Shown here: positions 1 through 64,000 of the stretch, one piece after another
How positions within the stretch are numbered: position 1 is the first letter of the stretch
Layout of the letters: every line of letters begins with the position of its first letter
NCBI GenBank assembly: GCA_029781045.1
Contig: JAKOXL010000024.1
Span: 23,210-87,209, forward strand
Direction: 5' to 3'
Length of the DNA: 64,000 nt
Source of the DNA: Bacillota bacterium
GTDB taxonomy: Bacteria; Bacillota; UBA994; UBA5500
Translations under genes and position numbers: made by a program
The notes under the pieces: generated by a model
The model's input: the letters and a program-made list of their open reading frames with translations, nothing else
The model's database searches: none
Told to the model about the DNA's origin: nothing

Positions 1-861
1 GTCATGCCCAGAATAGCCACTAGTTTACATGTTTTCCCGGCCTGCTTTTGTAACCACGCTCCGCTCAAGTAGGAGGTGAGGGCCATTCCCAATACGGGTA
101 TGGCGATAACGAGTCCCTTTCTGAGGCCTTCTATACTATAGTTGTCCTCTAGAATATCAGAGAGGTAACTCAACAGACCAAAGAGCAGAAACAGAACTAG
201 GGAACCTGCCAAATAGGCAGCCCCAAGGGAAAGGGCATTTCTCTTCAGTATTCTCCCTATCTCGCTGAAATAGGTACCGGCTCCTACCGGTTCCTTTTGT
301 CTTTCTGGCTCTTTCACTGTAACCCAAACTCCGATAGCTACGGGGACTGCTAACAGAGGATAAACAAAAAAGGGTGCAAACCAGATGATGAGGCCGGCAA
401 GAGAGCCTAGAATAGGGCTAACAACTTTACCCAGGCCGTTAGCCGATTCCAAAAGCCCCAGAGCTTTCGCTCTTTCACTGGATTGAAAGATGTCTCCGGT
501 CAAAGCCATGGCCATTTGATAAGTTCCCCCTCCTCCTAGCCCCTGTAACACACGGGCAGCTAGGAGAAAAGGGAAAGGGTAGGGTATAAGCATAGCTGCT
601 ACACCTGCCAGCAATCCACCTATGCCAAAAACGAAAAGGGCTGGCACAATCACTACCTTTCGCCCATAGCGATCCGATAAGAAACCGGCAAGCGGAATAC
701 TAAGTCCGGCGGGCACAGAAAAGGCGGTCACTATTAGCCCAACCTGAAAGGGTGTCAGCTGCATCTGGCCCTGCATCATGGGTAAAACTGGTATCAGTAG
801 GCTGTTGCTAAGTACCATGACAAAGGGTACTCCACAAAGGAAGGCGAAGGGGATGCGCATG
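1..861 (-). CDS. MFS transporter; the 3' end runs past the window start. Begins with ATG (reverse complement) at 859-861 after GAAGGAGG
   Basis: Manual minus-strand translation gives MKASMRIPFAFLCGV...GFLSDRYGRKVVIVPALFVFGIGG..., carrying the MFS loop motif G-x-L-a-D-R-x-G-R-K and many TM segments. Not in the ORF track because it is truncated. Confidence 0.6.
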
Positions 862-893
862 CTGGCTTTCATCAAGCTGCCTCCTTCAGGATA

Positions 894-2103
894 TCAGTCT
901 ACGTTAGCTTCACCCTTGACCTCATTGGGTATGCGGCTTGGTAGCTTCTCGTTAACAGATAGAAGCAATGCCCATGCCATAGCTTGTAATAGGGCAGCCA
1001 GTAGAAAGCCGCTGTCAAAGCTGCCAGTCAGATCAACAATCAGTCCCGTAATAGTTGGTGCCAGTACCATGCTTATCGTACCGGCGAAGTTAAGGAGAGC
1101 AAAAGCTTTGCCATGGGAGTTGGCAGCGGTTTGCTCGGCAACTGAAGCAATTAGTAGGGGGTCAATTACCAGTTTTCCGCTGAGCCCATACAACAAGAGG
1201 GCCGCATATAGTCCTATCACCGACGGTGATAAGACCACCAAGGCTAAAGCCAACGCTTCCAGCGGCAGCAGCCAAAGCATTATTCGGCGCCGCTCACCGC
1301 TACGGTCGGCCAAAATACCGATGAGTATGGCGCTAGGAATGGTGGCCAGCGGCATAATTGTGCTTACTACCCCAGAGATACCACCTTCCATGTTGCGCAC
1401 TGTCTGCAGATAATAAGGCAGCCAGGTGACTATCACATAAAAACCATACATGGAGAGGGCGCCTACTAGAAAGAGTTTTACCAGATTAGCGCTGGGGTAA
1501 AAGGGGGCGGGTGGCTCCAGCAACTCGTCAGCCTTCTCCGAGCGGGCATCTGGTTTCACCAACTTTGCCATGACGGTAGTGAGAATAAAGGCTAGCCCCC
1601 CACCCAGTAGCAGTGGGTAGCGCCAGTTGAGACCTAGGCGCCACACCATGATGCTGGCAATTAAGGTGCCTAGGCCGATGCCCAGGGCACTGCCGCTCAT
1701 AGTTAGAGCACTGGCAAGAGCACGGTATCTGGATGGGACTGCAGCCGTACTTATCGCATATTGCGGGGCAAAATAGGTGCCTTGACTCAATCCCGTAAGA
1801 GCACGGGCCCCGACCAACCAATAGAAAGTGGTGGCCATTCCGGAAGCCAGAGCGCCCAGCGCATGAAACAAGAAGCCGGGAACGAGGACTTGCTTGCGCC
1901 CCCAACGATCAGCCAGCATGCCAGCTGGCACTTGCGCGGCGGCATAAAAGAAGAAGAAGTCCCAATTGGGTACGACTGAGGCCCCAAAGCCCTTCTAGAG
2001 CGGACATTATTGCTGTTAGTGATGTGCGGTTGGCATACATTAGTAGCCAACCGAGGAAAAAGACGAAGACTAGACTTTTCCAATACTTTTCCTCTCGTGA
2101 CAA
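894..2103 (-). pseudogene. MFS transporter interrupted by an apparent frameshift. The N-terminal segment is ORF 1909-2103 and the body is ORF 894-1931
   Basis: ORF 1909-2103(-) gives TM1 (MSREEKYWKSLVFVFFLGWLL...LSRTQLG). ORF 894-1931(-) continues in another frame with FFFFYAAAQVPAGMLADRWGRKQ, the MFS D-R-x-G-R-K motif. The frames switch inside a CTTCTTCTTCTTTT tract around 1945-1965. Confidence 0.5.
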
Positions 2104-2184
2104 GCCTCTGACCTCCTTCTTATATTAGGTTTGTGTAGCGAAATATGGTATGATGAAACTTAAACAAGCCGGACATTAGGGGAG

Positions 2185-2934
2185 GTGTCCCTTTTGGATC
2201 CAGTCGCCTTTACTATTGCTGGTATAGAGATACGTTGGTATGGGATTATAATCTCACTAGCCATTTTCTTGGGTTTACATCTGTCACTGCGGGAAATCCG
2301 TCGTCTAGGTGAAGACGAAGATAAGTTCATCTCTCTGTTCTTATACGTAATCCCGGCTGCTATTGTGGGCGCGCGCCTCTATTATGTGGCCTTTTCCGGA
2401 ATGCTCGACTGGTACATGCGCCATCCCTTGGAGCTTATCAACACCCGTCGAGGTGGTATGGCTATTCATGGCGCTTTGATTGGCGGCTTCTTAGTCGGCT
2501 GGCTATTCACCCGTCGACACAACATCAACTTTCGCAAGTGGGCCGATGTGGTAGCCCCCAGTGTGATTTTAGGGCAAGCCATTGGCCGCTGGGGAAACTA
2601 TTTTAACCAAGAAGCCTATGGTCGGGAAACCAATCTGCCTTGGGCCATGTATATTGATGGTGCTTACCGGCACCCTACTTTTCTGTATGAATTCTTGTGG
2701 AACCTGCTGGTCTTTGCTTGGCTTCTGCAACGTAGAAAGCGAAAGAAGTTTGAAGGGGAGCTGGTGCTGTGGTATCTCTTGCTGTATTCAGTGGGGCGCT
2801 TCTTTATCGAAGGTCTGCGCACCGACAGTTTAATGCTAGGTCCCATTAGAGTGGCTCAACTGTTGAGCTTGTCCTTAATAGCTGTCTGTTCCTATTTGCT
2901 ATGGCGAGGGAACAAGCAATCCCAATCAATATAG
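2185..2934 (+). CDS. lgt: Prolipoprotein diacylglyceryl transferase. The start may be TTG at 2194 rather than GTG at 2185
   Basis: LDPVAFTIAGIEIRWYGIIISLAIF and HPTFLYEFLWNLL are Lgt signature regions. GGGGAGGTG RBS at 2179-2187. Confidence 0.85.
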   Translation: MSLLDPVAFTIAGIEIRWYGIIISLAIFLGLHLSLREIRRLGEDEDKFISLFLYVIPAAIVGARLYYVAFSGMLDWYMRHPLELINTRRGGMAIHGALIGGFLVGWLFTRRHNINFRKWADVVAPSVILGQAIGRWGNYFNQEAYGRETNLPWAMYIDGAYRHPTFLYEFLWNLLVFAWLLQRRKRKKFEGELVLWYLLLYSVGRFFIEGLRTDSLMLGPIRVAQLLSLSLIAVCSYLLWRGNKQSQSI

Positions 2935-2974
2935 GTCATAGGGAGGCTGTGCAAGTCAAAGCTTGCGACAGCCT

Positions 2975-3424
2975 CTAAGTTATTCTGCGAGCCCTTAACC
3001 AAACAAGCAGGGGGTGCCCCAATCCCACCACCACAACGGCTTCACTGATTCCCAGGGTGATGACACATAGCCAGTAAGGAATTCCTAAAGCTGGGGCCAA
3101 GTAGATACTGACGAGGACTCCGTTGAGCACAACAGGCCAGAGATAGGCTAGCCAGCTGTCTCTTGTACGATAGGTTAGGTAGGCAGCGATCAAGGTCACC
3201 AGGCTACCGCCGAAAATATCTAAAGGCCCGAAGCCTCCCATAATATTGGCTAAAAGTACACCCACATATAAGGCGATGACCGATTCGGGGTATATGATCG
3301 GCAATACGGTCAGGGCTTCGCTGGCCCGAAACTGAATGTGGCCAAAACCCACGGGTGCGACTATGAAGGTGATAGTAACATATAGACTTGCGATTATTGC
3401 TCCTCTTATTAGCTTCCTCGCCAT
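2975..3424 (-). CDS. Small polytopic membrane protein, possibly a QueT-family or ECF S-component-like transporter
   Basis: 149 aa and highly hydrophobic (GFGHIQFRASEALTVLPIIYPESVIALYVGVLLANIMGGFGPLDIFGG). Assignment to QueT rests on recall only and no preQ1 riboswitch is recognisable in its leader. Confidence 0.4.
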   Translation of the reverse strand: MARKLIRGAIIASLYVTITFIVAPVGFGHIQFRASEALTVLPIIYPESVIALYVGVLLANIMGGFGPLDIFGGSLVTLIAAYLTYRTRDSWLAYLWPVVLNGVLVSIYLAPALGIPYWLCVITLGISEAVVVVGLGHPLLVWLRARRIT

Positions 3425-3640
3425 GCTCCCTTTCCTCCTTCTCGTTATTTCCGATGCAAAGATAGTCTAGTAGAACACTGCCTGAATAGCAACTCTTGCA
3501 CCATGGAGACAAAAATAACATATTATGCAGCATCGAGGGGAGCAAGAAGTGGTATGGAACACTATTTTCTTGCTGTTCATAAGATGGTTTGAAAGGGCTG
3601 CACGGTGGTGCAGAATGAGCAAAGGAGGGAAGAAGGAAGC

Positions 3641-4240
3641 ATGTGGAACAGCACCAAGCTATCAGGCGGTCTACGCGAGATAACGACCAAAGCGACCTGC
3701 GCCAAAGGCCAGAAGCGTTTCCGCCAGATACATAGTATCGTTACCGCCAATCCCGCAGAGCTTGTGCTGGGGAGCAGGATTACCAGCCATAATTACTCGG
3801 CCTGCCCTTTAGCCAACTCCGTTGAGATTAAAGGGTCCTACGATCTGCATATCTGGTACACATACGCAGACGGAACTCTAACTGCTGTGGAAAAGAAGAC
3901 GGTTCGCTATACCGAGCATCTCCCAGTAATCGATTTGGAAGGAGAGCGTCTGCGGAAGGATGAGACTGTAGAGATTACTGTGACGCGGGAGCCGGAAGTA
4001 GCAAACATGCACGTCCGTCGGGGCGCAGTCCAGGTCGAAGTGGATTTGGAGTTCTATGTCGAGATCGTCGGTGAGACTAAGCTTTGGGTAAGGGTCTATG
4101 AACCTCCCTTTGCTGATGATGACAAAAAGGCCAAAGCACTAGAGCTTGATGCTAGTGGCGACTATTTTGATGAAGACGATTTCGACGACGAGGAATACGA
4201 AGATGAATGGGAGGATGAAGACGAGGACTTCGTTCTGTAA
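3641..4240 (+). CDS. cotE: Spore coat morphogenetic protein CotE. True start is the ATG at 3641, not the ORF-track 3605
   Basis: REITTKATCAKGQKRFRQ...VEIKGSYDLHIWYTYADGTLTAVEKKTVRY...EFYVEIVGETKLWVRV followed by an acidic D/E-rich tail closely parallels B. subtilis CotE (EIITKAVVAKGRKF...[24 protein letters not shown]...). AAAGGAGGG RBS 11 nt upstream. Confidence 0.85.
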   Translation: MWNSTKLSGGLREITTKATCAKGQKRFRQIHSIVTANPAELVLGSRITSHNYSACPLANSVEIKGSYDLHIWYTYADGTLTAVEKKTVRYTEHLPVIDLEGERLRKDETVEITVTREPEVANMHVRRGAVQVEVDLEFYVEIVGETKLWVRVYEPPFADDDKKAKALELDASGDYFDEDDFDDEEYEDEWEDEDEDFVL

Positions 4241-4271
4241 TCCCTCCAGCTAGAATAGCGGTTAGTTAATG

Positions 4272-4302
4272 CTCCAGAGGTATCTCTGGAGTATTTTTTT
4301 TG
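4272..4302 (+). terminator. Rho-independent terminator after cotE
   Basis: CTCCAGAG-gtat-CTCTGGAG perfect 8-bp stem followed by a T9 run. Confidence 0.7.
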
Positions 4303-4325
4303 CCTGTCCACAAAAGGCACCGCAA

Positions 4326-5738
4326 ATGCTGACTCATCATATCTTGAAGCAGAACTCCACAGAAACTGGGGGTGCAACAGCGTTGGTCAGGGTCCAACTA
4401 TTTGCGTTGCAGAATCCAGGGGAGGTACATCTCCCTGCCAGTCTTAGTAAGGATTTGCCTAGGGCTACAACTGTTGGCAGTGTTTCCTTTGGTCAAAGAC
4501 AAGCAGAAGCAGTTTTCAAATCCCCCGATAATCATCGCCGTGACAATAGATTGGGGATGGGCGCCGATATAATGCAGGCTTTAGGTCTGCGCCCAGGAAG
4601 CAGGCTGCGGGCAGCATGGGATAGTACCCGCAACCGGCTACGTTTGGGGCCAGTGGTGGCTATTATGGCTTGGCGCTGCCGTTCGTTTCCATCGTTTCAC
4701 CTTTTTGGGCCCGCTACCGACATGGTTCGTACTTTCGTGCGCTTGGTACGAGCCCGTGGCGCAGTAGGTTATGCCTTCTCCCCCAAGGAAATCCATTGGG
4801 AGAGCAATAGTGTGATCGGCTATATTCCGGCTGGGCGAGGATGGCGGAAAGCTCTGATGCCTTTGCCCGACGTTGTCTATGATCGCATTCAAAGCCGGGC
4901 CATTGATGCCAGTAAGCGGGTGCAAACTGCCAAGCAACGACTGATGGCCATGGAGAGCATCCACTATTTTAACCCCTTTTTTCTTGATAAATGGGAAACA
5001 TACGAGGCCCTAGTTCAGGACCCGCAGGCTAAACACTACTTGCCGAGGACAGAGCGACTAACCTCTCTGGACCAACTTGGTCCATGGTTACGAGCATACC
5101 CCACAGTGTTCATCAAACCTGCCAGCGGCTCCTTAGGAATGGGCATCGTTAAGATTAGCCGCATGGCTCGCGGTTACCGTTATCACCGGATTCGCATGGG
5201 TGGTGGCAGCCGTGCCGGGGTCTGTAGTTCTCTACGGAAACTACAAGCTCGACTGCGCGCCATTCTGCCGCGGCGCTCTATGATTATTCAACAGGGGTTG
5301 AACCTAGCGCGTTATGGAGGTCGTCCCTACGATATCCGAGTAATGGTGCAAAAAACGCCGCGGGGTAACTGGGTGTGCACCAACATGATTGCTAGGGTGG
5401 CATCTCCCGGAAGTGCGGTTTCCAACGTGGCTGAGGGAGGCACTATGATTTCGGTACGACGGGCGATAAAAGGGTCCCTAAGGATTAACCCGCGGGTTGC
5501 AACACGACGGATAAGGCGCGGAGCCCGGATAATTGCCCGTGCGGTGGAAACCCAGTTAGGTCAGGAGTTTGGTGAGTTTGGAGTTGATATGGCTCTAGAT
5601 CGGAGAGGAAGGTTATGGTTAATCGAAGTCAATGCCAAACCCGGTCGCCAAAACGACAATCTACCAGGTATTCCTCCTTCCATGCGCCGGATCGCCCGCT
5701 ACGCGGTGGCGCGGGCCAGGTTTAGCGAAAGGGGGTGA
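4326..5738 (+). CDS. YheC/YheD-family ATP-grasp protein, long YheD-like form with an N-terminal extension
   Basis: C-terminal half reads RPYDIRVMVQKTPRGNWVCTNMIARVASPGSAVSNVAEGGT...LWLIEVNAKPGRQ, matching the YheC/D ATP-grasp core (FD[IV]R..QKNG.G.W...IT..NGG...E.N.KPG). The N-terminal ~110 aa (LPASL...LGPVVAIM) is shared with the 8373 paralog. Start moved to the ATG at 4326 because the ORF-track start lies inside the cotE terminator. Confidence 0.7.
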   Translation: MLTHHILKQNSTETGGATALVRVQLFALQNPGEVHLPASLSKDLPRATTVGSVSFGQRQAEAVFKSPDNHRRDNRLGMGADIMQALGLRPGSRLRAAWDSTRNRLRLGPVVAIMAWRCRSFPSFHLFGPATDMVRTFVRLVRARGAVGYAFSPKEIHWESNSVIGYIPAGRGWRKALMPLPDVVYDRIQSRAIDASKRVQTAKQRLMAMESIHYFNPFFLDKWETYEALVQDPQAKHYLPRTERLTSLDQLGPWLRAYPTVFIKPASGSLGMGIVKISRMARGYRYHRIRMGGGSRAGVCSSLRKLQARLRAILPRRSMIIQQGLNLARYGGRPYDIRVMVQKTPRGNWVCTNMIARVASPGSAVSNVAEGGTMISVRRAIKGSLRINPRVATRRIRRGARIIARAVETQLGQEFGEFGVDMALDRRGRLWLIEVNAKPGRQNDNLPGIPPSMRRIARYAVARARFSERG

Positions 5739-7144
5739 GTCGGTTGGCACAGGGTCTAGTCATAATGCCTAATGAGGTAGCAAGTGGCCTGCTATCTGAG
5801 TTATTGCCGGACGTAACAGTTAGCACCACCTATCAGCCTGGAAACTGGAGGTTCATTATACGGTTTGGTGAAGCAAAAGGTAGCGATGATAGTTCCTTTG
5901 TCCTCAATAGAGCAGCAGTGCTGGATACTCCCGACCTGCTCAGTGAATCCCAGGCCCATTGGCGAGCCAGTTCCTTGCGTTTCTTAGCTCCGGGGAGACG
6001 TATAACCTTCTATAAACGCTATCGGGTGCACGTGTTTGATCTGGAGCCCATCTATATGCAGAGGATAGAGATTGGTCGGCGCCGTACCATTGCGATAAAA
6101 CCCAACAGTTCCCAAGAAGCACGGAGGGTAGGAGAGCTGGCAGTGCGGGCCTTCTACACCGCGGGTCTAGACGTGGGGGCAGTAGATATTGGCATCAGCA
6201 GTAGAGGTAGACTGTATCTTATCAATATCTCAGCCTGCCCTCGCATGGGGAGGGCAATCGCCTTAGCCTACGCCAAGCATATACAGGCGTGGATAAAACG
6301 TATGGAGGTCTATTGGACCAGGAGTCTTCTATCGGGACCAAAATGCCCCCAGTATCTGATCGGCGCTGATCCAGAATTTGCACTGCGCGACGCCCGCACG
6401 GGGCGTATGATTTTTGCTTCCGACTATTTCCCTATACAGGGTCTGGTTGGTTGCGATGCGCGCCGTGTTAAACTCGGGCGCTCCGGATACCCGCTAGCTG
6501 AGATTCGCCCTACTCCTACTCAATGTCCCCTAGAACTCTATGAGGGGATCATCCGAGCCTTACGTAGAGCCAACCGTCTGATGCCGAGCCGCTATGTGCA
6601 GTGGCGAGCCGGAACTCTACCTTTTAGTCAGTTGCCAGTTGGTGGGCATATCCACTTCAGTATGTTACCCACAGGTCCCTTGCTCCGGGCCCTAGATAAT
6701 TATCTGGCCGTTATATTCCTGCTGCTCGAGAACCCAGCTGCCGCCCGCAGCCGCCGGAAAAAGTATGGTTGGCTTGGGGATTACCGTTTGAAAACCCATG
6801 GTGGCTTTGAGTATCGAGTGGTCCCCAGTTGGTTGGTAAGCCCAGTCTTTGCTCGAGGCGCCCTTTGTTTGGCTAAGGTAATAGGTTGTGACTGGCCTTA
6901 TTTACGTTTTGATTTATTCATCCGACCGGAGGCCAAAATGGCCTTCCGACAAGCGGATCAAGACTATTTTCGTGCTCAGCTACCAACCCTCTTGGCGGCC
7001 ATCCGCTCGCTACCCACTTATGAAACCTATGCCACAGAGATAGAAGCACTTCTGAGTTTTATTGAGCAGAACAAGCGCTGGAAAACATCCGATGATATTC
7101 GGCGTAGTTGGCGCCTGGTTAAAAACCGCAGGCGTCGTGCTTGA
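5735..7144 (+). CDS. Fusion protein: a truncated ATP-grasp-like N-terminal module joined to a C-terminal glutamine-synthetase-like (GCS2/amidoligase-type) domain
   Basis: N-terminal part RYRVHVFDLEP...AIKPNSS...AGLDVGAVDIGISSRGRLYLINISACP resembles the C-terminal subdomain of the neighbouring ATP-grasp proteins. The C-terminal part carries GADPEF...(~70 aa)...VGGHIHFS...GGFEYRV, reminiscent of the G-x-E-x-E ... G-x-H-x-H pattern of YbdK/GCS2-type carboxylate-amine ligases. GTGA start/stop overlap with the upstream gene. Confidence 0.55.
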   Translation: MSRLAQGLVIMPNEVASGLLSELLPDVTVSTTYQPGNWRFIIRFGEAKGSDDSSFVLNRAAVLDTPDLLSESQAHWRASSLRFLAPGRRITFYKRYRVHVFDLEPIYMQRIEIGRRRTIAIKPNSSQEARRVGELAVRAFYTAGLDVGAVDIGISSRGRLYLINISACPRMGRAIALAYAKHIQAWIKRMEVYWTRSLLSGPKCPQYLIGADPEFALRDARTGRMIFASDYFPIQGLVGCDARRVKLGRSGYPLAEIRPTPTQCPLELYEGIIRALRRANRLMPSRYVQWRAGTLPFSQLPVGGHIHFSMLPTGPLLRALDNYLAVIFLLLENPAAARSRRKKYGWLGDYRLKTHGGFEYRVVPSWLVSPVFARGALCLAKVIGCDWPYLRFDLFIRPEAKMAFRQADQDYFRAQLPTLLAAIRSLPTYETYATEIEALLSFIEQNKRWKTSDDIRRSWRLVKNRRRRA

Positions 7145-7261
7145 GCACAGGCTATTTATGAAAGCCATATATTGTACTACAGCAGGCTACTAGCCTAGGC
7201 CAACGAGAGGCTCTGCAATATTTGTTGACAATCCCTTGAAAGAGAAAGAGATGAATAAGGG

Positions 7262-8365
7262 GTGGATAATGTGGCATCAAGCCGCGTATTGGTGGGAGTA
7301 ATGACTGCCCGCAGGCCGGGCGCGCGCCCTTTTGTGGAGGGTAGGTTCCTACGTGAACTGTCGTATGCGGCACGTCAAGTCGGAATGCGGTTGATTGTGT
7401 TTAGTCCTCTAGATATTAACTGGGGACAACGTCGAGTCCTTGGTTTCACCTATCGTAGGGGGGTTGGTTGGCAAGGCCGTTACTATCCGGTGCCTCGGAT
7501 AGTATATGATCGCATATTCCCTAGCCGAGGAATGTGGGGACTGTACTTTGGGCAGGTAGCCCGAATGCGTCGTGCTTTCCGCGTTACCATGATGGGGCGT
7601 GGCTTGCACGGCAAGTGGCAAATGTATAGGATTGTACGTCGTTACGAAGACCTACGCCCCCACCTGCCCGAGACCAGATTGGGGAGTGTTCGAAACCTAG
7701 CAATAATGCTGAACCGCTTCGACCTGGTCTATGTTAAACCCGTCTTTGGCAGTGGAGGCAAGGGAATAGCCCGCATTCGACGCTGGCGTGGTGGCTATAT
7801 AGTGGACCGTGTTGGCCGTCCACGTCTCCACGCCAGCTCTCTGGCGTCTGTGGTTGCGGCTCTTGGTGGGATGAGTCGTCGTTATGTGGTTCAGCAAGGC
7901 CTAAGGCTCAACTACTTACGAGGAAGTACTTTTGATATCAGGGCCATAGTTCAGAAGAACGGGGAAGGTCAGTGGCAGGTTTCCGGCAAGGCAGTACGGA
8001 TGAGCCGCCCGGGACGGATTACATCCAATTTGCACACCGGGGGGCGAGCCTATTCTGTGCCTGCCCTTCTACAACGCTGCTTTCCCGACAGGGCAGAGGA
8101 ACTGGAGCAAGAACTGGATAAACTTGCCATTCGTGTAGCGGAAGTCATGAATAGGCATGCTGGTCCTCTTTGCGATCTCGGCCTAGACCTAGGCATAGAT
8201 GCAAATGGCAAGATATGGATAATAGAAGTCAACTCAAAGCCTGGTCGAAAGGTCTTTCTGCAAATGGGTGACCGGGAGGGGCGTCAACGGGTGGTACGTA
8301 CATTGATGGAGTATGCCAAGTACCTGAGTGAGCAACGCAATGAGCAACGGAGCCGGGGGAGGTGA
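7262..8365 (+). CDS. YheC/YheD-family ATP-grasp protein, short YheC-like form. Start may be the GTG at 7271
   Basis: TFDIRAIVQKNGEGQWQVSGKAVRMSRPGRITSNLHTGGRA...IWIIEVNSKPGRK. 367 aa, no N-terminal extension. Confidence 0.75.
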   Translation: MDNVASSRVLVGVMTARRPGARPFVEGRFLRELSYAARQVGMRLIVFSPLDINWGQRRVLGFTYRRGVGWQGRYYPVPRIVYDRIFPSRGMWGLYFGQVARMRRAFRVTMMGRGLHGKWQMYRIVRRYEDLRPHLPETRLGSVRNLAIMLNRFDLVYVKPVFGSGGKGIARIRRWRGGYIVDRVGRPRLHASSLASVVAALGGMSRRYVVQQGLRLNYLRGSTFDIRAIVQKNGEGQWQVSGKAVRMSRPGRITSNLHTGGRAYSVPALLQRCFPDRAEELEQELDKLAIRVAEVMNRHAGPLCDLGLDLGIDANGKIWIIEVNSKPGRKVFLQMGDREGRQRVVRTLMEYAKYLSEQRNEQRSRGR

Positions 8366-8372
8366 ACAGTTG

Positions 8373-9704
8373 ATGGGCGAGACAAATCTGGCTAGGGTTG
8401 TCAGTCGTAGAGCATCATCTACCTGTACCTTACCCCGCAGCCTCCTAGAAAGAACCGGATGGCGGACAGGGGAGATCGTCACTTTTTCCTTCGGCAGTGC
8501 TAGTCGTCGCATGCGGGTACAGGGTGGTGAGGAGGATGTTTGGCAGCTGCCAGCGTCCCTTTTGCGGTCCTTGGGGATGGTGCCTCGGCGGTGGTCTTAC
8601 CACCTGGATACAGAAAGAAGATGGGTAAGGTTCGGTCCCCTCATCGGTATTTTGACCACATGGCAGACTACTCCCTATTTCCGCTCAGTAATGCGGGCTG
8701 CCGCCAGTCGTGGGATGATGGCGGTGGTTTTCCGTCCCCAAAACCTGCATCCGGGAGGACGTCAACTGGAGGGATGGGGCCTAGTAAACGGGATAGTCAG
8801 GCCGGTAAGAGTGCCTTGGCCCGATGTTGTATACAACCGCATTCCTAATCGAGGAGACGAGCTTCTACGGAGCACCAGAGTATGTAAACGCAGGTTAGAA
8901 CAGGCGAGAGTACCCGTATTCAACCGACGGTTCTTTCATAAATGGCGCATTCATCGTCTTTTAAGGCGAGATGAAACAGCCTTACGCTATTTACCGGAGA
9001 CGCAGCCGATGCTTAACTTGCAACAAGTTAGGCATTTCCTTAACCGCTATCCCGCGGCTTACCTGAAACCCAATGGCGGTAGTAAAGGGCACGGCATTGT
9101 GCGGGTTTTGCGGCTCCGAGGCCAGGGCTACCAGATTTCTTTCCGGAAGGGAAACCGCAATTATCAACACACTGTGGGAAGTTGGCCGCAGGCGGCGTCA
9201 ATAATCAGACGGGCTATGGCGCCTCGCAGTTATTTGATACAAGAAGGAATCGCCTTAGCCAATTATCGAGGTCGTCCCTTCGATGTAAGAGTAACGTTAT
9301 ACAAGAACGGTCAAGGGGAATGGGTGCCTTGTGGTCCAGCTGCCAAGATCGCTGGTTATGGAAGTATAACGACCCACGTGGCTAACGGAGGTCGTGTGAT
9401 TCCGCTTTCTCGCGCTCTGCGCTATGCTTTTGGCAATCAGGCGGAGGAGATTAGGACGCGAATTGAAGCAGCAGCAGTGGATCTAGCCCTAGCTGTAGAA
9501 CGCGTGACATCTCTCCAACTGGGTGAGATTGGCCTTGATATCGGGTTAACCGCGCAGGGACGTGTGGCCATGTTTGAAGCCAATAGTAAGCCCGGGCGGG
9601 CAGTCTTCGCAGCGGCTTGGAATCGGCAGGATCGTTGGAAGTCGTTATTACATCTCTGCGACTATGCGGCCAGTTTGGCTGGTTTTGATAGGGGTGTGAG
9701 TTGA
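8373..9704 (+). CDS. YheC/YheD-family ATP-grasp protein, long YheD-like form. Start re-set to the ATG at 8373 after GGGGGAGGTGA
   Basis: RPFDVRVTLYKNGQGEWVPCGPAAKIAGYGSITTHVANGGRV...AMFEANSKPGR. N-terminal LPRSLLERTGW...LPASLLRSLG...GPLIGIL matches the extension on the 4326 protein. Confidence 0.7.
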   Translation: MGETNLARVVSRRASSTCTLPRSLLERTGWRTGEIVTFSFGSASRRMRVQGGEEDVWQLPASLLRSLGMVPRRWSYHLDTERRWVRFGPLIGILTTWQTTPYFRSVMRAAASRGMMAVVFRPQNLHPGGRQLEGWGLVNGIVRPVRVPWPDVVYNRIPNRGDELLRSTRVCKRRLEQARVPVFNRRFFHKWRIHRLLRRDETALRYLPETQPMLNLQQVRHFLNRYPAAYLKPNGGSKGHGIVRVLRLRGQGYQISFRKGNRNYQHTVGSWPQAASIIRRAMAPRSYLIQEGIALANYRGRPFDVRVTLYKNGQGEWVPCGPAAKIAGYGSITTHVANGGRVIPLSRALRYAFGNQAEEIRTRIEAAAVDLALAVERVTSLQLGEIGLDIGLTAQGRVAMFEANSKPGRAVFAAAWNRQDRWKSLLHLCDYAASLAGFDRGVS

Positions 9705-10777
9705 TGCAGAGACCGATTCTCGGAATTCTAACGGCAGGAAAGGGATCAGTTCCGGGGAACCGCGAAATGTTCCGCTTTGTGCAGCAGGCCTGTCGGGAGG
9801 CAGGTCTGACTGCCTACGTTTTTACACCGGCCCAAGTGAACTGGTCACAGCGGATTGTATATGGCTATCGGTATGTCGGTGGTCGCTGGCGACCTGGCCG
9901 ATTTCCGCTTCCGCAGGTAGTCTACAACCGGGTGCCAAATCGGCAATTGGAAGAGAGTGCTGAAGTAAGACAACTGAAACGGCGGCTGCAGGCTAGGGGC
10001 ATTCCCTATTACAATGCCACATACTTGAACAAATACGATCTTTATCGACTGTTGGTAACTGAATCTGCTATTAAGCCTCACTTGCCGTGGACGAAGTTGG
10101 TGCGGAGTCGAGCCGACATTTACGATGCTTTGCAGCGATTTGGCCGTATCTACCTGAAGCCGAGGCACGCTTTTGCCGGCAAAGGTATCATGATGGTCAG
10201 CCTCAAGGGCAATGCTTGGGCCTTGCGTTACCGCCAAAATAATAGCAATAGGGTGATACAAGGCAGCAAACTATCCGAGCTCTGGCCGCGATTGGATCAG
10301 CGCATGGGGCGCCAAAGTTATATCGTGCAGCAAGCTATTTCCCTAGCCCAGTATCGCGGCCGCAACTTTGATGTTAGGTTACTGGCGCAGAAAAATGGTC
10401 AAGGCAGGTGGCAGGTCACCGGCATGGGGATGAGGGTGGCTAGTAAAGGTGGGATCACCACCCACGTGCCCAACGGAGGATTTATCGCCCCCGCCGAAGA
10501 GGTACTGGCCGATGTATTTGGTGCCGAAGCGCCGCAAGTACGCCAGAAGGTGGAGCAGCTGGCACTACAGATTGCACCCATCATTGAAAGGGGCTATAGA
10601 GGCCTTTTTGGCGAGATGTCAATGGATATTGGCCTAGATACAACCGGTCATCCATGGTTCTTTGAGGCCAATGCTAAACCCATGCGCTTTGACGAACAGG
10701 GCATTAGGCGCAAGGGTTTACAAACACTGACAGCTTATGTGCAGTACCTTGCTAAAAGGGCTGGCACCGGGGGGTAA
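9701..10777 (+). CDS. YheC/YheD-family ATP-grasp protein, short YheC-like form
   Basis: RNFDVRLLAQKNGQGRWQVTGMGMRVASKGGITTHVPNGGFI...WFFEANAKPMR. ATGA start/stop overlap with the upstream gene. Confidence 0.75.
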   Translation: MMQRPILGILTAGKGSVPGNREMFRFVQQACREAGLTAYVFTPAQVNWSQRIVYGYRYVGGRWRPGRFPLPQVVYNRVPNRQLEESAEVRQLKRRLQARGIPYYNATYLNKYDLYRLLVTESAIKPHLPWTKLVRSRADIYDALQRFGRIYLKPRHAFAGKGIMMVSLKGNAWALRYRQNNSNRVIQGSKLSELWPRLDQRMGRQSYIVQQAISLAQYRGRNFDVRLLAQKNGQGRWQVTGMGMRVASKGGITTHVPNGGFIAPAEEVLADVFGAEAPQVRQKVEQLALQIAPIIERGYRGLFGEMSMDIGLDTTGHPWFFEANAKPMRFDEQGIRRKGLQTLTAYVQYLAKRAGTGG

Positions 10778-10781
10778 ACCG

Positions 10782-11234
10782 ATGATAACTTACCGCCAAA
10801 TAACGGAAAAGGACTTCTCTGAACACAGGGCCAACATATTACGCCTCGTCAGGCTTCATGCCGATAATCACATTACTCGTAAGGCTCTCAACCACCTTCG
10901 CCGTTTCCGTTCAGAAAAGCTTTCTAGAGAAGGCAATGTTATCTGGACCGCTTGGGATGGTCAACTTCTTGTGGGCGTGATCTTCTGCGAACGTTTTGGT
11001 AACCGCACATCCCTGGCGGTAGTGCGGAGAAGCCACCGCTCTCAGGGCATAGCTAAAGAGCTATTGCGCTTAGCAGTAAACACTATGGGTAGATTCTATG
11101 CGGAAGTGGCCGCCGATAATCCCGCCAGTCTAAAGGTTTTGTTCGGTATGGGCATGGTCGCCTATGATGTTTTCCCTCGTAGAGGCAAATGGATACTCCG
11201 AGTACGCAATGGTTTCAAAGTTGACAAAGAATAG
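10782..11234 (+). CDS. Small GNAT-family N-acetyltransferase-like protein. Start at the ATG at 10782
   Basis: ~150 aa with an acetyl-CoA-binding-like segment VVRRSHRSQGIAKELLRLAV (R-x-x-G-x-A pattern). Begins 5 nt after the preceding ATP-grasp gene. Confidence 0.5.
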   Translation: MITYRQITEKDFSEHRANILRLVRLHADNHITRKALNHLRRFRSEKLSREGNVIWTAWDGQLLVGVIFCERFGNRTSLAVVRRSHRSQGIAKELLRLAVNTMGRFYAEVAADNPASLKVLFGMGMVAYDVFPRRGKWILRVRNGFKVDKE

Positions 11235-11237
11235 GCA

Positions 11238-11278
11238 CCAGCCAGGTTCCCGTAGTACAGGGGCCTGGCTTTGTTGTT
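11238..11278 (+). terminator. Probable rho-independent terminator after the GNAT gene
   Basis: AGCCAGG...CCTGGCT stem with an internal CCC/GGG pair, followed by TTGTTGTT. Confidence 0.4.
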
Positions 11279-11350
11279 ACAAGCATATTCCTGCCTGTTT
11301 ATCAATAGGTATGAAACGATAGAGAGTCTTGGGCGGAAGGAGTAATCCAC

Positions 11351-12601
11351 ATGAGCACTTGGCGTGGTAGGGACATTGCGAACGCTTTTGGCATCAGCGA
11401 TGAGGGCATGGTGCTGAACGGGGTCTTTTGCCTAAACACTCCCTTCGGGTTAGCTACTCCGTCAGTGTATCGGGGAGATCTGGACTTCTTGCAGTGGCTA
11501 GGAACTCAAGTTCCCCAAATTAACACGCGGCTGGGGCGGTTAAGCCTGAGTCGGTTACTAACAGCACCCTCGGGTCGGTTTTATGCGGAAGTGGGTGGAG
11601 AAACGGTCTTATTATCCGTATTAGAAACGGGGCCCAGTTGCGATCCTCGCAACGCCTTTGAGTTGTTCACGGTGGCTGCTGGCCTAGCCCATGTGCATCA
11701 ACAGGAGGTGGGGGTAGCGGGGGCAGCACCCGACTGGCTGAAGTATTATCAAATGCAAAGGGACAAGTTGGCACAGCTAACGCCTACCAATTTGCCGAAA
11801 CGTGCTTTGATTGCGTGGGCCAACTTGGAAGAAACGTGGCGCTTATGTGCAGAAGAGGCCATTAACCTGCTGAGCCAACTGAGAGACATGGCTCGGGAGC
11901 TTTGCCTGGTTTTAGGCTTGCAGTCCTTTTCTGATTTTGTCTATCTGGCTGATAGGCACCAAGTTCATTATAACCTGGTGGTCAGGTGCCATCTGGACTC
12001 ACCTGCAGTAGATCTAGCTCGCTTGGTGGCGTCTGCGGGGAGTGAGGGCAGAATCGCGCATAACATGCTTTTATCTTACCAGCGGGTAAGAAGGCTGACT
12101 AAAGGCGAATGCCAAGAGCTCTTTGCCCATCTGTGGTTCCCACACGAGGTTGATTTGGCCATCTTTTCTGATCCTACGGTTACTCCGTTACGCTTGCAAC
12201 GGGCTTGCCATCTATTGCAGGAGAAAATAGGCATGATCTCAGAGTTGGAAGATATTTTGCTGCCTACGGCCGAGGAGCCCAGTGGGCAGAGGGAAATAAG
12301 GGAGGTATTAACTGTGAACGAAAAGAAAGTGGAACCGGCACAGATTGATGCTGTGGAACTCCAATTGGAGCCAGTTCTCGATGAACCTCTGGCCGCGGCG
12401 GAAACGGCAGAGGAAGCCATGCCCGCCGTCCCAGCTGAGCAAGAGGCAAAGCGGGAAGAAGTGCAGATTAACATGATTGCGGCTACGACTAGGCGGGCCA
12501 GTGTGTGGGGACCTTTCCCAGCGCCTTTGAAAAAGGTAGAAACCAAAATTGAATCCAAAACTGAAGACCCACAGGAAGGAGAGAAAACGAGTCAGGAGTA
12601 A
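11351..12601 (+). CDS. CotS-family (bacterial spore kinase / pseudokinase-like) spore coat protein with an E/P/A-rich C-terminal tail
   Basis: FSDFVYLADRHQVHYNLVVRCHLDSPAVDLARLV and AHLWFPHEVDLAIF parallel B. subtilis CotS FCFQDFTLARL...HSITYDLPSRDLRILL and WIDLAFPHLFCAI. The last ~100 aa are low-complexity acidic and proline-rich. Confidence 0.5.
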   Translation: MSTWRGRDIANAFGISDEGMVLNGVFCLNTPFGLATPSVYRGDLDFLQWLGTQVPQINTRLGRLSLSRLLTAPSGRFYAEVGGETVLLSVLETGPSCDPRNAFELFTVAAGLAHVHQQEVGVAGAAPDWLKYYQMQRDKLAQLTPTNLPKRALIAWANLEETWRLCAEEAINLLSQLRDMARELCLVLGLQSFSDFVYLADRHQVHYNLVVRCHLDSPAVDLARLVASAGSEGRIAHNMLLSYQRVRRLTKGECQELFAHLWFPHEVDLAIFSDPTVTPLRLQRACHLLQEKIGMISELEDILLPTAEEPSGQREIREVLTVNEKKVEPAQIDAVELQLEPVLDEPLAAAETAEEAMPAVPAEQEAKREEVQINMIAATTRRASVWGPFPAPLKKVETKIESKTEDPQEGEKTSQE

Positions 12602-12682
12602 ACCCACTGCTTTGTAGTGATAAGAATATCGGTGGGGCATACTAACTCTGTCATTATAGCTGCACTTCTAGCAGAAAGGGTG

Positions 12683-12865
12683 ATGGTCGTGGCTCGAGGG
12701 CGAGGCATAATGTCTGACGAACTCAAGTACCGACTAGCCGACGAACTGGGTTTCGGGGATATGGTACGTCAACATGGTTGGGGTGCCATCACAACCCGAG
12801 ATGCTGGCAATCTGGTAAAGCTGGCTATTGCCAAGGCGCAACAGATGATGCAAGAGCAGCTATAA
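12683..12865 (+). CDS. Divergent alpha/beta-type small acid-soluble spore protein (SASP)-like protein; start uncertain between 12683 and 12710
   Basis: ELKYRLADELGFGDMVRQHGWGAITTRDAGNLVKLAIAKAQQ resembles SASP QMKYEIAQEFGV...GGEITKRLVQMAEQQ but matches the two PROSITE SASP signatures only partly. A CATACTA sigma-G-like -10 lies upstream. Confidence 0.45.
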   Translation: MVVARGRGIMSDELKYRLADELGFGDMVRQHGWGAITTRDAGNLVKLAIAKAQQMMQEQL

Positions 12866-12871
12866 TGGCTT

Positions 12872-12913
12872 GGGGGGCTATCCGCTTTAGCGGATAGCCC
12901 CCGCTTTTGTTTC
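12872..12913 (+). terminator. Rho-independent terminator
   Basis: GGGGGCTATCCGC-ttta-GCGGATAGCCCCC perfect 13-bp stem, then GCTTTTGTTT. Confidence 0.8.
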
Positions 12914-12963
12914 AGCAGGAGAATGGAGGGAAGAGGCGAAACAGCTAGGTGAGGTGAGGAGAG

Positions 12964-13803
12964 ATGCGACAGATCCATGCTCAGGACATTGCCGCTATTG
13001 TGAAGGAACTCTGTGTCAAGGCGAACTTCGAGCTGCCCGCAGATGTTCGCGCTGCACTTCAAGCTGCCTACCATCGGGAAGAACAGGCCAGTAGACAAGT
13101 ACTGGATGACTTGCTACAGAATGCCACCATTGCCGCCGAGCGAGAAGCGGCTCTTTGTCAAGATACCGGAATGGTAGTGGCCTTTGTTGAGCTGGGCCAA
13201 GCAGTGCAAATAGTGGGTGGATTATTAACGGATGCCATCAATGAAGGCGTACGTCAAGCCTACCGGGAGCAGCCTTTCCGCCATTCGATAGTGCAAGACC
13301 CCCTTTTCCGTACCAATACGGGCGATAACACTCCAGCAGTGGTGCATTTGCGATTGGTAGAGGGAGAGAAATGTAAGATAACGGTGGCGCCCAAGGGCTT
13401 TGGTAGTGAAAACATGAGTCGCGTCTACATGCTTAATCCCGCACAGGGATGGGAAGGGGTGGAAGAGCGAGTATTGGCTACAGTTCAAGAGGCGGGGCCG
13501 AATCCCTGTCCCCCACTCATAGTGGGTATAGGTTTGGGCGGCACGATGGAAAAAGCGGTCCTTTTGGCCAAGGAAGCTCTGTTTCGCCCTCTAGGAGAAA
13601 GTAATCCAGATCCGCGCTATGCGGCTTTGGAAGCATCCTTGTTGCAAGCTATCAACGCCAGTGGTATTGGACCCGGTGGAATCGGCGGCCGCACGACTGC
13701 CCTTGCAGTCCACATCAACTCCTATCCTACCCATATCGCTGGGTTGCCGCTGGCTATCAATCTGCAGTGCCATTCCTGCCGGCATCAAACGGCAGTCCTA
13801 TAG
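12964..13803 (+). CDS. fumA: Class I (Fe-S) fumarate hydratase / L(+)-tartrate dehydratase, alpha subunit
   Basis: AALCQDTGMVVAFVELGQ holds the conserved CQDTG motif. ~280 aa, as in split alpha subunits. Confidence 0.8.
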   Translation: MRQIHAQDIAAIVKELCVKANFELPADVRAALQAAYHREEQASRQVLDDLLQNATIAAEREAALCQDTGMVVAFVELGQAVQIVGGLLTDAINEGVRQAYREQPFRHSIVQDPLFRTNTGDNTPAVVHLRLVEGEKCKITVAPKGFGSENMSRVYMLNPAQGWEGVEERVLATVQEAGPNPCPPLIVGIGLGGTMEKAVLLAKEALFRPLGESNPDPRYAALEASLLQAINASGIGPGGIGGRTTALAVHINSYPTHIAGLPLAINLQCHSCRHQTAVL

Positions 13804-13814
13804 GGGGGAGAGTT

Positions 13815-14366
13815 ATGCAACATCGATTAACCACACCGTTGTTGCCGACTATTCGGAAGGAATTGACTGCCGGCGATACTTGCTTACTAAGTGGCGAGAT
13901 CTATACAGCTCGCGATGCGGCCCATGCCCGTTTGGTAGCCGCCATTGAGCGGGGAGAAGAGTTGCCACTGAGTTTGCAGGATGCGTTAGTTTATTATGTG
14001 GGTCCTTGCCGTCCCGCTCCGGGGCGGGTCATAGGGGCGGCCGGGCCGACAACTTCGGGGAGAGTGGATGTTTATACGCCCACCCTGTTGCGCTTAGGTT
14101 TGGCAGGAACCATTGGTAAAGGGAAGCGGAGTCCCGAGGTTAAGGCTGCTATGCTTGCCCATGGAGCCGTCTACTTCGCCGCCACAGGAGGTGCTGGGGC
14201 TTTGCTGGCCCGCTCGGTAGTTGCCAGCGAACTACTACTATATCCCGATCTGGGTACGGAAGCGGTTTACCGTTTGCTGGTGAAGGACTTGCCGCTCCTG
14301 GTAGCCATAGATTGTCAGGGAAATGACATCTATGAACTTGGCCCTCAAAGGTATCGAGACAAGTAG
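13815..14366 (+). CDS. fumB: Class I fumarate hydratase / tartrate dehydratase, beta subunit. Start at the ATG at 13815
   Basis: GDTCLLSGEIYTARDAAHARLV...VYYVGPCRPAPG...AATGGAG is the beta-subunit pattern. It follows the alpha subunit directly. Confidence 0.8.
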   Translation: MQHRLTTPLLPTIRKELTAGDTCLLSGEIYTARDAAHARLVAAIERGEELPLSLQDALVYYVGPCRPAPGRVIGAAGPTTSGRVDVYTPTLLRLGLAGTIGKGKRSPEVKAAMLAHGAVYFAATGGAGALLARSVVASELLLYPDLGTEAVYRLLVKDLPLLVAIDCQGNDIYELGPQRYRDK

Positions 14367-14370
14367 AGTT

Positions 14371-14410
14371 AGAAGAGGGGCTGTCGCAAGACAGCCTCTC
14401 TTCTTTGTGC
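14371..14410 (+). terminator. Rho-independent terminator after fumB
   Basis: AGAAGAGGGGCTGTC-gcaa-GACAGCCTCTCTTCT 15-bp stem with one mismatch, followed by TTTGTG. Confidence 0.6.
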
Positions 14411-14625
14411 CGACAGACAGTGGGCTTAGTGTAGAGCCCAAGCAAGGGTGGCGATGAACAACGGATGCGAATGGCCTTAGTGCGATAACGGCTCTTCTAT
14501 TTTATGGAAACAAACCGGTCCATTCTCCGAGCCATTTGAGCAGAAAACGACACATATCTGCAAGTTTAGAAGCCCTTTGTCACTCAAAAACCAAAAATGG
14601 GCAAAAAAATTCCGGGTAAATTCTT

Positions 14626-14700
14626 TTGACAAGAAGGAGTTGCTATTTGTAACGCGAATAATAGTGGTGAAAAGTGGAGTGAAGTGGGTCAAAGTGGGTG
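14626..14700 (+). promoter_or_regulatory. mraZ promoter region carrying four 10-bp-phased GTGG[G/A/T] direct repeats, a candidate MraZ operator
   Basis: TTGACA at 14626-14631. Repeats GTGGTgaaaa / GTGGAgtgaa / GTGGGtcaaa / GTGGGtgaaa start at 14664, 14674, 14684 and 14694, just upstream of the mraZ RBS. Confidence 0.6.
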
Positions 14701-14724
14701 AAACGCAGGCAGAGGAGGGGGAAA

Positions 14725-15156
14725 ATGCTACTTGGTGAATACCAACACAGTTTAGATACCAAGGGCCGTATAACGATCCCTTCCCGTTTGCGCGAAGGTT
14801 TGGGCGAACGGTTTGTAGTTACCAAGGGGCTTGATACCTGCCTTTTCGTCTATCCTCTGGCCGAGTGGGCCGCTTTGGAAGAAAAGCTACGTAGTCTGCC
14901 CCTAACCCGTGCTGATGCCCGTGCCTTTGTTCGTCTACTTTTTTCTGGTGCAGTTGAATGTGAGCCGGACAAACAAGGACGTGTTTTGCTTCCGCCTAAT
15001 CTACGGGCTCATGCTCGCCTGGAGAAGGATGTCTATTTGCTAGGGGTATCCAATCGGGTAGAAATCTGGGATAAGGAGATCTGGGAACAATATAGCATGC
15101 AGGCTGCTGCTTCCTTTGAGCAAGCGGCTGAGCAACTAGAAGGCCTAGGGATCTAG
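14725..15156 (+). CDS. mraZ: Transcriptional regulator MraZ
   Basis: MLLGEYQHSLDTKGRITIPSRLRE... is the canonical MraZ N-terminus. GAGGGGG RBS. Confidence 0.9.
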   Translation: MLLGEYQHSLDTKGRITIPSRLREGLGERFVVTKGLDTCLFVYPLAEWAALEEKLRSLPLTRADARAFVRLLFSGAVECEPDKQGRVLLPPNLRAHARLEKDVYLLGVSNRVEIWDKEIWEQYSMQAAASFEQAAEQLEGLGI

Positions 15157-15176
15157 CCGAGAAAGGTGGATAATCT

Positions 15177-16106
15177 GTGTCCTTTGAACATGAGCCTGTT
15201 TTACTGGCAGAGACCATTGAGTTGTTAGCCCCTCGCCCTGGGGAAATCGTGGTAGATTGCACTCTGGGTGGGGGTGGACATACTAGAGCGATCTGGCGCG
15301 CAATGCAGGGTAAAGGGCGCCTAATTGCCATTGATCAGGACATAGCCGCCATCAGTCATGCCCAGGCTAGTCTACCAAGAGAAATAACGGTGGTACATGA
15401 CAATTTCCGCAATCTCCGTTCCATACTAATGGCCTTGGAAATTAAAGAGGTGCACCGCATTCTTTTTGATCTGGGTGTCTCTTCCCCTCAGTTGGACGAG
15501 GCTGAACGGGGTTTCAGCTATCAGCAGGACGCCCCTCTAGACATGCGGATGAATACCCATACGGAAATTACTGCTGCCCACCTAGTAAATGTGCTTCCTC
15601 AAGAGGAATTGTCTCGTATTCTCTGGGAGTTTGGTGAGGAGCGTTGGGCTAAGCGAATCGCGGAGTTTATAGTTATGCACCGTACCGAACAGGGGCCTAT
15701 TTCCACTACAGGTCAGCTGGTGGATATTGTTAAGCGAGCGATTCCTGCCGGGGCTCGTCGGGAGGGTCCCCACCCTGCCAAGAGAACCTTTCAAGCTCTA
15801 CGTATAGCGGTTAACAATGAGTTGGACCACCTTGCTTCTGCTCTGGAGCAAGCAATAGATCTGTTAGCCCCTGGTGGGCGAGTTGCTGTGATCACTTTTC
15901 ATTCCCTAGAGGATCGAATTGTAAAGCAGGTTTTTCGTCAGCGGGAGAAGGGCTGTGTTTGTCCTCCGCAGCTTCCCATTTGTGTATGCGGGCAGCAGCC
16001 CACCTTAGAGATAATTACCAAGAAGCCGGTAGTTCCGAGCAACCAAGAAAGAGACCGCAATCCTCGCTCTCGTAGCGCGAAGTTGCGGGTAGCTGAGCGT
16101 CGCTAA
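15177..16106 (+). CDS. rsmH: 16S rRNA (cytosine1402-N4)-methyltransferase RsmH (MraW)
   Basis: HEPVLLAETIELL...DCTLGGGGHT...FDLGVSSPQLD motifs. Confidence 0.9.
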   Translation: MSFEHEPVLLAETIELLAPRPGEIVVDCTLGGGGHTRAIWRAMQGKGRLIAIDQDIAAISHAQASLPREITVVHDNFRNLRSILMALEIKEVHRILFDLGVSSPQLDEAERGFSYQQDAPLDMRMNTHTEITAAHLVNVLPQEELSRILWEFGEERWAKRIAEFIVMHRTEQGPISTTGQLVDIVKRAIPAGARREGPHPAKRTFQALRIAVNNELDHLASALEQAIDLLAPGGRVAVITFHSLEDRIVKQVFRQREKGCVCPPQLPICVCGQQPTLEIITKKPVVPSNQERDRNPRSRSAKLRVAERR

Positions 16107-16135
16107 GTTCTAGCCCATAAGTGAGGTGAATAAGT

Positions 16136-16513
16136 TTGTTAGTAGCGAAACAGCCATTGTATCAACCCCAACCACCCCTTAGGCAACCAGTTAGGGTGCC
16201 GAAAAGGGAGGCCAAACCTGCTCTTCTTACTGATTCGGAGAAACGATTAATCATTGCTGCTATCATACTGACAGCGGTCATGAGTTTTGGCATGATTTGG
16301 CGTTTTGCTGCGGTGAATGACCTCCAAACCCGCGTGAATCAGCTAGAACGAAGTATAGCCGCCCTAGAGGATGAAAATGCGGCGTTGATCATTCAGGTGA
16401 AACAACTAAGTGCGCCCCGCAGAATAGAAGACCGGGCCAACTTAGAACTGGGAATGCGCTGGCCCGAACAAACGCAGATCGTCAATGTTCTTGAAACCGG
16501 GCCGGAGCATTAG
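16136..16513 (+). CDS. ftsL: Cell division protein FtsL-like (septum formation initiator)
   Basis: Position between rsmH and the PBP. Single TM plus coiled-coil (LQTRVNQLERSIAALEDENAALIIQVKQL). Confidence 0.6.
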   Translation: MLVAKQPLYQPQPPLRQPVRVPKREAKPALLTDSEKRLIIAAIILTAVMSFGMIWRFAAVNDLQTRVNQLERSIAALEDENAALIIQVKQLSAPRRIEDRANLELGMRWPEQTQIVNVLETGPEH

Positions 16514-16573
16514 CATCTTACAGCTCGTCGCAGTTAAAGCGACGGGCTGTGTTTAGAGAGGAGCAAATGTAGA

Positions 16574-18661
16574 ATGCAAACTCGGCGCCGAATAGGATTT
16601 GCTATGATGGTGTTCATGCTGACCATTGGTGCGCTTGTTTGTCGGTTAGCTTGGATACAGCTGATAAAAGGTCCAGAACTCACTCGCCGAGCTGTAGCTC
16701 AATGGATGCGTGAAATCCCTGTGGAGCCAAAAAGAGGAATCATCTATGACAGTAAAGGCAATGAGTTGGCGATAAGCGCTAGTGCTGATACTGTAGTAGC
16801 GTTGCCTGCTCAAATTCCTAAGGAAAAGGCTCCCGAGATAGCAGCCGAGTTGGCGCGTATATTAAACAAGAATGCGGAAGATGTTCTAAAGACAATAACC
16901 CAGAAAAAGGCCGCAGTCTACGTAGCACGGAAGGTAGACCCGGAAGTGGCCCGTGAGATCAGGGAGCTGGCACTACCCGGTATTACATTTACAGAGGAAA
17001 GTCGTCGTTATTATCCATATGGCAATTTGGCATCCCAGGTCCTAGGTTTTGCTGGGGTAGATAGTCAAGGGCTCTACGGGCTCGAACTTCAATATGATGA
17101 GTATTTGCGGGGCAAGCGGGGCTATCTGCAGTATCCCACCGATAATCAGGGGCAGGAAATCCCTAATGCTACACCCACCTACGTTCCACCCCAACCTGGA
17201 TATAACATTCATCTAACCATAGACCAGGTCATACAACATATAGTAGAGCGAGAACTGGACAACTTAATGGTAATGCATAATGCAGAGAGCGTGACGGCTA
17301 TTGTCATGGACCCTAACACAGGGAAGATCCTGGCGATGGCTAATAGACCTGATTTTGATCCCAATAATTATATGGCAGCCGTGGAGGAATACGGTTCCCA
17401 ATCGGTCTGGCAAAACCAAGCCATATCAGGTGGTTTTGAGCCAGGAAGTACCTTCAAAGTTGTTACTGCCACCGCCGGACTAGAAAAGGGAGTTGTGCGA
17501 GAGGATAGTGTCTACTACGACAAAGGTTATGAAGTGGTGGCTGGTCATCGCATTCATTGCTGGAGAAGGACGGGGCATGGTCAAGAGACTTTTTTACAGG
17601 TGATGCAGAATTCCTGTAACCCGGGGTTTATCGATGTGGGAATGAAGCTGGGTGCCGACACCATGCTGGAATACCTACAAAAGTTCGGCTTCGGCCAGAA
17701 AACCGGGATTGACTTGCCGGGTGAAGCCGTAGGGGTTATGTTTAATAAAGTGGGGCCGGTCGAGCTGGCCACATTGTCCTTCGGCCAAGGGCCGTCGGTA
17801 ACCCCCATTCAACAGGCAGCAGCAATGGCTGCCATTGCCAATGGCGGGAAACTCATGCAGCCTTACGTGGTTGAACGCATTACCGATCAGGACGGTAACA
17901 TAATTGAGCAACGGGAACCAAGAGTAGTACAACAGGTCACCAGCCCAGAGATTGCACAACGGGTGGCCCTCATGCTGGAAAGTGTTGTGGCTGAGGGCGG
18001 TGGGCGTAATGCCTATATCCCAGGATTCCGTGTTGCCGGCAAGACCGGTACGGCACAAGTGCCTAAGCCGGGTGGCGGATACTATCCGGATAAATACATT
18101 GCCTCTTTCAGTGGTTTTGCGCCAGTCGATGATCCCAAGATTGTAGTTTTTATCGCGGTGCATAATCCAAGAGGCAAGTATGGCTATTACGGCTCTCAGG
18201 TGGCCGGTCCCGCATTTAAGAGTATGGCAGAGGATATCTTATACTACCTAGATGTGCGTCCCCAGAGTGAGGCCACCAGTGGAAAGGTGCAGGCCATTGA
18301 AGTGCCCGACTTGGTAGGCATGACATCTACGGAGGCATTGGAAAGGCTGCGCGATACGGGATTGAATATTAGGATCGATGGCCAGGGAGCCAAGATTCTG
18401 GACCAGACCCCGAGGGCTGGTGTTAAAGTTCCGCCCGGCTCGACGGTCATAGTTCATATGGGAGAAAAACCTCCCAGCGCAGGCGAACCGGTACAAGTGC
18501 CTAATGTGATCGGTCTTTCTCTGCGTGATGCCAGTGTGAAGCTGTCAGCAGTAGGGTTGCAGGTGCAGGCGGTAGGTTCGGGGATAGCCATTTCCCAATC
18601 ACCAGCTCCAGGCACCGTAATCCCGGCTGGCAGTATGGTAAGAGTGGAGTTCAAACCTTAG
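16574..18661 (+). CDS. Class B penicillin-binding protein (FtsI/SpoVD family transpeptidase) with two C-terminal PASTA domains
   Basis: SGGFEPGSTFK (SxxK), SCN, KTGTAQ motifs. Two PASTA-like repeats (VPDLVGMTSTEAL..., VPNVIGLSLRDAS...). Confidence 0.85.
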   Translation: MQTRRRIGFAMMVFMLTIGALVCRLAWIQLIKGPELTRRAVAQWMREIPVEPKRGIIYDSKGNELAISASADTVVALPAQIPKEKAPEIAAELARILNKNAEDVLKTITQKKAAVYVARKVDPEVAREIRELALPGITFTEESRRYYPYGNLASQVLGFAGVDSQGLYGLELQYDEYLRGKRGYLQYPTDNQGQEIPNATPTYVPPQPGYNIHLTIDQVIQHIVERELDNLMVMHNAESVTAIVMDPNTGKILAMANRPDFDPNNYMAAVEEYGSQSVWQNQAISGGFEPGSTFKVVTATAGLEKGVVREDSVYYDKGYEVVAGHRIHCWRRTGHGQETFLQVMQNSCNPGFIDVGMKLGADTMLEYLQKFGFGQKTGIDLPGEAVGVMFNKVGPVELATLSFGQGPSVTPIQQAAAMAAIANGGKLMQPYVVERITDQDGNIIEQREPRVVQQVTSPEIAQRVALMLESVVAEGGGRNAYIPGFRVAGKTGTAQVPKPGGGYYPDKYIASFSGFAPVDDPKIVVFIAVHNPRGKYGYYGSQVAGPAFKSMAEDILYYLDVRPQSEATSGKVQAIEVPDLVGMTSTEALERLRDTGLNIRIDGQGAKILDQTPRAGVKVPPGSTVIVHMGEKPPSAGEPVQVPNVIGLSLRDASVKLSAVGLQVQAVGSGIAISQSPAPGTVIPAGSMVRVEFKP

Positions 18662-18707
18662 GCTAATGGAGTTGGCGCAAGAATAGAACAGAAGGGGGCA
18701 GCCGAAG

Positions 18708-20207
18708 ATGCGTTTAGCAAATTTGGTTTCTGCCCTTGCGCCGTTACGCACGTCAGGTTCACTGGAACGGGAAATATCGGGCATCCAATACGACTCCCGT
18801 TTGGTTAGGCCTGGCGACCTTTTCATCGCCATACCCGGGTTTGTTTATGACGGTCATGACTATCTGGAAGAGGCTGCTAATAGAGGGGCAGCAGCCGCCG
18901 TTATCGCAAAGGAAATAGCTGTTCCGCCCCAATTAACGAGCATCCAAGTAACGGATTCGCGAAGGGCATTGGCTTTAGCAGCAGCCATGTTTTTTGGACA
19001 TCCGTCGCGAAAACTGCGCGTTATAGGTGTGACAGGTACGAATGGAAAGACAACAACTACCTTCCTCAGTGAGAGCTTGTTGAGAGCAGCAGGAATGCGG
19101 ACAGGACTTATAGGTACCGTCTGCACACGTATTGGAGACAGGGAACTGGACTCGGTGCGCACGACCCCGGAGTCCCTCGATCTGCAACAATTGCTGGCAC
19201 AGATGGTTGAGGCCCAAGTCTCCCATGCTATTCTCGAAGTTTCTTCCCATGCCTTGGTTCTGGAGCGTTTGACGGGTTGCGAGTTCGACATAGCAGTCTT
19301 TACCAACCTGACTCAGGATCATTTGGATTTTCATGGGACTAGGGAAAACTACTTAGCAGCAAAGGCGCGGTTGTTTACCAGCTTAGATATGGGGGAGAAA
19401 AGGGATAAGTGGGCCATCATTAATGTAGATGATCCCGCTTGTCTCTACTTGCAAAGCGTAAGTAAGGCTTCTGTCTTTACCTACGGGATCAAGCGTTCAG
19501 CTGATCTGCAAGCGGTGGAAATACTGGTTACCAGTGAGGGTACCGAATTCGGTGTCTTAAGGGACGGCAAGTATTCGGGGCGTACCCGTGTGCCCACTCC
19601 AGGTTACTTCAGTGTATACAACGGTTTAGCAGCTATTGCGGTGGCACTAGTGGAAGGCATCCCCTGGCCGCTGATAAGGGAAAAACTGCCAGAGAGTCGC
19701 CCAGTGCCTGGACGCTTTCAACCGGTGCGAGCCGGGCAACCTTTTGATGTTATAGTTGACTATGCCCATACCCCGGACGGTCTGGAGAACATACTCAATA
19801 CAGCACGCAGCTTTACTAAGGGTCGTATCATCATTGTTTTTGGTTGTGGCGGCGATCGAGATCGAAGCAAGCGGCCAGAAATGGGTCGAATTGCTAGCCA
19901 GTTGGCTGATATAGTAATTATCACCAGCGACAACCCGCGCTCCGAGTTGCCGGAGAAGATTGCTCGTGATATTATGCAGGGCGTGACAGGACCGGCTGCT
20001 GTGCATGTTGAGCTGGATCGAGCTCAAGCTATCCGCAAAGCCATTGGTCTGGCAAGGCCGGGTGACACGGTGTTGATCGCGGGTAAGGGGCATGAGACAT
20101 ATCAGATTTTCGCCGATAGAGTTATCCATTTTGATGATCGGGAAGTGGCCGAACAGGCAGTGGAGGTAAGCAAACATGAAAGTTTGGAGTTTAGGCGAGA
20201 TAGTTAA
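18708..20207 (+). CDS. murE: UDP-N-acetylmuramoyl-L-alanyl-D-glutamate--2,6-diaminopimelate ligase
   Basis: GVTGTNGKTTT P-loop and the DNPR motif (TSDNPRSE) that indicates meso-DAP specificity. Confidence 0.9.
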   Translation: MRLANLVSALAPLRTSGSLEREISGIQYDSRLVRPGDLFIAIPGFVYDGHDYLEEAANRGAAAAVIAKEIAVPPQLTSIQVTDSRRALALAAAMFFGHPSRKLRVIGVTGTNGKTTTTFLSESLLRAAGMRTGLIGTVCTRIGDRELDSVRTTPESLDLQQLLAQMVEAQVSHAILEVSSHALVLERLTGCEFDIAVFTNLTQDHLDFHGTRENYLAAKARLFTSLDMGEKRDKWAIINVDDPACLYLQSVSKASVFTYGIKRSADLQAVEILVTSEGTEFGVLRDGKYSGRTRVPTPGYFSVYNGLAAIAVALVEGIPWPLIREKLPESRPVPGRFQPVRAGQPFDVIVDYAHTPDGLENILNTARSFTKGRIIIVFGCGGDRDRSKRPEMGRIASQLADIVIITSDNPRSELPEKIARDIMQGVTGPAAVHVELDRAQAIRKAIGLARPGDTVLIAGKGHETYQIFADRVIHFDDREVAEQAVEVSKHESLEFRRDS

Positions 20208-21585
20208 ACTTACCGATGGTGTACTATTACAAGGCAAGGAATCGACCCAAGTACAGAGGGTTGTCTTTGATAGCCGGGCAGCCACTCCGGGTTGTCTGTT
20301 TGTGCCGATAATTGGAGAGCGTGTAGATGGGCATAAGTTTATCACAGATGCGGCCGGCAGGGGGGCCGTGGCTACCCTAGCCGGCCACACTTGGTTGCAG
20401 AACAATCCTTTACCTAGTATCGATACCATTGAGGTTGACTTGCCTGTCACAGCCCTACAGAGGTGGGCTTATCGTTATCTGCAGACATTGCGCGCTCGTG
20501 TAGTTGGGGTGACTGGTAGCAGCGGAAAGACAACAACTAAGGAAATGATAGCCGCGGTAATGCAAGCCAAGTATAACGTACTGAGGAACGAAGGGAATCT
20601 GAACACGGAGATTGGCTTGCCCTTAACTGTGGTTGGTGCCTTACCAGAACACGAGTGGCTGGTATTGGAAATGGGTATGAGCAGTCTGGGCGAAATCCAA
20701 CTGCTAACTCAGATTGCCCCTCCGCATATTGCGGTTATTACTAATGTAGGAGAGGCCCATATAGAGCTTCTGGGCAGCAAGGAGAACATAGCTATTGCTA
20801 AAGCGGAGGTTCTTGAAGGTATGGTTCCAGATGGAATCGCTGTCCTTAATGGGGATGATCCCTATGTGCTGGCCCAAGCGCACAAGGCACCGGGCTCGGT
20901 CATATACTTCGGTGTGGGGCCCCGAGCGGAGCAATCTCAGCGGCTCTATATTTCTGACCTAAAGAACCTAGGCGAGAGTTTGGAGTTTATTGTTAATTGG
21001 CAGGATGAAAAGATAACCGTGGTTTTTCCCTGGCCTGGACAGCACAATGTCTATAACATAGCAGCTGCTTTGGCCGTTGGGGTCGCTGCCGGCATACCGT
21101 TGAGAGAGGCTGTCTCCGGGCTGGATAAGTACCGCCCGGCTCATAACCGTCTATTCCTTAAGCAGTTGGCGGGCTACACGGTAATTGATGACACTTACAA
21201 CGCCAATCCCACTTCCATGCGAGCTGCTCTGCAAGTTTTGCTTGATTACCCAGGAGCAGCAAAACGCATAGCCGTACTAGGCGATATGCTGGAACTAGGG
21301 GAGTTGGCGCAGTCGGCCCATCGAGAATTGGGTGCCTTAGTGGCCAGCAGCGGTGTGGATGAGTTGATAACAGTAGGCTCTTTGGCGCGAGGCATAGCCC
21401 AGGGCGCAGTTGATGCAGGCTTTGCTCCAGCAAAGGTACATTCCTTTGCCTGCAACCAGGAAGCGGCCACCTTCTTGCGGCACAGCCTGCAACCAGGGCA
21501 ACTGGTCTTAATCAAAGGATCGCGGGGTATGCGCATGGAAGAGATCGTTGCAGCCCTTGAGGCAGGTATGGACAATGAGAATTGA
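20176..21585 (+). CDS. murF: UDP-N-acetylmuramoyl-tripeptide--D-alanyl-D-alanine ligase
   Basis: GVTGSSGKTTTKE Mur ligase P-loop; position after murE. Confidence 0.85.
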   Translation: MKVWSLGEIVKLTDGVLLQGKESTQVQRVVFDSRAATPGCLFVPIIGERVDGHKFITDAAGRGAVATLAGHTWLQNNPLPSIDTIEVDLPVTALQRWAYRYLQTLRARVVGVTGSSGKTTTKEMIAAVMQAKYNVLRNEGNLNTEIGLPLTVVGALPEHEWLVLEMGMSSLGEIQLLTQIAPPHIAVITNVGEAHIELLGSKENIAIAKAEVLEGMVPDGIAVLNGDDPYVLAQAHKAPGSVIYFGVGPRAEQSQRLYISDLKNLGESLEFIVNWQDEKITVVFPWPGQHNVYNIAAALAVGVAAGIPLREAVSGLDKYRPAHNRLFLKQLAGYTVIDDTYNANPTSMRAALQVLLDYPGAAKRIAVLGDMLELGELAQSAHRELGALVASSGVDELITVGSLARGIAQGAVDAGFAPAKVHSFACNQEAATFLRHSLQPGQLVLIKGSRGMRMEEIVAALEAGMDNEN

Positions 21586-22555
21586 AGTTCGCTTATTATT
21601 GGCCACAGTTTCTGCTCTGTTGTTAGGTTTGCTCATAGGGCCGATAATCCTGCCTGCCCTGAGGCGTCTAAAAATACGCCAAACCGTGCGGGAGGACGGC
21701 CCGGCCACCCATTTAGCAAAAAGCGGAATCCCTACCATGGGCGGCCTGATTTTTCTGGCGACGACGGTGGCAGTGGCAATTGTCTTTGTGCCGGCAGATC
21801 ATCGCGCTTTGGCCGCCACCTGGTTTTGGGTGGTATTGGGTCTGGGCCTCATAGGTTTTCTGGATGACTATATCAAGGTGGTGCGCAGGCAATCCTTAGG
21901 GCTAAGGGCCCGGGAAAAACTGCTTGGCCAGTTAATTGTTGCTGTTGTCTTCTTTGGCATGCTTAAGTATCTGAATCACTCACTGGACTTGATTGTCCCT
22001 GTTTGGGGATGGCGTCTGCCCCTAGATTGGTTGTATTTGCCCTTTGTGATTATCGTTATTATGGCGGCTGGCAACGGGGCCAACCTAACCGATGGTGTAG
22101 ATGGGTTACTAGCCAGCTGCGCTATTGTCTCTAGCCTTGCCTATGTTTTCATTGGCATGGTCACAGGGCAAGAAGTAATCGCCCTACTGCTGGCCATTCT
22201 CGTGGGTGCTCTTCTGGCCTATCTGCGTTTCAACTGGCATCCTGCCGCTGTTTTTATGGGCGACGTGGGTTCATTGGCCATCGGGGGAGCGCTGGCGGGT
22301 GCAGCCATTCTGACCAAGACTGAACTGCTTCTGATACCGATAGGTGTTGTGTATGTGATTGAGACGCTTTCTTTGATCATTCAAGTAGTCTATTTTCGTA
22401 GAACCGGTGGGAAACGCTTTTTTCGCATGGCACCGATTCATCACCACTTTGAGCTGGGCGGCTGGTCGGAGGTAAAAGTCGTAGCCGTTTGGTGTTTGAT
22501 GAGTATCATTGGGGGGATTGTCGGGCTTTTGCTATTACCCAGCATGGGATTGTGA
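21575..22555 (+). CDS. mraY: Phospho-N-acetylmuramoyl-pentapeptide transferase
   Basis: NGANLTDGVDGL, HHHFE motifs; polytopic membrane protein. Confidence 0.9.
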   Translation: MRIEVRLLLATVSALLLGLLIGPIILPALRRLKIRQTVREDGPATHLAKSGIPTMGGLIFLATTVAVAIVFVPADHRALAATWFWVVLGLGLIGFLDDYIKVVRRQSLGLRAREKLLGQLIVAVVFFGMLKYLNHSLDLIVPVWGWRLPLDWLYLPFVIIVIMAAGNGANLTDGVDGLLASCAIVSSLAYVFIGMVTGQEVIALLLAILVGALLAYLRFNWHPAAVFMGDVGSLAIGGALAGAAILTKTELLLIPIGVVYVIETLSLIIQVVYFRRTGGKRFFRMAPIHHHFELGGWSEVKVVAVWCLMSIIGGIVGLLLLPSMGL

Positions 22556-22587
22556 GGATGTAATAGGCTGGCAGGGAGGGTGTCAAT

Positions 22588-23709
22588 ATGAAGCGACGGA
22601 AACATGCTCCTGATTTCGTATTAATAGTTACTACCCTATTATTGCTGGCGATAGGCATTGTTATGGTCTACAGCGCTAGCGAATATGTTTCGCGCAATAC
22701 TACCCGTTCTGCCGAGAATCCGGAAGGATATAACTATTACGTTGTGCGCCGACAGCTGATCTGGGTTGCCCTCGGGTTAGTGGTGATGTGGGTTGGCTCT
22801 AAACTCAACTATTGGCGCTTGGCCGTTCTGGCGAAGTTTGGGTATATCGTAACCGTAATTATGTTAATCATGGTAAAGATACCCGGTATAGGTATAACTC
22901 GTTATGGAGCTACTCGTTGGCTAGGTGTTGAGCCCTTTGTTTTCCAGCCTTCGGAGATTGCTAAGCTAACGCTCGCCCTCTTTCTAGCCCGTTGGTTATC
23001 GAATCGTATGGACAAAATCAAGACCTTTACCCAGGGGCTTTTGCCACCTTTAGTGTATACCGGGATTATCTGCGGTCTAGTAATGCTCCAACCCGATTTA
23101 GGAACGACTATTGTTATCTTTTCCATTGCTGCCGTTCTCATCTTTGTAGCTGGTGCCCGCTGGAAGCATATTCTCGTACTGGGGGTTGCCTCGGTAGCTG
23201 CTATTTTAGTTCTAATCTATATTGAACCCTATCGTTTGGAGAGGCTCCTTAGTTTTCGTAACCCTTGGGCGGATCCGCTGGACACGGGTCATCAGCTGAT
23301 TCAGTCCTACTACGCCCTTGGCCCAGGTGGTTTGTTTGGTCGAGGATTAGCGCAAAGCATTCAGAAGCGCTTCTACTTGCCTTTCCCGCATACCGACTTT
23401 ATCTTAGCCATAATAGGCGAAGAACTGGGATTCGTTGGTACATCACTGGTCACCTTGCTTTTTGGTGTTTTTATCTGGCGGGGACTTCGCATAGCTCTCA
23501 ACGCACCCGATAACTTCGGTGTTCTTCTGGCCAGTGCTTTAACGGCAACGGTAGGTCTGCAGGCGATTATCAACATTGCTGTAGTTACCGGTAGCATTCC
23601 TACAACGGGAATACCTTTACCTCTAATAAGTGCGGGCGGTTCATCTTTGATATTTACCCTGGGGGCCATCGGTGTCTTGCTCAACATCTCAAAATACTCG
23701 CGTGAATGA
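22588..23709 (+). CDS. ftsW: SEDS-family peptidoglycan glycosyltransferase FtsW/SpoVE
   Basis: SEDS pattern (ILAIIGEELGFVG, PLISAGGSSL); dcw position. Confidence 0.85.
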   Translation: MKRRKHAPDFVLIVTTLLLLAIGIVMVYSASEYVSRNTTRSAENPEGYNYYVVRRQLIWVALGLVVMWVGSKLNYWRLAVLAKFGYIVTVIMLIMVKIPGIGITRYGATRWLGVEPFVFQPSEIAKLTLALFLARWLSNRMDKIKTFTQGLLPPLVYTGIICGLVMLQPDLGTTIVIFSIAAVLIFVAGARWKHILVLGVASVAAILVLIYIEPYRLERLLSFRNPWADPLDTGHQLIQSYYALGPGGLFGRGLAQSIQKRFYLPFPHTDFILAIIGEELGFVGTSLVTLLFGVFIWRGLRIALNAPDNFGVLLASALTATVGLQAIINIAVVTGSIPTTGIPLPLISAGGSSLIFTLGAIGVLLNISKYSRE

Positions 23710-23719
23710 CGGTGATAGA

Positions 23720-24841
23720 ATGAGAGTGCTGTTGACGTGTGGAGGAACTGGCGGACATATCTACCCAGCAGTAGCTGTTGCTAAAGCCCTGCAAGCTCAG
23801 GACCCGAGTGTGGAGATTTTGTTTGTGGGCGCCGAGTATGGTATGGAAAAAGAACTGATCCCGCGAGAAGGATTCCGCCTAGAAACCATAACTGTCACTG
23901 GGTTGTCGCGCAGAAACCCACTGGCTGCTGCTCGCAGCTTGTGGCAGGCCGGCGCGGGTGTCTTAAAGGCGGCTGGCATAGTAAAGAGATTTCGGCCCCA
24001 TGTGGTAGTAGGTACGGGAGGGTATGTAAGTGGGCCCACTGTCTTGGCTGCGGCCCTGCGGGGTATCCCTACTCTTATTCATGAGCAAAATGCTTACCCT
24101 GGTCTAACTACCCGTACGCTAGCCCGCTTCGCCAACATTGTGGCCGTCAGCCATCAAGCGGCAGTAGCTCGCCTTCCTCAAGCTAAGAAGATCGTGGTAA
24201 CTGGACTTCCTATTAGACCTGCCTTTTATCAGACCGAGCGGGGGGAGGCTAGAGCAAGATTGGGCCTTCCGTCAGACACGATTGTCATCCTTTCCGTGGG
24301 AGGCAGTGGTGGAGCCTTAAACATTAATCGCAGTGTATGCCAAGCTGCCCCCCAATTGTTAGCAAATGAGAGGATTGTCTTGCTCCAAGTTACTGGCGAC
24401 AGGTACTATGATAGTGTGGTTGAGCAAGCCAAAGCTTTAGGGTGGCCCGATGCCTGGAAGGGACGCTGGCAGTTGATTCGCTTTATGCAGGACATGCCTG
24501 CTGCTTTGTCCGCTGCCGATCTGGTTATATCGCGAGCGGGAGCCAGTACTTTAGCGGAGATCACCGCCGTTGGTGTTCCAGCGCTGGTTGTCCCTTCTCC
24601 TAACGTAACTGACAACCATCAGGAGCATAACGCACGGGCCTTAGCCCAGCAGGGCGCGGCTGTTATGATATTGGACAACCTTTTGACCCCGACGAGCCTG
24701 CTCGCTAGCATCAACAGTCTACTGGAGAATCCTAATGAACTTGGCGCAATGGCTAGAGCATCCAAGCAAGCAAGTTACCCACAAGCGACGGAGGATTTGG
24801 TTGCTTTGGTGAGGTCTCTCTCTGAGACGAGCTTGCAGTAA
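23720..24841 (+). CDS. murG: Undecaprenyldiphospho-muramoylpentapeptide beta-N-acetylglucosaminyltransferase
   Basis: MRVLLTCGGTGGHIYPAVAVA N-terminal G-loop. Start re-set to the ATG at 23720. Confidence 0.9.
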   Translation: MRVLLTCGGTGGHIYPAVAVAKALQAQDPSVEILFVGAEYGMEKELIPREGFRLETITVTGLSRRNPLAAARSLWQAGAGVLKAAGIVKRFRPHVVVGTGGYVSGPTVLAAALRGIPTLIHEQNAYPGLTTRTLARFANIVAVSHQAAVARLPQAKKIVVTGLPIRPAFYQTERGEARARLGLPSDTIVILSVGGSGGALNINRSVCQAAPQLLANERIVLLQVTGDRYYDSVVEQAKALGWPDAWKGRWQLIRFMQDMPAALSAADLVISRAGASTLAEITAVGVPALVVPSPNVTDNHQEHNARALAQQGAAVMILDNLLTPTSLLASINSLLENPNELGAMARASKQASYPQATEDLVALVRSLSETSLQ

Positions 24842-24917
24842 CACAACCTGGCCTTAGGCCATACTATGAAGATGTAGGGTCGACGCTAGGGCAACATGAA
24901 GAGAGTGGGGTGACCAC

Positions 24918-26183
24918 ATGGCAATGGAAAGAATAGTGATTGCAGGGGGGAGACCGCTGTCTGGCAAGGTGCGGATTGGAGGCGCCAAAAATGCAGCCTT
25001 GCCAATTCTGGGGGCCACATTACTTACCGAAGCACCTTGCGTACTGAGAGAAATTCCCAATCTCACTGATGTAGCAGTTATGCTCAGCATTTTGGAACAT
25101 TTAGGGGCAAAGGTTGAGGTAAAGGGCGATACAGTCACCGTTGAGGCAGCCACATTGACCTCACTGACGGTGCCCGAACATCTAATGCGAGAAATGCGTT
25201 CGTCGATCATAGTGATGGGGGCACTCTTGACGCGTTTTGGCAAAGTGAAAGTATCGCAACCAGGTGGATGTGATATTGGTTCCCGGCCCATTGATCTACA
25301 TATCAAGGGCCTAAGAGAATTAGGCGCCGATATAGAGGAAAAACATGGCTATATCACGGCCACTTGCAAACGTTTGCGTGGAACATCTATTCATCTGGAT
25401 TTCCCCAGTGTGGGTGCAACTCAGAACTTGATGATGGCAGCAACTCTGGCCGAAGGTACGACTGTGATCACCAACGCTGCTAAGGAACCGGAGATCGTTG
25501 ATTTACAGAACTTCATCAACTCTTTGGGTGCCAATATTAAAGGGGCAGGAACCGATACCATTCGTATTGAGGGTGTGGAGAAGCTGCATGGCACGGACCA
25601 CACGATAATTCCCGACCGTATTGTGGCGGGCACTTACCTTATTGCCGGTGCAATAACCGGCGGTCAAGTTACGGTGGAGAACGTTATTCCTGAGCATCTA
25701 GAATCTTTGTTAGCAAAGTTAAGAGAGATGGGAGTTCAGGTCGAGACTACTGGTGATAGCGTAACAGCAAGAGTGACGCAACAACCGCTACGAGCCATAG
25801 ACTCTTTACGTACCCTGCCTTATCCTGGATTTCCCACTGACCTGCAGGCACCTATGATGGCTCTGCTATGTGTAGCTAATGGAACCAGCATTGTAACTGA
25901 GACTGTTTTTGAAAGTCGTTTTAAGCATGTTAACGAGTTAAGACGAATGGGTGCCGACATCAAAGTTAATGAACGAACCGCTATTATTAGAGGAGTACCG
26001 GCATTGTCCAGTGCAAATGTGGCCGCCACCGACTTGCGTGCAGGGGCAGCCCTTGTGCTAGCTGGTCTGGCCGCCGATGGTATTACTGTTGTAAGCGACA
26101 TTCACCACATAGACCGTGGTTATGTGGACTTAGATGAAAACCTGCGTGCCTTAAATGCGCGTATCGAGAGAATTGGTTGTTAA
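24918..26183 (+). CDS. murA: UDP-N-acetylglucosamine 1-carboxyvinyltransferase
   Basis: GGAKNAALPIL and the active-site Cys in GGCDIGSRPIDLH. Confidence 0.9.
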   Translation: MAMERIVIAGGRPLSGKVRIGGAKNAALPILGATLLTEAPCVLREIPNLTDVAVMLSILEHLGAKVEVKGDTVTVEAATLTSLTVPEHLMREMRSSIIVMGALLTRFGKVKVSQPGGCDIGSRPIDLHIKGLRELGADIEEKHGYITATCKRLRGTSIHLDFPSVGATQNLMMAATLAEGTTVITNAAKEPEIVDLQNFINSLGANIKGAGTDTIRIEGVEKLHGTDHTIIPDRIVAGTYLIAGAITGGQVTVENVIPEHLESLLAKLREMGVQVETTGDSVTARVTQQPLRAIDSLRTLPYPGFPTDLQAPMMALLCVANGTSIVTETVFESRFKHVNELRRMGADIKVNERTAIIRGVPALSSANVAATDLRAGAALVLAGLAADGITVVSDIHHIDRGYVDLDENLRALNARIERIGC

Positions 26184-26192
26184 GTCGCCATA

Positions 26193-26936
26193 TTGGGGAG
26201 GCAACGTGTTATGCTAGCTAAGAAAAAGGTTAGAATAGCCTTCTTGTTGCTTCTCCTCCTTCTTTTTTGCTGGCAGTTGGTACAAGCTCCTTGGTTTCTA
26301 GCTGTACGGGAAGTTGAAGTAATGAATACCTCCACACTTAGTCCGTGGGAGGTAGAGCAGATTGCTGGGGTCTATCGAGGGACAAGCCTTTTGAAAGCCG
26401 ATATTCGAGAGATGAAAAGGCGCTTGGAAGCCGATGAGCGAATTTTGCACGCCGAGGTTAAGAGGCGTCTTCCTCAAACTCTCGTCATTATCATTCAGGA
26501 GAATGTGGGATTTGCTGCTGTCCCCTATTTTAGTAGCTGGTTGGAAGTCAACCACGAAGGTCGAGTTCTCTCGGTGACAAACCACTTTTCAGCCCTTAAT
26601 CTGCCCATAGTAACTGGCCTTAACCGGTCAGTGGTAAAGGTAGGTGATTTTCTGGGCGATCAAGCTAGGTGGCAAGTTGCCAGTAAATGTCTGAGCCAGC
26701 TCCCCGCTTCGCTGCTAAACCAGATTTCGGAGATCAATGTGAGTGATCCCACCAGCATTGTTTTGTATTCCCGCGACCCTTTGCGGATTCTGATTGGTGA
26801 TAGTAATAATTTGGAAAAGAAGTACCGGGCCCTGGCTGGGATGCTAGACCGAGTGCGGGAAGATCAGAAGGAGGAGTTAGCCAACGGGCAACTGGATGTT
26901 AGTAGTGGTAAAGCAGTATTTATTAAAGGGCCTTAA
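26193..26936 (+). CDS. divIB: Cell division protein DivIB/FtsQ (POTRA domain)
   Basis: N-terminal TM, POTRA-like region, dcw position. Confidence 0.7.
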   Translation: MGRQRVMLAKKKVRIAFLLLLLLLFCWQLVQAPWFLAVREVEVMNTSTLSPWEVEQIAGVYRGTSLLKADIREMKRRLEADERILHAEVKRRLPQTLVIIIQENVGFAAVPYFSSWLEVNHEGRVLSVTNHFSALNLPIVTGLNRSVVKVGDFLGDQARWQVASKCLSQLPASLLNQISEINVSDPTSIVLYSRDPLRILIGDSNNLEKKYRALAGMLDRVREDQKEELANGQLDVSSGKAVFIKGP

Positions 26937-26954
26937 AGAAAGGGTTCGATAGAC

Positions 26955-27674
26955 ATGAAGAATAGAACGCAAATCACCTTATCTATTGTTGCATTGTTGC
27001 TTGGACTTCTTATTGCTATGCAATTGCGTTCAACCAACGATGTCTACAATGCTATGCCTGATTTAAGGGTAACGGAAATGAGAGCTGTCCTTATGGAAAC
27101 GATCAGGCAAAACCAGCTATTGACTCGCGAGCTGGAGGAAGCAAGGGACAAGCTGCGCCAGTATGAGGAGACCGCTATGCGGGGCGAAGGCATACTGGAG
27201 TTGATTCAAAATGAGTTGCAGAATGCCCGCATGCTGGCTGGCTTGGTGGATGTTCAGGGAGAGGGGTTGGTCATTACCTTAACTGACAGCCAGGCTCCTA
27301 GCTTGCCAGGTGACAATCCCAACGTGTATCTAGTCCATGACGAAGACCTTTTGAAACTGGTAAATGTGCTCTCAGCGGCCGGAGCCGAAGCCATTTCAGT
27401 CAATGAACAGCGTCTTCTGGCCACCTCGGAGATCCATTGCGCCGGGCCCACGATTTCTATCAATAATGTGCGAGTGGGCGCTCCCTTCGTGATAAAGGCC
27501 ATAGGCAATGCCGAAACGTTGGAAAGCGCATTGCGCATGCGGGATGGAATAATAGATACCTTGAAATTCTATGGCATCGGTGTGCAGGTCAAACGAGAAG
27601 CCAATTTGGTGGTTCCGGCCTATAAACGGCCAGTTCGTTTCGACTATGCCCAGCCAGTAACAGGGGGTAAGTAG
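26955..27674 (+). CDS. DUF881 (YlxW/YlxX-like) division-cluster membrane protein
   Basis: N-terminal TM, coiled-coil and C-terminal beta-rich domain. Same position as B. subtilis ylxW/ylxX. Confidence 0.55.
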   Translation: MKNRTQITLSIVALLLGLLIAMQLRSTNDVYNAMPDLRVTEMRAVLMETIRQNQLLTRELEEARDKLRQYEETAMRGEGILELIQNELQNARMLAGLVDVQGEGLVITLTDSQAPSLPGDNPNVYLVHDEDLLKLVNVLSAAGAEAISVNEQRLLATSEIHCAGPTISINNVRVGAPFVIKAIGNAETLESALRMRDGIIDTLKFYGIGVQVKREANLVVPAYKRPVRFDYAQPVTGGK

Positions 27675-27676
27675 AC

Positions 27677-28015
27677 ATGTTACCTATCATTGCTCTGTTG
27701 CTTGGTATTGCTTTAGGGCACCTGACAAAAATCCACATCCCAGCGGCTTTAGCTCCCTACATGTCGGTAGCCCTCTTAGCCGCCTTAGACTCGGTACTGG
27801 GTGGGGTGCGGGCCAACTTGGAGGGCAAGTTCGATGATCTCATCTTCTTTTCCGGTTTCTTTAGTAATGCCCTGCTAGCTGGCGCTCTAGCCTTCCTTGG
27901 TGACCAGTTGGGAGTAAACCTCTATATGGCGGCCATCTTTGCTTTTGGTGTTCGCCTTTTTCAAAACCTAGCCTTGATAAGAAGGCTGATTGTTGACAAG
28001 TGGTTTAGACAATAA
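27677..28015 (+). CDS. sbp: Small basic membrane protein Sbp-like (DUF1290)
   Basis: 112 aa, two TM helices, sits immediately upstream of ftsA as in Bacillus. Confidence 0.5.
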   Translation: MLPIIALLLGIALGHLTKIHIPAALAPYMSVALLAALDSVLGGVRANLEGKFDDLIFFSGFFSNALLAGALAFLGDQLGVNLYMAAIFAFGVRLFQNLALIRRLIVDKWFRQ

Positions 28016-28168
28016 CAGTTCACCACCTTTTTACAAGAATTCTGCAAGGTAGCAACAGGAACATTGCAAATCATGTGGAATTACATAGTTAGGTGTTAGC
28101 TTTAAACCGGGTAATGAATCGCCTAACCTTGGGTGAGCAATTTTACAGCCCGGATGGGAGGTGGGACG

Positions 28169-29389
28169 GTGGCTAGAAGGGACATAATTGCGGGGCTTGA
28201 CATTGGGACCTCTGCTGTGAGATGTGCTATTGCTGAAGTGGATCAGCGAGGTAATTGGAATATAATTGGGCTTGGTAGTTGTCGCTCCGAGGGCATTAAG
28301 AAGGGAGCGGTTGTAGATATCGAAAGTACCGTTGGCTGTATTTTGCAGGCGGTGGAAACGGCACAACGGATGGCTGGAGTAACTATTGAGTCGGTCTATG
28401 TGGGTGTGCCCAACACCCATGCCTCTCTGATGGTGACTCGGGGAATAGTGGCCGTGTCCAGCGAAGATAAGGAGATCACCGATGAAGATGTGGAGAGGGT
28501 GTTACAGGCTGCACGCGTGATCAACTTGCCCCCCAATCGGCAGATCATTGATATTATTCCGCGTCAATATATAATCGATGGCTACGAAGGTATCAGGTCG
28601 CCATCGGGTATGGCAGGGATTCGACTGGAAGTTGAAGCTCTCTTGGTAACGGGAGCGATTACTTCTATCCAGAATATGGTCCGCTGTGTGGAGCGGGCTG
28701 GTCTGGAAATTGAGGCATTGGTACTAAACTCCATAGCCCTGGGCGAACTCCTGTTATCTAACGATGAAAAGGAATTAGGTGTAGTGTTGGCCGATCTCGG
28801 AGGCGGGATCAGTGAAATAGCCTATTTCAGTAATGGGGTTTTGCAGGCGATTGGAGCTATCCCCTTGGGGGGCGACCATATCACCAGTGATATTGCTTAC
28901 GGGCTACGTACCAGTTTGGCGGTTGCGGAAAAGGCCAAGATTGAGCACGGGACCTTGCTGCGTGTACCCGAGGACAAGACGTTCGCCATTCCCGATGTGG
29001 GTGGTGAGAGTTCACGGGATGTGTCGGTACGCCAACTGAGTACAATCATTGAGGCTCGGGTGCATGAGATCTTGAGCTTTATTGCTGAGGAGTTGCCCAG
29101 GTTAAAAGTGCCGGAAACAATTCCGTCGGGTGTAGTTCTTACTGGCGGTGTGGCTTCCACGGAGGGACTGGTACCTTATCTGCGTGCCATGCTGGAGAGT
29201 AATGTGAGATTAGCACAGGACGGAACCGTCGGTGAAGATACATCCTATGCGACAGCTATTGGTCTTATAATGCATGCTTTAAAGCGGCCGGTCAGTGCCA
29301 ATGACTCGGGTCGTCACGCTCGTCGTGAACGGAAGTCTAACGGTCTCTTTGCCCGGGTAGTCGATTGGCTACGGGATATGTGGGAGTAG
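28169..29389 (+). CDS. ftsA: Cell division protein FtsA. Start at the GTG at 28169 after GGGAGGTGG
   Basis: [16 protein letters not shown] and [12 protein letters not shown] actin-like motifs. Confidence 0.85.
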
Positions 29390-29412
29390 GTCAAGCAGAG
29401 GGAGGCAGGAAT

Positions 29413-30465
29413 ATGCTGGAACTAGATTTGGAGATTGAACAATATGCACGCATAAAAGTCGTTGGTGTTGGGGGCGGCGGCAGTAATGCTGTTAACTGCA
29501 TGATAGAGTCGGGCTTAAAGGGAGTCGAGTTTATTGCAATTAACACTGACGCACAGGCCTTGTCTCGTTCTCTGGCCCCCCACAAGATTCAGATAGGAGA
29601 GAAGCTAACCCGCGGTCTGGGGGCGGGAGCTAATCCGGAAATTGGTATGAAAGCGGCGGAAGAGAGTCGTGAGCAGATTCAGCAGGCCTTGCAGGGTGCT
29701 GACATGGTATTCGTGACAGCAGGTATGGGTGGCGGTACGGGGACTGGTGCTGCCCCAATAGTAGCTGCTTGTGCGCGAGAACAGGGTGCTCTAACAGTAG
29801 CAGTGGTTACCAAACCCTTCAGTTTTGAGCAACGTCGCCGCATGTTGAAGGCGGAGAAGGGTATTGAAGTGTTGAGGGAATCGGTGGACACCATCATTAC
29901 TATCCCTAATGACCGCCTCTTACAGGTGGTTGATAAGAACACCTCCATTCTACAAGCCTTCAGGATCGCCGATGATGTGCTTCGGCAAGGAGTTCAGGGC
30001 ATATCAGATCTGATTGCTGTTCCCGGTCTCATCAATCTGGACTTTGCTGACGTGAAGGCGGTTATGCAACAGACCGGGTCGGCTCTTATGGGAATTGGTC
30101 AAGCCAGTGGAGAGAACAGGGCTGTTGAAGCTGCCAAACAGGCCATTTCCAGTCCGTTGTTGGAGACCTCTATCGATGGGGCTAAGGGATTGCTGTTGAG
30201 TGTCACTGGGGGCATAAACCTGAGCCTACACGAAGTAAATAAGGCTGCTGAGATGATCTCGCAGGCCGTGGATGATGACGCCAACTTCATCTTCGGTGCA
30301 GTAATTGATGAGAACATGCAGGATGAAATCCGTATAACTGTTATTGCCACTGGTTTTGACTCCCCTAGTCGCGATAGAGTATTTGATGACTTAGAAATAA
30401 AACCACTGCATAGTCATACCGATGATTTAGATATACCTGCTTTCATGCGCCGTAAACGATCTTAG
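29413..30465 (+). CDS. ftsZ: Cell division GTPase FtsZ. Start at the ATG at 29413
   Basis: [10 protein letters not shown] and [10 protein letters not shown] tubulin signature. AGGGAGG RBS. Confidence 0.9.
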
Positions 30466-30490
30466 TTTAATAAGTTGACCTAATCGTAGA

Positions 30491-30540
30491 AAACCTGTTT
30501 ACCAAGGCTGAGAGAGTCTTCGTAAACGGGTTTTTTTGTT
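30491..30540 (+). terminator. Rho-independent terminator after ftsZ
   Basis: AAACCTGTTTAC...GTAAACGGGTTT stem followed by TTTTTTTGTTTG. Confidence 0.65.
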
Positions 30541-30554
30541 TGCCTAATACCAAT

Positions 30555-30601
30555 TTCGACGCCATACACTGACATTTTATGCGAACAGGCCTTCCTATAA
30601 T
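30555..30601 (+). promoter_or_regulatory. Candidate spoIIG-type promoter with a long spacer and a Spo0A-box-like element
   Basis: TTCGACG (0A-box-like) at 30555-30561. CTGACA at 30569-30574, a 21-nt spacer, then TATAAT at 30596-30601. The unusually long spacer is characteristic of Spo0A~P-dependent spoIIG promoters. Confidence 0.35.
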
Positions 30602-30627
30602 AGTAACAAAGGAGGCCTGTTCCCGGC

Positions 30628-31536
30628 ATGGCAGTTTACGTGGATCTCTTATTCCTCGTCAATTTCACTCTTAACGCCTGGGCCTTGTGGGTTACTGCTC
30701 TCTTAACCGGGGCTCTACGCCGCAGGGCATCGCTGGTGCTAGCCAGTGTCTGTGGTGCCATTTATGCCTTTGGGGCTCTAACCCCTTGGGCTCCCCTCTT
30801 TCTGCACCCTCTGAGTAAACTGGCACTAGCTTTAGTCATGATCTATGTGGCCTTTAGGCCCCGGGTGATAGGAAAAACGCTTCACCTTCTAGCCTGGTTC
30901 CTTTTGGTCTGCTTTGCTACAGCCGGCGTTATCCTGGGACTCTATAACCTGTTGCTGGACAAGGAGGTACAAAGGAACATGCTGGCGTGGGGCGACCTGC
31001 CACTCTGGGTGATGGGTTTGGCTCTGACCATCTTGTATGGCAGCGGAAGCCGATTCTTAGGAGCTCTGGAAAACCGATTGGTCCATGTAGCCAACAGCGC
31101 CCAAGTGCGCGCTCGCTTCGGGGAGATGGAGATCGAGCTGGAGGCCCTAGTGGATTCGGGCAATCATCTGGTGGAACCTCTTACCGGCCGTTCAGTGGTG
31201 GTGGTGGCTCTGAGTGCAGTGAGTCAGCTACTGCCATCGGAAATAGCTGCCCTTAGCCAGGCCGGTACGAACTGGGAGGCTCAATTAGACCAGTTGGCGG
31301 CTAACGAGTGGGCGCAGCGCCTCCATTTTGTGCCCTTTCACGCAGTGGGGAGCGACCAGGGAGTGCTATTGGGAGTACGAGCTGATTACGTGGACGTCGT
31401 GTGCAACGGAAGGACTCGTCGCGTGAAAGGAGCCATCTTGGCTATCAGCCCGGTAGATTTGAGCAAGAGTAATGACTATCAGGCTCTAGTCCCTTTACGA
31501 CTTTTACCAACAAAAGCAGCTGCTAGAGTTGCGTAA
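30628..31536 (+). CDS. spoIIGA: Sporulation sigma-E factor processing peptidase SpoIIGA
   Basis: Polytopic N-terminus and the aspartic protease motif LVDSGNHLVEP. Confidence 0.85.
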   Translation: MAVYVDLLFLVNFTLNAWALWVTALLTGALRRRASLVLASVCGAIYAFGALTPWAPLFLHPLSKLALALVMIYVAFRPRVIGKTLHLLAWFLLVCFATAGVILGLYNLLLDKEVQRNMLAWGDLPLWVMGLALTILYGSGSRFLGALENRLVHVANSAQVRARFGEMEIELEALVDSGNHLVEPLTGRSVVVVALSAVSQLLPSEIAALSQAGTNWEAQLDQLAANEWAQRLHFVPFHAVGSDQGVLLGVRADYVDVVCNGRTRRVKGAILAISPVDLSKSNDYQALVPLRLLPTKAAARVA

Positions 31537-31548
31537 GTCCCTGAGGAG

Positions 31549-32298
31549 GTGAAGGAAATTAAAAGCTTGTTTCTTCATTTTAGGTTAAGACTGCGGATAT
31601 GGTTCTATCATCTTTTGCTGCTATTGGGAAAGGATGTGGAACGGCGAGCTATCCATTTTATTGGCAGCTCAGAAGCTTTGCCACCACCCCTCAGTGCCGA
31701 TGAAGAAAGGTACCTATTGCAGCAGCTAAAAACGGGTGATGCGGCGGCAAAAAGCATATTGATTGAGCGCAATCTGCGGTTGGTGGTTTATATAGCCCGC
31801 AAATTTGAAAATACGGGTATTCCCATAGAGGATTTGTCGTCCATAGGTTCAATAGGTCTGATCAAAGCCGTCAACACCTTCAATCCAGAGCGGAACATCA
31901 AGTTGGCCACATATGCCTCCCGTTGCATTGAGAATGAGATATTGATGTTCTTAAGACGAAATCAGCGGCATCGGGCCGAAGTATCCCTCGACGAGCCGCT
32001 CAACATTGACTGGGACGGTAATGAGCTTTTGTTGTCCGATGTTATCGCCCATGAAGGCTGCGAGGTACATAAGGAGATCGAGTCGGAGGTAGACAGACAT
32101 CTGTTGCGCTGTGCCCTCGATCAGCTAGGCGAGCGAGAAAGAACCATCATGGAGCTGAGGTTTGGCCTGCGAGACGGGAAGGAATCTACACAAAAAGAAG
32201 TAGCCGACTTGTTGGGCATATCTCAGTCCTACATTTCCCGCCTAGAGAAACGCATCATAAAGCGTTTGCGCAGGGAGTTTAAGAAGATGGAGTCGTGA
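31549..32298 (+). CDS. sigE: RNA polymerase sporulation sigma factor pro-sigma-E; start may be the TTG at 31567
   Basis: Near-identity of [42 protein letters not shown] and LLLSDV...[29 protein letters not shown] with B. subtilis SigE, plus an N-terminal pro-sequence. Confidence 0.9.
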
Positions 32299-32340
32299 AA
32301 CATGCCCCTATCCAACCCCGCCTCACGCTTTAGTCTTCAG

Positions 32341-32370
32341 GTATATTCGTCTTACCGCCCGGTCATAATG
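32341..32370 (+). promoter_or_regulatory. Forespore-type (sigma-F/sigma-G) promoter candidate upstream of sigG
   Basis: GTATA -35-like element, an 18-nt spacer, then CATAATG. Confidence 0.35.
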
Positions 32371-32404
32371 CAGAATAGCAGAAGACAGCGGGGAGGCTAG
32401 AGCC

Positions 32405-33196
32405 ATGAATCGCGTAGAGATCTGTGGCGTAAACACCTCGAAGTTGCAGGTACTAAGTAACGCCAAGATGCGAGAGCTGTTTGCACAGTTGCAGAATGGA
32501 GAGGAAGGGGCAAGAGAACTACTGGTAATGGGTAACCTGCGTCTCGTACTGAGCGTCATTCAACGCTTCAGTAATCGAGGTGAGTATGTGGATGACTTGT
32601 TTCAAGTTGGTTGTATTGGTCTCATGAAGGCCATAGACAACTTCGATCTGTCACAGAACGTAAAGTTCTCCACCTATGCGGTGCCGATGATTATTGGAGA
32701 GATTCGCCGCTATTTACGGGATAATAACCCAATTCGCGTCAGCCGCTCTTTACGCGATATTGCTTACAAAGCGCTGCAGGCAAGAGACAGTTTAGTAAAT
32801 CTTCATTCAAGAGAACCAACCGTTTCGGAGATCGCTGCCGAGCTAAATGTGGCTAGGGAAGATGTGGTTCTGGCTCTGGACGCTATTCAAGAGCCGGTAT
32901 CCTTGTTTGACCCTATCTACCAGGAGGGTGGCGATCCCATTTACATAATGGATCAGATCAAAGACGAAAAGAATCTTGATAGCACATGGATTGAGTCTAT
33001 TGCTCTCCGGGAAGCCTTGGACAAGCTGAGTGAGCGGGAACGGCTGATTCTATCGTTGCGCTTCTTCGCTAGTAAGACGCAAATGGAAGTGGCTGAAGAA
33101 ATCGGGATTTCCCAAGCACAGGTTTCCCGCTTGGAAAAAGCGGCGTTGCAGCATATGCGTAAACTAATTGCCGAGCGCGACAGCAGCAAAGCTTAA
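32405..33196 (+). CDS. sigG: RNA polymerase sporulation sigma factor sigma-G
   Basis: VEICGVNTSKL...GNLRLVLSVIQRF.NRGEYVDDLFQVGCIGLMKAIDNFDLSQNVKFSTYAVPMIIGEIRRYLRDNNPIRVSRSLRDIAYKA is almost identical to B. subtilis SigG. Confidence 0.9.
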   Translation: MNRVEICGVNTSKLQVLSNAKMRELFAQLQNGEEGARELLVMGNLRLVLSVIQRFSNRGEYVDDLFQVGCIGLMKAIDNFDLSQNVKFSTYAVPMIIGEIRRYLRDNNPIRVSRSLRDIAYKALQARDSLVNLHSREPTVSEIAAELNVAREDVVLALDAIQEPVSLFDPIYQEGGDPIYIMDQIKDEKNLDSTWIESIALREALDKLSERERLILSLRFFASKTQMEVAEEIGISQAQVSRLEKAALQHMRKLIAERDSSKA

Positions 33197-33218
33197 AGGA
33201 TTAATTGGGGGTTGGGGA

Positions 33219-33797
33219 ATGAGTAATCAAGTAACCAAGATTTTTGTAGTTATCCTTTTATTGAGTTTTGCAATCGGCGTGTTTGGGGGAAATCTGGTCC
33301 ACGCCCAGTCACCACAGGTACCGCAGTTGATCCGGCTTCATATCCTTGCTAACAGTGAATCCTTGGTTGATCAGCGAGTTAAATTAACGGTGCGAGATGA
33401 GCTCCTAGCAGTTCTGAACTCTTTACTAATTCGTGTTGGCTCAATGGCTGAGGCGGAAGAACTGATACGGGCCAACTTGTCCCTTCTGACGCAGACAGTG
33501 AATGAGGCTTTGAAGAATGCGGGTGTTGATTATGATGCCCATTTGCAGTTTGGCCTTTTCAACTTCCCCGCCAAGTACTATGGGGTTAGAACGCTACCAG
33601 CTGGACGCTATACAGCCCTTAATGTAACCTTGGGCGCCGGCGAGGGGCGTAATTGGTGGTGTATCGTGTTTCCCGCCATGTGTTTTACCGCGGGCGTGTG
33701 TGAAGAGGTGAAAGAGCCGGAGGAACGACCGGCCCTGGAGTTGCGGTGCAAACTGGTAGAGTGGATAGCCAGTTTTCTGGCCTGGTGTAGAAGTTGA
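33219..33797 (+). CDS. spoIIR: Stage II sporulation protein R (SpoIIR), the forespore signal that activates SpoIIGA
   Basis: LIRLHILANSESLVDQRVKLTVRDELL ... PAGRYTALNVTLGAGEGRNWWCIVFPAMCF is the SpoIIR family signature. Signal peptide present. Confidence 0.75.
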   Translation: MSNQVTKIFVVILLLSFAIGVFGGNLVHAQSPQVPQLIRLHILANSESLVDQRVKLTVRDELLAVLNSLLIRVGSMAEAEELIRANLSLLTQTVNEALKNAGVDYDAHLQFGLFNFPAKYYGVRTLPAGRYTALNVTLGAGEGRNWWCIVFPAMCFTAGVCEEVKEPEERPALELRCKLVEWIASFLAWCRS

Positions 33798-33861
33798 GTT
33801 GCAGAAATGTTATGGTTGCCTTCCGGCCTGCATACATATAGTCAGGATGGGAGGGGAAACC

Positions 33862-34113
33862 ATGCTAAGAGTATCGGACTTGCGTCTTAGAGAGATTGTC
33901 AATGTCTTAGATGGAAGGCGCCTGGGCTTTGTACAGGATTTAGACATTGATCTGGATGTGGGGCGAGTCAAAGGCCTCCTGGCCCAAGGCGGATCCAGTA
34001 AGTTCCTAGGACTGTTGGGTCGAGATGACCTGTACATCGCCTGGGAGCAGATAATACGGATAGGCACTGATGTCATTTTGGTCGAAATAGATCTTCCCAG
34101 GACCGATTATTAG
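33862..34113 (+). CDS. ylmC: YlmC/YmxH-family (PRC-barrel) sporulation protein
   Basis: MLRVSDLRLREIVNVLDGRRLGFVQDLDIDLDVGRVKGL; ~83 aa; GGGAGGGG RBS. Confidence 0.7.
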   Translation: MLRVSDLRLREIVNVLDGRRLGFVQDLDIDLDVGRVKGLLAQGGSSKFLGLLGRDDLYIAWEQIIRIGTDVILVEIDLPRTDY

Positions 34114-34227
34114 GGGGCCGCCAGCGGCCTCCTTTTTGGTTCTGAAAATCTGTTCTAGTTGGCTGGCAGACAAGGCACCTATCAATTAGACTATAAGTAG
34201 AGGTACTAGAGCGAGAGGTGATAGTGT

Positions 34228-34686
34228 TTGAAGTGCCCATACTGTGGAGCAGTTGATAGTCGGGTTATAGACAGCAGACCGACGGAAGAATATACGGCGA
34301 TTCGGCGGCGTCGAGAGTGTACCGGTTGTGGCCGTCGTTTTACCACATATGAGAAGATTGAAGAGTTGCCATTGATGGTGATAAAGAAGGATGGCAGCCG
34401 AGAAACGTTTGATAGGGGGAAGATACTAACTGGGTTATTCAAAGCTTGTGAAAAGCGTCCGGTGAGCGCTGCCACCTTGGAACAGGCGGTAGATGCTATT
34501 GAGCTTGCTCTGCGCAATCAACTGCGACCTGAGGTCAGCTCGCAAGAAATCGGTGAAATGGTGATGGATCAATTGAGTACTATTGATGAAGTAGCCTATG
34601 TGCGTTTTGCCTCTGTTTATCGGCAGTTCACAGATATAAACCGCTTTAGACAAGAACTGGACAAGCTACTGGAGAGACCGCGATGA
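34228..34686 (+). CDS. nrdR: Transcriptional repressor NrdR (zinc ribbon plus ATP-cone)
   Basis: MKCPYCG...DSRVIDSRP...[15 protein letters not shown]...ACEKRPV is canonical NrdR. TTG start after GAGAGGTG. Confidence 0.9.
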
Positions 34687-36491
34687 TTAAATGGGTGCAG
34701 AAACGGGACGGGCGTATTGTCCCGTTCCAAGCAGAAAAAATCGCTGATGCTATCTTTGCGGCAGCTAAAGCCGTAGGCGGCGAGGACCGTAGACAAGCAG
34801 AGGTGCTGGCGGGACAGGTCATTCACCTCTTGCAGCAAAAGGTTTTGGCCCAAGAAGTGCCACAAGTGGAAGAGATTCAGGACTTGGTAGAGAAGGTCCT
34901 GATTGAGCAAGGCCATGCACGGACTGCTAAGGCCTATATTCTTTATCGCAATCACCGTACTCGCATTCGGGAAGCCAAGAGTGAGCTGATGGATGCGGTG
35001 AGTGAGATCTTTCAGGAAGCCGGTAGTGATACGCAGGTGTGCTCAACTCCGCTGGGAAAATTGCAGCGTATCGCTATTGCTGCCAGCGAACGCTATTGTC
35101 TCCACAACTTGCTACCAAGAGACTTTTCCCTAGCCCATCAGCGCTGTCGCATCCATATTGATCGTTTGGCCCATTATACAACAGCGGTTACCGCAGCAGT
35201 AATAGATCTAAGACAGCTATTGGATCAAGGGCAGCAAGTCGGCCGTATTCGGGTACCACAACTATTACAACCTCATGATCTGGCACAGGCTATTCAAGCC
35301 CTTATTGCTGCAGCCCAGAGTGAAACCTTGGAAGAGATTCTCTTCGCCAATTTGGATCAAGCATTTGCTACCATGTGTAGACGCCAGCGACTTGTGATGG
35401 ACTCGCGCCAGTTGCGGTCCTTTGCTCAACGTCTGTTGTCTCATGTGGGTTTAACGCTCATGACCGGTTCGGCGCAGCCCCTCAAAGTCTGTTTTAGTGT
35501 AGGTTTGGAAAGCTCGGAGCTGGGTCAGCAGCTGATACGAGCCCTTTTGGGAGTTCTCGCTCAGGGGAGATCAGGGGCTGCCATTCAGTTCATCTATCAG
35601 CTAGAGGATGGAGTGAACTGGGCTCCCGGAGATAAAGGGTATCCGAATACCTGTTTAGCGCGGCAAGTAGCCCAGCAATGCGGCAACCCTTCATTTGTCT
35701 ACTTTTCTACACTGGGCCCCGATGATGTACAGTTCCTAGCAAGTGGGACTCGCCTGGAAATGACTTCTCCGATCCTCATTTCCCGTACCTATGTAAACCT
35801 GCCTCGCCTGGCATTAGAAGCGGAGAACGGGCGAGACTTCTTGGCCGGCATAGATGCCATTTTTAGCTTAGTGGCGAAACAAGTGGTTCACCGGTCAGAA
35901 ATTCTAACTGCTCTACAACCCTCCGATTTGCCTTTGACAGCCCTGCAAGGATCGGCTACCCGTCAACTGCCGCCACTGGCTATGGCTTTGCTCTTATTGG
36001 TTCCCATCGGCATTGCGGAAGCGTTGCAGGTTGCCCGTCACCGCTTTGCAGATACCTTAGCTATCAACGAAAATGACTTCATTAGTCTACTCAACGAGAT
36101 TTGCGAGCACTGGCGGAACTATTATTCATTAAACCTGCAGATTGGTTTGGTACCTGCTGTCCGCGTTGCTCAGCGTTTCTTTGCCCACGATGTCAATTCC
36201 TTTCCGTTGCTGAGGAACCTTTGGCCGCAAAAATCTAGTTATAGCTACCTTTATGACAATGCTTTATGTGGGGTTTTCCCCAGCGGTCAGGTTGCCCCCT
36301 GGCCGGAATCAAACCAGTTGCAGGAAGGCATCGTCTATGTCGTTCCTATAAGACGTACCATCTGTCTAGCCTGCGGCCAGATTCTCGGACAGGAGGAAAT
36401 CAGGTGTTCAGTTTGTGGCGGAGAACAACTGGGAGAACTGACACAAGATGGAGGCTACATAACTGTCAGTGAGCAACTTGTGACCAATTAA
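34683..36491 (+). CDS. Uncharacterised ATP-cone domain protein with a C-terminal C4 zinc ribbon, translationally coupled to nrdR. Possibly a very divergent NrdD-like protein
   Basis: The N-terminal ~110 aa form a clear ATP-cone ([24 protein letters not shown]...[30 protein letters not shown]). The C-terminus reads CLACGQ-x10-CSVCGG followed by DGGYITV. The ~450-aa middle is A/L/Q-rich without motifs I recognise. ATGA overlap with nrdR. Confidence 0.45.
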
Positions 36492-36599
36492 TAGCAGGTA
36501 ATTGCAGGATTTTAGCACAGTGCAGAGAATAATGGAACAAACAGGGCATGGCCGCAGTCGTATTGCTGGAACGTGCGGGCAGCGGGGGTGAATGGAGCT

Positions 36600-37877
36600 G
36601 TGAAAAAGAAAGGACACAAACGTAGGAGATTTAGGCCCCGCAAATTGCTGAAGCGGCTTATAGTATTGGCTATTTTCCTAGGAATTGGCCTAGGTTTTTT
36701 CTGGCTCGGGCGTGGCGCTTACCGACTGATTGCTAGCTGGCGTGGTCGTCCGGCCTATTTATCAATAGTTGAGGCTCAGCAAGTCAAAGATATGCAGGGT
36801 ATTGCGACTGAAGCCGTTCTGTTGCGGCAGGAGGTAGTGGCTCTGGCCGACAAACCGGGCAGGGCTAATATCATTATTGAGCCAGGGGGGCAAGTAGAAT
36901 CGGGTCGTTTGGTACTGGAAGTGGTGGACAAGGACCTTCTGGCCAAGATTGATGCCGAAATACAGAAACTAGAGAAAGGTCAGCAGCAAGAGACCCCTAA
37001 TGATCAGGGGCTAGCTGACATAGAAAGAAAACTGGAATCTGCCAACAGTGAACTGTTTGCGGCCCTGGACAGGTATAAGCAGGCCCTAAGGCTGCAGGAC
37101 GTGGAGAACTACAAGCCCTTGTATAATACCTTGTCTCAGATTGCTAAAGGAGTAGTGCAGCTGCAGCAAGATCACCTTGTGTTGGCTAAGAGCCAAGTGG
37201 CTTTAGCTGAGCAGCGGCAAGAGCTGGAAGCTCGGCGACAACAGGCTATCGTCCCTGTCCATTCGCCGGTAGCTGGCGCAGTCTATTACTGGGTTGATGG
37301 GCTAGAGGATGAAGCCAGTCCAACCAAGATTACTCCTAATCTGTGGGAGCAGTTGCAGGCTGGCAAGTCGGCCCCGGTTTACACGACCACCGGCGATATA
37401 GAAGTGGCGTCCGGCCAACCGGTGTTTAAGGTGGCTGTAGATGATAAATCATACTTGTTGGTGCAAGTAGATGTGGCCAAGTCGGAGGTCCTGCGCACTT
37501 GGCAGACGATCAGTGTCTGCTGGCAGGATAATGTGGTTTCTGCGCGAGTAGTGGAGCATGAGGGCCTAGACTCGGGGCAAGTATTACTGCTAGTGGAAGA
37601 TCCCGCCGTAGACCTCCCTCGTTTCTTGCAGGTCAGTTTGCATAAAGAGGGAGAGGTCTACTGTTCAATTCCAGCACGGGCTGTGACTACAGTGGAAGGG
37701 CGGAGTGTGGTGTTTGTATTGGATGGTAGCACAGTCAAAGCCCAGCCCGTTGAAGTTGTGCAACAAGCCAACAAGAAGGCGGTAATAGTGGTGGGCTTAC
37801 AACCTGGTATGTCGGTAGTATCCACACCAGAGGGGCTAGTTGATGGTCAGGACGTAACAGAGAGGCTAAGGAAGTGA
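36600..37877 (+). CDS. HlyD-family / membrane-fusion-protein-like secretion adaptor (N-terminal TM, coiled-coil, beta-barrel)
   Basis: Basic N-terminus plus TM (KRLIVLAIFLGIGLGFFWLG), a long coiled-coil (ELEARRQQA...) and a C-terminal beta-rich region. Family assignment by architecture only. Confidence 0.45.
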   Translation: MKKKGHKRRRFRPRKLLKRLIVLAIFLGIGLGFFWLGRGAYRLIASWRGRPAYLSIVEAQQVKDMQGIATEAVLLRQEVVALADKPGRANIIIEPGGQVESGRLVLEVVDKDLLAKIDAEIQKLEKGQQQETPNDQGLADIERKLESANSELFAALDRYKQALRLQDVENYKPLYNTLSQIAKGVVQLQQDHLVLAKSQVALAEQRQELEARRQQAIVPVHSPVAGAVYYWVDGLEDEASPTKITPNLWEQLQAGKSAPVYTTTGDIEVASGQPVFKVAVDDKSYLLVQVDVAKSEVLRTWQTISVCWQDNVVSARVVEHEGLDSGQVLLLVEDPAVDLPRFLQVSLHKEGEVYCSIPARAVTTVEGRSVVFVLDGSTVKAQPVEVVQQANKKAVIVVGLQPGMSVVSTPEGLVDGQDVTERLRK

Positions 37878-37883
37878 AACCTA

Positions 37884-38582
37884 ATGAATAGGCGGCTGCG
37901 AGACAACTTGGATGCCATCAAGGCAGCTATCGGCCAGGCTGCAGCTAAGTCTTTACGTAGCTCAGAAGAGATTACTCTTATTGCAGTGAGCAAGACACGA
38001 ACAGCTGAGGAGATTCGTGCTCTACATGAGTTGGGTGTTAGAGATTTTGGGGAAAACAGGGTACAGGAGGCAGTGCCTAAGATTGATTCTTTGGAGGATC
38101 TCCACCTGAATTGGCATTTTATCGGTAGTTTGCAGACCAACAAAGCGCGTCATATCCTGCCCAGAGTAGGGCTTATCCACTCTTTAGATCGCTGGTCATT
38201 GGTCAAGGAGCTGGAGCGTTGTGCACAGAATTTGAGCAGACCAGCAAGGTGCCTAGTACAAGTCAACATCGCTGGTGAGACCAGCAAATCCGGCCTGGCG
38301 CCCCAGGAAGTGACGGAGTTTGTGCAGACGGTGGCAGCTGACTACCAGCAAATACAGATATGCGGCCTTATGACCATTGCCCCGCAGGTTAGCAATCCGG
38401 AGGAAGTAAGGGGCTACTTTCGCCAAATGAAACTGCTATTTGATAAGTTGGCGGTTCAGGCCAAGGGCTATGAAATGAAACACCTTTCTATGGGTATGTC
38501 AGGAGACTTTCAGGTGGCCATCGAGGAAGGTGCAACTATGGTACGCATCGGGACAGCGATTTTCGGTAGGAGGGATGGTTAA
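37884..38582 (+). CDS. ylmE: PLP-homeostasis protein YggS/YlmE family
   Basis: ITLIAVSKTRTAEEIRALHELGVRDFGENRVQE...WHFIGSLQTNK (the PLP-binding lysine region). Confidence 0.85.
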   Translation: MNRRLRDNLDAIKAAIGQAAAKSLRSSEEITLIAVSKTRTAEEIRALHELGVRDFGENRVQEAVPKIDSLEDLHLNWHFIGSLQTNKARHILPRVGLIHSLDRWSLVKELERCAQNLSRPARCLVQVNIAGETSKSGLAPQEVTEFVQTVAADYQQIQICGLMTIAPQVSNPEEVRGYFRQMKLLFDKLAVQAKGYEMKHLSMGMSGDFQVAIEEGATMVRIGTAIFGRRDG

Positions 38583-39028
38583 TGAGTATCTGGTCTAAGA
38601 TTCTGGATTTTATTGGCTTTGAAGATGAGGACGAAGAAGAAGATACGGAAGAACTGATGGAGGACGAGGAAGAGCAGCAGCCAATTGAGATTCCAAATCG
38701 CTATCGGCCCAATGTGGTTGAGCTGCAGTCAGCTAAGAGTATGAAGCTGGTTGTTCTAGGCCCTAAGTCTTACGAAGATGTTCAGCCAATAGTAGATCAT
38801 TTGCGGGCACGGCGTCCGGTGGTGGTCAACTTGGAAGGGGCCGAACAGCGGGTGCGCATACGAATATTGGATTTTCTCAGTGGGGCCGTCTACGCTTTAG
38901 GAGGTCGCAATCAAAGGGTCAGTGACCTGATATTCTTACTAGCACCTCCGAATGTGGACGTCAGTAATCTGCTGGAAGAAGACATGTTGAATCGGCTTGA
39001 GAAACCCAGCAAGGCTGGAGGACATTAA
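38582..39028 (+). CDS. sepF: Cell division protein SepF
   Basis: Acidic N-terminus, then KLVVLGPKSYEDVQPIVDHLRARRPVVVNLEG...LDFLSGAVYALGG. Confidence 0.85.
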   Translation: MSIWSKILDFIGFEDEDEEEDTEELMEDEEEQQPIEIPNRYRPNVVELQSAKSMKLVVLGPKSYEDVQPIVDHLRARRPVVVNLEGAEQRVRIRILDFLSGAVYALGGRNQRVSDLIFLLAPPNVDVSNLLEEDMLNRLEKPSKAGGH

Positions 39029-39030
39029 GG

Positions 39031-39273
39031 GTGGGTTTTCTGCGGTTCGGCCTGGAAGTTTTACTGTCCATTCTAGTTGTCCGCGTCATAATGGACTTCA
39101 TCCCATCATTGGCAGAGACAGGTTTTGGTCGAACGCTTATCAGATTGACTAATCCCATTTTGGCTCCGGTGCAACGCTATTTGCCACGTGTTAGCCTCGG
39201 CGATATGGAGATAGACGTATCAGCTCTAATCGTCGCATTGCTCCTCAACTTGTTGGTGAACTTCGTTTACTAA
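39031..39273 (+). CDS. ylmG: YggT/YlmG-family membrane protein
   Basis: 80 aa, two TMs, position between sepF and divIVA. Confidence 0.7.
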   Translation: MGFLRFGLEVLLSILVVRVIMDFIPSLAETGFGRTLIRLTNPILAPVQRYLPRVSLGDMEIDVSALIVALLLNLLVNFVY

Positions 39274-39285
39274 GGGGGTGTCTTT

Positions 39286-39768
39286 ATGTCATTAACGCCA
39301 CTCGATATTCACAACAAAGAGTTTAAGACGGTTCTGCGCGGCTACGACCGTAATGAGGTTGATGAATTTCTTGACCTGATCATTAAAGACCTGGAGCAAG
39401 TGTATAAAGAGAGTGCGGAGCTAAAAGACGCAAACCACGCACTAAAAGAGAAACTAGAGCATTACCATAATTTAGAGCAGACCCTGCACAACGCGTTGGT
39501 GGTGGCCCAGGAGACGGCAGAAGAGGTAAAGGCCAGTGCTAAGCGGGAAGCCCAACTGATCATACGCGAGGCGGAAATGAAGGCAGAACGCATAGTCGAC
39601 GATGCTATTGCTAAGGTCCGCCGTATGACGGCTGAGCTAGATGAAATGCGTAAACAAGCAGGCGTGTTCAGGGCAAGATTGATCAATTTACTTAAGGCCC
39701 AACTAGAGATGTTAGATAGCGATGATTGGGATCAATTAGAAAGTGCTGCCACCAGTTCGGTCAATTAA
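39286..39768 (+). CDS. divIVA: Cell division protein DivIVA
   Basis: MSLTPLDIHNKEFKTVLRGYDRNEVDEFLDLIIKDLE is the canonical DivIVA N-terminal domain. Confidence 0.85.
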   Translation: MSLTPLDIHNKEFKTVLRGYDRNEVDEFLDLIIKDLEQVYKESAELKDANHALKEKLEHYHNLEQTLHNALVVAQETAEEVKASAKREAQLIIREAEMKAERIVDDAIAKVRRMTAELDEMRKQAGVFRARLINLLKAQLEMLDSDDWDQLESAATSSVN

Positions 39769-39838
39769 CCCAGAATCCCTAGATGTCTAGACTAGTATTG
39801 CTGCTAGTCGCATATTACTAGGGACGAGAGGTGATTGC

Positions 39839-40135
39839 ATGCCGGGCGAAAACAAGGGTAGGGAAAAGCTGATAGATAAGGCAGAAGAACTGGTATATTA
39901 TTTGGAGCGCATGCGTCTGGTCGACTATATAGCCCTCCTCAACCGTCCTTGGCGCCTGATGTGGGTCAATTTCTTAGCGGGACTGGCTAGAGGAGTGGGA
40001 ATTGCAATTGGGGGGACACTATTAGCGGCCCTGGTTATTTTCCTGCTGAATGAGCTGGCCATTTTGAACTTGCCAGTGATAGGCGATTTCATAGCGGAGA
40101 TAGTAAAGATCGTACAGGGCCAACTCTCAAAGTAG
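39839..40135 (+). CDS. Small two-TM membrane protein of unknown function
   Basis: 98 aa, hydrophobic core (WVNFLAGLARGVGIAIGGTLLAALVIFLL). Confidence 0.4.
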   Translation: MPGENKGREKLIDKAEELVYYLERMRLVDYIALLNRPWRLMWVNFLAGLARGVGIAIGGTLLAALVIFLLNELAILNLPVIGDFIAEIVKIVQGQLSK

Positions 40136-40146
40136 GAGGTCCAACC

Positions 40147-40809
40147 ATGCAATATGTCTATCGCGAGGAGTTGAGAGATCGGCTACAGAGGCTGCGCACT
40201 TTGACAGAAGCCACCTTAGCGGGTCTACGAAACGACTTAGACCAGTCTCTTTCCGCGAGTATTAGTGAGTTTTCTACCTACGATAATCATCCGGCCGATG
40301 TGGCAACTGAGACCTATGAACGTAGCAAGGATCTGGGGTTACAGAAGGACCAAGAGCGTCTCTTGGAGCAGATCGATTTGGCGTTGCAGAGAATGGAGCA
40401 AGGGACCTATGGCTGGTGCCAGAAATGCGGACGCCCTATACCTGAGGAGCGTCTACTGGCTTTGCCCTATGTTTCCGAATGTCTCCCTTGTGCGGAGGCG
40501 GAGCAAAAGCGAATTGCTTCTCGCTGCAAAGAGGAACTGGATGCTAATCGGTTGTTGCGGCAAAGCTTTGACGAAAGGGTCGGCTTTGATGGGGAGGATG
40601 CTTGGCAGGCCGTGGCCCGTTACGGGTCGTCGAATACTCCAGGCGATTTTCGCCAAGTTGAAGATTACAATGATACATACCTAGACCATGATGAACCCAT
40701 CGGAATAGTAGCAGAAGAAGAAGCCTTACCCGCCTCCTTCGATCGCAGCACGGATCAGTACATTAAAGGGGGGCGGCACGGGCGAGAGAAGAACCCCCTT
40801 GAGCCGTGA
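40147..40809 (+). CDS. DksA/TraR-family C4 zinc-finger protein (YteA/YocK-like)
   Basis: CQKCGRPIPEERLLALPYVSECLPC is the C4 zinc finger typical of DksA/TraR. Confidence 0.6.
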   Translation: MQYVYREELRDRLQRLRTLTEATLAGLRNDLDQSLSASISEFSTYDNHPADVATETYERSKDLGLQKDQERLLEQIDLALQRMEQGTYGWCQKCGRPIPEERLLALPYVSECLPCAEAEQKRIASRCKEELDANRLLRQSFDERVGFDGEDAWQAVARYGSSNTPGDFRQVEDYNDTYLDHDEPIGIVAEEEALPASFDRSTDQYIKGGRHGREKNPLEP

Positions 40810-40916
40810 TACTTTGCGTGTTAACATTATCTAAGGCTGTCCATTATCAGGACAGCCTTTTCCCATCCACGATGGATGATATCCCTGCTGGCGAAAGTGA
40901 GGAGGTTAGAGCAGCA

Positions 40917-41357
40917 ATGACATATGTTCTATTAGCATTGGCGATTTGTGCCCTTGATCGTCTACTGAAAGCTTGGGTCGTTAGGGCTCTCCCCTTGTGG
41001 GCTAGCCGCCCCCTATTGGGCAACTGGTTGTATCTAACCCACGTTAGGAATACAGGGGCTGCCTTTGGTCTCTTTGGGGGTAATGCATTGCTGTTGGCAA
41101 TTATAAGTATGGCATTGTTTGTTGCCTTGTTTTTCTGGCGGGAACATCTACGCTCCTTGGGTACTTGGGGATATTTGGCATTAGCCCTTATTTTAGGCGG
41201 GGCCCTCGGGAACATGTATGATCGTCTAGCTTACGGTTATGTGATTGACTTTATAGACCTCCGCATCTGGCCCGTTTTTAACTTGGCGGATAGCGCTGTA
41301 GTGGTTGGAGCATTGTTGTTGGTAGTCATTTTGTGGCGACAGGAGTTTGCAGGCTAG
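40917..41357 (+). CDS. lspA: Lipoprotein signal peptidase II
   Basis: VRNTGAAFGLF and FNLADSAVVVGA motifs. Start at the ATG at 40917 after GAGGAGG. Confidence 0.85.
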   Translation: MTYVLLALAICALDRLLKAWVVRALPLWASRPLLGNWLYLTHVRNTGAAFGLFGGNALLLAIISMALFVALFFWREHLRSLGTWGYLALALILGGALGNMYDRLAYGYVIDFIDLRIWPVFNLADSAVVVGALLLVVILWRQEFAG

Positions 41358-41359
41358 CT

Positions 41360-42283
41360 ATGCAGGAGTTCCGTTTGCAAGTAGACAGTGGAGACAACGG
41401 TAAGCGCCTTGATGCTTGGCTTGCGGCACAAGACTTGGGTTTAACGCGCTCTCAAGTGCAGAAGCTAATTGCAGAAGGCAAAGTACGTGTAGAGGGTGTT
41501 GCAACCAGCAAGAACAACTATCGCTTGCGGGCAGGCCAGTGGGTTTTCGTTGTAGTCCCCGATCCTAAACCGTTAGAAATTTTGCCAGAGAACATACCTC
41601 TGCCCATTGTTTACGAGGACGCTTGCCTTGCCGTGGTTAACAAACCACAGGGAATGGTCACCCATCCGGCCCAAGGCAACTATACTGGTACTTTGGTTAA
41701 TGCCTTGCTTTATCATATTAAGGATCTGTCGGGGATCAATGGTGTTTTGCGGCCAGGTATTGTGCATCGGCTAGATAAAGATACATCTGGCCTTTTGGTG
41801 GTGGCCAAAAACGATCTGGCCCACCGCAGTCTAGCACAGCAGTTAAAGACTCGGCAGATGAAGCGCAGATATGTAGCCTTGTTACATGGCAACTTGAAAC
41901 AGGACGTGGGAACCGTGAATGCTCCTATAGCACGCCATCCGGTGTTGCGCAAACAGATGGCAGTAGTGGCCGGGGGGCGAGAGGCGATTACCCATTTTCA
42001 AGTGCGGGAACGGTTTGGCAATTTCACGTTGGTCGAGTTGCAGTTGGAAACGGGCCGTACCCATCAAATTCGGGTACATATGGCCCACTCAGGACATCCG
42101 GTAGTGGGAGATAATATCTATGGCCCCAAGAAGCCAGCCTTTGGCCTTAATGGCCAACTCCTGCATGCCTGGCACCTCAGCTTCTTGCATCCTATTACCC
42201 AGGAAATAGCGCAATTTTCCGTCGACATTCCACCTCATTTTCAGCGGGTTCTAGACAAATTGCGTCAATCTCAAAAACAATAG
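41360..42283 (+). CDS. rluD: 23S rRNA pseudouridine synthase, RluD family
   Basis: S4-like N-terminus and the catalytic motif HRLDKDTSGLLVVAKN. Confidence 0.85.
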   Translation: MQEFRLQVDSGDNGKRLDAWLAAQDLGLTRSQVQKLIAEGKVRVEGVATSKNNYRLRAGQWVFVVVPDPKPLEILPENIPLPIVYEDACLAVVNKPQGMVTHPAQGNYTGTLVNALLYHIKDLSGINGVLRPGIVHRLDKDTSGLLVVAKNDLAHRSLAQQLKTRQMKRRYVALLHGNLKQDVGTVNAPIARHPVLRKQMAVVAGGREAITHFQVRERFGNFTLVELQLETGRTHQIRVHMAHSGHPVVGDNIYGPKKPAFGLNGQLLHAWHLSFLHPITQEIAQFSVDIPPHFQRVLDKLRQSQKQ

Positions 42284-42416
42284 TTGACAAGAGTAGGTGT
42301 AACTGCTAATCTTAGCAAAGAACCCTTTAAGTTAGTCCTGCGAGACTAGCAAGGAGTATGCCCATTAGCTTATCAGGGCCTTCCTGTATCTATCTTGCAG
42401 GAAGGCCCTTAGTTTT
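42284..42416 (+). promoter_or_regulatory. pyr operon sigma-A promoter plus PyrR-binding attenuator (anti-antiterminator loop and terminator)
   Basis: TTGACA (42284-89), 17-nt spacer, TAATCT. PyrR box AGTCCTGCGAGACTAGCAAGGAG (42334-42356). Terminator AGGGCCTTCCTG...CAGGAAGGCCCT then TTTTT (42375-42416). Confidence 0.75.
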
Positions 42417-42435
42417 TGCCCGCAGAGGGTAGTAA

Positions 42436-43002
<567 letters not shown>

Positions 43003-43030
43003 CTACAAAGAGCGAAAGGGGAAAGAGAAC

Positions 43031-44323
43031 ATGCAGAAGCCATATGAACCAGTTCCAATGTCTCGGCTGTTGCCCTTAGGCCTGCAACACGTATTCGCCA
43101 TGTTTGGGGCCACCGTTTTGGTGCCTATGTTGACCGGTCTTGATGCCTCGACAGCTTTGTTCACTTCCGCTGTTGGTACACTACTCTTTCAGCTGATAAC
43201 CGGTGGTCAGGTACCTGCCTATCTTGGTTCGTCTTTTGCCTTTATTGCTCCCATCATAGCTGCCAGCGAAGAATATGGGGTCGCCGGCGCTCTGGGTGGA
43301 TGTTTCGTAGCCGGGTTAGTTTATGTGGTCTTGGCCCTGATCATTGCTCGCGTCGGTGTCGGTTTCATTGACCGCCTTTTCCCGCCAGTTGTTGTGGGCC
43401 CCGTGATAATGACCATTGGGCTAGGGCTAGCTGGTACGGCGAGAGATATGGCAATAGCCCATCTGCCTACAGCTCTGTTTACACTCCTGGCTGTGGTTTT
43501 GATCAGTTATTACGGCAAGGGAATGGCCAAAATCGTACCTATTCTGCTCGGAGTTATTTCCGGATATGCTTTTGCTCTTGTAGTTAACTGGCGTTACCCT
43601 GAACTGGGGCTGTTCCTTAACAGCCAAGGTGAAAGTCTCCTCCAAATGCTGAAAGAGACCCCCTGGACGCCAGCCTTACCTGCCTATTTGACCAACTTCT
43701 TCAAGAACCCTTCTGAGACACTGCTGAATCCGGCCAACTGGCATTGGGGAGCCATCATGATGGTTGCCCCGGTAGCCCTAGTGACCATGATTGAGCACTT
43801 AGGTGACGTATTGACCATAGGTCGTACGACTGGTAGAGACTTCTTGGCTAGCCCTGGTTTGCACCGCACCCTGATCGGAGATGGCCTTGCCTCTTCCCTA
43901 GCTGCCTTCTTGGGTGGCCCACCGAACACGACCTACGGAGAGAATGTGGGTGTCCTGGCTCTAACTGGAGTTCACAATCCTATAGTTGTGCAAGTAGCGG
44001 CAGTTCTTGTACTCATCTTCAGTTTGTTCCCTAAAGTTGGGGCCCTCATTGCCACAGTGCCTACTCCAGTAATGGGTGGAATTACAGTGCTGCTCTTCGG
44101 TATGATAGCGGCCGTGGGAATTCGCACTCTGGTGGAGAAGAGAGTGGATTTAAGTGATACTCGTAACCTGATTATTGTTAGTACCGTACTCATCTTTGGT
44201 ATCAGCGGTCTGCAGATCTTCAAACTCAGTGGTATGGGCTTAGGCGCGATCGCTGGAGTGCTGCTCAACCAAATCTTGCCGTCCCGTGCTCCTCAAGAGG
44301 AGCTGCAGGCTGATGAGCAGTAA
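43031..44323 (+). CDS. pyrP: Uracil permease (NCS2 family)
   Basis: LGLQHVFAMFGATVLVP NCS2 motif, 12+ TM, position after pyrR. Confidence 0.85.
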   Translation: MQKPYEPVPMSRLLPLGLQHVFAMFGATVLVPMLTGLDASTALFTSAVGTLLFQLITGGQVPAYLGSSFAFIAPIIAASEEYGVAGALGGCFVAGLVYVVLALIIARVGVGFIDRLFPPVVVGPVIMTIGLGLAGTARDMAIAHLPTALFTLLAVVLISYYGKGMAKIVPILLGVISGYAFALVVNWRYPELGLFLNSQGESLLQMLKETPWTPALPAYLTNFFKNPSETLLNPANWHWGAIMMVAPVALVTMIEHLGDVLTIGRTTGRDFLASPGLHRTLIGDGLASSLAAFLGGPPNTTYGENVGVLALTGVHNPIVVQVAAVLVLIFSLFPKVGALIATVPTPVMGGITVLLFGMIAAVGIRTLVEKRVDLSDTRNLIIVSTVLIFGISGLQIFKLSGMGLGAIAGVLLNQILPSRAPQEELQADEQ

Positions 44324-45608
44324 TCAGAATACAATTCTGTTCCGTAACGGTTGGTTAGCCGACGTGGAGCGCGGCCAACTAATACGGGGGGAGCTGTTGG
44401 TGGCAGGGGAGCGGATCGCCGCCATAGCTCCCTGCCTTCCCTGCTCCGATGCTCTGGTTATAGACTTAGCCGATGCTATTCTGTCCCCTGGTTTCATTGA
44501 TGTGCACACCCATCTACGGGAGCCGGGATTTGAGTACAAAGAGACTATTGCCAGTGGCGCCCGTGCTGCCGCTGCCGGTGGCTTTACCACTATTGCCTGC
44601 ATGCCGAATACCAAGCCTCCATTGGATACAGCCGAGCGGGTGGCTTGGGTAAAGGAACAAGCTAAAGCTACTAGTGTGGTAAAGGTGCTGCCCATCGGTG
44701 CCATATCGCTGGAACAAGCGGGTCACCGGGCCACCAACTTTTGGCAACTACGGGATAGCGGAGCAGTAGCCTTTTCCGATGATGGGCGAGGGGTCAAGAG
44801 TAGTCGACTGATGCTTGAGGCTCTAGAGGCTTCACGTTGCCTGGGCGTTCCCATAATGGCGCATGAAGAAGATGCGGAACTGGCTGGCAAGGGCAGTATT
44901 AACCACGGGCCCATCAGCGCCCAACTGGGTGACCAAGGGATTCCGTCCGCCGCCGAGTATATAATGTTGGCCCGTGATATCTATCTGGCGGAGATGACCG
45001 GTGGCCATTTGCATGTTTGTCATGTGAGCGCGGCTGAGTCAGTGAATCTGATCCGCAATGCCAAGGCGCGGGGGGTGAAAGTTACGGCCGAAGTCACACC
45101 CCATCATCTACATTTGACCGAGAGTATAGTGCCTACTCTACTGGGGCAGGCCAAGGTTAACCCGCCTTTGCGTAGTGAGGCGGACCAGCAAGCTCTACTA
45201 GCCGGACTGCTAGATGGCACTATCGATGTTATTGCTACCGATCATGCTCCCCATTCCATGTGGGAAAAGGAAGTGTCTCTAAGCCAGGCGGCCTTCGGTT
45301 TCAGCGGCTTGGAGGTAGCTTTTCCTGTGGTCATGGAGGCTTTAGTACATTCAGGTTTGCTGCCCTTGGAAAAGGTTCTGCCGGCACTCACCTGTCGTCC
45401 GGCCGACCTGCTGGGATTGCCACAAGGGCGTTTGGCCGTAGGTGCTCCCGCTGATTTGGTTGTATTAGACCCCCGCAAACGCTGGCGTGTCACAGCCGAG
45501 GGGCTACTATCACAAGGTAAGAATACACCCTACCTCGGTCAAGAGTTGGTGGGGCAGGTATTGCTTACCGTGGTGGACGGCCGGGTGGTCTTTGATATCA
45601 GAGAGTAG
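44313..45608 (+). CDS. pyrC: Dihydroorotase
   Basis: GFIDVHTHLREPG and DHAPH metal-ligand motifs. Confidence 0.85.
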   Translation: MSSNQNTILFRNGWLADVERGQLIRGELLVAGERIAAIAPCLPCSDALVIDLADAILSPGFIDVHTHLREPGFEYKETIASGARAAAAGGFTTIACMPNTKPPLDTAERVAWVKEQAKATSVVKVLPIGAISLEQAGHRATNFWQLRDSGAVAFSDDGRGVKSSRLMLEALEASRCLGVPIMAHEEDAELAGKGSINHGPISAQLGDQGIPSAAEYIMLARDIYLAEMTGGHLHVCHVSAAESVNLIRNAKARGVKVTAEVTPHHLHLTESIVPTLLGQAKVNPPLRSEADQQALLAGLLDGTIDVIATDHAPHSMWEKEVSLSQAAFGFSGLEVAFPVVMEALVHSGLLPLEKVLPALTCRPADLLGLPQGRLAVGAPADLVVLDPRKRWRVTAEGLLSQGKNTPYLGQELVGQVLLTVVDGRVVFDIRE

Positions 45609-45618
45609 GAGGGATAAG

Positions 45619-46401
45619 GTGATCTCCCCTTGCACTGGTACTATAGTCAGCAATGAACAGCTTAGTCGCACAATCTGGCTGTTGCGGGTGGAGGCGCCCG
45701 TGATTGCCCAGCAGGTAGAACCGGGTCAGTTCGTGCAAGTACGTGTTACCAGTACCTACGACCCCCTACTGCGCACCCCTTTAAGTGTTCATGATTCTGA
45801 TCCCGATCGGGGTACCATAGATTTGCTATACCAGACTGTTGGTACATCGACTCAGCTGTTGAGCAATTACAGAGAGCAGATGCGATTGGATATTCTAGGG
45901 CCGTTGGGTAAGGGGTTCACTTTGCCCACCGGACCTAAGTCTAGCTTCGCCCTTTTGGTGGCAGGAGGCATTGGTATTGCTCCCATGCTTCTGTTGGCTC
46001 GTTTCCTAATGGCCAATCAGGTAAGTACCCGCTTATTGTATGGAGCTCGCACCGCTTCCGATATGGTGCGTATCGATGCTTTTGAGAAATTAGGAGTTAC
46101 CGTTGCCTGCAGCACCGATGATGGTAGTTACGGAGTCAGAGGAAATGTAGTCGACTTGTTGGCCGATTTCTTGCAGTCGGGTGCGGGAGGAGAAATCTTT
46201 GCCTGCGGTCCCACCCCCATGCTGAAAGCGTTGCAATCCTTGGCGAGAGAAAGGGAGCTAGCGGCCCAGCTTTCACTCGAGGCTTATATGGCCTGTGGTT
46301 TGGGTGCCTGCTTAGGCTGTGCTGTGGCAGTGCCCGGCGGTGGTTACAAGCATGTGTGCACCGATGGACCCGTGTTTGCGGCGTGGGAGGTGGAGCTATA
46401 G
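45619..46401 (+). CDS. pyrK: Dihydroorotate dehydrogenase electron-transfer subunit
   Basis: FAD/NAD-binding fold and C-terminal 2Fe-2S ligands CGLGACLGCAV. GTG start after GGAGGG. Confidence 0.8.
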   Translation: MISPCTGTIVSNEQLSRTIWLLRVEAPVIAQQVEPGQFVQVRVTSTYDPLLRTPLSVHDSDPDRGTIDLLYQTVGTSTQLLSNYREQMRLDILGPLGKGFTLPTGPKSSFALLVAGGIGIAPMLLLARFLMANQVSTRLLYGARTASDMVRIDAFEKLGVTVACSTDDGSYGVRGNVVDLLADFLQSGAGGEIFACGPTPMLKALQSLARERELAAQLSLEAYMACGLGACLGCAVAVPGGGYKHVCTDGPVFAAWEVEL

Positions 46402-47312
46402 TGGTAGTTGATTTGAGCGTCAGCATAGGCAGTCTGCAGCTGAAGAATCCCGTTTTAACCGCTTCCGGCACCTTCGGTTACGGGTTGGAGTTTCGCCGCT
46501 TTGGTAATCTAGGTGCTCTAGGCGGAGTAGTGGTGAAAGGTACTACTCTGCAGCCACGGGCAGGCAACAAACCCCAGCGGATAGTGGAAACGGCCGCCGG
46601 TATGTTAAATTCCATCGGCCTAGAGAATCCGGGTGTCGATTTCTTCCTCACCCATTATCTTCCTCAGCTGCGAGACTTGGGTGTGACCACTATTGTCAAC
46701 TTAGCTGGCAATACAATCGATGAGTATTGCCAGCTGGCCGAGCGATTGCAGCAACCAGGTATTGCTGCCTTAGAACTAAACATATCATGTCCCAATGTGA
46801 AGGCCGGTGGTATGGCCTTCGGCACCAGTGAAGAAGTGGTATACCAAGTGGTACAGGCGGTTCGCAGACACACCAAGCTCCCTCTCATCGTGAAGTTGTC
46901 CCCAAACGTAACTGACATCGCTGCAATTGCCCGGGCTGCTGAGGCAGCAGGTGCCGACGCCATTTCTTTGATCAACACTTTACTGGGCATGGCCGTTGAC
47001 ATCCGCACACGCCGACCCATACTAGGGAATGTCGTGGGCGGGTTATCAGGCCCGGCGATAAAGCCGGTTGCGCTACGCATGGTCTGGCAAGTGGCTCAGG
47101 CGGTTAAGGTGCCGATTATTGGCATGGGCGGCATCATGACTGCCAGTGACGCCATCGAGTTCCTGTTGTGCGGTGCCAGTGCTGTGCAAATAGGGGCCGC
47201 CAACTTCGTTGAACCGACCACCGCTTGGCGAGTGATCGATGGTATAGCCGAATATCTGGAACAACAGGGCATAGCTTCCGTGCGTGAATTGATAGGCAGT
47301 TTGCAGATTTAG
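46401..47312 (+). CDS. pyrD: Dihydroorotate dehydrogenase (class 1B) catalytic subunit
   Basis: NPVLTASGTFGYG...LELNISCPN motifs. GTG start overlaps the pyrK stop (TAGTG). Confidence 0.85.
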   Translation: MVVDLSVSIGSLQLKNPVLTASGTFGYGLEFRRFGNLGALGGVVVKGTTLQPRAGNKPQRIVETAAGMLNSIGLENPGVDFFLTHYLPQLRDLGVTTIVNLAGNTIDEYCQLAERLQQPGIAALELNISCPNVKAGGMAFGTSEEVVYQVVQAVRRHTKLPLIVKLSPNVTDIAAIARAAEAAGADAISLINTLLGMAVDIRTRRPILGNVVGGLSGPAIKPVALRMVWQVAQAVKVPIIGMGGIMTASDAIEFLLCGASAVQIGAANFVEPTTAWRVIDGIAEYLEQQGIASVRELIGSLQI

Positions 47313-47399
47313 TAGATTTCGCTTTGCCCTTGCTCGTACAGCTCAGTTGGTGTATATTTATTAAAACGTCGGCACAGGTAAAATGCTAGGACGAGGGCT

Positions 47400-47620
47400 A
47401 GTAGACCCACACCTCTGGGTTGCAGAGAGAGGCATTCATAGGCTGCAAGATGCCTCCCTAAGTGGGGTTGAACCTACCCTAAGAGCTACCTAGGCGCCAA
47501 ACTTAGGTCGGCCAGCCACCGTTAGAAGGCCCGAGTGGGACATCTATGTCCAATCAAGGTGGTACCGCGGAAGATCAGGCTCTTTCGCCCTTCATATGGG
47601 GTGAAAGAGCTTTTGCTTTT
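47400..47620 (+). promoter_or_regulatory. T-box riboswitch leader preceding proB, with a candidate proline specifier
   Basis: Conserved T-box sequence AAGGTGGTACCGCGG (47556-47570). AGAGAGAG stem-I element at 47424. Candidate specifier GAA-CCU-A at 47470-47476. Terminator GGCTCTTTCGCCC...GGGGTGAAAGAGC then TTTTGCTTTT (47578-47620). Confidence 0.6.
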
Positions 47621-47659
47621 ACTTGTGCCTTTTTTGCTGAGAGGGAAGGTTGGAGTGAG

Positions 47660-48466
47660 ATGCGATATGTAGTCAAAATCGGTAGTAGTTCCTTGACCCA
47701 TCCTGATGGCTCCCTGGCTACCGAAAGGATGCTGCCCTATGTGTCGGGGTTGGCCCAGTTACGTCTGGATGGTCAACAGGTGGTATTAGTCACCTCTGGT
47801 GCTGTGGCAGCTGGCTATCGACTGGCGGGTTTTTCTCAGCGTCCTCAAGCTTTGGTAGAGAAACAGGCGGCAGCAGCTGTTGGCCAGAGCCAACTGATAC
47901 AAGCCTATCATCAATTCTTGGCCCCATACGGGCTAAAGGTGGCCCAGTTACTGCTAACTGCCGGCGACCTCCAAGATAGGGAGCGGCGGCAGAACGCGGT
48001 GAACGTGCTGAACTACCTATTAGAGCAACCTATCATACCCATCATCAATGAAAACGATACGGTGGCGGTGGAAGAGTTGACCTTCGGCGATAACGATCAG
48101 CTCTCGGCCCTGGTGGCAGAGGTCATCGGAGCGCAAGCGCTGGTCATTATTACGGATACCGACGGTCTATATGATCAGAACCCAAACCAGTGTGTTACTG
48201 CTAAGCGCATCAAGCGGGTGCCAATCTGGGACGATAACCTTCTTACTCTGGCCAGTGGAAGCAGTGCAGTTGGAACTGGTGGTATGTACAGTAAGCTGCT
48301 GGCCGTATCCAAGGTGATGGACTGGGGAGGGGCTTGTTTTATTGGAAGGGCACGGACCGCCAGCGAGTTTCTAGCCATTTATTCTGGCCATGGCCAGGGC
48401 ACCTATTTTGGTACCGTAGAACAGGTGGAGCAGTTCTTTAACAATGCAGGTTTCGGGGCCTACTGA
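47660..48466 (+). CDS. proB: Glutamate 5-kinase, short form without a PUA domain
   Basis: MRYVVKIGSSSLT...VLVTSGAVAAG...INENDTV motifs. Start re-set downstream of the T-box terminator. Confidence 0.85.
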   Translation: MRYVVKIGSSSLTHPDGSLATERMLPYVSGLAQLRLDGQQVVLVTSGAVAAGYRLAGFSQRPQALVEKQAAAAVGQSQLIQAYHQFLAPYGLKVAQLLLTAGDLQDRERRQNAVNVLNYLLEQPIIPIINENDTVAVEELTFGDNDQLSALVAEVIGAQALVIITDTDGLYDQNPNQCVTAKRIKRVPIWDDNLLTLASGSSAVGTGGMYSKLLAVSKVMDWGGACFIGRARTASEFLAIYSGHGQGTYFGTVEQVEQFFNNAGFGAY

Positions 48467-48493
48467 CCCCTTGGTGTAAAGGAGGAGCAAAGG

Positions 48494-49741
48494 ATGGACT
48501 TGACAGTGAGAGAGCAGGCCCGACGGGCTCAGGCAGCTGCTCCTAGTTTACAACAGACCAGTGCTGAGAGTCGCAAGCAGCTCTTGCTGGCCTTAGGGTT
48601 TGCTCTGCGTCAACAACAAGCAGAGATTCTAGCAGTTAATGAGGAGGAAGTGAAAGAGCAGGCCGGACAGGGCCTGTCACCCGCCTTGCTCGATAGGCTG
48701 AAGCTTAATCCAGAGCGCATGGCCAGTATGGTTGACGGTATAGAACAGATTGCCAATGCACCTGATGTCCTCGGCGAGACGATCACCAGCTGGCAGCAGC
48801 CCAATGGACTCCACATACGCCAAGTGCGGGTGCCCTTGGGGGTCATTGGCATCATTTACGAGGCTCGCCCCAATGTCACCGTAGATGCGGCAGCCCTAGC
48901 TCTAAAAAGTGGTAACGCTGTGCTGTTGCGGGGTAGCCGTATGGCAGCAAAGACCAACGCACGGCTCGTAGCAACCATAACCGAAACCCTACAGGAACAT
49001 GGTTTGCCTAGTGATTTGGTGCAGATGGTGCAAGATACCAGTCGACAGTCGGTAAAGGAAATGGCCCAAGCTCGGGGCCTGATTGACCTGATTGTGCCCC
49101 GAGGCGGTGCCGACCTGATTAGAACAGTGATAGAGATAGCTACGGTACCCGTTTTGGAAACGGGAGTAGGCAATTGTCATCTCTTTATTGATGCCTCAGC
49201 TCCCCTAGATATGGCGGTGGCTTTGGCTCTTAATGCCAAATGCAGTCGGCCTGCAGTCTGCAATGCCATAGAGACCATTCTGCTGCACCAAAATTGGGCA
49301 GAACAGCATTTTGCTCAACTGGCTCGGGCACTGGAGGAAGCAGGGGTTGAATTAAGGCTCTGTCCCCGATTGGCCCAGTACGCCCCTAATCACAAGCTGG
49401 CGAGCGAAGAGGATTGGGCCACCGAGTATCTGGATCTCATCGTGGCTATCAAGCAGGTGGCCGATGTGGAGGAAGCAATCGAGCATATTCAACGTTATGG
49501 TACTCGTCATTCGGAGGGTATTGTCTCACTGGATGAGAAGAATGTGGCTCGCTTCTTTGCCGCTGTGGATGCGGCTTGCTTGTATCACAATGCTTCTACC
49601 CGTTTCAGTGATGGCTACGCCCTGGGGTTAGGAGCCGAAATCGGTATCAGCACGCAAAAGCTACATGCCCGTGGGCCTACGGGCGTGATCGGGCTTACCA
49701 CTTACAAGTACCTAGTCGATGGCGCCGGCCATATCCGCTAG
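48494..49741 (+). CDS. proA: Gamma-glutamyl phosphate reductase
   Basis: Aldehyde dehydrogenase fold, with catalytic Cys in ...GNCHLFIDASA... hmm context (VGNCHL), and its position after proB. Confidence 0.9.
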   Translation: MDLTVREQARRAQAAAPSLQQTSAESRKQLLLALGFALRQQQAEILAVNEEEVKEQAGQGLSPALLDRLKLNPERMASMVDGIEQIANAPDVLGETITSWQQPNGLHIRQVRVPLGVIGIIYEARPNVTVDAAALALKSGNAVLLRGSRMAAKTNARLVATITETLQEHGLPSDLVQMVQDTSRQSVKEMAQARGLIDLIVPRGGADLIRTVIEIATVPVLETGVGNCHLFIDASAPLDMAVALALNAKCSRPAVCNAIETILLHQNWAEQHFAQLARALEEAGVELRLCPRLAQYAPNHKLASEEDWATEYLDLIVAIKQVADVEEAIEHIQRYGTRHSEGIVSLDEKNVARFFAAVDAACLYHNASTRFSDGYALGLGAEIGISTQKLHARGPTGVIGLTTYKYLVDGAGHIR

Positions 49742-49770
49742 TTGTGCTTGGGAAGGAGGAAGAATGCAGC

Positions 49771-50607
49771 ATGAACAAGGACAGTCTGATCTACTTCCTT
49801 GGTGGAGGGGCTATGGCGGAAGCGCTAATAAAAGGATTACTAGAGAAGAAGGTGATGTCTCCTGAGCAAATCGGGGTTACCGACATCCGTCCCGATCGTT
49901 GCCATGAGCTGAGGGAGAAGTACGCCATTATAACCGAGTATCCTCAAAAGGCAGAGCATCTTATGAAGGCAGATATAGTGGTTTTAGCCTTTAAGCCGAA
50001 GGATTTGGATTCAGCCATGGACGCTTATGGTAGAGACTTGCGTAGCAAGCAGTTGGTGATTTCCGTATTGGCCGGAGTAACTACGCAACGTCTGGAAGAG
50101 CTCTTGCCAGCAGGAACGCCTTTGGTGCGAGCCATGCCCAACACGGCAGCTGCCGTGGGCCTAAGTGCCACCGCTATCTGTGGTGGCAAACAGGCGCAAG
50201 AAGCACACTTGGCAGCGGCGGAGGCTCTCTTTGCGGCTACGGGAATAGTGCAACGGGTGGCGGAGCCGCTTATGGATGCGGTTACAGGCCTTTCGGGTAG
50301 CGGCCCAGCTTACGTCTATCTGTTGGCCGAAGCTATGCTGGCAGGCGGAGTTGCGGCAGGTTTGGACCTTAACACGGCACGCGCGTTGACGGAGCAAACC
50401 TTACTCGGGGCAGCTCACATGCTACAGGCTAGTAGGCGTCCGCCAGAGGAACTAAGAAAGCAGGTGAGCAGTCCGGGCGGTACCACTCTAGCAGGGCTGG
50501 AAGCGTTGGCAGAATACCACTTTGCGGAAGCAGTACAAGAAGCGATTCTGCGGGCGACCAGGCGCTCACAGACCCTTTCGAAAATAGTTACCACTGGAAC
50601 TAATTAG
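49771..50607 (+). CDS. proC: Pyrroline-5-carboxylate reductase
   Basis: IYFLGGGAMAEALIKGL Rossmann motif; P5CR family C-terminus. Confidence 0.85.
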   Translation: MNKDSLIYFLGGGAMAEALIKGLLEKKVMSPEQIGVTDIRPDRCHELREKYAIITEYPQKAEHLMKADIVVLAFKPKDLDSAMDAYGRDLRSKQLVISVLAGVTTQRLEELLPAGTPLVRAMPNTAAAVGLSATAICGGKQAQEAHLAAAEALFAATGIVQRVAEPLMDAVTGLSGSGPAYVYLLAEAMLAGGVAAGLDLNTARALTEQTLLGAAHMLQASRRPPEELRKQVSSPGGTTLAGLEALAEYHFAEAVQEAILRATRRSQTLSKIVTTGTN

Positions 50608-50697
50608 TTGGCAGGTTTCTGTGGACTCAATCTAGAAGTGTTACATGGTTGGACCGAATTGAGTCCGCCAGCTAATCATCAAATGGAGGGATTGCCG

Positions 50698-51903
50698 ATG
50701 AGATTTTCCCTTTATGAGGTAATTGCCGGTTTGCATGCCAATAATCAGGATAGGGAGACGGCTAGTTTCATAAGGGAGCTGGAAGCCCTATTAGGACAGT
50801 CGCTCCCCATTACGAAACTGGAGGACTTAGAGCAGGAGGAGCTACCTCTAGTTTTCATCCGCTCAGGTGGTACGGAGGGCCTCTTTCAACAGGTTTATGA
50901 GCAGTTGCCTGAGCCCTATCTCCTGTTGACAACGGGGCGGCAAAACTCGTTAGCCGCTTCCTTGGAGATTCTGACCTTCTTACAGCAGCAAGGCAAACGG
51001 GCAGAGGTACTCCACGGCTCCCCCTCTGCCATTGCCGAGAGATTACAGCAGATTGCCCGTATAGAGAAGGCCTGGAAGAAGCTGAAGGGCCTACGAGTAG
51101 GCTTGATCGGTCGCCCGTCCGACTGGTTGATTGCTAGTGATGTGGCCCCAGAGGTTGCCTATGAACGCCTGGGTGTTCACCTCATCCCCATTGACATGAC
51201 GGAACTGGAGCAAGCTATTGACGGGGTAGCAGGAGTTCCTCAGGAACTGTTGGATTCTTTTGCCCACCCGGATCCGGCAGTGATGGCGGGCGCTCTGCGT
51301 ATCTATCTGGCTTTGCAATCGTTGGTAGAGAAACATCAGCTGGGTGCCTTAACGGTACGCTGTTTTGACCTACTCCAGCCCTATCAGAATACGGGCTGCA
51401 TCGGTGTGGCATTGCTTAACGATGCCGGTATTACGGCCGGTTGTGAAGGCGATGTACCTTCGCTGCTTTCCATGGTGATTCTGCAAGCTCTGACGGAGGA
51501 GCCGGTGTTCATGGCTAACCCTTCGGAGTTGGATGTGGAGAAGAACCAGCTCATTGTGGCTCATTGCACCGTGCCGCTGAGCATTACGGAAGACTATACT
51601 CTGCACACCCATTTTGAGTCGGATCTGGGTGTGGGGGTGCGGGGCAAGATTCGTCCCGGACGCTGCACCGTGTTCAAATTGAGTAGCGACTGCAGCAAGT
51701 TTTTTGTTTCCGCAGGAGAAATCCTCGAGAATTTGGAGCGTCCAAACCTCTGCCGCACCCAGTTGCGCATAACCCTAGATGAAGATGTCAACTATTTCTT
51801 GACCCGTCCGCTGGGGAACCATCATCTGATCAGCCGCGGCGACCATTCTGCCTTGATACAACAGTTCCTTCAAACTCTGGGACTACGTAATGTTCTGCAA
51901 TAA
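50698..51903 (+). CDS. Protein of unknown function, possibly of the L-fucose/L-arabinose isomerase superfamily (weak call)
   Basis: ~400 aa. GCEGDVPSLLSMVILQAL resembles the CEGD metal-site segment of FucI-like isomerases. No other support. Confidence 0.3.
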   Translation: MRFSLYEVIAGLHANNQDRETASFIRELEALLGQSLPITKLEDLEQEELPLVFIRSGGTEGLFQQVYEQLPEPYLLLTTGRQNSLAASLEILTFLQQQGKRAEVLHGSPSAIAERLQQIARIEKAWKKLKGLRVGLIGRPSDWLIASDVAPEVAYERLGVHLIPIDMTELEQAIDGVAGVPQELLDSFAHPDPAVMAGALRIYLALQSLVEKHQLGALTVRCFDLLQPYQNTGCIGVALLNDAGITAGCEGDVPSLLSMVILQALTEEPVFMANPSELDVEKNQLIVAHCTVPLSITEDYTLHTHFESDLGVGVRGKIRPGRCTVFKLSSDCSKFFVSAGEILENLERPNLCRTQLRITLDEDVNYFLTRPLGNHHLISRGDHSALIQQFLQTLGLRNVLQ

Positions 51904-51912
51904 AGACATTGA

Positions 51913-51950
51913 AAGGCTGCACCTTGATTAGGAAGGTGCAGCCTTCTTAT
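51913..51950. terminator. Bidirectional rho-independent terminator between the proBAC-associated gene and rocA
   Basis: AAGGCTGCACCTT-gattagg-AAGGTGCAGCCTT perfect 13-bp stem. Confidence 0.75.
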
Positions 51951-51961
51951 TCCGCGACCAA

Positions 51962-53503
51962 TTAGAGTTTCTCGCTAATACTCTTAGCTTGCATAAACAG
52001 TTGCACATAGTCGGGTCCGCCGGCCTTGCTGTCAGTGCCGCTCATATTGAACCCGCCGAAGGGGTGGACTCCCACTAAAGCACCGGTGCAGTGCCGATTC
52101 AGATACAGGTTACCCACATGGAACTCAGCCTTGGCCTTCTCTAAATGCTTCCTATTCAGGCTATAAACCGAACCGGTAAGGCCATAAATGGTGTTGTTGG
52201 CGATGGCTAGAGCTTCGTCGAAGTTGGCAGCTCGGATGAAGGCCAAAACGGGGCCAAAAATCTCTTCCTGAGCCAGCCGTGCATCAGGCCTGACATCGGC
52301 GAAAATGGTGGGCTTGATATAGTAACCCTGTCGGTCGTCATACTCGCCGCCCAGGACTAATCGGCCTTCATGGCCGCACTCCCTAATATAGGAAGTGATT
52401 TTGGCAAAGGCCGCTGCATCAATCACTGCTCCCACCGCATAGTTTTCAGCAGCAGGACCAATAGCCAATTGCTTGGTTAGCTCAACTACCCTTGCCAGCA
52501 CCTGATCATAGATGGAATCAACGACGATGGCTCGAGAACAAGCCGAGCATTTTTGTCCCTGGAAGCCGAAGGCTGATTTAACAATGCCTTGGGCCGCCGC
52601 TTCCAGGTCGGCGCTTTCATCGACGATAATGGCGTCTTTGCCACCCATCTCAGCCACGACGCGTTTGATCCAGATCTGCCCCGGCTGGGTGACGGCCGCC
52701 TGCTGGTTGATACGTAAGCCAACAGCCATGGAGCCGGTGAAGTTGACGAAACGGGTACGGGGATGGCTGACCAAATACTCCCCTATTTCGCTACCACTGC
52801 CCGGCAAGTAGGTTACTACGCCTGCTGGCAAGTAGATTTCCCTTAGCAACTCATGGAACTTGGCTCCGATGACGGCAGCCGTATTGGCTGGCTTGATGAT
52901 CACCGTATTACCAGCTACAATGGCCGCTGTTGTCATACCCACCAGAATGGCGAAGGGGAAGTTCCAAGGGGAGATGGCTAGCCCGACGCCAAGTGGAATG
53001 TAGGTGAAGCTGTTGCGCTCTCCGGGTAGTGGCGTGGGCGTTCTGCCGGCACTCAGTTCCAGAGCTTGCCGAGCATAGTATTCACAGAAATCGATGGCTT
53101 CCGCCACGTCCGCATCGGCTTCAACCCAGTTCTTGCCCACTTCTAGAATTAGCCAAGCCGTCAGTTCCGCTTTCCGGCGGCGGATGGTGGCGGCCAGCTT
53201 GAACAGGTAATCGGCTCTCACTTGCATGGGTAGACTGCTCCAGCTAGCGAAAGCTTTCCAAGCCGTCTCCATTGCCAGTTCGGCATGTTCGGCGGCTCCT
53301 TGCGATACGAAGCCGATTACTTCTTGGTGGTTACAGGGATTAAGGGAAGCGAAGGTGCGCTCTGTGGTGATTGCTTGCTCACCGATCATTAAAGGGTAAG
53401 TCTGCCCCAGCTGGCACTTTACTTGGGCAATGGCTGTTTCCAGAACTTTACGGTTCTCCGCCAAGGAGAAGTCGGTTAACGGTTCGTTGCGAAAGGGAAT
53501 CAA
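51962..53503 (-). CDS. rocA: 1-pyrroline-5-carboxylate (L-glutamate gamma-semialdehyde) dehydrogenase
   Basis: [12 protein letters not shown]... N-terminus and ALDH-family catalytic region ([11 protein letters not shown]) closely match RocA/PutC. Confidence 0.85.
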
Positions 53504-53684
53504 TTGCTCAACCTCCTTCAGGAAAAGTTTAATTTATCTCATTATCTTCTACACCCATCTTCCTATTCCTACTTACCACAAGAATAAGTTATTTATGAAA
53601 TAGCTACTTTCAGAACTGACTTGTAGTGATCAGTAGGGTCTAGTACTATCGTATGTACAAAAACAGTGAGCAGGAGGGAGATTT

Positions 53685-54254
53685 TTGCAGAGGATTAAAA
53701 GGCAAGCCGTGGTTTTGCTCTGCGCGTTACTTTTCATAATGGCTTTCGGGTGCCAAGACAGGGGTCCAGAAGAAGAGCAGCCCCAGTTCTTGCTGGTGCC
53801 GGAAGGTCGCTTTCTGCCTATTGCTGAAAGACCTAAGATCATACCCTTTGATGGAATCGATCTCTCTACTGGTGAGCAAGTTGCCCTTACAGTGGCTGGG
53901 GAAGGGCGAGTCCGTATGCTCTCCTTCTTTTCTTCTGGCTGACAAGCCTGCATTATAGAGTTGCTGCAGTTGCAGCCGGAACTAGCTGCTTTGAAAGAAC
54001 AAGGCGTTGATCTATATGTAATAGCAATTGGTAGCGAGAAAGACTTGTCCTGGTTCTTTAACGAAGTTCAGCTGGAAGCGACTATTATCCATGACACCGA
54101 TTTTTCCATCTTCCAGAAGTACTCCGTTGTTGCTTTGCCTTCCCTGTTGTTGATCGACAAGGAGGGGAGAGTGGCCTTCAACTTGGTGGGCTGGGGTTTA
54201 GAGGCTTTCACTGAGCAGATACAGCCTCTACTTACGGATTTGCTGGCTGAGTAG
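53685..54254 (+). CDS. TlpA/ResA-family thioredoxin-like lipoprotein with an in-frame UGA at 53940-53942 in the redox motif (G-U-Q-A-C); a candidate selenoprotein
   Basis: ORFs 53685-53942 and 53961-54254 are in the same frame, separated only by TGA. Read through, they give lipoprotein signal (LLCALLFIMAFGC)...IPFDGIDLSTGEQVALTVAGEGRVRMLSFFSSG-U-QACIIELLQLQPELAALKEQGVDLYVIAIG...VVALPSLLLIDKEGRV, a complete TlpA-like thioredoxin fold with TGA exactly at the first Cys of CxxC. Confidence 0.6.
53959..53983 (+). promoter_or_regulatory. Candidate bacterial SECIS hairpin 17 nt downstream of the UGA
   Basis: AGUU-GCUGC-[AGUU]-GCAGC-(CGG bulge)-AACU interrupted stem-loop with G and U in the apical tetraloop. 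Confidence 0.4.
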
Positions 54255-54269
54255 AGAAGGGGGATTGTT

Positions 54270-54404
54270 ATGAGGGAGAGGGCGGGGAAGGCCCTGTTGT
54301 TAGTTGGCTTGGCCACAATGATCTTGGGACTGTGGCGAGAGGAGGCGCTTTTGGTGCTAGAGAAAGCCATTATTATCTGTTTACAGTGTATTGGTATTGG
54401 CTAG
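54270..54404 (+). CDS. Unannotated 44-aa ORF: a single-TM peptide with a C-terminal CxxC
   Basis: MRERAGKALLLVGLATMILGLWREEALLVLEKAIIICLQCIGIG. AAGGGGGA RBS 6 nt upstream. Its stop abuts the GTG start of the next gene. Confidence 0.3.
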   Translation: MRERAGKALLLVGLATMILGLWREEALLVLEKAIIICLQCIGIG

Positions 54405-55277
54405 GTGTGGGATGCCATGTACAGACGTAGATTAAGTCAAATTCTGGCAACGGTTGCTAGTAATAGTTATCTGCCTGGATGGTTAAAAGGTAGGATATAT
54501 CAGGGAAAACTGAAGATGATATGCGTTCCTTTCCTCAACTGCTATTCCTGTCCTGGCGCTATTGGTTCCTGCCCGGTTGGGGCCTTTCAGTCACTGGCGG
54601 CCGGGTATGGCCGTACTATTTCGCTCTACATCAGTGGCTTTCTGCTAGCCGTGGGCGCACTCGGAGGGCGTTTTGTCTGTGGCTGGCTCTGTCCTTTTGG
54701 TCTGGTACAAGAGCTGTGCTACGGCGGGAAGGGTAGGCTGCGTCAGCTGCCACCTCTCGTGGAGAAACTGAAGTTTTTGGTGTTGGGGCTGACTGTGGCT
54801 TTACCCTTTGTCTGGCGTGATCCGACCGGGCTGGCGGAACCCTACTTTTGTAAATTTGCTTGCCCTGCTGGCACTTTCCAAGCCGGCCTACCGCTGGTGT
54901 CTCTAAGCCCCGCACTACAGGGTCTAGTGGGCTGGCTGTTCAGTTGGAAGCTGGCGGTGTTGCTCTTGGTGCTAATGGCGGCCCATTACTACTGGCGCCC
55001 CTTTTGTCGCGTTCTGTGCCCTCTGGGGGCCTTCTATGGACTGCTTAATCGCTGGAGCATCTGGCAGCTTCGCTTAAATCGCCATCGCTGCACCGACTGT
55101 GGAGCCTGTGCCCGTCAGTGCCAAGCTTGTTTAAACCCCAGGCTTGAATCTAATAGTAGCGCTTGTATCCGTTGTCTAGAGTGTGTCAGTGTCTGCCCCA
55201 CGCGGGCTCTGAGCTTCGCTAATCACACAGTGAACAGTCAAAGATTTACTTCTAAAGGAAACACAGTAGGGAAATAG
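54405..55277 (+). CDS. NapH/MauN/FixG-like membrane polyferredoxin (two CxxxCP[FL]G membrane motifs plus two 4Fe-4S CxxCxxCxxxC motifs)
   Basis: CGWLCPFG and CRVLCPLG in TM regions; CTDCGACARQC and CIRCLECVSVCP ferredoxin motifs near the C-terminus; a CYSCPGAIGSCP N-terminal motif. Confidence 0.55.
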   Translation: MWDAMYRRRLSQILATVASNSYLPGWLKGRIYQGKLKMICVPFLNCYSCPGAIGSCPVGAFQSLAAGYGRTISLYISGFLLAVGALGGRFVCGWLCPFGLVQELCYGGKGRLRQLPPLVEKLKFLVLGLTVALPFVWRDPTGLAEPYFCKFACPAGTFQAGLPLVSLSPALQGLVGWLFSWKLAVLLLVLMAAHYYWRPFCRVLCPLGAFYGLLNRWSIWQLRLNRHRCTDCGACARQCQACLNPRLESNSSACIRCLECVSVCPTRALSFANHTVNSQRFTSKGNTVGK

Positions 55278-55376
55278 TATATAATAATTATGAATTAGCA
55301 TAGCATAATTGAATAGTAACCCAGCGGGTGTGTAAAGGAGGGGAAGCCCATAGGAGGCGAAGATACTCGCACAAAA

Positions 55377-56180
55377 GTGTACGTAGTTTCCGACGCCCTA
55401 GGTGAGACGGCCGAATTTGTGGTACGAGCGGCCGCCAGTCAGTTCTCCAGTACACAAATGGAAATTGTGCGCATGCCCTATGTGAACAATAGGCAATATG
55501 TGAGGGAAATTGTGACTAAGGCTGCACAAGACCGTAGTATTCTGGCCTACACATTGGTGGTTGATGAGCTACGAGAAGAAATGATTGCTGCCACCAATGA
55601 GCTGGGGGTGCCTACCATAGACATTTTGGGACCAGTGCTCAAGACCATGTCGGCGGTGACCCGGGAGAAGCCCCTCATGCGGGCTGGTTTACTGCGCCGC
55701 ATGGACGAAGAATACTTCCGTAAAGTGGAAGCGGTCGAGTTCGCCGTGAAGTATGACGACGGGAAAGACCCTCATGGCCTAATGGCAGCCGACATGGTGC
55801 TGATTGGTGTCTCCCGCACCTCAAAGACGCCAGTCTGTATGTACTTAGCTCACAAGGGTGTCAAGGCGGCTAACGTACCCTTGGTACCCGAGGTAAAACT
55901 GCCCGAGGAGCTTTTTGCTCTTCCTCCCGGTCGTATTGTGGGGCTGACCATCAATCCCAGCTTCCTCAATGAAATCCGCTTGGAGAGGTTAAAAACCTTG
56001 GGGCTTACGGCCAATGCGGAGTATGCCAGTCTAGCACGTATCCTCGCCGAGTTGGACTATGCGGAAGGGGTAATGAGAAAACTGGGCTGCCCAGTGATCG
56101 ATGTGACCAATCGGGCAGTGGAGGAAACGGCCACCAAAGTATTAGAGATTTATTACAGGAGGGAAAGGCATGCCAAGTAG
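55377..56180 (+). CDS. Pyruvate, phosphate dikinase regulatory protein (PDRP, DUF299 kinase/phosphotransferase)
   Basis: YVVSDALGETAEF N-terminus and the GVSRTSKTP P-loop. Confidence 0.85.
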   Translation: MYVVSDALGETAEFVVRAAASQFSSTQMEIVRMPYVNNRQYVREIVTKAAQDRSILAYTLVVDELREEMIAATNELGVPTIDILGPVLKTMSAVTREKPLMRAGLLRRMDEEYFRKVEAVEFAVKYDDGKDPHGLMAADMVLIGVSRTSKTPVCMYLAHKGVKAANVPLVPEVKLPEELFALPPGRIVGLTINPSFLNEIRLERLKTLGLTANAEYASLARILAELDYAEGVMRKLGCPVIDVTNRAVEETATKVLEIYYRRERHAK

Positions 56181-58815
56181 GACCTATGTCTACTCATTCG
56201 CCGAAGGAGCTACGAAAGATAAGATGCTGCTGGGAGGCAAAGGAGCTAATTTAGCGGTGATGACCAGTATCGGGCTTCCAGTTCCCCCTGGCCTTACGAT
56301 AACTACCGAAGCCTGCAGTGAATATCTGACAAGTGGAGGCCAGTTGCCTCCCGGCTTAGAGGACCAGTTACGGGAGAAGTTGCGGTGGCTGGAGAAAGAG
56401 ACTGGCAAAGCCTTTGGTGACGAGAGCAACCCTCTGTTGGTTTCTGTACGTTCAGGAGCACCCATTTCCATGCCGGGTATGATGGACACCATCCTGAACT
56501 TGGGGCTCAATGATCGTACGGTAGAAGGTCTAGCGAATGCCACTGGTGACGAGAGGTTCGCCTTTGACTGCTACCGGCGCTTCATTCAGATGTACGGTGA
56601 AGTGGTGTTGGGAGTTGAGCAATTTGAATTTGAAGGTATTCTGGCTGAGCTAAAGCACCAGCGGCAGGTGCAGTTTGACTATGAGCTGTCGCCCGCAGAT
56701 TTGCGTCAGCTGGTGGTGGACTATAAACAGGTGGTGGCTCGGAAAGGGAAAGTTTTCCCGCAAGATCCCTTGGAGCAGTTGTTGATGGCGGTGCGGGCTG
56801 TGTTTGGTTCCTGGAACAATCACCGAGCCATCGTCTATCGTAAGTTGAACAACATACCTGATCATTTAGGTACGGCCGTAAACGTGCAGGCCATGGTTTT
56901 TGGTAATATGGGTGACGATAGCGGAACGGGTGTGGCCTTTACCCGCAACCCGGCCACGGGTGAGAAGAAGATCTATGGTGAGTACTTGATAAACGCCCAA
57001 GGTGAAGATGTGGTTGCCGGTATTCGCACTCCCCAGCCCATAGCCAGCCTAGCCCAAGATATGCCGGAGATCTATGAACAGTTTACCCGCATTTGTGAGC
57101 TGCTCGAGCGACACTATCGCGATATGCAAGACATTGAGTTTACCGTGGAAAAGGGCAAGCTCTATATCCTGCAAACCAGATCGGGTAAGCGTACCGCCGC
57201 TGCTGCCATCCGTATTGCGGTGGAAATGGTGCAGGAGGGAATGTTGACCAAAGAAGAAGCCCTGCTACGCATTCAACCATCCCAGTTGGATCAGTTGCTA
57301 CATAGACGTATTGACCCCTCTGCCAACTTAGATGTGTTAGCCAAGGGACTGCCGGCTTCACCGGGAGCCGCCTGTGGACGTATCGTCTTTAGTGCAGATG
57401 AGGCTGACGCCTTAGCCCAGAAGGGAGAAAAGGTGCTGCTTGTACGCACAGAGACCACGCCCGATGACATCCACGGCATGATCGCTGCCCAAGGAATTCT
57501 CACTTCCCGCGGCGGTATGACCAGCCACGCGGCTGTGGTGGCCCGCGGTATGGGTAAGCCCTGTGTCTGCGGCTGCGAGGCTTTGCGCATTGACTATGAT
57601 GCCCAGCAGTTACTGGTTAATGGCCGTGTTTTTAGGCGCGGCGACATCTTATCCATCGATGGCACTACTGGTCGCGTGATTGCCGGCGAAATCAAGATGA
57701 TTGAGCCGGAGCTCAGTGAGGAGTTCAATACGCTGCTGCAGTGGGCCGACGAGGTGCCCGGCTTGGGCGTGCGCGCCAACGCCGACAATCCGGTTGATGC
57801 CAAGAAAGCTCTGGATTTTGGGGCCAAAGGTATCGGTCTCGTCCGTACAGAGCACATGTTCATGGCTACCGATCGGCTGCCCCTTGCCCAGCGGATGATT
57901 TTGGCCATGGACAAGGAAGAACGGGCTGCAGCCTTGGAAGCATTGCAGACGCTGCAAGAGAATGACTTCTATGAGATCCTCAAGGTCATGTCGGGCTATC
58001 CCGTCTGCATTCGTCTGTTGGATCCGCCATTGCATGAGTTCCTGCCGGCAGCAGAACAGCTGTTGGTAGATATAACCACGCTCAGGCTCACGGGCGGCAA
58101 CGTGGAAGAGTTGGCCCGTAAAGAAGCTCTCTTAAGCAAGGTGCGTAGCCTTTCCGAGTTTAACCCCATGTTGGGACATCGCGGTTGCCGTTTAGGAGTG
58201 ACTTTTCCCGAGATCTATCGTATGCAGGCCAAGGCCATCTTCAATGCCATGGCTCGCCTCTTGCAGGAAGGATATGAGCCCCATGTGGAGGTGGAAATAC
58301 CTCTAGTGGGTAACATTAAGGAGCTGACCATCCTGAAAGAAGAGGTCAACCGCATCGCTGCTGAGGTGCAGGCAGAAAGTCGTTTGACTCTCAACTACCA
58401 TGTGGGTGCAATGATTGAGCTACCGCGGGCGTGCCTCATCGCCGACCAAATTGCGGCCGAGTCGGGCTTTTTCACCTTTGGTACCAACGACCTGACTCAA
58501 ACCACCTTTGGTTTCAGCCGCGACGACGCAGAGGGCAAGTTCCTGCCCCAGTATCTGGAGGCTGGCATTCTGACTGAGAATCCCTTTGCTGTCATCGACC
58601 GTGAGGGTGTGGGTGAGTTGATGCGCATAGCGGTGGAAAGGGGCCGCAAAGCCAAACCCCGCATTTCTATCGGCATCTGCGGCGAGCATGGCGGCAATCC
58701 CGATTCCATCGAGTTCTGCTACCAAATCGGTCTTGACTACGTCAGCTGCTCCCCCTACCGTGTGCCCATCGCCCGCCTAGCCGCAGCCCAGGCGGCCATC
58801 AAAAGAGCAACATAA
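56170..58815 (+). CDS. ppdK: Pyruvate, phosphate dikinase
   Basis: 881 aa. ATP-grasp N-terminus, the phospho-His domain (GGMTSHAAVVARGMGKPCV) and a PEP-utilising C-terminus (ICGEHGGNP). Confidence 0.9.
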   Translation: MPSRTYVYSFAEGATKDKMLLGGKGANLAVMTSIGLPVPPGLTITTEACSEYLTSGGQLPPGLEDQLREKLRWLEKETGKAFGDESNPLLVSVRSGAPISMPGMMDTILNLGLNDRTVEGLANATGDERFAFDCYRRFIQMYGEVVLGVEQFEFEGILAELKHQRQVQFDYELSPADLRQLVVDYKQVVARKGKVFPQDPLEQLLMAVRAVFGSWNNHRAIVYRKLNNIPDHLGTAVNVQAMVFGNMGDDSGTGVAFTRNPATGEKKIYGEYLINAQGEDVVAGIRTPQPIASLAQDMPEIYEQFTRICELLERHYRDMQDIEFTVEKGKLYILQTRSGKRTAAAAIRIAVEMVQEGMLTKEEALLRIQPSQLDQLLHRRIDPSANLDVLAKGLPASPGAACGRIVFSADEADALAQKGEKVLLVRTETTPDDIHGMIAAQGILTSRGGMTSHAAVVARGMGKPCVCGCEALRIDYDAQQLLVNGRVFRRGDILSIDGTTGRVIAGEIKMIEPELSEEFNTLLQWADEVPGLGVRANADNPVDAKKALDFGAKGIGLVRTEHMFMATDRLPLAQRMILAMDKEERAAALEALQTLQENDFYEILKVMSGYPVCIRLLDPPLHEFLPAAEQLLVDITTLRLTGGNVEELARKEALLSKVRSLSEFNPMLGHRGCRLGVTFPEIYRMQAKAIFNAMARLLQEGYEPHVEVEIPLVGNIKELTILKEEVNRIAAEVQAESRLTLNYHVGAMIELPRACLIADQIAAESGFFTFGTNDLTQTTFGFSRDDAEGKFLPQYLEAGILTENPFAVIDREGVGELMRIAVERGRKAKPRISIGICGEHGGNPDSIEFCYQIGLDYVSCSPYRVPIARLAAAQAAIKRAT

Positions 58816-58838
58816 GCCGATAACTAGGAATGAACAAA

Positions 58839-58885
58839 GGAGTGTCGCGCCACGTCTTAGCGTCTCGCGACACTCCCGTTTTATG
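58839..58885. terminator. Bidirectional terminator between ppdK and rqcH
   Basis: GGAGTGTCGCG...CGCGACACTCC 11-bp stem followed by CGTTTTATG. Confidence 0.65.
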
Positions 58886-60596
58886 TCGGTTCATACTTCT
58901 TCGGCTCCACCAACACTGTTTTCTGCTCCGTGTAGATCACAAAGCCTGGCGGGGAACCGCTGGGCTTTTTCACATGTCTGCGGCGGGTATAGTCGACGGG
59001 CACTTTGCTGCCCTGACTGGCTTGGCTGTAATAGGCCGCCAGTTGGGCCGCCATTTCCAGGGTTGGAGCATCAGGTTCTTCGCTGCCCTTGATCAACACA
59101 TGGGAGCCGGGAATGTTTTTCGTGTGCAGCCACCAGTCATCGGGGTGGGCGGAGCGCAGTAGGCTCTCATTTTGCAGGTTGCTACGGCCCACTAGAATTT
59201 CGCGCCCACTGGGAGAACGGAAACGTAAAGGTGAGCTAGGTTGTTGCTTCTCCTTCTTCTTACCCTGCACTTCCTGCCGCAGCAGGCCACTCTGCTGCAT
59301 CTCCGCTTCCATTTCTAATATCAGTTCCAGAGAATCAGCTCTCTGCAGCAAGTCTTGCAATGACTGCAGGTACTGGATGGTCTGTTTAGTATTAGCGATG
59401 TTTTTCTCTACTATGGGAATACCCTTACGGGCCCGTTCGTACCGTTTGAAATAGCGCTGGGCATTTTGGGTGGCGTCGAGGCTGGGGTCTAGCTCGATGG
59501 TGACGGTTGTTAGGTCTGCGTCGTAGTAGTTAACCACCTGGGCGGTTTTGGCCTTGGGCTTAATCAGGTGCTTGTTGGCCAAGATGAGCTCACCGCGAAG
59601 TCGCAAGTCCAAGTCCTGCTTCATGGCGTTCAGTTCCTGTTCCTGATTGGCCAGCTTCCGTTCCTCTCTTTGCAGGTGTTGCTTAACCGCACTGTCTAAA
59701 CGGCGCCTGGCTTGCAGCAGAGCCGCCTCCTGAGAACTCTCCTGCGCCATGTGATCCACCAGCTGGTTAACACTGTCGGGCCAAGGTGTGGCGTTTAAGT
59801 GGGTTAACATTAGGGCTCCGCATTTTCCCTCAATCGCCGAGGGAGCAAACTGCCCCAGTTGCACCATAGACTGTAGATCAGCTATTTCGCGCCACAACTG
59901 TTCCCAGTCTTGAGGTGTCAGGTCAAGTGCTGATGAATCAAGTGGTATGTGGGCCCTGCTTAACAGCTCCGTGGCCAGCAAGGGGCTGATCCCTGTCAGA
60001 TGACGCACCAGGGCCTGGCTAAGGCAACTATCGCTGGACCCTAGTGCACTTTGCAGACTCTGGACATTGGTTATGCTCAGTGTGTCCATGCGCTGCTGGT
60101 GGGTCGGGTACTCATAGCTGATGCCCGGCAGCATGATGCGTACACTGCTCATGGCCGGAGGCACTCGCACTATGGCATCGATAACTTTATCATTGGGGCC
60201 GACTAAGACGATATTGCTATGGCGCCCCATGATCTCAGCTATCAGACGATAGATAACCCGGTTTCCCAGATCGTCCTTGCCACTGAAGTAGAAGGTCAGC
60301 ACCCGTTCTAGACCCAGCTGTTCCACTTGTAGCAGTTTTGCTCCCTCCAGGTGTTTGCGCAGTAGCATGCAGAACATAGGGGGAGTAGGGGGATTATCTT
60401 GTCTGTATGCGGTTAGATGCACCCGCGGCGAATGGGGACCAGCAGAGATCACCAAGCGTCCCTTTCCCAGTTGTCCATGGTGTAAGAGGAGATTAAGGGT
60501 GGCAGTCTCCGGCTGAAATACCCGTTCCACACGGGCATCACACCAGGCTTTAAGCTCAGAGGTTATGGCTGCCATTATTAAGCCGTCGTAGGTCAT
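58881..60596 (-). CDS. rqcH: Ribosome quality control protein RqcH (NFACT family; YloA / FbpA-like)
   Basis: MTYDGLIMAAITSEL... NFACT-N domain, central coiled-coil, NFACT-R C-terminus. Adjacent to the yloB/yloC homologs, as in B. subtilis. Confidence 0.8.
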   Translation of the reverse strand: MTYDGLIMAAITSELKAWCDARVERVFQPETATLNLLLHHGQLGKGRLVISAGPHSPRVHLTAYRQDNPPTPPMFCMLLRKHLEGAKLLQVEQLGLERVLTFYFSGKDDLGNRVIYRLIAEIMGRHSNIVLVGPNDKVIDAIVRVPPAMSSVRIMLPGISYEYPTHQQRMDTLSITNVQSLQSALGSSDSCLSQALVRHLTGISPLLATELLSRAHIPLDSSALDLTPQDWEQLWREIADLQSMVQLGQFAPSAIEGKCGALMLTHLNATPWPDSVNQLVDHMAQESSQEAALLQARRRLDSAVKQHLQREERKLANQEQELNAMKQDLDLRLRGELILANKHLIKPKAKTAQVVNYYDADLTTVTIELDPSLDATQNAQRYFKRYERARKGIPIVEKNIANTKQTIQYLQSLQDLLQRADSLELILEMEAEMQQSGLLRQEVQGKKKEKQQPSSPLRFRSPSGREILVGRSNLQNESLLRSAHPDDWWLHTKNIPGSHVLIKGSEEPDAPTLEMAAQLAAYYSQASQGSKVPVDYTRRRHVKKPSGSPPGFVIYTEQKTVLVEPKKYEPT

Positions 60597-60741
60597 TGCT
60601 ATCCCCCCTTGGTAGCCTGAACTCGTGATTAAGTATACCGCGGTGGGGGCGGGGGGGTCAATTGAAGTCCCCTGATGCGCCGGTCAGGTATGTTGTCCAC
60701 TCCCCTCGCATATTCTGTTTTGAGGTTAGTTGGAGAGGTGA

Positions 60742-63444
60742 GTGAAGTTGCTATGGCATAGTACCGATTGGGTAGAATGTATGGCACTATTGGAGAGCAG
60801 CGAGCAGGGGCTAAGCACCAAGTTAGCAGAACAGCGCAGGCAGCGCTTTGGGCCCAACCGGTTGCAGCAAACACCGCCTCCGTCGGCTTGGCAGTTGTTC
60901 TTGGGACAGTTCAAAGACTTCATGACTTTGGTACTCTTGGTGGCTACGCTCATTTCCGGGCTCTTGGGCGAGTATGCTGACGCTTTGAGCATCATCGCCA
61001 TCGTTCTCCTCAACGCCTTATTGGGTTTTGTTCAGGAGTATCGAGCGGAAAAAGCCATAGCAGCCTTGGCCAAGCTCAACTCACCCCAAGTAGATATTCG
61101 TCGTGACGGCCGGGATCTGACGGTGGACGTGGAGGAGTTGGTACCTGGCGATTATGTCTTTATACATCCGGGGATGCGCGTGCCGGCAGATCTTCGACTT
61201 GTCCATGCAGTTGCCCTTGAAGTGGATGAGGCGCCATTGACTGGTGAATCTTTGCCGGTGCGCAAATCCGTGGAGCCCGTACCTGCTGATACTCCCCTGC
61301 ATGAGCGGGCTTGCATGCTCTATTCGGGTACTTTGGTAACTCGCGGTCATGGCAGCGGACTGGTGGTGGCTACAGGTATGGAGACAGAAGTGGGGCGCAT
61401 TGCCCAGATGTTGCAAGGGGTAGGGCGCGAACCCACTCCTCTGCAAGCTCGCCTGGAGCAGCTGGGTCAATACATAGTCTGGGGATGCTTACTAATCTGT
61501 GCCGCTGTGGTATTGATGGGGCTTTACCGGGGAGAAAACCCAACCACCATGTTCCTTGCCGGTGTTAGCTTGGCGGTAGCTGCCATTCCTGAGGGCTTAC
61601 CGGCCATTGTTACCATTGCTCTGGCTATTGGGGTGCAACGCATGCTCCGGGCCCAGGCCATTGTGCGCAAACTGCCGGCGGTGGAAACTCTAGGGTGTGC
61701 CAGTGTAATTTGCTCAGACAAAACCGGCACCCTAACCAAGAATGAGATGACGGTACGACGCATCTGGTTGGCTAGTGGTGGCATCGAGGTGAGTGGTGAA
61801 GGATATGCTCCCGAAGGCCAGTTGTCACGGGCGGGAAGGCCACTGGCTCTGCAGCAGGCTACTGATCTCAAACAGCTACTGACCATTGTGGCTTTATGCA
61901 ATAATGCGGCCATTGTTGCTGTAAAGGAAGGAAATGGTCGTTTTGGTCTGAGGCGCCGTACCGCCTACCAAATCAAAGGCGACCCCACTGAAGCTGCCTT
62001 GCTGTCTGTGGCCAGTAAAGCTGGGCTTACACGGGAAAAGCTGTTGTCTGAGTACGAGATGCTAGATGAAATACCCTTTGATTCGGAACGCAAGCGTATG
62101 AGCGTGCTGGTGGCCGACAAGCGGGGGAACAGATGGCTGTATAGCAAGGGTGCCCCCGACGTGCTATTGGCCCGGTGTACCCACTATCTAGAGGGCAAGA
62201 CCGTCAAGCCCCTAAGACCAGAGCAAGTTGAGCTAGTGCAAGCGGTAATGGCTGAAATGGGCGATGCGGCACTAAGGGTGCTGGCAGCGGCCTATCGACC
62301 GGTCGAGCATGTGCCAAGCCAGATTGAGACCTTAGAAGGCCACTTAGTATTCGTCGGCCTGCTGGGACTTATTGATCCGCCGCGTCCCGAGGTCAAAGAA
62401 GCCCTTAAGGTGTGTCGACGAGCCGGGATACGCACAGTGATGATCACTGGCGACCATGCCCGTACCGCTAGGGCTATCGGGGTGGAGTTGGGGCTGATCG
62501 GTACTCATGATGCGGTGTACTCGGGAGTGGATTTGGATCGACTACAAGGTGCCGAGCTGGAGCGTGCAATTAACCAAGGGCGTATTTTTGCCCGCGTTTC
62601 GCCCCATCACAAGTTGAAAATTGTGCAGACCCTAAAGCGGGCTGGCCAAGTGGTGGCCATGACCGGTGATGGTATTAACGACGCACCAGCCCTTATGGAG
62701 GCTGACATTGGGGTGGCCATGGGGCGGACTGGAACCGACGTGGCCAAAGAGGCCGCCGACCTGGTTCTCCGCGATGACAACTTTGCTACCATTGTAGCCG
62801 CAGTTCGGGAGGGCCGAGGTATATACGACAACATACGCAAGTTTATTCGTTATCTTCTCTCTTGCAATGTGGGCGAGCTTCTGACCGTGTTCCTGACCAT
62901 GTTGCTGCGCCTGCCCCTGCCGCTCAGGCCTCTGCAAATACTATGGGTTAATCTCGTGACCGACGGTTTGCCGGCGATGGCTCTAGGTGTAGATCCGCCC
63001 GATCCGGATTTGATGGAGCGTAGCCCGCGGTCTAAGAATGAAAATATCTTTGCCCGCGGTCTGGCGCGGCGCATATTGACCAGGGGAGTCCTAATAGGCA
63101 TTACCACGACTCTCGTATTTGCAGGAACCATGCTTCACGCTGACGATCTAAAACTGGCACGTACCATGGCTTTTGCCACCCTCGTATTCTGTCAGCTGTT
63201 CCACGTGTTTGATTGCCGTTCCGAGACCATGGGCATAATGGAAAAGGGTCTCTTCTCTAACCCCTATCTTATCGTAGCCGTGCTTCTTTCCAGTCTGATG
63301 TTCTGGGCTGCCCTGTATGTGCCTCCTTTACGTACCCTGTTCGATACGGTGGCTTTGGATACTTCCCAATGGCTAGTAGTTCTGGCCGCCGCTGGTATGC
63401 CTACGGTAGTGATTGGCCTGCGCCGGCTCTTACGGCGCCGATAG
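60742..63444 (+). CDS. yloB: Calcium-transporting P-type ATPase (SERCA-like, YloB/PacL family); start could be GTG at 60742 or TTG at 60748
   Basis: CSDKTGTLT phosphorylation motif, TGDHARTA, VAMTGDGINDAPAL, and a TM4 PEGLP motif. Confidence 0.9.
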   Translation: MKLLWHSTDWVECMALLESSEQGLSTKLAEQRRQRFGPNRLQQTPPPSAWQLFLGQFKDFMTLVLLVATLISGLLGEYADALSIIAIVLLNALLGFVQEYRAEKAIAALAKLNSPQVDIRRDGRDLTVDVEELVPGDYVFIHPGMRVPADLRLVHAVALEVDEAPLTGESLPVRKSVEPVPADTPLHERACMLYSGTLVTRGHGSGLVVATGMETEVGRIAQMLQGVGREPTPLQARLEQLGQYIVWGCLLICAAVVLMGLYRGENPTTMFLAGVSLAVAAIPEGLPAIVTIALAIGVQRMLRAQAIVRKLPAVETLGCASVICSDKTGTLTKNEMTVRRIWLASGGIEVSGEGYAPEGQLSRAGRPLALQQATDLKQLLTIVALCNNAAIVAVKEGNGRFGLRRRTAYQIKGDPTEAALLSVASKAGLTREKLLSEYEMLDEIPFDSERKRMSVLVADKRGNRWLYSKGAPDVLLARCTHYLEGKTVKPLRPEQVELVQAVMAEMGDAALRVLAAAYRPVEHVPSQIETLEGHLVFVGLLGLIDPPRPEVKEALKVCRRAGIRTVMITGDHARTARAIGVELGLIGTHDAVYSGVDLDRLQGAELERAINQGRIFARVSPHHKLKIVQTLKRAGQVVAMTGDGINDAPALMEADIGVAMGRTGTDVAKEAADLVLRDDNFATIVAAVREGRGIYDNIRKFIRYLLSCNVGELLTVFLTMLLRLPLPLRPLQILWVNLVTDGLPAMALGVDPPDPDLMERSPRSKNENIFARGLARRILTRGVLIGITTTLVFAGTMLHADDLKLARTMAFATLVFCQLFHVFDCRSETMGIMEKGLFSNPYLIVAVLLSSLMFWAALYVPPLRTLFDTVALDTSQWLVVLAAAGMPTVVIGLRRLLRRR

Positions 63445-63600
63445 TCGCACCTTGGCTACGCAAGCAGGAATTAGAGTCGGCTAAGCAGAAAACAATAAGG
63501 GCGCGGTTGCGTCCTTTTTCTTTGCTCTAAGTTGGTGGAGCCGGCGTTGTTCCAGCTAGTGATGTTTAGTACAATATACAAAAGGGAGGATTAGGGATAA

Positions 63601-64000
63601 TGGCTTTAAGTATGACCGGTTTTGGCCGCGGAGAGGTGACTACAGAGATTGGCACCATCGTTGTCGAGGTAAAGACAGTCAACCACCGCTATTTGGATAT
63701 TGCCATCCGTGCTCCCAAGGAGTTTAATTCTTTGGAAGAGGGCTTGCGGGGTGTTATCCGACAGGCTTTGGCTAGAGGCCGAGTCGATGTTTATGTCCGC
63801 TTCACGCCGTCTTTGGATCAGGTGCCAACAGTGACAGTAAATGTGCCTCTGGCGAAAGCCTATATGGCCCAGGTAAAGGCCTTGCAGGAGGAAACCGGGC
63901 TGGATGGTTCCCTGTCTCCCCGTGATTTGTTGACGCTGCCGCAGGTGGTGCAGTTGGACGAGCCCGAGTTGGATCCCGAACTGCTACGTTCACCTTTGCT
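63601..64000 (+). CDS. yloC: YicC/YloC-family protein, N-terminal part (continues beyond the window)
   Basis: MALSMTGFGRGEVTTEIGTIVVEVKTVNHRYLDIAIRAPKEF matches the YicC N-terminal domain. Synteny yloA-yloB-yloC. Confidence 0.7.

Follow-up and report, generated by a model that had tools for sequence, protein, structure and literature searches.

Five consecutive genes for predicted ATP-dependent carboxylate-amine ligases follow cotE and its terminator in a 64,000-nucleotide stretch of Bacillota DNA (the window), which raises the question of whether they encode a multi-step pathway acting on the spore coat or a set of redundant paralogues. A first-pass annotation favored a pathway and considered the array unusual; here, the domains, paralogy, synteny and promoter-like sequences of the locus are analyzed.

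Gene organization of the cotE locus

Sequence checks confirmed that all nine genes of the locus are on the plus strand at the coordinates assigned beforehand, and that the ligase genes do follow cotE and a terminator hairpin that is kept in relatives (Table 1). The cotE gene is also called as 199 aa on contigs with an identical amidoligase protein. The ligase genes run in the order long, fusion, short, long, short. This order does not give the two adjacent long/short pairs of the first-pass annotation.

Table 1. Features of the cotE locus, with sigma-factor types of the promoter-like boxes inferred from B. subtilis consensus sequences
Feature	Coordinates	Strand	Evidence and conservation
cotE promoter-like box 1, CACC-N16-CATATTAT, mother-cell sigma-E/K type	3499..3526	+	kept in 4/5 close relatives; pattern match 3499-3523
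cotE promoter-like box 2, AC-N17-CATAAGAT	3559..3585	+	kept in 5/5 aligned relatives
cotE, 199 aa, acidic C-terminal tail	3641..4240	+	PF10628, 119 bits; RBS AAGGAGG before ATG 3641
Intrinsic terminator after cotE	4268..4303 (called span 4268-4295)	+	12-bp stem and T8 run
Promoter-like box, yheD1-amidoligase, CACCG-N15-CATATCTT	4318..4345	+	kept in 8/9 loci
yheD1, long YheC/D-type ATP-grasp ligase, ~100-aa N-terminal module	4383..5738	+	PF14398, E 1.3e-69
Amidoligase fusion, degenerate ATP-grasp-like N-domain and PF14395	5744..7144	+	PF14395, E 7e-88
Promoter-like box, yheC1-yheD2-yheC2-GNAT, CAC-N17-CATATATT	7146..7173	+	kept in 7/9 loci
yheC1, short YheC/D-type ATP-grasp ligase	7271..8365 (ORF from 7262)	+	PF14398, E 5e-74
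yheD2, long YheC/D-type ATP-grasp ligase	8373..9704 (ORF from 8328)	+	PF14398, E 2.3e-72
yheC2, short YheC/D-type ATP-grasp ligase	9704..10777 (alternative ORF start 9701)	+	PF14398, E 4.9e-73
Small GNAT acyltransferase, 150 aa	10782..11234	+	Acetyltransf_10, Acetyltransf_1 matches
Hairpin and T-rich run after GNAT, possible weak terminator	11240..11278	+	AGCCAGG/CCTGGCT stem read from sequence
Sigma-E-like box before CotS-like gene, GCATATT-N14-AATAGGTAT	11283..11312	+	GCATA and (C/A)ATAG blocks kept in 5 relatives
Divergent CotS-family pseudokinase, disordered E/P/A-rich tail, conserved VWGPFP motif	11351..12601	+	
CATACTA -10-like box before SASP, forespore sigma-G/F type	12638..12644	+	kept in 4/5 relatives; CATAATA in L086
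SASP, alpha/beta type, SspF-like	12689..12865 (ORF from 12617)	+	PF00269, 17.6 bits
Strong intrinsic terminator closing locus	12873..12902	+	13-bp stem with 10 GC pairs, then T-rich tail

Several starts were refined. The yheD1 ORF has alternative starts at 4326 and 4269, and TTG 4383 was chosen because both this codon and its RBS, which lie past the promoter box, are conserved. Promoter and RBS conservation also placed the starts of yheC1 (GTG 7271), yheD2 (ATG 8373, behind GGAGGTG) and the SASP gene (approximately 12689), and the yheD2 start agrees with 443-aa gene calls in relatives. Tight translational coupling stood overall, with corrections of detail. Two arrangements are possible where yheD1 meets the amidoligase gene: an overlap of stop and start (GTGA at 5735) or a 5-nt spacing. 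The latter is more likely, with TTG 5744, behind GGGGGTG, as the start instead of the alternative GTG 5735. The yheD2 stop and yheC2 start share one base (TGATG at 9702-9706), and a 4-nt gap, rather than 5 nt, separates the yheC2 stop from the GNAT ATG (10782). The hairpin after the GNAT gene was not called by the consensus terminator scan; a similar hairpin is present in one relative (L080).

Two ligase superfamilies and their accessory proteins

Four of the five ligases matched PF14398 (ATPgrasp_YheCD) in Pfam, with E values of 1e-69 to 5e-74. The fifth, the amidoligase, gave no match in a PF14398 search; instead, PF14395 (COOH-NH2_lig) covers its residues 209–461 across profile positions 1–254 of 254. 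The earlier statement that all five products share an FD[IV]R...E.N.KPG ATP-grasp core, and the Pfam result expected from it, thus hold for four genes and fail for the fifth; the broader description holds, in that the five genes encode ATP-dependent carboxylate-amine ligases, represent two superfamilies and include one fusion.

Pairwise identity among the four ATP-grasp paralogues is only 31–32%, and none of them has lost the catalytic Lys, DxR, Asp or ExN residues. Like the four paralogues, 25 homologues from five lineages retain the Lys that binds ATP, the Gly loop, DxR, the Asp that binds Mg, and ExN. In a neighbor-joining tree without support values, each paralogue forms a separate clade with its Tumebacillus and Kyrpidia orthologues, so the four appear to be old and separately conserved and not recent duplicates. 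This argues against simple redundancy. In most of the paralogues there is an additional module at the N terminus, which resembles a binding domain more than a small-molecule site.

Weak secondary matches were to glutamate-adding families without exception: RimK (PF08443, 23.1 bits with yheC1), MptN (E 2.4e-9), CofF and TTL. These are the nearest characterized ATP-grasp families; they have DxR and ExN in common with the YheC/D-type proteins and attach glutamate to a protein tail or cofactor at its terminal carboxylate. The proteins studied here nevertheless fall outside them, and membership in the NCBIfam glutamate-ligase families was rejected on scores far under the cut-offs (e.g., rimK_fam, 25 bits versus 143). 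We found no demonstrated reaction for any PF14398 or PF14395 member in the searchable literature. Pfam reportedly links PF14398 to the modification of "spore-wall and capsular protein".

The AlphaFold model of the amidoligase (pLDDT 94.6) was matched by Foldseek to YbdK (1r8g), glutamine synthetases and ATP-grasp enzymes, PsnB among them. Residues 1–200 have an ATP-grasp-like fold from which the catalytic motif is gone: hhalign aligned residues 142–171 to the last ATP-grasp strands, and ExN is lost. Assignment of the protein as a YheC/D-type ATP-grasp enzyme was rejected. For the C-terminal domain, Foldseek returned 1r8g (E 3.5e-6; TM-score on target 0.50), 1tt4 and many glutamine synthetases; the domain has the YbdK/glutamine-synthetase (GS/GCS) fold. 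Residues D212, E214, E256, H305, H307, R340, R341, E359 and R361 are invariant in 51 sequences; fold and invariant Glu, His and Arg residues are shared with YbdK/GCS2 ligases and glutamine synthetase, whereas identity is only ~13%, and the amidoligase domain belongs to a separate Pfam family (PF14395) and is fused to a degenerate ATP-grasp-like domain. The PF14395 namesake, the phage phiEco32-like COOH-NH2 ligase, is matched over the full family length, but the Bacillota proteins bear the extra N-domain and linkage to cotE.

The small GNAT is supported by Acetyltransf_10 (30 bits, cut-off 23.6), Acetyltransf_1 (28 bits, cut-off 20.7) and the acetyl-CoA motif R-S-Q-G-I-A. The CotS-like assignment also stands on fold and profile matches; the direct family HMM, TIGR02906, scored 17 bits, under its cut-off of 172.7. 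The N-lobe Lys is absent, HxDxxxHN lacks its Asn and an invariant Asn replaces DFD, so that the protein looks like a pseudokinase. It differs from the CotS and CotI (YtaA) spore kinases (TIGR02906; PDB: 2q83) in this loss and in its added acidic VWGPFP tail, and forms only 17 representative clusters among 1.84 billion proteins. The SASP-like gene is conserved at 80–92% identity across relatives, but its PF00269 score is under the cut-off of 22; its product resembles B. subtilis SspF.

Distribution and sporulation context

The amidoligase is encoded in at least 492 species genomes. The commonest layout is cotE with four YheC/D genes and the amidoligase (Thermincola, Tumebacillus, Kyrpidia and Symbiobacterium), and of the 33 loci with full flanks, 21 have cotE no more than 10 kb from the amidoligase gene, so the neighborhood comparison proposed at the outset shows conserved cotE synteny. 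In Thermoactinomycetaceae and Ammoniphilus, cotE adjoins the amidoligase and YheC/D genes are absent nearby. The GNAT and CotS-like genes are confined to the source lineage as accessories of the module; in other lineages, the core is flanked by housekeeping genes that have no relation to it. The module is widespread across Bacillota and hence not unusual. Nor is its type new: in PMC4431377 (citing Iyer et al., 2009), operons that combine ATP-grasp, COOH-NH2 ligase and GNAT genes are put forward as making peptide bonds one after another, with an acyl group then capping the product. The locus is a new member of this type as summarized there: its operon combines several amide ligases from more than one superfamily, has a GNAT as proposed product cap and follows the same predicted logic of successive ligation. 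Compared with the operons summarized in that source, it differs in its specific link to sporulation and cotE.

Boxes of the mother-cell type AC-N17-CATAnnnT are conserved upstream of cotE, yheD1 and yheC1. The yheD1 box persists to relatives with 56–58% amidoligase identity, and L005, at 42% identity, retains only CATAT; the yheC1 box is present in the 56–58% relatives L002, L003 and L011. No convincing -35 element was found for the SASP CATACTA box. Taken by itself, the CACC...CATAT pattern shows no enrichment across the window (5 matches versus 1.9 expected; 9 of 100 shuffles reach 5), and sigma-70-like promoters are not in excess. SigE, SigG, SpoIIGA, SpoIIR and SpoVD are encoded in the same window, in which a PADLOC defense search gave no match and the context is not phage-like. 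In B. subtilis, yheC and yheD are SpoIIID-activated genes of the sigma-E regulon (PMC517825). That pair is of the same Pfam family (E about 1e-70), with long and short forms in both species; by this family-level likeness there are two genes there against four old paralogues here, which, unlike the B. subtilis pair, are linked to cotE and a PF14395 amidoligase, with a GNAT and pseudokinase added in the source lineage.

What the ligases may build

We lean toward reading the locus as a mother-cell, coat-associated, multi-step amide-ligation system, a sporulation-specific conserved module. Domain identities, intact catalytic residues, old paralogy, cotE synteny and conserved promoter-like boxes are shown by the analysis; expression timing, chemistry and acceptor are inferred. 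A substrate, product or precursor-peptide gene for such a system was not found, which counts against this reading. The sporulation and coat setting of these amide ligases was rightly recognized by the first-pass annotation; coat proteins are their putative substrate.

It is doubtful that the ligases leave proteins unmodified and instead produce, during sporulation, a peptide in free form, a poly-amino-acid or a small molecule derived from a peptide, for example for storage or protection or as a polymer of the coat matrix. According to PMC4431377, the best-known linked operons of this type serve secondary metabolites, cyanophycin, teichuronopeptide and cofactor tails; MptN and CofF, among the nearest characterized relatives, are glutamyl ligases for cofactors, and no precursor-peptide ORF was seen in the cluster. 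However, the cluster lacks linked genes for transport, tailoring or amino-acid supply, its persistent partner is the structural protein CotE, the binding-domain-like modules fit poorly, and B. subtilis YheD makes a shell around the forespore and sits on the coat (PMC7911427).

A mainly structural role, with enzymes recruited as coat building blocks and copy number reflecting a layered coat, seems improbable. YheD self-interacts strongly and is thought to polymerize around the spore (PMC7911427); a survey of sporulation genes regards the enzymes of the coat, YheC and YheD among them, as recruited proteins that are "not necessarily active" (bioRxiv 10.1101/2022.02.25.481979), and two domains at the locus, the amidoligase N-domain and the pseudokinase, are evidently dead. 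Against this, every catalytic residue of the four ATP-grasp domains and of the GS-fold domain is invariant, both between paralogues with only ~30% identity and in several Bacillota lineages, which is unexpected without selection on catalysis.

Similarly low odds attach to ATP-dependent isopeptide cross-linking of coat-protein side chains in the manner of graspetides, or modification of cortex peptidoglycan stems, with no amino acid added: ATP-grasp enzymes such as PsnB make side-chain amide links, PsnB is one of the structural matches to the fusion protein, and cross-links are known in the coat (PMC6490927), but the sequence neighbors are alpha-L-glutamate-adding ligases and neither graspetide nor Ddl families, and the dcw/spoVD cluster just downstream is that close only in the source lineage, with no mur or peptidoglycan genes linked in others.

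In the favored coat-associated ligation system, the coat morphogenetic protein CotE would act with four non-redundant, catalytically intact YheC/YheD-type ligases and one GS/GCS-fold amidoligase. Each ligase would convert a carboxylate to an acyl-phosphate with ATP and join it to an amine, so that an acceptor associated with the coat would gain amide bonds one step at a time. Glutamate-like amino acids are the probable units, since every one of the nearest characterized relatives uses a terminal carboxylate as the site of glutamate addition. The GNAT may cap or acylate a free amine, the pseudokinase may be a coat-anchored adaptor, and the dead N-domain of the amidoligase is probably a docking or scaffold domain. 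To our knowledge, B. subtilis has CotE and YheC/D and no PF14395 gene, so the module would not be needed for CotE function in general. This counts against the favored system, as does a bacterial two-hybrid study in which YheD made no contact with CotE or other morphogenetic proteins (PMC7911427). The foremost candidate for the acceptor is CotE, which has an acidic tail, and the ligases may tag or cross-link coat proteins.

Organization and predicted expression of the cotE locus

Nine co-directional genes, all on the plus strand in the window gene calls, lie between 3.6 and 12.9 kb, running from cotE through the five ligase genes to a GNAT, a CotS-like gene, and a SASP gene. Conserved ribosome-binding sites and start positions shift the starts of yheD1, yheC1, yheD2, and the SASP gene to those listed in the table. 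The likely transcription units are cotE; yheD1-amidoligase; yheC1-yheD2-yheC2-GNAT; the CotS-like gene; and the SASP gene. Junctions inside the units are 1-nt overlaps or gaps of 4–7 nt, which bears out the tight coupling described in the first-pass annotation. By gene order and junctions, two amide-ligase superfamilies and a GNAT share one co-directional, translationally coupled cluster, the arrangement of a linked peptide-ligase operon.

Features of the cotE locus and its surroundings, in window positions
Feature	Position	Details
lgt, queT		Upstream flank of the locus
Block around ATAGTCTAGTAGAAC	3425-3480	Minus strand, queT 5' leader
cotE		CotE, PF10628, 119.3 bits (cut-off 25 bits), profile positions 2-167 of 177
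Terminator after cotE	4268-4295	12-bp hairpin and T8 run
yheD1 start	4383	TTG
yheD1 N-terminal module	4383-4700
Amidoligase fusion	5744-7144	PF14395
yheC1 start	7271	GTG
yheD2 start	8373	ATG
yheD2 N-terminal module	8373-8680
Small GNAT		Pfam GNAT families
CotS-like ORF		No Pfam domain
CotS-like tail motif	12500-12560	Residues ~385-395
SASP gene	12689-12865	Start at ~12689
Terminator after SASP gene	12873-12902	13 bp, GC-rich
fumA/fumB, then dcw cluster		Downstream flank of the locus
dcw cluster, then sporulation genes	16574-33797
SpoVD	16574-18661
FtsA, FtsZ	within 16574-33797	Listed between SpoVD and SpoIIGA
SpoIIGA	30628-31536
SigE	31549-32298
SigG	32405-33196
SpoIIR	33168-33797
T-box leader	47379-47595	RF00230, 94.9 bits

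The organism belongs to an uncultured Bacillota lineage; an identical amidoligase protein is found on eight metagenomic contigs, and the nearest genome of the species collection, among the matches listed, is 76% identical over the amidoligase. Because SpoVD, SpoIIGA, SigE, SigG, and SpoIIR are all encoded in the window, it has the sporulation sigma cascade. The T-box leader is the sole Rfam match at the gathering threshold in the window, where no tRNA genes were found. PreQ1 riboswitches often precede queT genes; an Rfam search of the region between queT and cotE detected none, even with the E limit relaxed to 1. The block around ATAGTCTAGTAGAAC is kept between queT and cotE in all five relatives.

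Intergenic regions were aligned with those of relatives of 42–86% amidoligase identity. Conserved boxes of the form AC-N17-CATAnnnT, which from B. subtilis promoter knowledge we take to be of the mother-cell sigma-K/sigma-E type, occur twice upstream of cotE, once just 3' of the cotE terminator, and once between the amidoligase gene and yheC1. The last two keep a CACC...CATAT core in the related loci L002, L003, and L011 (56–58% amidoligase identity); the more distant L005 (42%) retains CATAT alone of the post-terminator box. Ahead of the CotS-like gene lies a GCATATT-N14-(C/A)ATAGG box, and ahead of the SASP gene a conserved CATACTA box. CACC-N14-17-CATAT occurs five times in the window against 1.9 expected, which is not significant alone; because the pattern is not enriched, the promoter argument is drawn from conservation across relatives and not from counts. 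Sigma-70-like sites are at chance level in the window. The evidence for mother-cell (sigma-E/SpoIIID) expression of the four PF14398 genes consists of the conserved AC-N17-CATAnnnT boxes, read against the B. subtilis consensus.

Two ligase superfamilies and their accessory proteins

All five ligases had been assigned ATP-grasp cores of the YheC/YheD type at first pass. This held for four of them, which match PF14398 at 235, 249, 244, and 246 bits (gathering score 26.8; E 1e-69 to 5e-74), but not for the fifth, which has no PF14398 match. Residues 209–461 of that protein match PF14395, "phiEco32-like COOH-NH2 ligase," at 294.5 bits (E 7e-88; profile positions 1–254 of 254; gathering score 25), so the two superfamilies proposed earlier are indeed present, as PF14398 ATP-grasp and PF14395 GS-fold enzymes. 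Both families were reportedly defined by Iyer et al. in 2009 (Mol Biosyst 5:1636).

The four ATP-grasp paralogues share 31–32% pairwise identity. All keep the ATP-binding Lys, Gly loop, DxR, Mg-binding Asp, ExN, and KP..R; K245, G252/G254, D317-x-R319, D402, and E415-x-N417 are invariant among them, and the K, G, D-x-R, D, and E-x-N positions are also invariant in 25 homologues from five lineages. Within the ATP-grasp superfamily, the assemblage that forms peptide-like bonds is recognised by the Arg of its ExR-type motif (PMC4431377). In a neighbour-joining tree of 108 homologues, built without support values, each window paralogue clusters in its own clade with one Tumebacillus and one Kyrpidia orthologue; the duplications are therefore old, which argues against plain redundancy and agrees with the earlier reading. 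Judged by sequence, the enzymes of the module look catalytically competent and non-redundant.

Weak secondary NCBIfam matches of the ATP-grasp proteins are to the glutamate ligases MptN, RimK, and CofF. YheC1 scores 25.1 bits against RimK TIGR00768, far below its cut-off of 143.4; a Pfam RimK domain match of 23.1 bits, barely over the cut-off of 21, lies beneath the far stronger PF14398 match, and a search of YheC1 against PDB sequences gave no match. Many homologues also carry an N-terminal module of ~100 amino acids (of the 108 sampled, 73 reach 430 amino acids or more), whose duplicated LP..L...LgL..G..v.v..G pattern closes with lRlGPliGI; in the window it is limited to yheD1 and yheD2. The module matches no Pfam family. 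A suspected AbrB-like swapped-hairpin fold was examined by hhalign against approximate sequences of AbrB, SpoVT, and Abh, which gave 21% probability over 25 columns, and there were no AbrB homologues among the sequences of related loci gathered for comparison.

The fifth ligase had been described as a fusion protein, which proved apt. An AlphaFold model built from 51 sequences (pLDDT 94.6, pTM 0.93) matches YbdK/GCS2 (PDB: 1r8g, 1tt4) and many glutamine synthetases by Foldseek, at E 3e-6 to 5e-5. D212, E214, E256, H305, H307, R340, R341, E359, and R361 of the C-terminal domain are invariant in the 51 sequences, and we infer catalytic roles for them; model and alignment together give a GS/GCS fold with conserved acidic, His, and Arg residues. 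The N-terminal domain also has an ATP-grasp fold, with Foldseek matches to PsnB (7dro), Ddl (5dmx; TM-score on target 0.54), and pyruvate carboxylase (5ks8). Weak ATP-grasp sequence matches fall at residues 89–174, and hhalign places residues 142–171 on the last two strands of the YheC/D ATP-grasp domain (E 7e-4, probability 27%). The catalytic Lys and ExN motif is not retained: the ExN position is occupied by hydrophobic residues (LINIS), and N58 is the only invariant residue within amino acids 1–200 across the 51 sequences. The fold matches and the loss of ExN point to an active-looking GS-fold amidoligase fused to a dead ATP-grasp remnant.

Acetyltransferase and APH domains had been expected for the accessory proteins. 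The GNAT is a member of its family, matching Acetyltransf_10 (30.0 bits, cut-off 23.6) and Acetyltransf_1 (28.0 bits, cut-off 20.7) and carrying R-S-Q-G-I-A as the R-x-x-G-x-A acyl-CoA motif, but the CotS-like ORF has no Pfam APH match. This ORF scores 17 bits against TIGR02906 (E 0.0022, cut-off 172.7), and direct searches of the PDB and Pfam with its sequence and profile found nothing. Only by fold comparison, and by searching 1.84 billion representative proteins with its profile, could it be linked to CotS; the family forms 17 representative clusters among these proteins, and among 5.8 billion proteins there are only 15 close homologues. With the family profile, proteins scoring above the TIGR02906 cut-off (339 and 174 bits) are recovered, one of which aligns to the family with 94.9% probability by hhalign; the fold is thus kinase-like, closest to bacterial spore kinases, and its homology is traceable by profile. 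The motifs of active kinases (beta3 Lys, HxDxxxxN, DFD/DFG) are absent: no N-lobe (beta3) Lys is conserved in the family, and the alignment leaves a gap at the catalytic-loop Asn and sets an invariant N208-L-V (Asn-Leu-Val) against DFD. The profile link and the lost motifs together support its earlier description as a CotS-family pseudokinase. The disordered tail of the protein, rich in E/P/A, terminates in a [VI]W[GK]PFP motif, limited to the CotS-like orthologue group among all sequences compared. The longer form, [VI]W[GK]PFP[RA]P[LI], which may be a docking motif, stands amid variable acidic sequence and recurs in the related loci L002, L003, L004, L005, L011, L080, and L084-L086.

The SASP scores 17.6 bits against the alpha/beta-type SASP model PF00269, below the cut-off of 22, has KYRLADELGF and TTRDAGNLVK blocks that are invariant in seven orthologues, and presumably resembles SspF. 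It is 80–92% identical across relatives whose ligases share ~57%.

Distribution of the module among spore-formers

One genome per species was scanned with an alignment of the amidoligase, which confirmed at least 492 loci, and the window proteins were mapped onto 79 loci. Three layouts recur among the 79: cotE with two to four YheC/D genes and the amidoligase (the window lineage, Thermincola, Symbiobacterium, Tumebacillus, Kyrpidia, and several MAGs); a YheC/D-amidoligase pair that lacks cotE and has another YheC/D pair ~5 kb upstream (Syntrophomonadaceae); and cotE with the amidoligase alone (Thermoactinomycetaceae and Ammoniphilus). The gene-neighbourhood comparison suggested at first pass placed cotE within 10 kb of the amidoligase in 21 of the 33 loci with full flanks; 11 of the 33 have exactly cotE, four YheC/D genes, and the amidoligase. 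It follows that the module, which is widespread, usually takes the five-ligase form and that the array is no peculiarity of the window, contrary to the earlier impression of an unusual array. Genes beyond the core are unrelated housekeeping genes; a search of the Syntrophomonadaceae and Tumebacillus loci for extra partners returned only such genes, for example HtrA, PFK, YchF, CobW, and Psd.

At E 1e-5, the GNAT was seen only in the window lineage and one further locus (L021), and the CotS-like gene only in the window lineage; the SASP gene next to the cluster was likewise seen in that lineage only. In L004, the closest relative in the genome collection (76% identity), a fumB-fumA-SASP-CotS-like block (5576-8330) is inverted relative to the ligase genes, so the accessory genes are not rigidly fixed in the operon.

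In some MAGs of Clostridia and Limnochordia, a single locus contains two amidoligase paralogues and a separate YheC/D set for each (L009, 7044-11353; L062, 6803-11116). In Thermincola and relatives (L049, L054, and L073, at ~2700-4070), two tandem cotE paralogues precede the ligases, one with a short tail and the other with a long acidic tail. Of two published surveys, the early one did not recover CotE from clostridia (PMC3533761) and the later one places it in "only a few clostridia" (bioRxiv 10.1101/2022.02.25.481979). Clear CotE homologues occur outside Bacilli in many of the lineages compared here, including Thermincola, Symbiobacterium, and several unclassified MAGs (loci L005, L007, L008, L016, L026, L035, L049, L051, L054, L068, L073, and others).

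A candidate amide-ligation system of the spore coat

For about twenty years, YheC and YheD have figured among the conserved spore-coat proteins, with no function assigned to them. [quoted passage not shown] The literature searched contained no reaction or function for PF14398, PF14395, or "amidoligase + spore." PMC4431377, citing Iyer et al. (2009), attributes to operons of ATP-grasp, COOH-NH2 ligase, and GNAT genes a succession of peptide ligations that the GNAT may cap. The window locus is a further case of this linked peptide-ligase operon, set in a module found widely in spore-formers other than the model species.

We lean towards a multi-step system of amide ligation, associated with the coat and active in the mother cell. 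Each of the five ligases, the four distinct ATP-grasp enzymes and the GS-fold amidoligase, would be responsible for one kind of amide bond on a coat-associated acceptor; in the window lineage, capping of the product would fall to the GNAT, and scaffolding to the dead ATP-grasp domain and the pseudokinase. The added units are probably glutamate-like, by analogy, since every characterised neighbour family is a glutamate ligase. CotE would be the leading candidate for acceptor or partner because cotE stays beside the amidoligase even where YheC/D genes are missing and because its tail is invariably acidic. No shared terminal motif marking a ligase acceptor site was found among the CotE C-termini, all of them acidic, and a two-hybrid study saw no contact between YheD and CotE (PMC7911427).

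That the ligases instead release a free peptide or polymer seems to us unlikely. A sporulation-gene survey counts YheC and YheD among the "not necessarily active" coat enzymes (bioRxiv 10.1101/2022.02.25.481979); a purely structural role is improbable for the present proteins, whose catalytic residues are invariant. ATP-dependent cross-linking or modification of the cortex we likewise hold to be improbable. A defence-system reading was set aside, there being no PADLOC matches.

A more specific form of the amide-ligation system is speculative and quite doubtful: the five ligases might write a peptide "tail code" on the coat organiser, adding Glu-rich or mixed chains to the acidic C-terminal tail of CotE or to a CotE client. 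Each paralogue would contribute its own residue or step, the GNAT would cap the chain, and the dead domain and pseudokinase would hold the enzymes on the coat. The proposed extension of the CotE tail would be comparable with the lengthening of ribosomal protein S6 by RimK and with the modification of tubulin by TTLL enzymes. If true, an ATP-dependent, non-ribosomal modification of a protein tail would control spore coat assembly.

The first-pass observation was largely right and its interpretation reasonable, and the rarity of the locus was overstated. This is no new kind of system. The YheC/D ligases are part of a larger conserved module that also has an amidoligase of a second kind and that is physically linked to cotE in many lineages, and the coat of spore-formers beyond Bacillus and Clostridioides is largely unexplored. 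The locus offers a well-defined way into the function of the YheC/D family, with concrete candidates for ATP-dependent amide chemistry in coat assembly (the CotE tail, the four paralogues, and the fusion protein) and with cultured carriers in Tumebacillus, Kyrpidia, Thermincola, and Thermoactinomycetaceae.

Follow-up and report, generated by a model that had tools for sequence, protein, structure and literature searches.

A predicted amide ligase of the glutamine synthetase type, joined to a degenerate and probably inactive ATP-grasp domain, in a Bacillota ligase operon near cotE

In a 64,000-nucleotide stretch of DNA from a Bacillota bacterium (the window; contig JAKOXL010000024.1, positions 23,210 to 87,209), a gene on the forward strand (5744..7144 from its likely start) encodes what is probably an amide-forming enzyme of the glutamine synthetase (GS) type, joined to an ATP-grasp domain that has decayed and is probably inactive. 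We consider it likely, with some reserve, that this 466-residue protein acts in spore-coat maturation as a two-domain enzyme, in which an active GS-type ligase is joined to a non-catalytic N-terminal domain, within an operon of ligases. What is established here by observation is the two folds, the family to which the protein belongs, the invariance of its motifs, the loss of catalytic elements from its ATP-grasp half, its evolutionary origin, and its synteny.

An earlier, sequence-only reading had described an open reading frame at 5735..7144, and this frame is present on the forward strand, with 469 residues when counted mechanically from the GTG at 5735. In the database, though, the identical protein (P0001) is called with 466 residues, which puts the likely start at TTG 5744, 6 nt past the upstream stop and 9 nt past an AGGGGG Shine–Dalgarno sequence. 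Consequently, although the GTGA taken for a start/stop overlap with the upstream YheD-like gene does occur in the sequence, it is probably not the real arrangement. Even with the TTG start, the gene is tightly coupled to the upstream ligase gene. The same 466-residue protein occurs on at least eight metagenome contigs, and motif residue numbers follow it throughout. Its AF2 model (pLDDT 92.8, pTM 0.92) suggests two domains in a fixed mutual arrangement.

The C-terminal domain (residues 206–458; 6359..7117, forward strand) matches the full profile of Pfam PF14395, COOH-NH2 ligase type 2, with a score of 294.5 bits, far over the 25-bit gathering threshold (E 7e-88; positions 1–254 of 254), and all 41 aligned homologs match the same family. 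It has a GS-like catalytic fold of the GS/GCS2 kind, for which the closest solved structure is 1tt4 (GCS2/YbdK-like), with PafA and Dop almost as near as GshA. Three forward-strand motifs stand out. GADPEF (residues 207–212; 6362..6379) falls within the domain's first beta-strand (206–216 in the model), GGHIHF (300–305; 6641..6658) on a model strand at 301–305, and GGFEYR (353–358; 6800..6817) on one at 355–359. By analogy with GS-like ligases, these would be the counterparts of the G-x-E-x-E-F metal site, the G-x-H-x-H nucleotide/metal strand, and the E-x-R strand, respectively. Among the 41 homologs, which range from 31 to 87% identity, the invariant residues are G207, A208, D209, E211, F212, E253, R255, G300, G301, H302, H304, R337, R338, G354, F355, E356, Y357, and R358, and in the AF2 model the acidic, histidine, and arginine motifs of the domain map to predicted beta-strands. 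The earlier proposal of a GS-like amidoligase domain thus holds, and the motifs quoted for it are not only present but conserved.

This relationship is one of superfamily. PF14395 was the only Pfam family matched at E ≤ 0.01, with no sequence-profile match to the GCS2/YbdK family proper (PF04107), and when profiles from the full-length and C-terminal alignments were run against PDB sequences, the matches were at chance level only (RimK and Ddl at E ~1). The domain is placed in the GS/GCS carboxylate–amine ligase superfamily, outside the GCS2/YbdK family. Unlike the YbdK/GCS2 and GshA ligases (PDB 1tt4, 2gwc, 3ln7, 1v4g), which act on free amino acids and show no detectable sequence similarity to it, the window protein carries a helical extension at its C terminus besides the ATP-grasp-like domain at its N terminus. 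The Pup ligase and depupylase PafA and Dop (PDB 4bjr, 9cku) differ in family, accessory domains, and phylum, and the cluster holds no Pup-like gene. No glutamine synthetase gene was found in the window or in the loci compared.

The N-terminal domain (residues 1–194; 5744..6325, forward strand) adopts a lidless ATP-grasp fold with degenerate catalytic positions. Its top fold matches are the protein-tail ligases RimK and LysX/ArgX, and Ddl-type ATP-grasps are also among the matches. The motifs RYRVHVFD (residues 92–99) and VDIGISSRGRLYLINISACP (147–166) belong to this domain. It had been read as retaining only the C-terminal subdomain of an ATP-grasp; it is indeed truncated, but the pre-ATP-grasp subdomain is kept as well, and what has been deleted is the central lid subdomain, with its Gly-rich loop and the part that binds ATP. 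A substrate loop (RN..G) has been lost as well. An alignment with the closest active relatives, which displays the losses of lid and catalytic positions directly, puts the missing portion at about 55 residues. The N55–Y93 segment, which corresponds to the place of the lid in complete mini ATP-grasps, is only about 37 residues long in most of 83 homologs and reaches 80 in just five. Of these 83 sequences, 28 have R at the position corresponding to the catalytic Arg and 16 have D at that of the first Mg ligand; in the E-x-N motif the position matching E is variable and the N-equivalent position is D42/N21. The window protein itself has LINIS against LEVNT of active relatives, so that N-I-S replaces E-x-N, although R94 and D148 are retained. 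The domain is otherwise well conserved, with an invariant N55 and an LGLDFG motif, and it is under clear purifying selection. Searches of Pfam and NCBIfam returned nothing significant for this half of the protein (the sole match was R2K_2 at E 0.11), nor any match for the N-terminal half of the long-form homologs P0051 and P0102.

A profile of the N-terminal domain, searched against a library of 1.8 billion proteins, finds stand-alone proteins of 228–290 residues at E 1e-17 to 1e-20. These are the roughly 240-residue mini ATP-grasps of phage modules. When seven of them were scanned, every Pfam match was an ATP-grasp family, and six reached the curated cut-off of a family (RimK, PF08443, up to E 2e-10). 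The two whose contigs were looked up sit on phage-like contigs with a stand-alone COOH-NH2_lig gene and a GATase gene, one of them with a GGACT gene as well. By sequence, then, the closest active relatives of the domain are phage-module mini ATP-grasps and not the neighbouring YheC/D genes. As these relatives partner stand-alone COOH-NH2 ligases, the protein looks like a fusion of two partners, one half of which has decayed. An origin from YheC/D, whose pattern the sequence-only reading had seen in the domain, was considered and rejected: hhalign gave a probability of only 31% with the four paralogs and 17% with 183 YheC/D proteins against 82 N-terminal domains from the loci, over 44–60 columns, and the YheC/D family PF14398 has no Pfam match on the domain. 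One 977-residue protein joins the N-terminal domain, the COOH-NH2 ligase, and a YheC/D ATP-grasp.

PF14395 ("Phage phiEco32-like COOH.NH2 ligase-type 2") was reportedly defined computationally by Iyer, Abhiman, Burroughs, and Aravind in 2009. Its phage members share with the window protein the D-x-E, H-x-H, and E-x-R motifs and the partnership with an ATP-grasp ligase. Whereas they are stand-alone proteins of about 240–270 residues in phage modules, the Bacillota clade lies in sporulation loci and adds the decayed ATP-grasp domain, which no Pfam or NCBIfam model annotates. Viral structural matches are single-domain only, and the PF14395 protein of phage UFV-P2 has 265 residues (PMC3890496). 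A tblastn search of 50,697 phage genomes gave no match; the phage members lie beyond the reach of BLAST. The family and its context had already been predicted computationally, and current views are not overturned here.

The gene sits within a forward-strand cluster. Upstream lies cotE (3641..4240; Pfam PF10628, E 2e-34; gene call of 199 residues), whose product, a morphogenetic protein of the outer spore coat, has a strongly acidic C-terminal tail with 23 D/E in the last 45 residues; it is followed by a terminator-like hairpin, identified by pattern match only (4268..4295; 12-bp stem, then a T run). Four genes of the YheC/YheD family flank the amidoligase, which is not itself a member: ligase 1 (4326..5738; PF14398, E 1e-69; gene call of 470 residues, mechanical frame from 4269), ligase 2 (7262..8365; E 5e-74), ligase 3 (8340..9704; E 2e-72; 454 residues), and ligase 4 (9704..10777; E 5e-73; 357 residues). 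The earlier description of the gene as embedded among four more ATP-grasp genes is correct, and all four carry the full-length domain. They share, without variation, the catalytic K, the Gly-rich loop, D-x-R, D, and E-x-N. Overlapping ligase 4 at its end is a GNAT acetyltransferase-fold gene (10737..11234; PF13673, PF00583) that is kept in the closest related clusters. A conserved gene with weak similarity to the CotS family, spore coat kinase-like (11351..12601; TIGR02906, E 0.002, far below cut-off), is syntenic in three other loci (L009, L011, L012), and a strong terminator-like hairpin (12873..12902; a 13-bp stem, 10 of its pairs GC, before a T run) closes the cluster. A sigma-70 promoter scan gave no enrichment over shuffles; sigmaK/E-like patterns were seen, as sequence patterns only, and candidate promoters lie upstream of cotE and in the 7145–7261 gap. 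For the N-terminal extensions of two YheC/D paralogs, an AbrB/SpoVT-like identity found no Pfam support in the window proteins. A weak MazE match was seen in the fused homolog P0210.

The two-domain architecture is common, with 3723 cluster representatives and 595 species genomes. We examined 80 loci from species genomes, screening solely for relatives of the window's own cluster genes, and all were from Bacillota except one oddly labelled MAG. A YheC/D gene was directly adjacent in 63 of the 80, and cotE lay within 10 kb in 29, adjacent in 13 of these. Taken together, 77 loci showed linkage to YheC/D, cotE, or both; the three exceptions were two very short contigs and one locus with a YheC/D gene 600 bp off. 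This linkage is conserved in endospore-forming Bacillota. Tumebacillus, Thermoactinomyces, Symbiobacterium, and Ammoniphilus are among the carriers. Thermoactinomycetaceae have cotE–amidoligase–mutS–mutL and no YheC/D gene in the ~10-kb flanks. In most Syntrophomonadaceae loci, the amidoligase is found with YheC/D genes, and cotE is absent within 10 kb. Acidic CotE tails (13–26 D/E in the last 45 residues) were found in 30 of 34 distinct tails, with at least one in every cotE-bearing locus.

The catalytic activity of the amidoligase, its chemistry, the role of its N-terminal domain, and its substrate are what we infer from this picture. We predict that the C-terminal domain is catalytically active, as a carboxylate–amine ligase of the GS/GCS2 type. 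By analogy with the superfamily, it would use ATP and Mg2+ to convert a carboxylate to an acyl-phosphate, which an amine would attack to give an amide or isopeptide bond. Judging from motif analogy and strand position, D209/E211, E253, H302/H304, and E356 may bind metal and nucleotide, and R255, R337, R338, and R358 may bind phosphate or carboxylate. The N-terminal domain descends from a small ATP-grasp ligase of the kind that, in phage-type modules, works alongside stand-alone COOH-NH2 ligases. Once fused, it lost the ATP-binding lid and Mg ligands, and it most likely persists as a non-catalytic domain. It may dock the substrate, an acidic peptide tail in the manner of RimK or LysX, or it may bind the neighbouring YheC/D ligases. 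Because the lid and the conserved Mg/ATP residues are missing, it resembles RimK, LysX/ArgX, and TTL/TTLL in shape but probably not in catalysis. With one amidoligase, four intact YheC/D ligases, and a GNAT in one operon, a peptide may be built or modified on or in the spore coat, and sequential ligation across the operon is plausible. The leading candidate substrate would be the acidic C-terminal tail of CotE, although CotE cannot be a universal substrate because most Syntrophomonadaceae loci lack cotE within 10 kb. The synteny with cotE could also reflect co-regulation in the mother cell and not a relation of enzyme and substrate. The literature searched records no demonstrated activity or substrate for any member of PF14395 or the YheC/D family. 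The fimbrial modification protein CfmP was considered as an experimental analogue and set aside, as it concerns a TupA-like ATP-grasp.

Other readings of the cluster must be weighed against this one. The sequence-only reading had both halves active, so that one polypeptide would carry out two successive ATP-dependent ligations. Both folds are indeed present, purifying selection on the N-terminal domain is clear, and R94 and D148 remain in the window protein. However, two activities are very improbable because the catalytic Arg and Mg-ligand (D/E-x-N) positions are not conserved in the family; the lid and substrate loop are absent, N-I-S stands in place of E-x-N, and no ATP-grasp HMM is significant on the domain. 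A pseudoenzyme beside a single active centre fits better, although the domain might keep some unforeseen ligand-binding or catalytic role. Only slightly less improbable is action on cell-wall or cortex peptides, for instance by amidating or extending the stem peptides of peptidoglycan as the cortex is made, with the cotE link arising from mother-cell co-expression. Phage PF14395 members are said, in Iyer and colleagues' 2009 work and in the Pfam annotation, to be predicted to modify cell-wall components, and the Ddl-type ATP-grasps among the N-terminal fold matches would agree with such a role, but the window's cluster contains no mur, spoVD/E, or cortex genes, and the nearby dcw cluster (mraZ/rsmH) is set apart by fumarase genes and a terminator-like hairpin.

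A third alternative is that the product of the operon is a non-ribosomal oligopeptide or poly-amino acid, either free or deposited in the coat, and that no protein is modified. Each of the five ligases would add one residue, the GNAT would cap the product, and the amidoligase would carry out one step on a small-molecule intermediate, in the way that free amino acids are the substrates of YbdK and GshA. We regard this as possible, if rather unlikely. Tight linkage to cotE recurs in distant lineages, including cotE–amidoligase pairs with no other ligase in the ~10-kb flanks, and the cluster has no transporter, precursor-peptide, or amino-acid-tailoring genes, yet many loci lack cotE, and several distinct peptide ligases in one operon are described as typical of the synthesis of peptide-derived metabolites (PMC4431377). 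Fold comparisons point both ways: 1tt4, the closest solved fold, and the GshA enzymes use small molecules, but PafA and Dop are almost as close as GshA, and the N-terminal domain is nearest to protein-tail ligases. The phage module with its GATase and GGACT genes also resembles small-molecule or peptide metabolism.

Returning to a role in spore-coat maturation, a bolder version would make the cluster a "coding" machine for protein tails of the spore coat, comparable to tubulin polyglutamylation. We regard this only as a speculation that will probably prove wrong. The amidoligase, guided by its dead ATP-grasp domain, would open an isopeptide branch on Glu/Asp or a cross-link on the CotE tail, the four YheC/D paralogs would lengthen it by one residue after another, and the final cap would come from the GNAT. 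If so, the cluster would control outer coat assembly on CotE, and a phage-derived ligase pair, fused and then half-inactivated, would have become a developmental enzyme.

CotE is the key organiser of the outer spore coat and is not known to carry any covalent peptide modification. YheC and YheD of Bacillus subtilis are counted among the spore-coat proteins, with YheD localising to the basement layer (PMC7725329; bioRxiv 10.1101/2022.02.25.481979). For genome annotation, several thousand "putative amidoligase domain-containing" proteins gain a label for their N-terminal 190 residues, as a lidless ATP-grasp-like domain. The family also offers a clean case of pseudoenzyme formation, in which partner enzymes of a phage module were fused and the ATP-grasp half then decayed. 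In this conserved fusion, one ligase domain is predicted to be live and the other dead, which suggests that the amidoligase selects the substrate or initiates the reactions. YheC/D proteins are conserved coat components, and a five-ligase operon beside cotE provides a concrete, testable hypothesis for what they may do.

The amidoligase gene occupies an open reading frame at 5735..7144 on the + strand, which encodes 469 aa when begun at GTG. As the sequence-only reading noted, this GTG (5735) shares bases with the TGA that terminates the preceding gene (GTGA). In the public collection, however, an identical protein (P0001, on at least eight contigs) is annotated with 466 aa and starts at TTG 5744, with an AGGGGG Shine–Dalgarno sequence 9 nt before it. 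Residues are numbered here by the 466-aa protein. The frame and all of the motifs quoted in that reading were found on inspection of the sequence: RYRVHVFD (residues 92–99), VDIGISSRGRLYLINISACP (147–166), GADPEF (207–212), GGHIHF (300–305), and GGFEYR (353–358). Conservation in orthologs had been proposed as a test of that reading, and an alignment of 41 homologs (31–87% identity) answers it, as the residues of GADPEF, E253/R255, GGHIHF, R337/R338, and GFEYR are invariant.

Residues 206–458 cover the full length of the PF14395 profile (COOH-NH2_lig, “phage phiEco32-like COOH.NH2 ligase type 2”), scoring 294.5 bits where the cut-off is 25 (E 7e-88). No NCBIfam model exists for this domain. Given this full-length match, the earlier description of a glutamine synthetase (GS)-like amidoligase is right at the level of fold and superfamily, but its likening to the GCS2 family did not extend to membership, since neither the Pfam scan nor profile searches gave a sequence-level match. 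The GS-like catalytic core is conserved and intact. The three invariant motifs fall on beta-strands in the predicted structure and would map onto the G-x-E-x-E-F, G-x-H-x-H, and E-x-R strands of GS-like enzymes, which they presumably resemble. Iyer et al. 2009 reportedly established the PF14395 family computationally, together with its GS-like nature and its partnership with ATP-grasp and GNAT enzymes, and their Pfam annotations are said to connect YheC/D, and the COOH-NH2 ligases linked with it, with the modification of spore-wall or capsule proteins. No experimental study of a family member turned up in our search of the literature.

The N-terminal domain (N-domain) had been described as only the C-terminal subdomain of a YheC/D (PF14398) ATP-grasp, and both parts of that description had to be abandoned. 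The domain also keeps the Rossmann-like pre-ATP-grasp part, and it is the central lid that is missing. Derivation from YheC/D was rejected because profile–profile comparison gave a probability of only 31% over 60 columns against the four neighbouring YheC/D proteins, and only 17% when 82 N-domain sequences were compared with 183 YheC/D sequences from related loci. A search with the N-domain profile against 1.84 billion representative proteins retrieved 3723 at E ≤0.001, including fused amidoligases of about 440–550 aa; among the best 150 of these 3723, about one-third were stand-alone proteins of 228–290 aa (E 1e-17 to 1e-20). Those stand-alone proteins that were examined are small but complete ATP-grasp enzymes. 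Seven were scanned against Pfam: each matched ATP-grasp families and nothing else, and six reached a curated family cut-off (RimK PF08443 up to E 2e-10, ATP-grasp_3, Ddl_C).

These mini ATP-grasps share the landmarks (I/V)(R/N)WG, VLN, EYRVHVF, and LGLDFGAVDI with the N-domain. They keep some 55 residues, including a Gly-rich loop, that the N-domain is without, as well as an RN..G loop and a Mg-binding motif, VLEVNTAPG, that the N-domain has lost; the window protein has YLINISACP at the site of the latter. Across 83 fused homologs, the equivalent of the catalytic Arg is R in 28, D occupies the position of the first Mg ligand in 16, the E of E-x-N varies, and a linker of about 37 residues replaces the lid in most. 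Because the catalytic-equivalent positions are unconserved and the lid is replaced, the N-domain is most likely a pseudoenzyme. A few homologs (P0051, P0102) retain part of the lid and look like intermediates.

The nearest active relatives of the N-domain are small ATP-grasps of phage modules. Genomic neighbourhoods were looked up for two mini ATP-grasps, and both sit on phage-like contigs. In one (L088/L089; module at L088 475–5904), a GGACT gene and a glutamine amidotransferase gene accompany a gene for a stand-alone 241-aa COOH-NH2_lig protein, and after the latter come two unknown genes and the mini ATP-grasp; primase/helicase and DNA polymerase genes are also present. The other (L090) carries the mini ATP-grasp, two COOH-NH2_lig genes, and an amidotransferase gene. 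Among viral structure predictions, Foldseek matched only single-domain relatives, namely a 267-aa COOH.NH2 ligase-type 2 protein and ATP-grasps of about 230–290 aa. The PF14395 protein of a published phage genome has 265 aa (PMC3890496), and ATP-grasp, amidoligase, COOH-NH2 ligase, and amidotransferase genes are among the functions annotated in another phage paper (PMC6209634). Since phage modules pair a separate mini ATP-grasp and COOH-NH2 ligase, the Bacillota amidoligase is best read as a fusion of these two partners, the ATP-grasp half of which then decayed.

In the window, cotE (3641..4240) and a terminator-like hairpin are followed by YheC/D ligase 1 (4326..5738), the amidoligase (5744..7144, + strand), YheC/D ligases 2, 3, and 4 (7262..10777), and a GNAT gene (10737..11234). 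The amidoligase is tightly operon-coupled with the GNAT gene and the four ligases, which are present as first described and all keep ATP-grasp catalytic residues. B. subtilis YheC and YheD appear in listings of spore-coat proteins, with YheD at the basement layer (PMC7725329). The hairpin directly 3′ of the cotE stop (4268–4295; a 12-bp stem, then T7) takes in ATG 4269, where the mechanical ORF of the first YheC/D gene begins, and the database call for that gene starts at ATG 4326 (470 aa); with this hairpin in place, cotE may be transcribed apart from the ligase operon or under read-through control. By pattern match only, mother-cell sigma-factor-like AC-N17-CATATTAT and CATAAGAT lie upstream of cotE (3480–3580), and a similar AC-N17-CATATATT in the 118-bp gap (7145–7261) that separates the amidoligase from the YheC/D gene after it may mark an internal promoter. 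Further downstream, a weakly CotS-like gene (11351..12601, 416 aa) has no Pfam domain and a single faint match, to the CotS family (spore coat kinase-like) TIGR02906 (E 0.002); its product has an acidic, proline-rich C-terminus, and the gene is conserved in synteny in the most closely related clusters (L009, L011, L012). A small ORF (12617–12865; gene call about 12683–12865) weakly resembles alpha/beta-type SASP, under the PF00269 cut-off (E 0.004), and is another sporulation-flavoured gene. The cluster ends at a strong terminator-like hairpin (12873..12902).

With one genome per species scanned, amidoligase relatives were present in 595 genomes, the closest being from UBA5500 (72% identity). 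The best 80 of the 595 were all Bacillota, including Syntrophomonadaceae, Thermoactinomycetaceae, Tumebacillus, Symbiobacterium, Limnochordia, Thermincola, Ammoniphilus, and many uncultured lineages, except for one MAG labelled Deltaproteobacteria (L023, JBLMZJ010000030.1); its locus is nevertheless a typical Syntrophomonadaceae-type YheC/D–amidoligase locus, and the label is probably a binning or labelling error. Linkage to cotE recurs across these best 80 loci: cotE lies within 10 kb in 29 (adjacent in 13 of these), a YheC/D gene is directly adjacent in 63, and one or both hold in 77. Of the other three, two are very short contigs and one has YheC/D at a distance of 600 bp. Thermoactinomycetaceae have the order cotE–amidoligase–mutS–mutL, with no YheC/D gene found in the flanks of about 10 kb, so the cotE link is independent of the ATP-grasp genes. 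In L003, L045, L050, L058, and L061 of this family, the amidoligase sits between cotE and mutS of the conserved miaB–ylbF–cotE–mutS–mutL locus.

Several loci showed further variation. A Clostridia MAG (L014; 7035–8447, 9908–11350) and a Limnochordia MAG (L081; 6635–8185, 9662–11113) each have two amidoligase paralogs within one cluster, with YheC/D genes interspersed. Thermincola-like and related genomes (L052, L064, L070, L077) have a tandem cotE pair, one acidic-tailed and one not, then four YheC/D genes and the amidoligase. Three Syntrophomonadaceae proteins (P0055, P0115, P0120; L001 10001–11632) from loci without cotE within 10 kb are extended at the C-terminus by about 80 low-complexity residues, rich in S/T/N/R. 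In one 977-aa protein (P0210), a single chain contains the N-domain, the COOH-NH2 ligase, and a YheC/D ATP-grasp, which argues for physical or functional coupling. P0193 (783 aa) is likewise a natural triple fusion of these three modules, the first being the lidless ATP-grasp-like domain; a weak MazE/AbrB-like match between the last two domains may correspond to the N-terminal extensions of about 100 aa in window YheC/D ligases 1 and 3.

How the two halves work together can be considered from the N-domain, which is conserved yet catalytically stripped. The sequence-only reading had both halves active, and beside such a domain we regard that model as very improbable. Instead, the C-terminal domain would convert a carboxylate to an acyl-phosphate and join it to an amine, while the N-domain would retain the groove between its N- and C-subdomains. 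Its best fold matches are RimK and LysX, in which an acidic protein tail sits in the equivalent groove, and the N-domain groove could serve in substrate presentation or in docking onto the YheC/D ligases. Together, the genes of the operon would assemble or modify a peptide in the coat, a general picture that we infer and consider reasonably probable.

The leading candidate substrate would be the CotE tail. Of the 34 distinct cotE tails at these loci, 30 are strongly acidic, and every cotE-bearing locus has at least one acidic-tailed copy; even so, we hold CotE specifically as substrate to be a tentative and rather unlikely assignment. Most Syntrophomonadaceae loci have no cotE found within 10 kb. 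A rival explanation, that the operon makes a free oligopeptide or polymer, is rather unlikely. Modification of cortex or cell-wall peptides seems quite improbable.

The identity of the N-domain as a lidless ATP-grasp pseudoenzyme, its origin from phage-module mini ATP-grasps rather than YheC/D, and the quantified cotE linkage may be new, or at least absent from current database annotation. The window gene is one of several thousand proteins of the same architecture.

Follow-up and report, generated by a model that had tools for sequence, protein, structure and literature searches.

The gene directly after nrdR in the 64,000-nucleotide stretch of DNA analysed here (the window) encodes a 602-aa homologue of NrdD, the class III anaerobic ribonucleotide reductase, which has lost its catalytic residues and has very probably been retained under selection. 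The best explanation overall, which we hold to be somewhat probable, is that the protein is an NrdD-derived pseudoenzyme that senses ATP/dATP, is made together with NrdR and modulates NrdR.

Gene organisation and domain layout

An earlier note on this DNA, made from the sequence alone, had described a 602-aa open reading frame at 34683-36491 whose start overlaps the nrdR stop codon as ATGA. This is borne out: a GGAGAG Shine-Dalgarno sequence at 34671-34676 precedes an ATG (34683-34685) that overlaps the nrdR TGA (34684-34686). The nrdR product scores as a full NrdR against TIGR00244 (1.3e-62, 210 bits; cut-off 124.65). A hairpin at 34112..34133 marks off nrdR and the dead nrdD gene as a putative transcription unit of their own, and the HlyD-like gene that follows is a conserved neighbour outside the nrdR/dead-nrdD system. 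As the note had also stated, no gene for an NrdG activase follows, and there is no radical-SAM gene at this position. The features are:

34112..34133, forward strand: terminator-like hairpin 3' of ylmC/ymxH (9-bp stem, 7 GC pairs, T-run)
34228..34686, forward strand: nrdR, 152 aa, TTG start, encoding the Zn-ribbon and ATP-cone repressor of ribonucleotide reductase genes (TIGR00244, PF22811, PF03477)
34671..34686, forward strand: coupling junction, GGAGAG Shine-Dalgarno followed by ATGA (sequence)
34683..36491, forward strand: whole ORF, 602 aa, catalytically dead NrdD homologue (profile, fold, motif and dN/dS evidence)
34683..34967, forward strand: ATP-cone domain, residues 1-95, the best-conserved part of the protein (PF03477, 4e-23)
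34968..35177, forward strand: linker helix, former NxN-flap region and first core helices, residues 96-165 (alignment)
35178..36242, forward strand: degenerate alpha/beta-barrel core, residues 166-520 (alignment, AF2)
35733..35753, forward strand: finger-loop relic FLASGTR (canonical YMGCRTR), with Ser354 at the tip (alignment)
36363..36416, forward strand: C-terminal Zn ribbon, C561-x2-C564-x10-C575-x2-C578 (aligns with the NrdD Zn site)
36450..36458, forward strand: G590-G591-Y592, relic of the glycyl-radical loop (canonical RRITGY; alignment, predicted beta-hairpin tip)
36573..37877, forward strand: gene for an HlyD-like membrane-fusion protein, next gene downstream (PF12700, 5.5e-22)

Homology with class III ribonucleotide reductases

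The resemblance of both ends of the protein to those of NrdD, to which the earlier note had drawn attention, reflects true homology according to Pfam and NCBIfam profiles, phmmer and Foldseek. The Pfam ATP-cone model (PF03477) matches residues 5-93 (4e-23, 82 bits against a cut-off of 25.8) and the nucleotide-binding N-terminal motif VxKRDGxxxxFxxxKI is present, while at the other end the four cysteines (C561, C564, C575 and C578) are followed by a terminal ...TQDGGYITV that contains G591-Y592. The central part is indeed rich in alanine, leucine and glutamine (33.6% A+L+Q, compared with 21.6% in a canonical NrdD). The note had found no recognisable NrdD motifs there, which is correct for the catalytic motifs but not for the region as a whole, since the NrdD family model PF13597 covers residues 122-511 (1e-29, 104 bits against a cut-off of 26.2); the centre thus does not belong to an unrelated family. 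In phmmer searches the protein matches the S. thermophilus and P. copri NrdD structures. The structural comparison that had been proposed gave an AF2 model of high confidence (pLDDT 87.3, pTM 0.81, barrel core mostly above pLDDT 90), for which the top 36 Foldseek matches are all class III reductases (E 1e-28 to 1e-12, TM at most 0.71); in this model strands at 583-589 and 592-597 flank the Gly-Tyr hairpin tip. The Pfam, PDB and fold matches rule out an orphan or new ATP-cone protein whose centre is unrelated to NrdD.

Among the best 120 of 1619 matches, 22 orthologous 90%-identity clusters share this architecture, which is therefore not due to chance; their ORFs are intact, span 557-611 aa and diverge down to 43% identity. 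The NCBIfam equivalogs for NrdD score the protein far below their cut-offs (NF005497, 196 against 764 bits; TIGR02487, 70.9 against 326), and in a functional sense it should not be called NrdD.

Loss of the catalytic motifs

In P. copri NrdD the catalytic apparatus comprises the thiyl, or radical-initiator, Cys416 at the finger-loop tip (MGC[RK]), a second catalytic cysteine, Cys171, on the first barrel strand, Asn435 on the sixth strand, an NxN substrate flap, an HxHD triphosphate motif and the glutamate of TP(A/S)E (PMC11226230). None of these is intact in the window protein. The thiyl-radical cysteine is replaced by Ser354, a position occupied by serine in 19 of the 22 orthologues, by glycine in three and by cysteine in none; Ala171 stands in place of the first-strand cysteine (alanine, glycine or serine across the clade), Leu365 in place of the catalytic asparagine, which no clade member has, and a valine in place of the TPAE glutamate. 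Both the NxN flap (canonical RENANxxNS, here GSD-TQVCS) and HxHD (canonical IHIHD, here IHIDR, with the relic H158-I-D-R161) are missing from all 22 orthologues, whereas some 90 of the other 98 matches listed, most of which are canonical NrdDs, have the NxN, HxHD and finger-loop cysteine motifs. The deletions relative to canonical NrdD seen in the alignment include the finger-loop region and the stretch ahead of the ribbon. Without the radical cysteine, reduction of NTPs is chemically implausible, and no new cluster of clade-specific catalytic-type residues is evident among the conserved positions. The specificity-site region (Glu290, Asn298 and loop 2 in P. copri NrdD) does not appear by eye to be conserved, residue mapping here being unreliable.

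The C-terminal end has fared better. The earlier note had made conservation of the cysteine and GGY positions a test of its reading, and in the window clade the outcome is mostly favourable: the Zn-ribbon cysteines are kept in 15-19 of the 22 orthologues, G591 in 21 and Y592 in 20. The arginine of RxxGY is missing from the window protein (QDGGY), and RxxGY is kept in 6/22 orthologues. In the wider family the tail is not essential, as P0012 and P0015 have no Zn ribbon, P0020 has no tail at all and the type B proteins described below also do without it.

Selection and conservation of the ATP cone

Over the whole protein dN/dS is 0.065 (about 0.07) in the least saturated pair. By region it is 0.045 in the cone, 0.019 in residues 96-165, 0.076 in the core and 0.08-0.15 in the tail (0.082 in the least saturated pair), compared with 0.061 and 0.138 for the neighbouring genes ylmE and hlyD. 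A decaying pseudogene is ruled out by these values. The combination of lost catalytic residues and strong purifying selection identifies a pseudoenzyme, neither a reductase nor a pseudogene; of the options offered in the earlier note, it favours that of a degenerate NrdD-like regulatory protein or pseudo-enzyme, in keeping with the loss of nrdG.

The ATP cone stands out, with a mean identity of 87% within the clade against 68% among canonical NrdDs. Across four regions, cone first, the clade means are 0.87, 0.73, 0.45 and 0.31, as against 0.68, 0.81, 0.70 and 0.67 for canonical NrdDs. K7, R8, D9, G10, R11, F15, K19 and I20 are the same throughout the clade and throughout canonical NrdDs.

Origin of the gene and its dead relatives

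Canonical relatives carry nrdR-nrdD-nrdG-ylmD-hlyD at the same genomic place, and in most canonical loci nrdG lies directly 3' of nrdD. Here nrdG and ylmD are missing between the dead gene and the HlyD-like gene, and tblastn found nrdG neither around any of the clade loci (±3-10 kb) nor anywhere in the 64-kb window. Synteny thus shows that the gene is an in-place descendant of the nrdD of an ancestral nrdR-nrdD-nrdG operon, and not the orphan or new ATP/dATP-sensing protein that had been suggested; by comparison of loci, that operon belonged to spore-forming Firmicutes and lay in their sigE-sigG-ylmC...ylmD-ylmE-sepF-divIVA region. The pseudoenzyme reading presupposes another reductase in the genome. 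No other reductase was found among the window ORFs of at least 330 aa, of which those lying apart from the cluster of division and cell-wall genes were compared with Pfam.

Further dead NrdD lineages make up about 20 more 50%-identity clusters. Type B, from Dethiobacter and Syntrophomonadaceae MAGs, type C (loci L018 and L044), P0121 and P0127 resemble the window clade in combining an ATP cone with an NrdD-like barrel, in having lost catalytic motifs and in lacking nrdG, and types B and C and P0121 also occupy the same slot ahead of ylmD. They differ in what is left. Type B keeps the asparagine and is without the Zn ribbon, the Gly hairpin or the entire glycyl-radical domain; its adjacent nrdR has mostly been lost (a remnant persists in L069) but the dead gene is kept. 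P0121 retains the finger-loop cysteine, the asparagine and RxxGY, whereas type C retains the cysteine and has GR for GY. P0127, which is unrelated to the window clade, comes immediately behind nrdR in another genomic setting and has no nrdG; P0128 is an orphan. In neighbour-joining trees type B groups with the window clade (200/200 bootstraps on the core), a grouping to which long-branch artefacts may contribute, and ATP-cone conservation is 0.85 in type A and 0.78 in type B.

Association with NrdR

The start codon of the dead gene overlaps the nrdR stop in 10/10 clade loci, the overlap being 1, 4 or 8 nt in 7/7 and 4 nt in L091-L093. The gap between canonical nrdR and nrdD has a median of +23 nt, although a few canonical pairs overlap too.

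Membership of the NrdR regulon was judged by whether the promoter carries two palindromic NrdR boxes of 16 bp, spaced some 31-32 bp from each other. At least one box is found upstream of nrdR in 40 of 64 canonical loci, where the boxes are paired. In the clade, no paired boxes were found upstream of nrdR in any of seven loci at up to three mismatches; L010, L012 and L014 retain one box-like site each. The boxes that the earlier note had proposed to look for were not convincingly found in the window, where there is no match near nrdR at up to three mismatches, the best PWM score is 1.1 bits (canonical median 16.9; shuffle 95th percentile 7.4) and a consensus search returned a single, chance-level site at 52179. 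The clade has thus lost the paired NrdR boxes of the canonical operons.

NrdR oligomerises via pairs of ATP cones (PMC9110341), and in P. copri NrdD cone-cone contacts are mediated by D9 and R11 (PMC11226230), both of which are invariant here.

Proposed function and alternatives

Since purifying selection bears most heavily on the ATP cone and the helices just after it, the function that has been kept is most likely the binding of ATP/dATP and the passing on of a signal, and the dead NrdD probably acts as an adenine-nucleotide sensor or regulator. Because coupling to nrdR is universal in the clade, the most likely mechanism is production in a fixed ratio with NrdR and modulation of NrdR. ATP or dATP bound by the cone would give rise to a signal in the form of a change in conformation or oligomeric state, for which the dead barrel would provide a dimeric scaffold; translational coupling would fix the ratio of the dead NrdD to NrdR, and the protein could then modulate the nucleotide-dependent oligomerisation of NrdR or its repression of the remaining reductase genes of the genome. 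The Gly-Tyr hairpin and Zn ribbon are conserved, yet have no role in this NrdR-modulation model. That the protein acts specifically through NrdR is a tentative proposal, to which we give somewhat less than even weight: its place next to nrdR was inherited from the ancestral operon, so that adjacency alone is weak evidence, and type B mostly has no nrdR at the locus, which suggests that the core function of the family may not need NrdR. A bolder proposal, which we consider rather doubtful, is that NrdD-derived pseudoenzymes are an unrecognised, recurrent family of bacterial ATP/dATP sensors that, in the case of the window protein, would join or compete in the ATP-cone oligomers of NrdR. If true, the transcriptional control of dNTP synthesis would involve a second protein not known before.

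The same observations on type B bear on a sensor independent of NrdR, in which a dimer of the dead NrdD would bind ATP/dATP and regulate another partner, such as a reductase of class I or II without a cone of its own, an enzyme of dNTP metabolism or a division or sporulation factor encoded nearby. The persistence of type B without nrdR at the locus, the orphan P0128 and the conservation of the cone in both type A and type B are as this reading would have it, and the gene sits within a cluster of division and sporulation genes, adjoining ylmD in many relatives. That location, however, is ancestral for active nrdDG too and so says nothing about partners, none of which has emerged as a candidate, and in the clade the gene is coupled to nrdR tightly and without exception; we regard this reading as unlikely. 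The gene might instead have no function, as the remnant of an inactivated nrdD that is being lost and whose frame stays open by chance or through polar effects on its neighbours. Lost catalytic residues and nrdG, a core and tail that evolve much faster than those of active NrdDs, members without the ribbon or the whole tail and several independent degenerate lineages, suggestive of a repeated route to loss, all fit such a history. It is nevertheless improbable and already largely refuted by dN/dS, whose values of 0.065-0.08 extend to the dead core and tail and resemble those of bona fide neighbours; the ORFs have moreover stayed intact across the 22 divergent clusters, and the cone is more conserved than in active enzymes.

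Two readings that retain an enzymatic activity fare no better. In one, a neofunctionalised enzyme would carry a radical on G591, installed by an activase encoded elsewhere, or use the barrel for non-radical chemistry. Most orthologues keep the Zn ribbon and 20-21/22 the G-Y-L hairpin, purifying selection acts on the tail and the barrel is confidently folded in the AF2 model; but all glycyl-radical enzymes known to us need the finger-loop cysteine, which is serine or glycine here and never cysteine, the RxxGY arginine is not conserved, none of the loci has an activase, P0012, P0015, P0020 and all of type B dispense with the tail, and no new catalytic-type residue cluster is evident in place of the old. 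There is little to recommend it. A divergent yet active class III reductase would match some public annotations, as NCBI names P0015 and P0020 'anaerobic ribonucleoside-triphosphate reductase', and the match to Pfam NRDD exceeds its gathering threshold. This candidate was rejected motif by motif and is extremely improbable, given the loss of both cysteines, the asparagine, the NxN flap, HxHD, the glutamate and nrdG, equivalog scores three to five times below their cut-offs and the deletions at the finger loop and ahead of the ribbon. The preferred reading accordingly remains that of an ATP/dATP-sensing pseudoenzyme made with NrdR.

Significance

Ribonucleotide reductases are essential enzymes that have been studied intensively, with the ATP cone as their master switch. 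In public databases the proteins described here go under 'hypothetical' or 'anaerobic ribonucleoside-triphosphate reductase', and metabolic reconstructions based on such labels would wrongly credit these uncultured anaerobes with a class III reductase. By the sequence evidence, a class III catalytic subunit has lost all of its chemistry yet has a cone more conserved than that of the active enzymes, and this appears to have happened more than once. Such recurrent inactivation with the cone kept suggests that NrdD has, or easily gains, a non-catalytic role in nucleotide sensing. If that role involves NrdR, it offers a direct hypothesis on how NrdR-based control of the dNTP pool is tuned, and one that is simple to test, as two small genes and ATP or dATP suffice.

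Comparison with known systems

The 602-aa protein shares common ancestry with the class III NrdDs of P. copri, S. thermophilus, T4 and T. maritima, a fold of N-terminal ATP cone, linker helix and 10-stranded barrel with finger loop, the C-terminal Zn ribbon and Gly-Tyr hairpin, and the genomic slot after nrdR. It is, however, some 70-100 aa shorter through three deletions, and selection has shifted onto the ATP cone. With NrdR it has in common an ATP cone, a four-cysteine Zn ribbon and a translationally coupled unit that encodes both, but its ribbon is C-terminal and derived from NrdD, whereas that of NrdR is N-terminal and binds DNA; about 450 aa of dead barrel separate its cone from its ribbon, and there is no evidence that it binds DNA.

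No dead class III NrdD was found described in the literature searched. Inactive reductase homologues with new roles are known in yeast Rnr4 and in the betaherpesvirus R1 homologues M45/UL45, and the principle is the same, that is, a reductase subunit dead in catalysis is kept by selection for a non-catalytic role. Those examples belong to class I and come from eukaryotes or viruses, whereas in the present case a catalytic subunit of bacterial class III has kept its allosteric ATP cone.

Gene organisation and origin

The gene directly 3′ of nrdR encodes a 602-residue protein, and its ATG overlaps the nrdR TGA as ATGA, as the earlier note had read from the sequence, with a ribosome-binding site (GGAGAG) 6 nt 5′ of the ATG. 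The assignment of the upstream gene to nrdR also holds. The relevant features are:

34112-34133: terminator-like hairpin after ylmC
34228-34686, +: nrdR, 152 aa, TTG start (TIGR00244, 1.3e-62, complete)
34683-36491, +: dead-NrdD gene, ORF, 602 aa
Residues 5-93: ATP cone (PF03477, 4e-23)
Residues 122-511: Pfam NRDD domain (PF13597, 1e-29)
C561-x2-C564-x10-C575-x2-C578: C-terminal Zn ribbon, then ...QDGGYITV
36573-37877: HlyD-like gene, downstream neighbour

The hairpin after ylmC indicates that nrdR and the dead-NrdD gene form a unit of their own. Start and stop overlap by 1, 4 or 8 nt at all ten loci of the clade of orthologues (22 clusters at 90% identity); canonical nrdR-nrdD pairs, in which the NrdD motifs are intact, have a median spacing of +23 nt, and a few of these overlap too. 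The nrdR start codon is TTG in the window, L001-L004, L092 and L093, and GTG in L091. Gene callers of the Logan contigs began at an internal ATG and so gave only 103 aa, missing the N-terminal Zn ribbon, but full-length NrdR (152 aa) is intact in the window, L001-L004 and L091-L093 despite these short calls.

The gene order ftsZ, spoIIGA, sigE, sigG, spoIIR, ylmC, nrdR, dead nrdD, (ylmD), hlyD-like, ylmE, sepF, yggT, divIVA is common to the window and its orthologous loci, compared at 78%, 69%, 55%, 50%, 46% and 43% identity. A canonical nrdR-nrdD-nrdG occupies the identical slot in an uncultured Clostridia MAG (L009), in Desulfotomaculum nigrificans (L008) and in most of about 64 further GTDB loci. 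The dead-NrdD gene is therefore an in-place descendant of nrdD from which nrdG has been deleted.

The HlyD-like gene is the next one downstream, as had been noted; its product also matches the C-terminal domain model TIGR02828 ('putative membrane fusion protein') under the cut-off, and it adjoins ylmE-sepF in dead-NrdD and canonical loci alike. In deeper clade members and canonical relatives ylmD (Cu-oxidase_4/YfiH family) lies between dead nrdD and the hlyD-like gene (e.g., L005 11767-12573; L010 3438-4256), and it is missing from the window's sub-clade (L011, L015, L091-L093 and the window, where 36492-36572 lies between genes). The UBA5500 orthologue L015 2943-3866 (72% identity over its initial 307 aa) is broken by an assembly gap, a stretch of N, and does not look genuinely truncated.

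Homology and loss of catalytic motifs

The N-terminal ATP cone and the C-terminal ribbon with its GGYITV tail, both described in the earlier note, are borne out; the central region, in which that note recognised no NrdD motifs, does match NrdD, with PF13597 covering residues 122-511. Several NCBIfam NrdD models match far under their equivalog cut-offs (196 bits vs 764), and phmmer retrieves the class III reductase structures of S. thermophilus and P. copri. Comparison of a predicted fold with NrdD, suggested in the same note, points the same way: an AlphaFold2 model built from an alignment of 35 sequences (pLDDT 87.3, pTM 0.81) finds only class III reductases among its best 36 Foldseek matches in the PDB (E down to 1e-28, TM up to 0.71). 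In the model, Ser354 forms the tip of a hairpin in the place of the Cys finger loop, and G591-Y592 the tip of a C-terminal hairpin in the position of the glycyl-radical loop. Judged by profiles and predicted fold, the protein is an NrdD homologue, with NrdD itself as its closest family.

In PcNrdD, the P. copri class III reductase, catalysis and substrate binding involve the finger-loop radical initiator Cys416, first-strand Cys171, Asn435 and the NxN flap, and the HxHD motif, Glu581, Gly711-Tyr712 and the Zn site are also required (PMC11226230). The 22 orthologues were aligned with 13 canonical NrdDs and also with 70-odd genomic homologues. The finger loop YMGCRTR has become FLASGTR, its Cys position being occupied by Ser in 19 of 22 and by Gly in three; KTLTCVQI, the first-strand Cys motif, reads TAVTAAVI; GRGN reads SPIL, with an 8-residue deletion immediately before it; RENANxxNS of the NxN flap reads GSD-TQVCS; IHIHD reads IHIDR and TPAEG reads VPAVR. 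Two more deletions, each of about 16 residues, precede the ribbon. By regular expression, NxN, HxHD and the finger-loop Cys are each found in 0/22 clade members, and the same motifs in about 90 of the other 98 matches listed. The C-terminal parallel drawn in the earlier note largely stands: of the listed elements, only the ribbon Cys (15-19/22) and G-Y-L (20-21/22) are kept, and the Arg of RxxGY is not conserved among the 22 orthologues. On this alignment the protein cannot be a reductase. Since five defining catalytic features fail, the NrdD annotation is inappropriate and should not be carried; public names for clade proteins are 'hypothetical protein' or, as for an active enzyme, 'anaerobic ribonucleoside-triphosphate reductase'.

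Loss of NrdR boxes

Just 5′ of nrdR, 40 of 64 canonical loci have at least one NrdR box at three or fewer mismatches, often paired 31-32 bp apart. The search for such boxes proposed in the earlier note found none upstream of nrdR in clade loci at this threshold, and by a position-weight matrix trained on canonical boxes the region upstream of nrdR in the window scores 1.1 bits, the canonical median being 16.9. In the deeper-branching L010, L012 and L014 one relic box-like site (12-16 bits) lies 55-85 nt upstream of nrdR. An example from these deeper members is GCACAATATCTTGTAG; its counterpart in the window, AGACTATAAGTAGAGG (about 34188), has degenerated and scores 1.1 bits.

Selection and shifted constraint

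The dead-NrdD gene is maintained and not decaying. Within the clade, the N-terminal nucleotide-binding motif of the cone is invariant, including D9 and R11, whose equivalents make cone-cone contacts in PcNrdD (PMC11226230). The pattern of constraint differs between the clade and canonical NrdDs.

Table. dN/dS (Nei-Gojobori; P0004/P0006, the least saturated pair of protein clusters, dS 1.3, most others being dS-saturated) and mean pairwise identity
Region; dN/dS; identity, clade; identity, canonical NrdDs
Whole dead NrdD; 0.065
ATP cone; 0.045; 0.87; 0.68
Residues 96-165; 0.019; 0.73; 0.81
Dead core; 0.076; 0.45; 0.70
C-terminal tail; 0.082; 0.31; 0.67
nrdR (neighbour); 0.017
ylmE (neighbour); 0.061
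hlyD-like (neighbour); 0.138

Other degenerate NrdD lineages

Searched against 1.84 billion representatives at 50% identity, the clade profile recovers the clade itself as three representatives only, followed by a drop to E = 1e-124. Many of the next matches are degenerate, with about 19 clusters aligned over >400 positions lacking the finger-loop Cys and other motifs.

The NrdD-like P0121 (L094 4402-6345, 647 aa) has the window's synteny (spoIIR, ylmC, nrdR, X, ylmD, hlyD) without nrdG. Its radical Cys, Asn and RxxGY are still present but NxN, the Asp of HxHD and the first Cys are gone, so it resembles an intermediate state. At L094 ylmD is split into two ORFs. P0127 (L096 4604-7113), a degenerate NrdD 18 nt 3′ of nrdR and without nrdG, has an unrelated neighbourhood (patatin, DivIC, M48 peptidase), so the pairing of nrdR with a dead nrdD recurs outside the Firmicute division cluster. 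P0128 is an orphan degenerate NrdD.

Type B proteins (609-624 aa; L033 6001-7875, L039, L047, L051, L058, L069, L086, L022) come from GTDB genomes of Dethiobacter and Syntrophomonadaceae MAGs, some labelled Desulfovibrionaceae. They have the ATP cone and barrel but carry Ser or Asn in place of the two catalytic Cys, and lack the Zn ribbon, glycyl-radical domain and nrdG; their genes lie immediately 5′ of ylmD, and most loci have no nrdR. A tblastn match of about 36 aa to NrdR between ylmC and the type B gene (L069 3272-3379) seems to be what is left of an nrdR that was deleted. Type C (L018 and L044 6001-8090, 697 aa) is partly degenerate, without nrdG, keeping the finger-loop Cys and Zn ribbon with Cys1 changed to Ser and GY to GR. 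L046 and L078 are isolated, partly degenerate NrdDs without nrdG.

In neighbour-joining trees the clade (type A) and type B are each monophyletic, group together (bootstraps 200/200, core; 189/200, N-terminal part) and nest within Firmicute NrdDs; in this distance-based phylogeny the A+B grouping is open to long-branch attraction, and it is supported by a derived finger loop, YF[AS][SN]G, common to both. The separate branching of L046 and L078 implies that NrdD was probably inactivated several times independently.

Proposed function

The comparisons demonstrate that selection maintains this dead NrdD, whose ATP cone is intact and whose gene is translationally coupled to nrdR; nrdG and the paired NrdR boxes are gone. 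The protein would still sense adenine nucleotides, its barrel serving as a dimeric scaffold. Most likely, the dead NrdD of this clade works together with NrdR, either in a hetero-oligomer or as a competitor at cone-cone interfaces, and the outcome would be a tuned repression of other reductase genes in the genome. That such genes exist we infer from the fact that every cell needs a reductase and from how strongly NrdR is conserved. To our knowledge, nrd regulation is the only role of NrdR.

The main rival is a sensor that works independently of NrdR, as the type B dead NrdDs suggest; the type A gene overlaps nrdR at every clade locus compared. An active reductase is unlikely, even under that public name, given the motifs lost, and a neo-enzyme built on the surviving ribbon and G-Y-L is also unlikely. 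So is a relic: although the core and tail have diverged, dN/dS is low throughout.

Yeast Rnr4 and herpesvirus M45/UL45 are known examples of dead reductase homologues that took on new roles, and no description of a dead class III homologue with a new role was found in the searchable literature. The known cases are class I subunits, whereas the dead NrdD described here belongs to class III.
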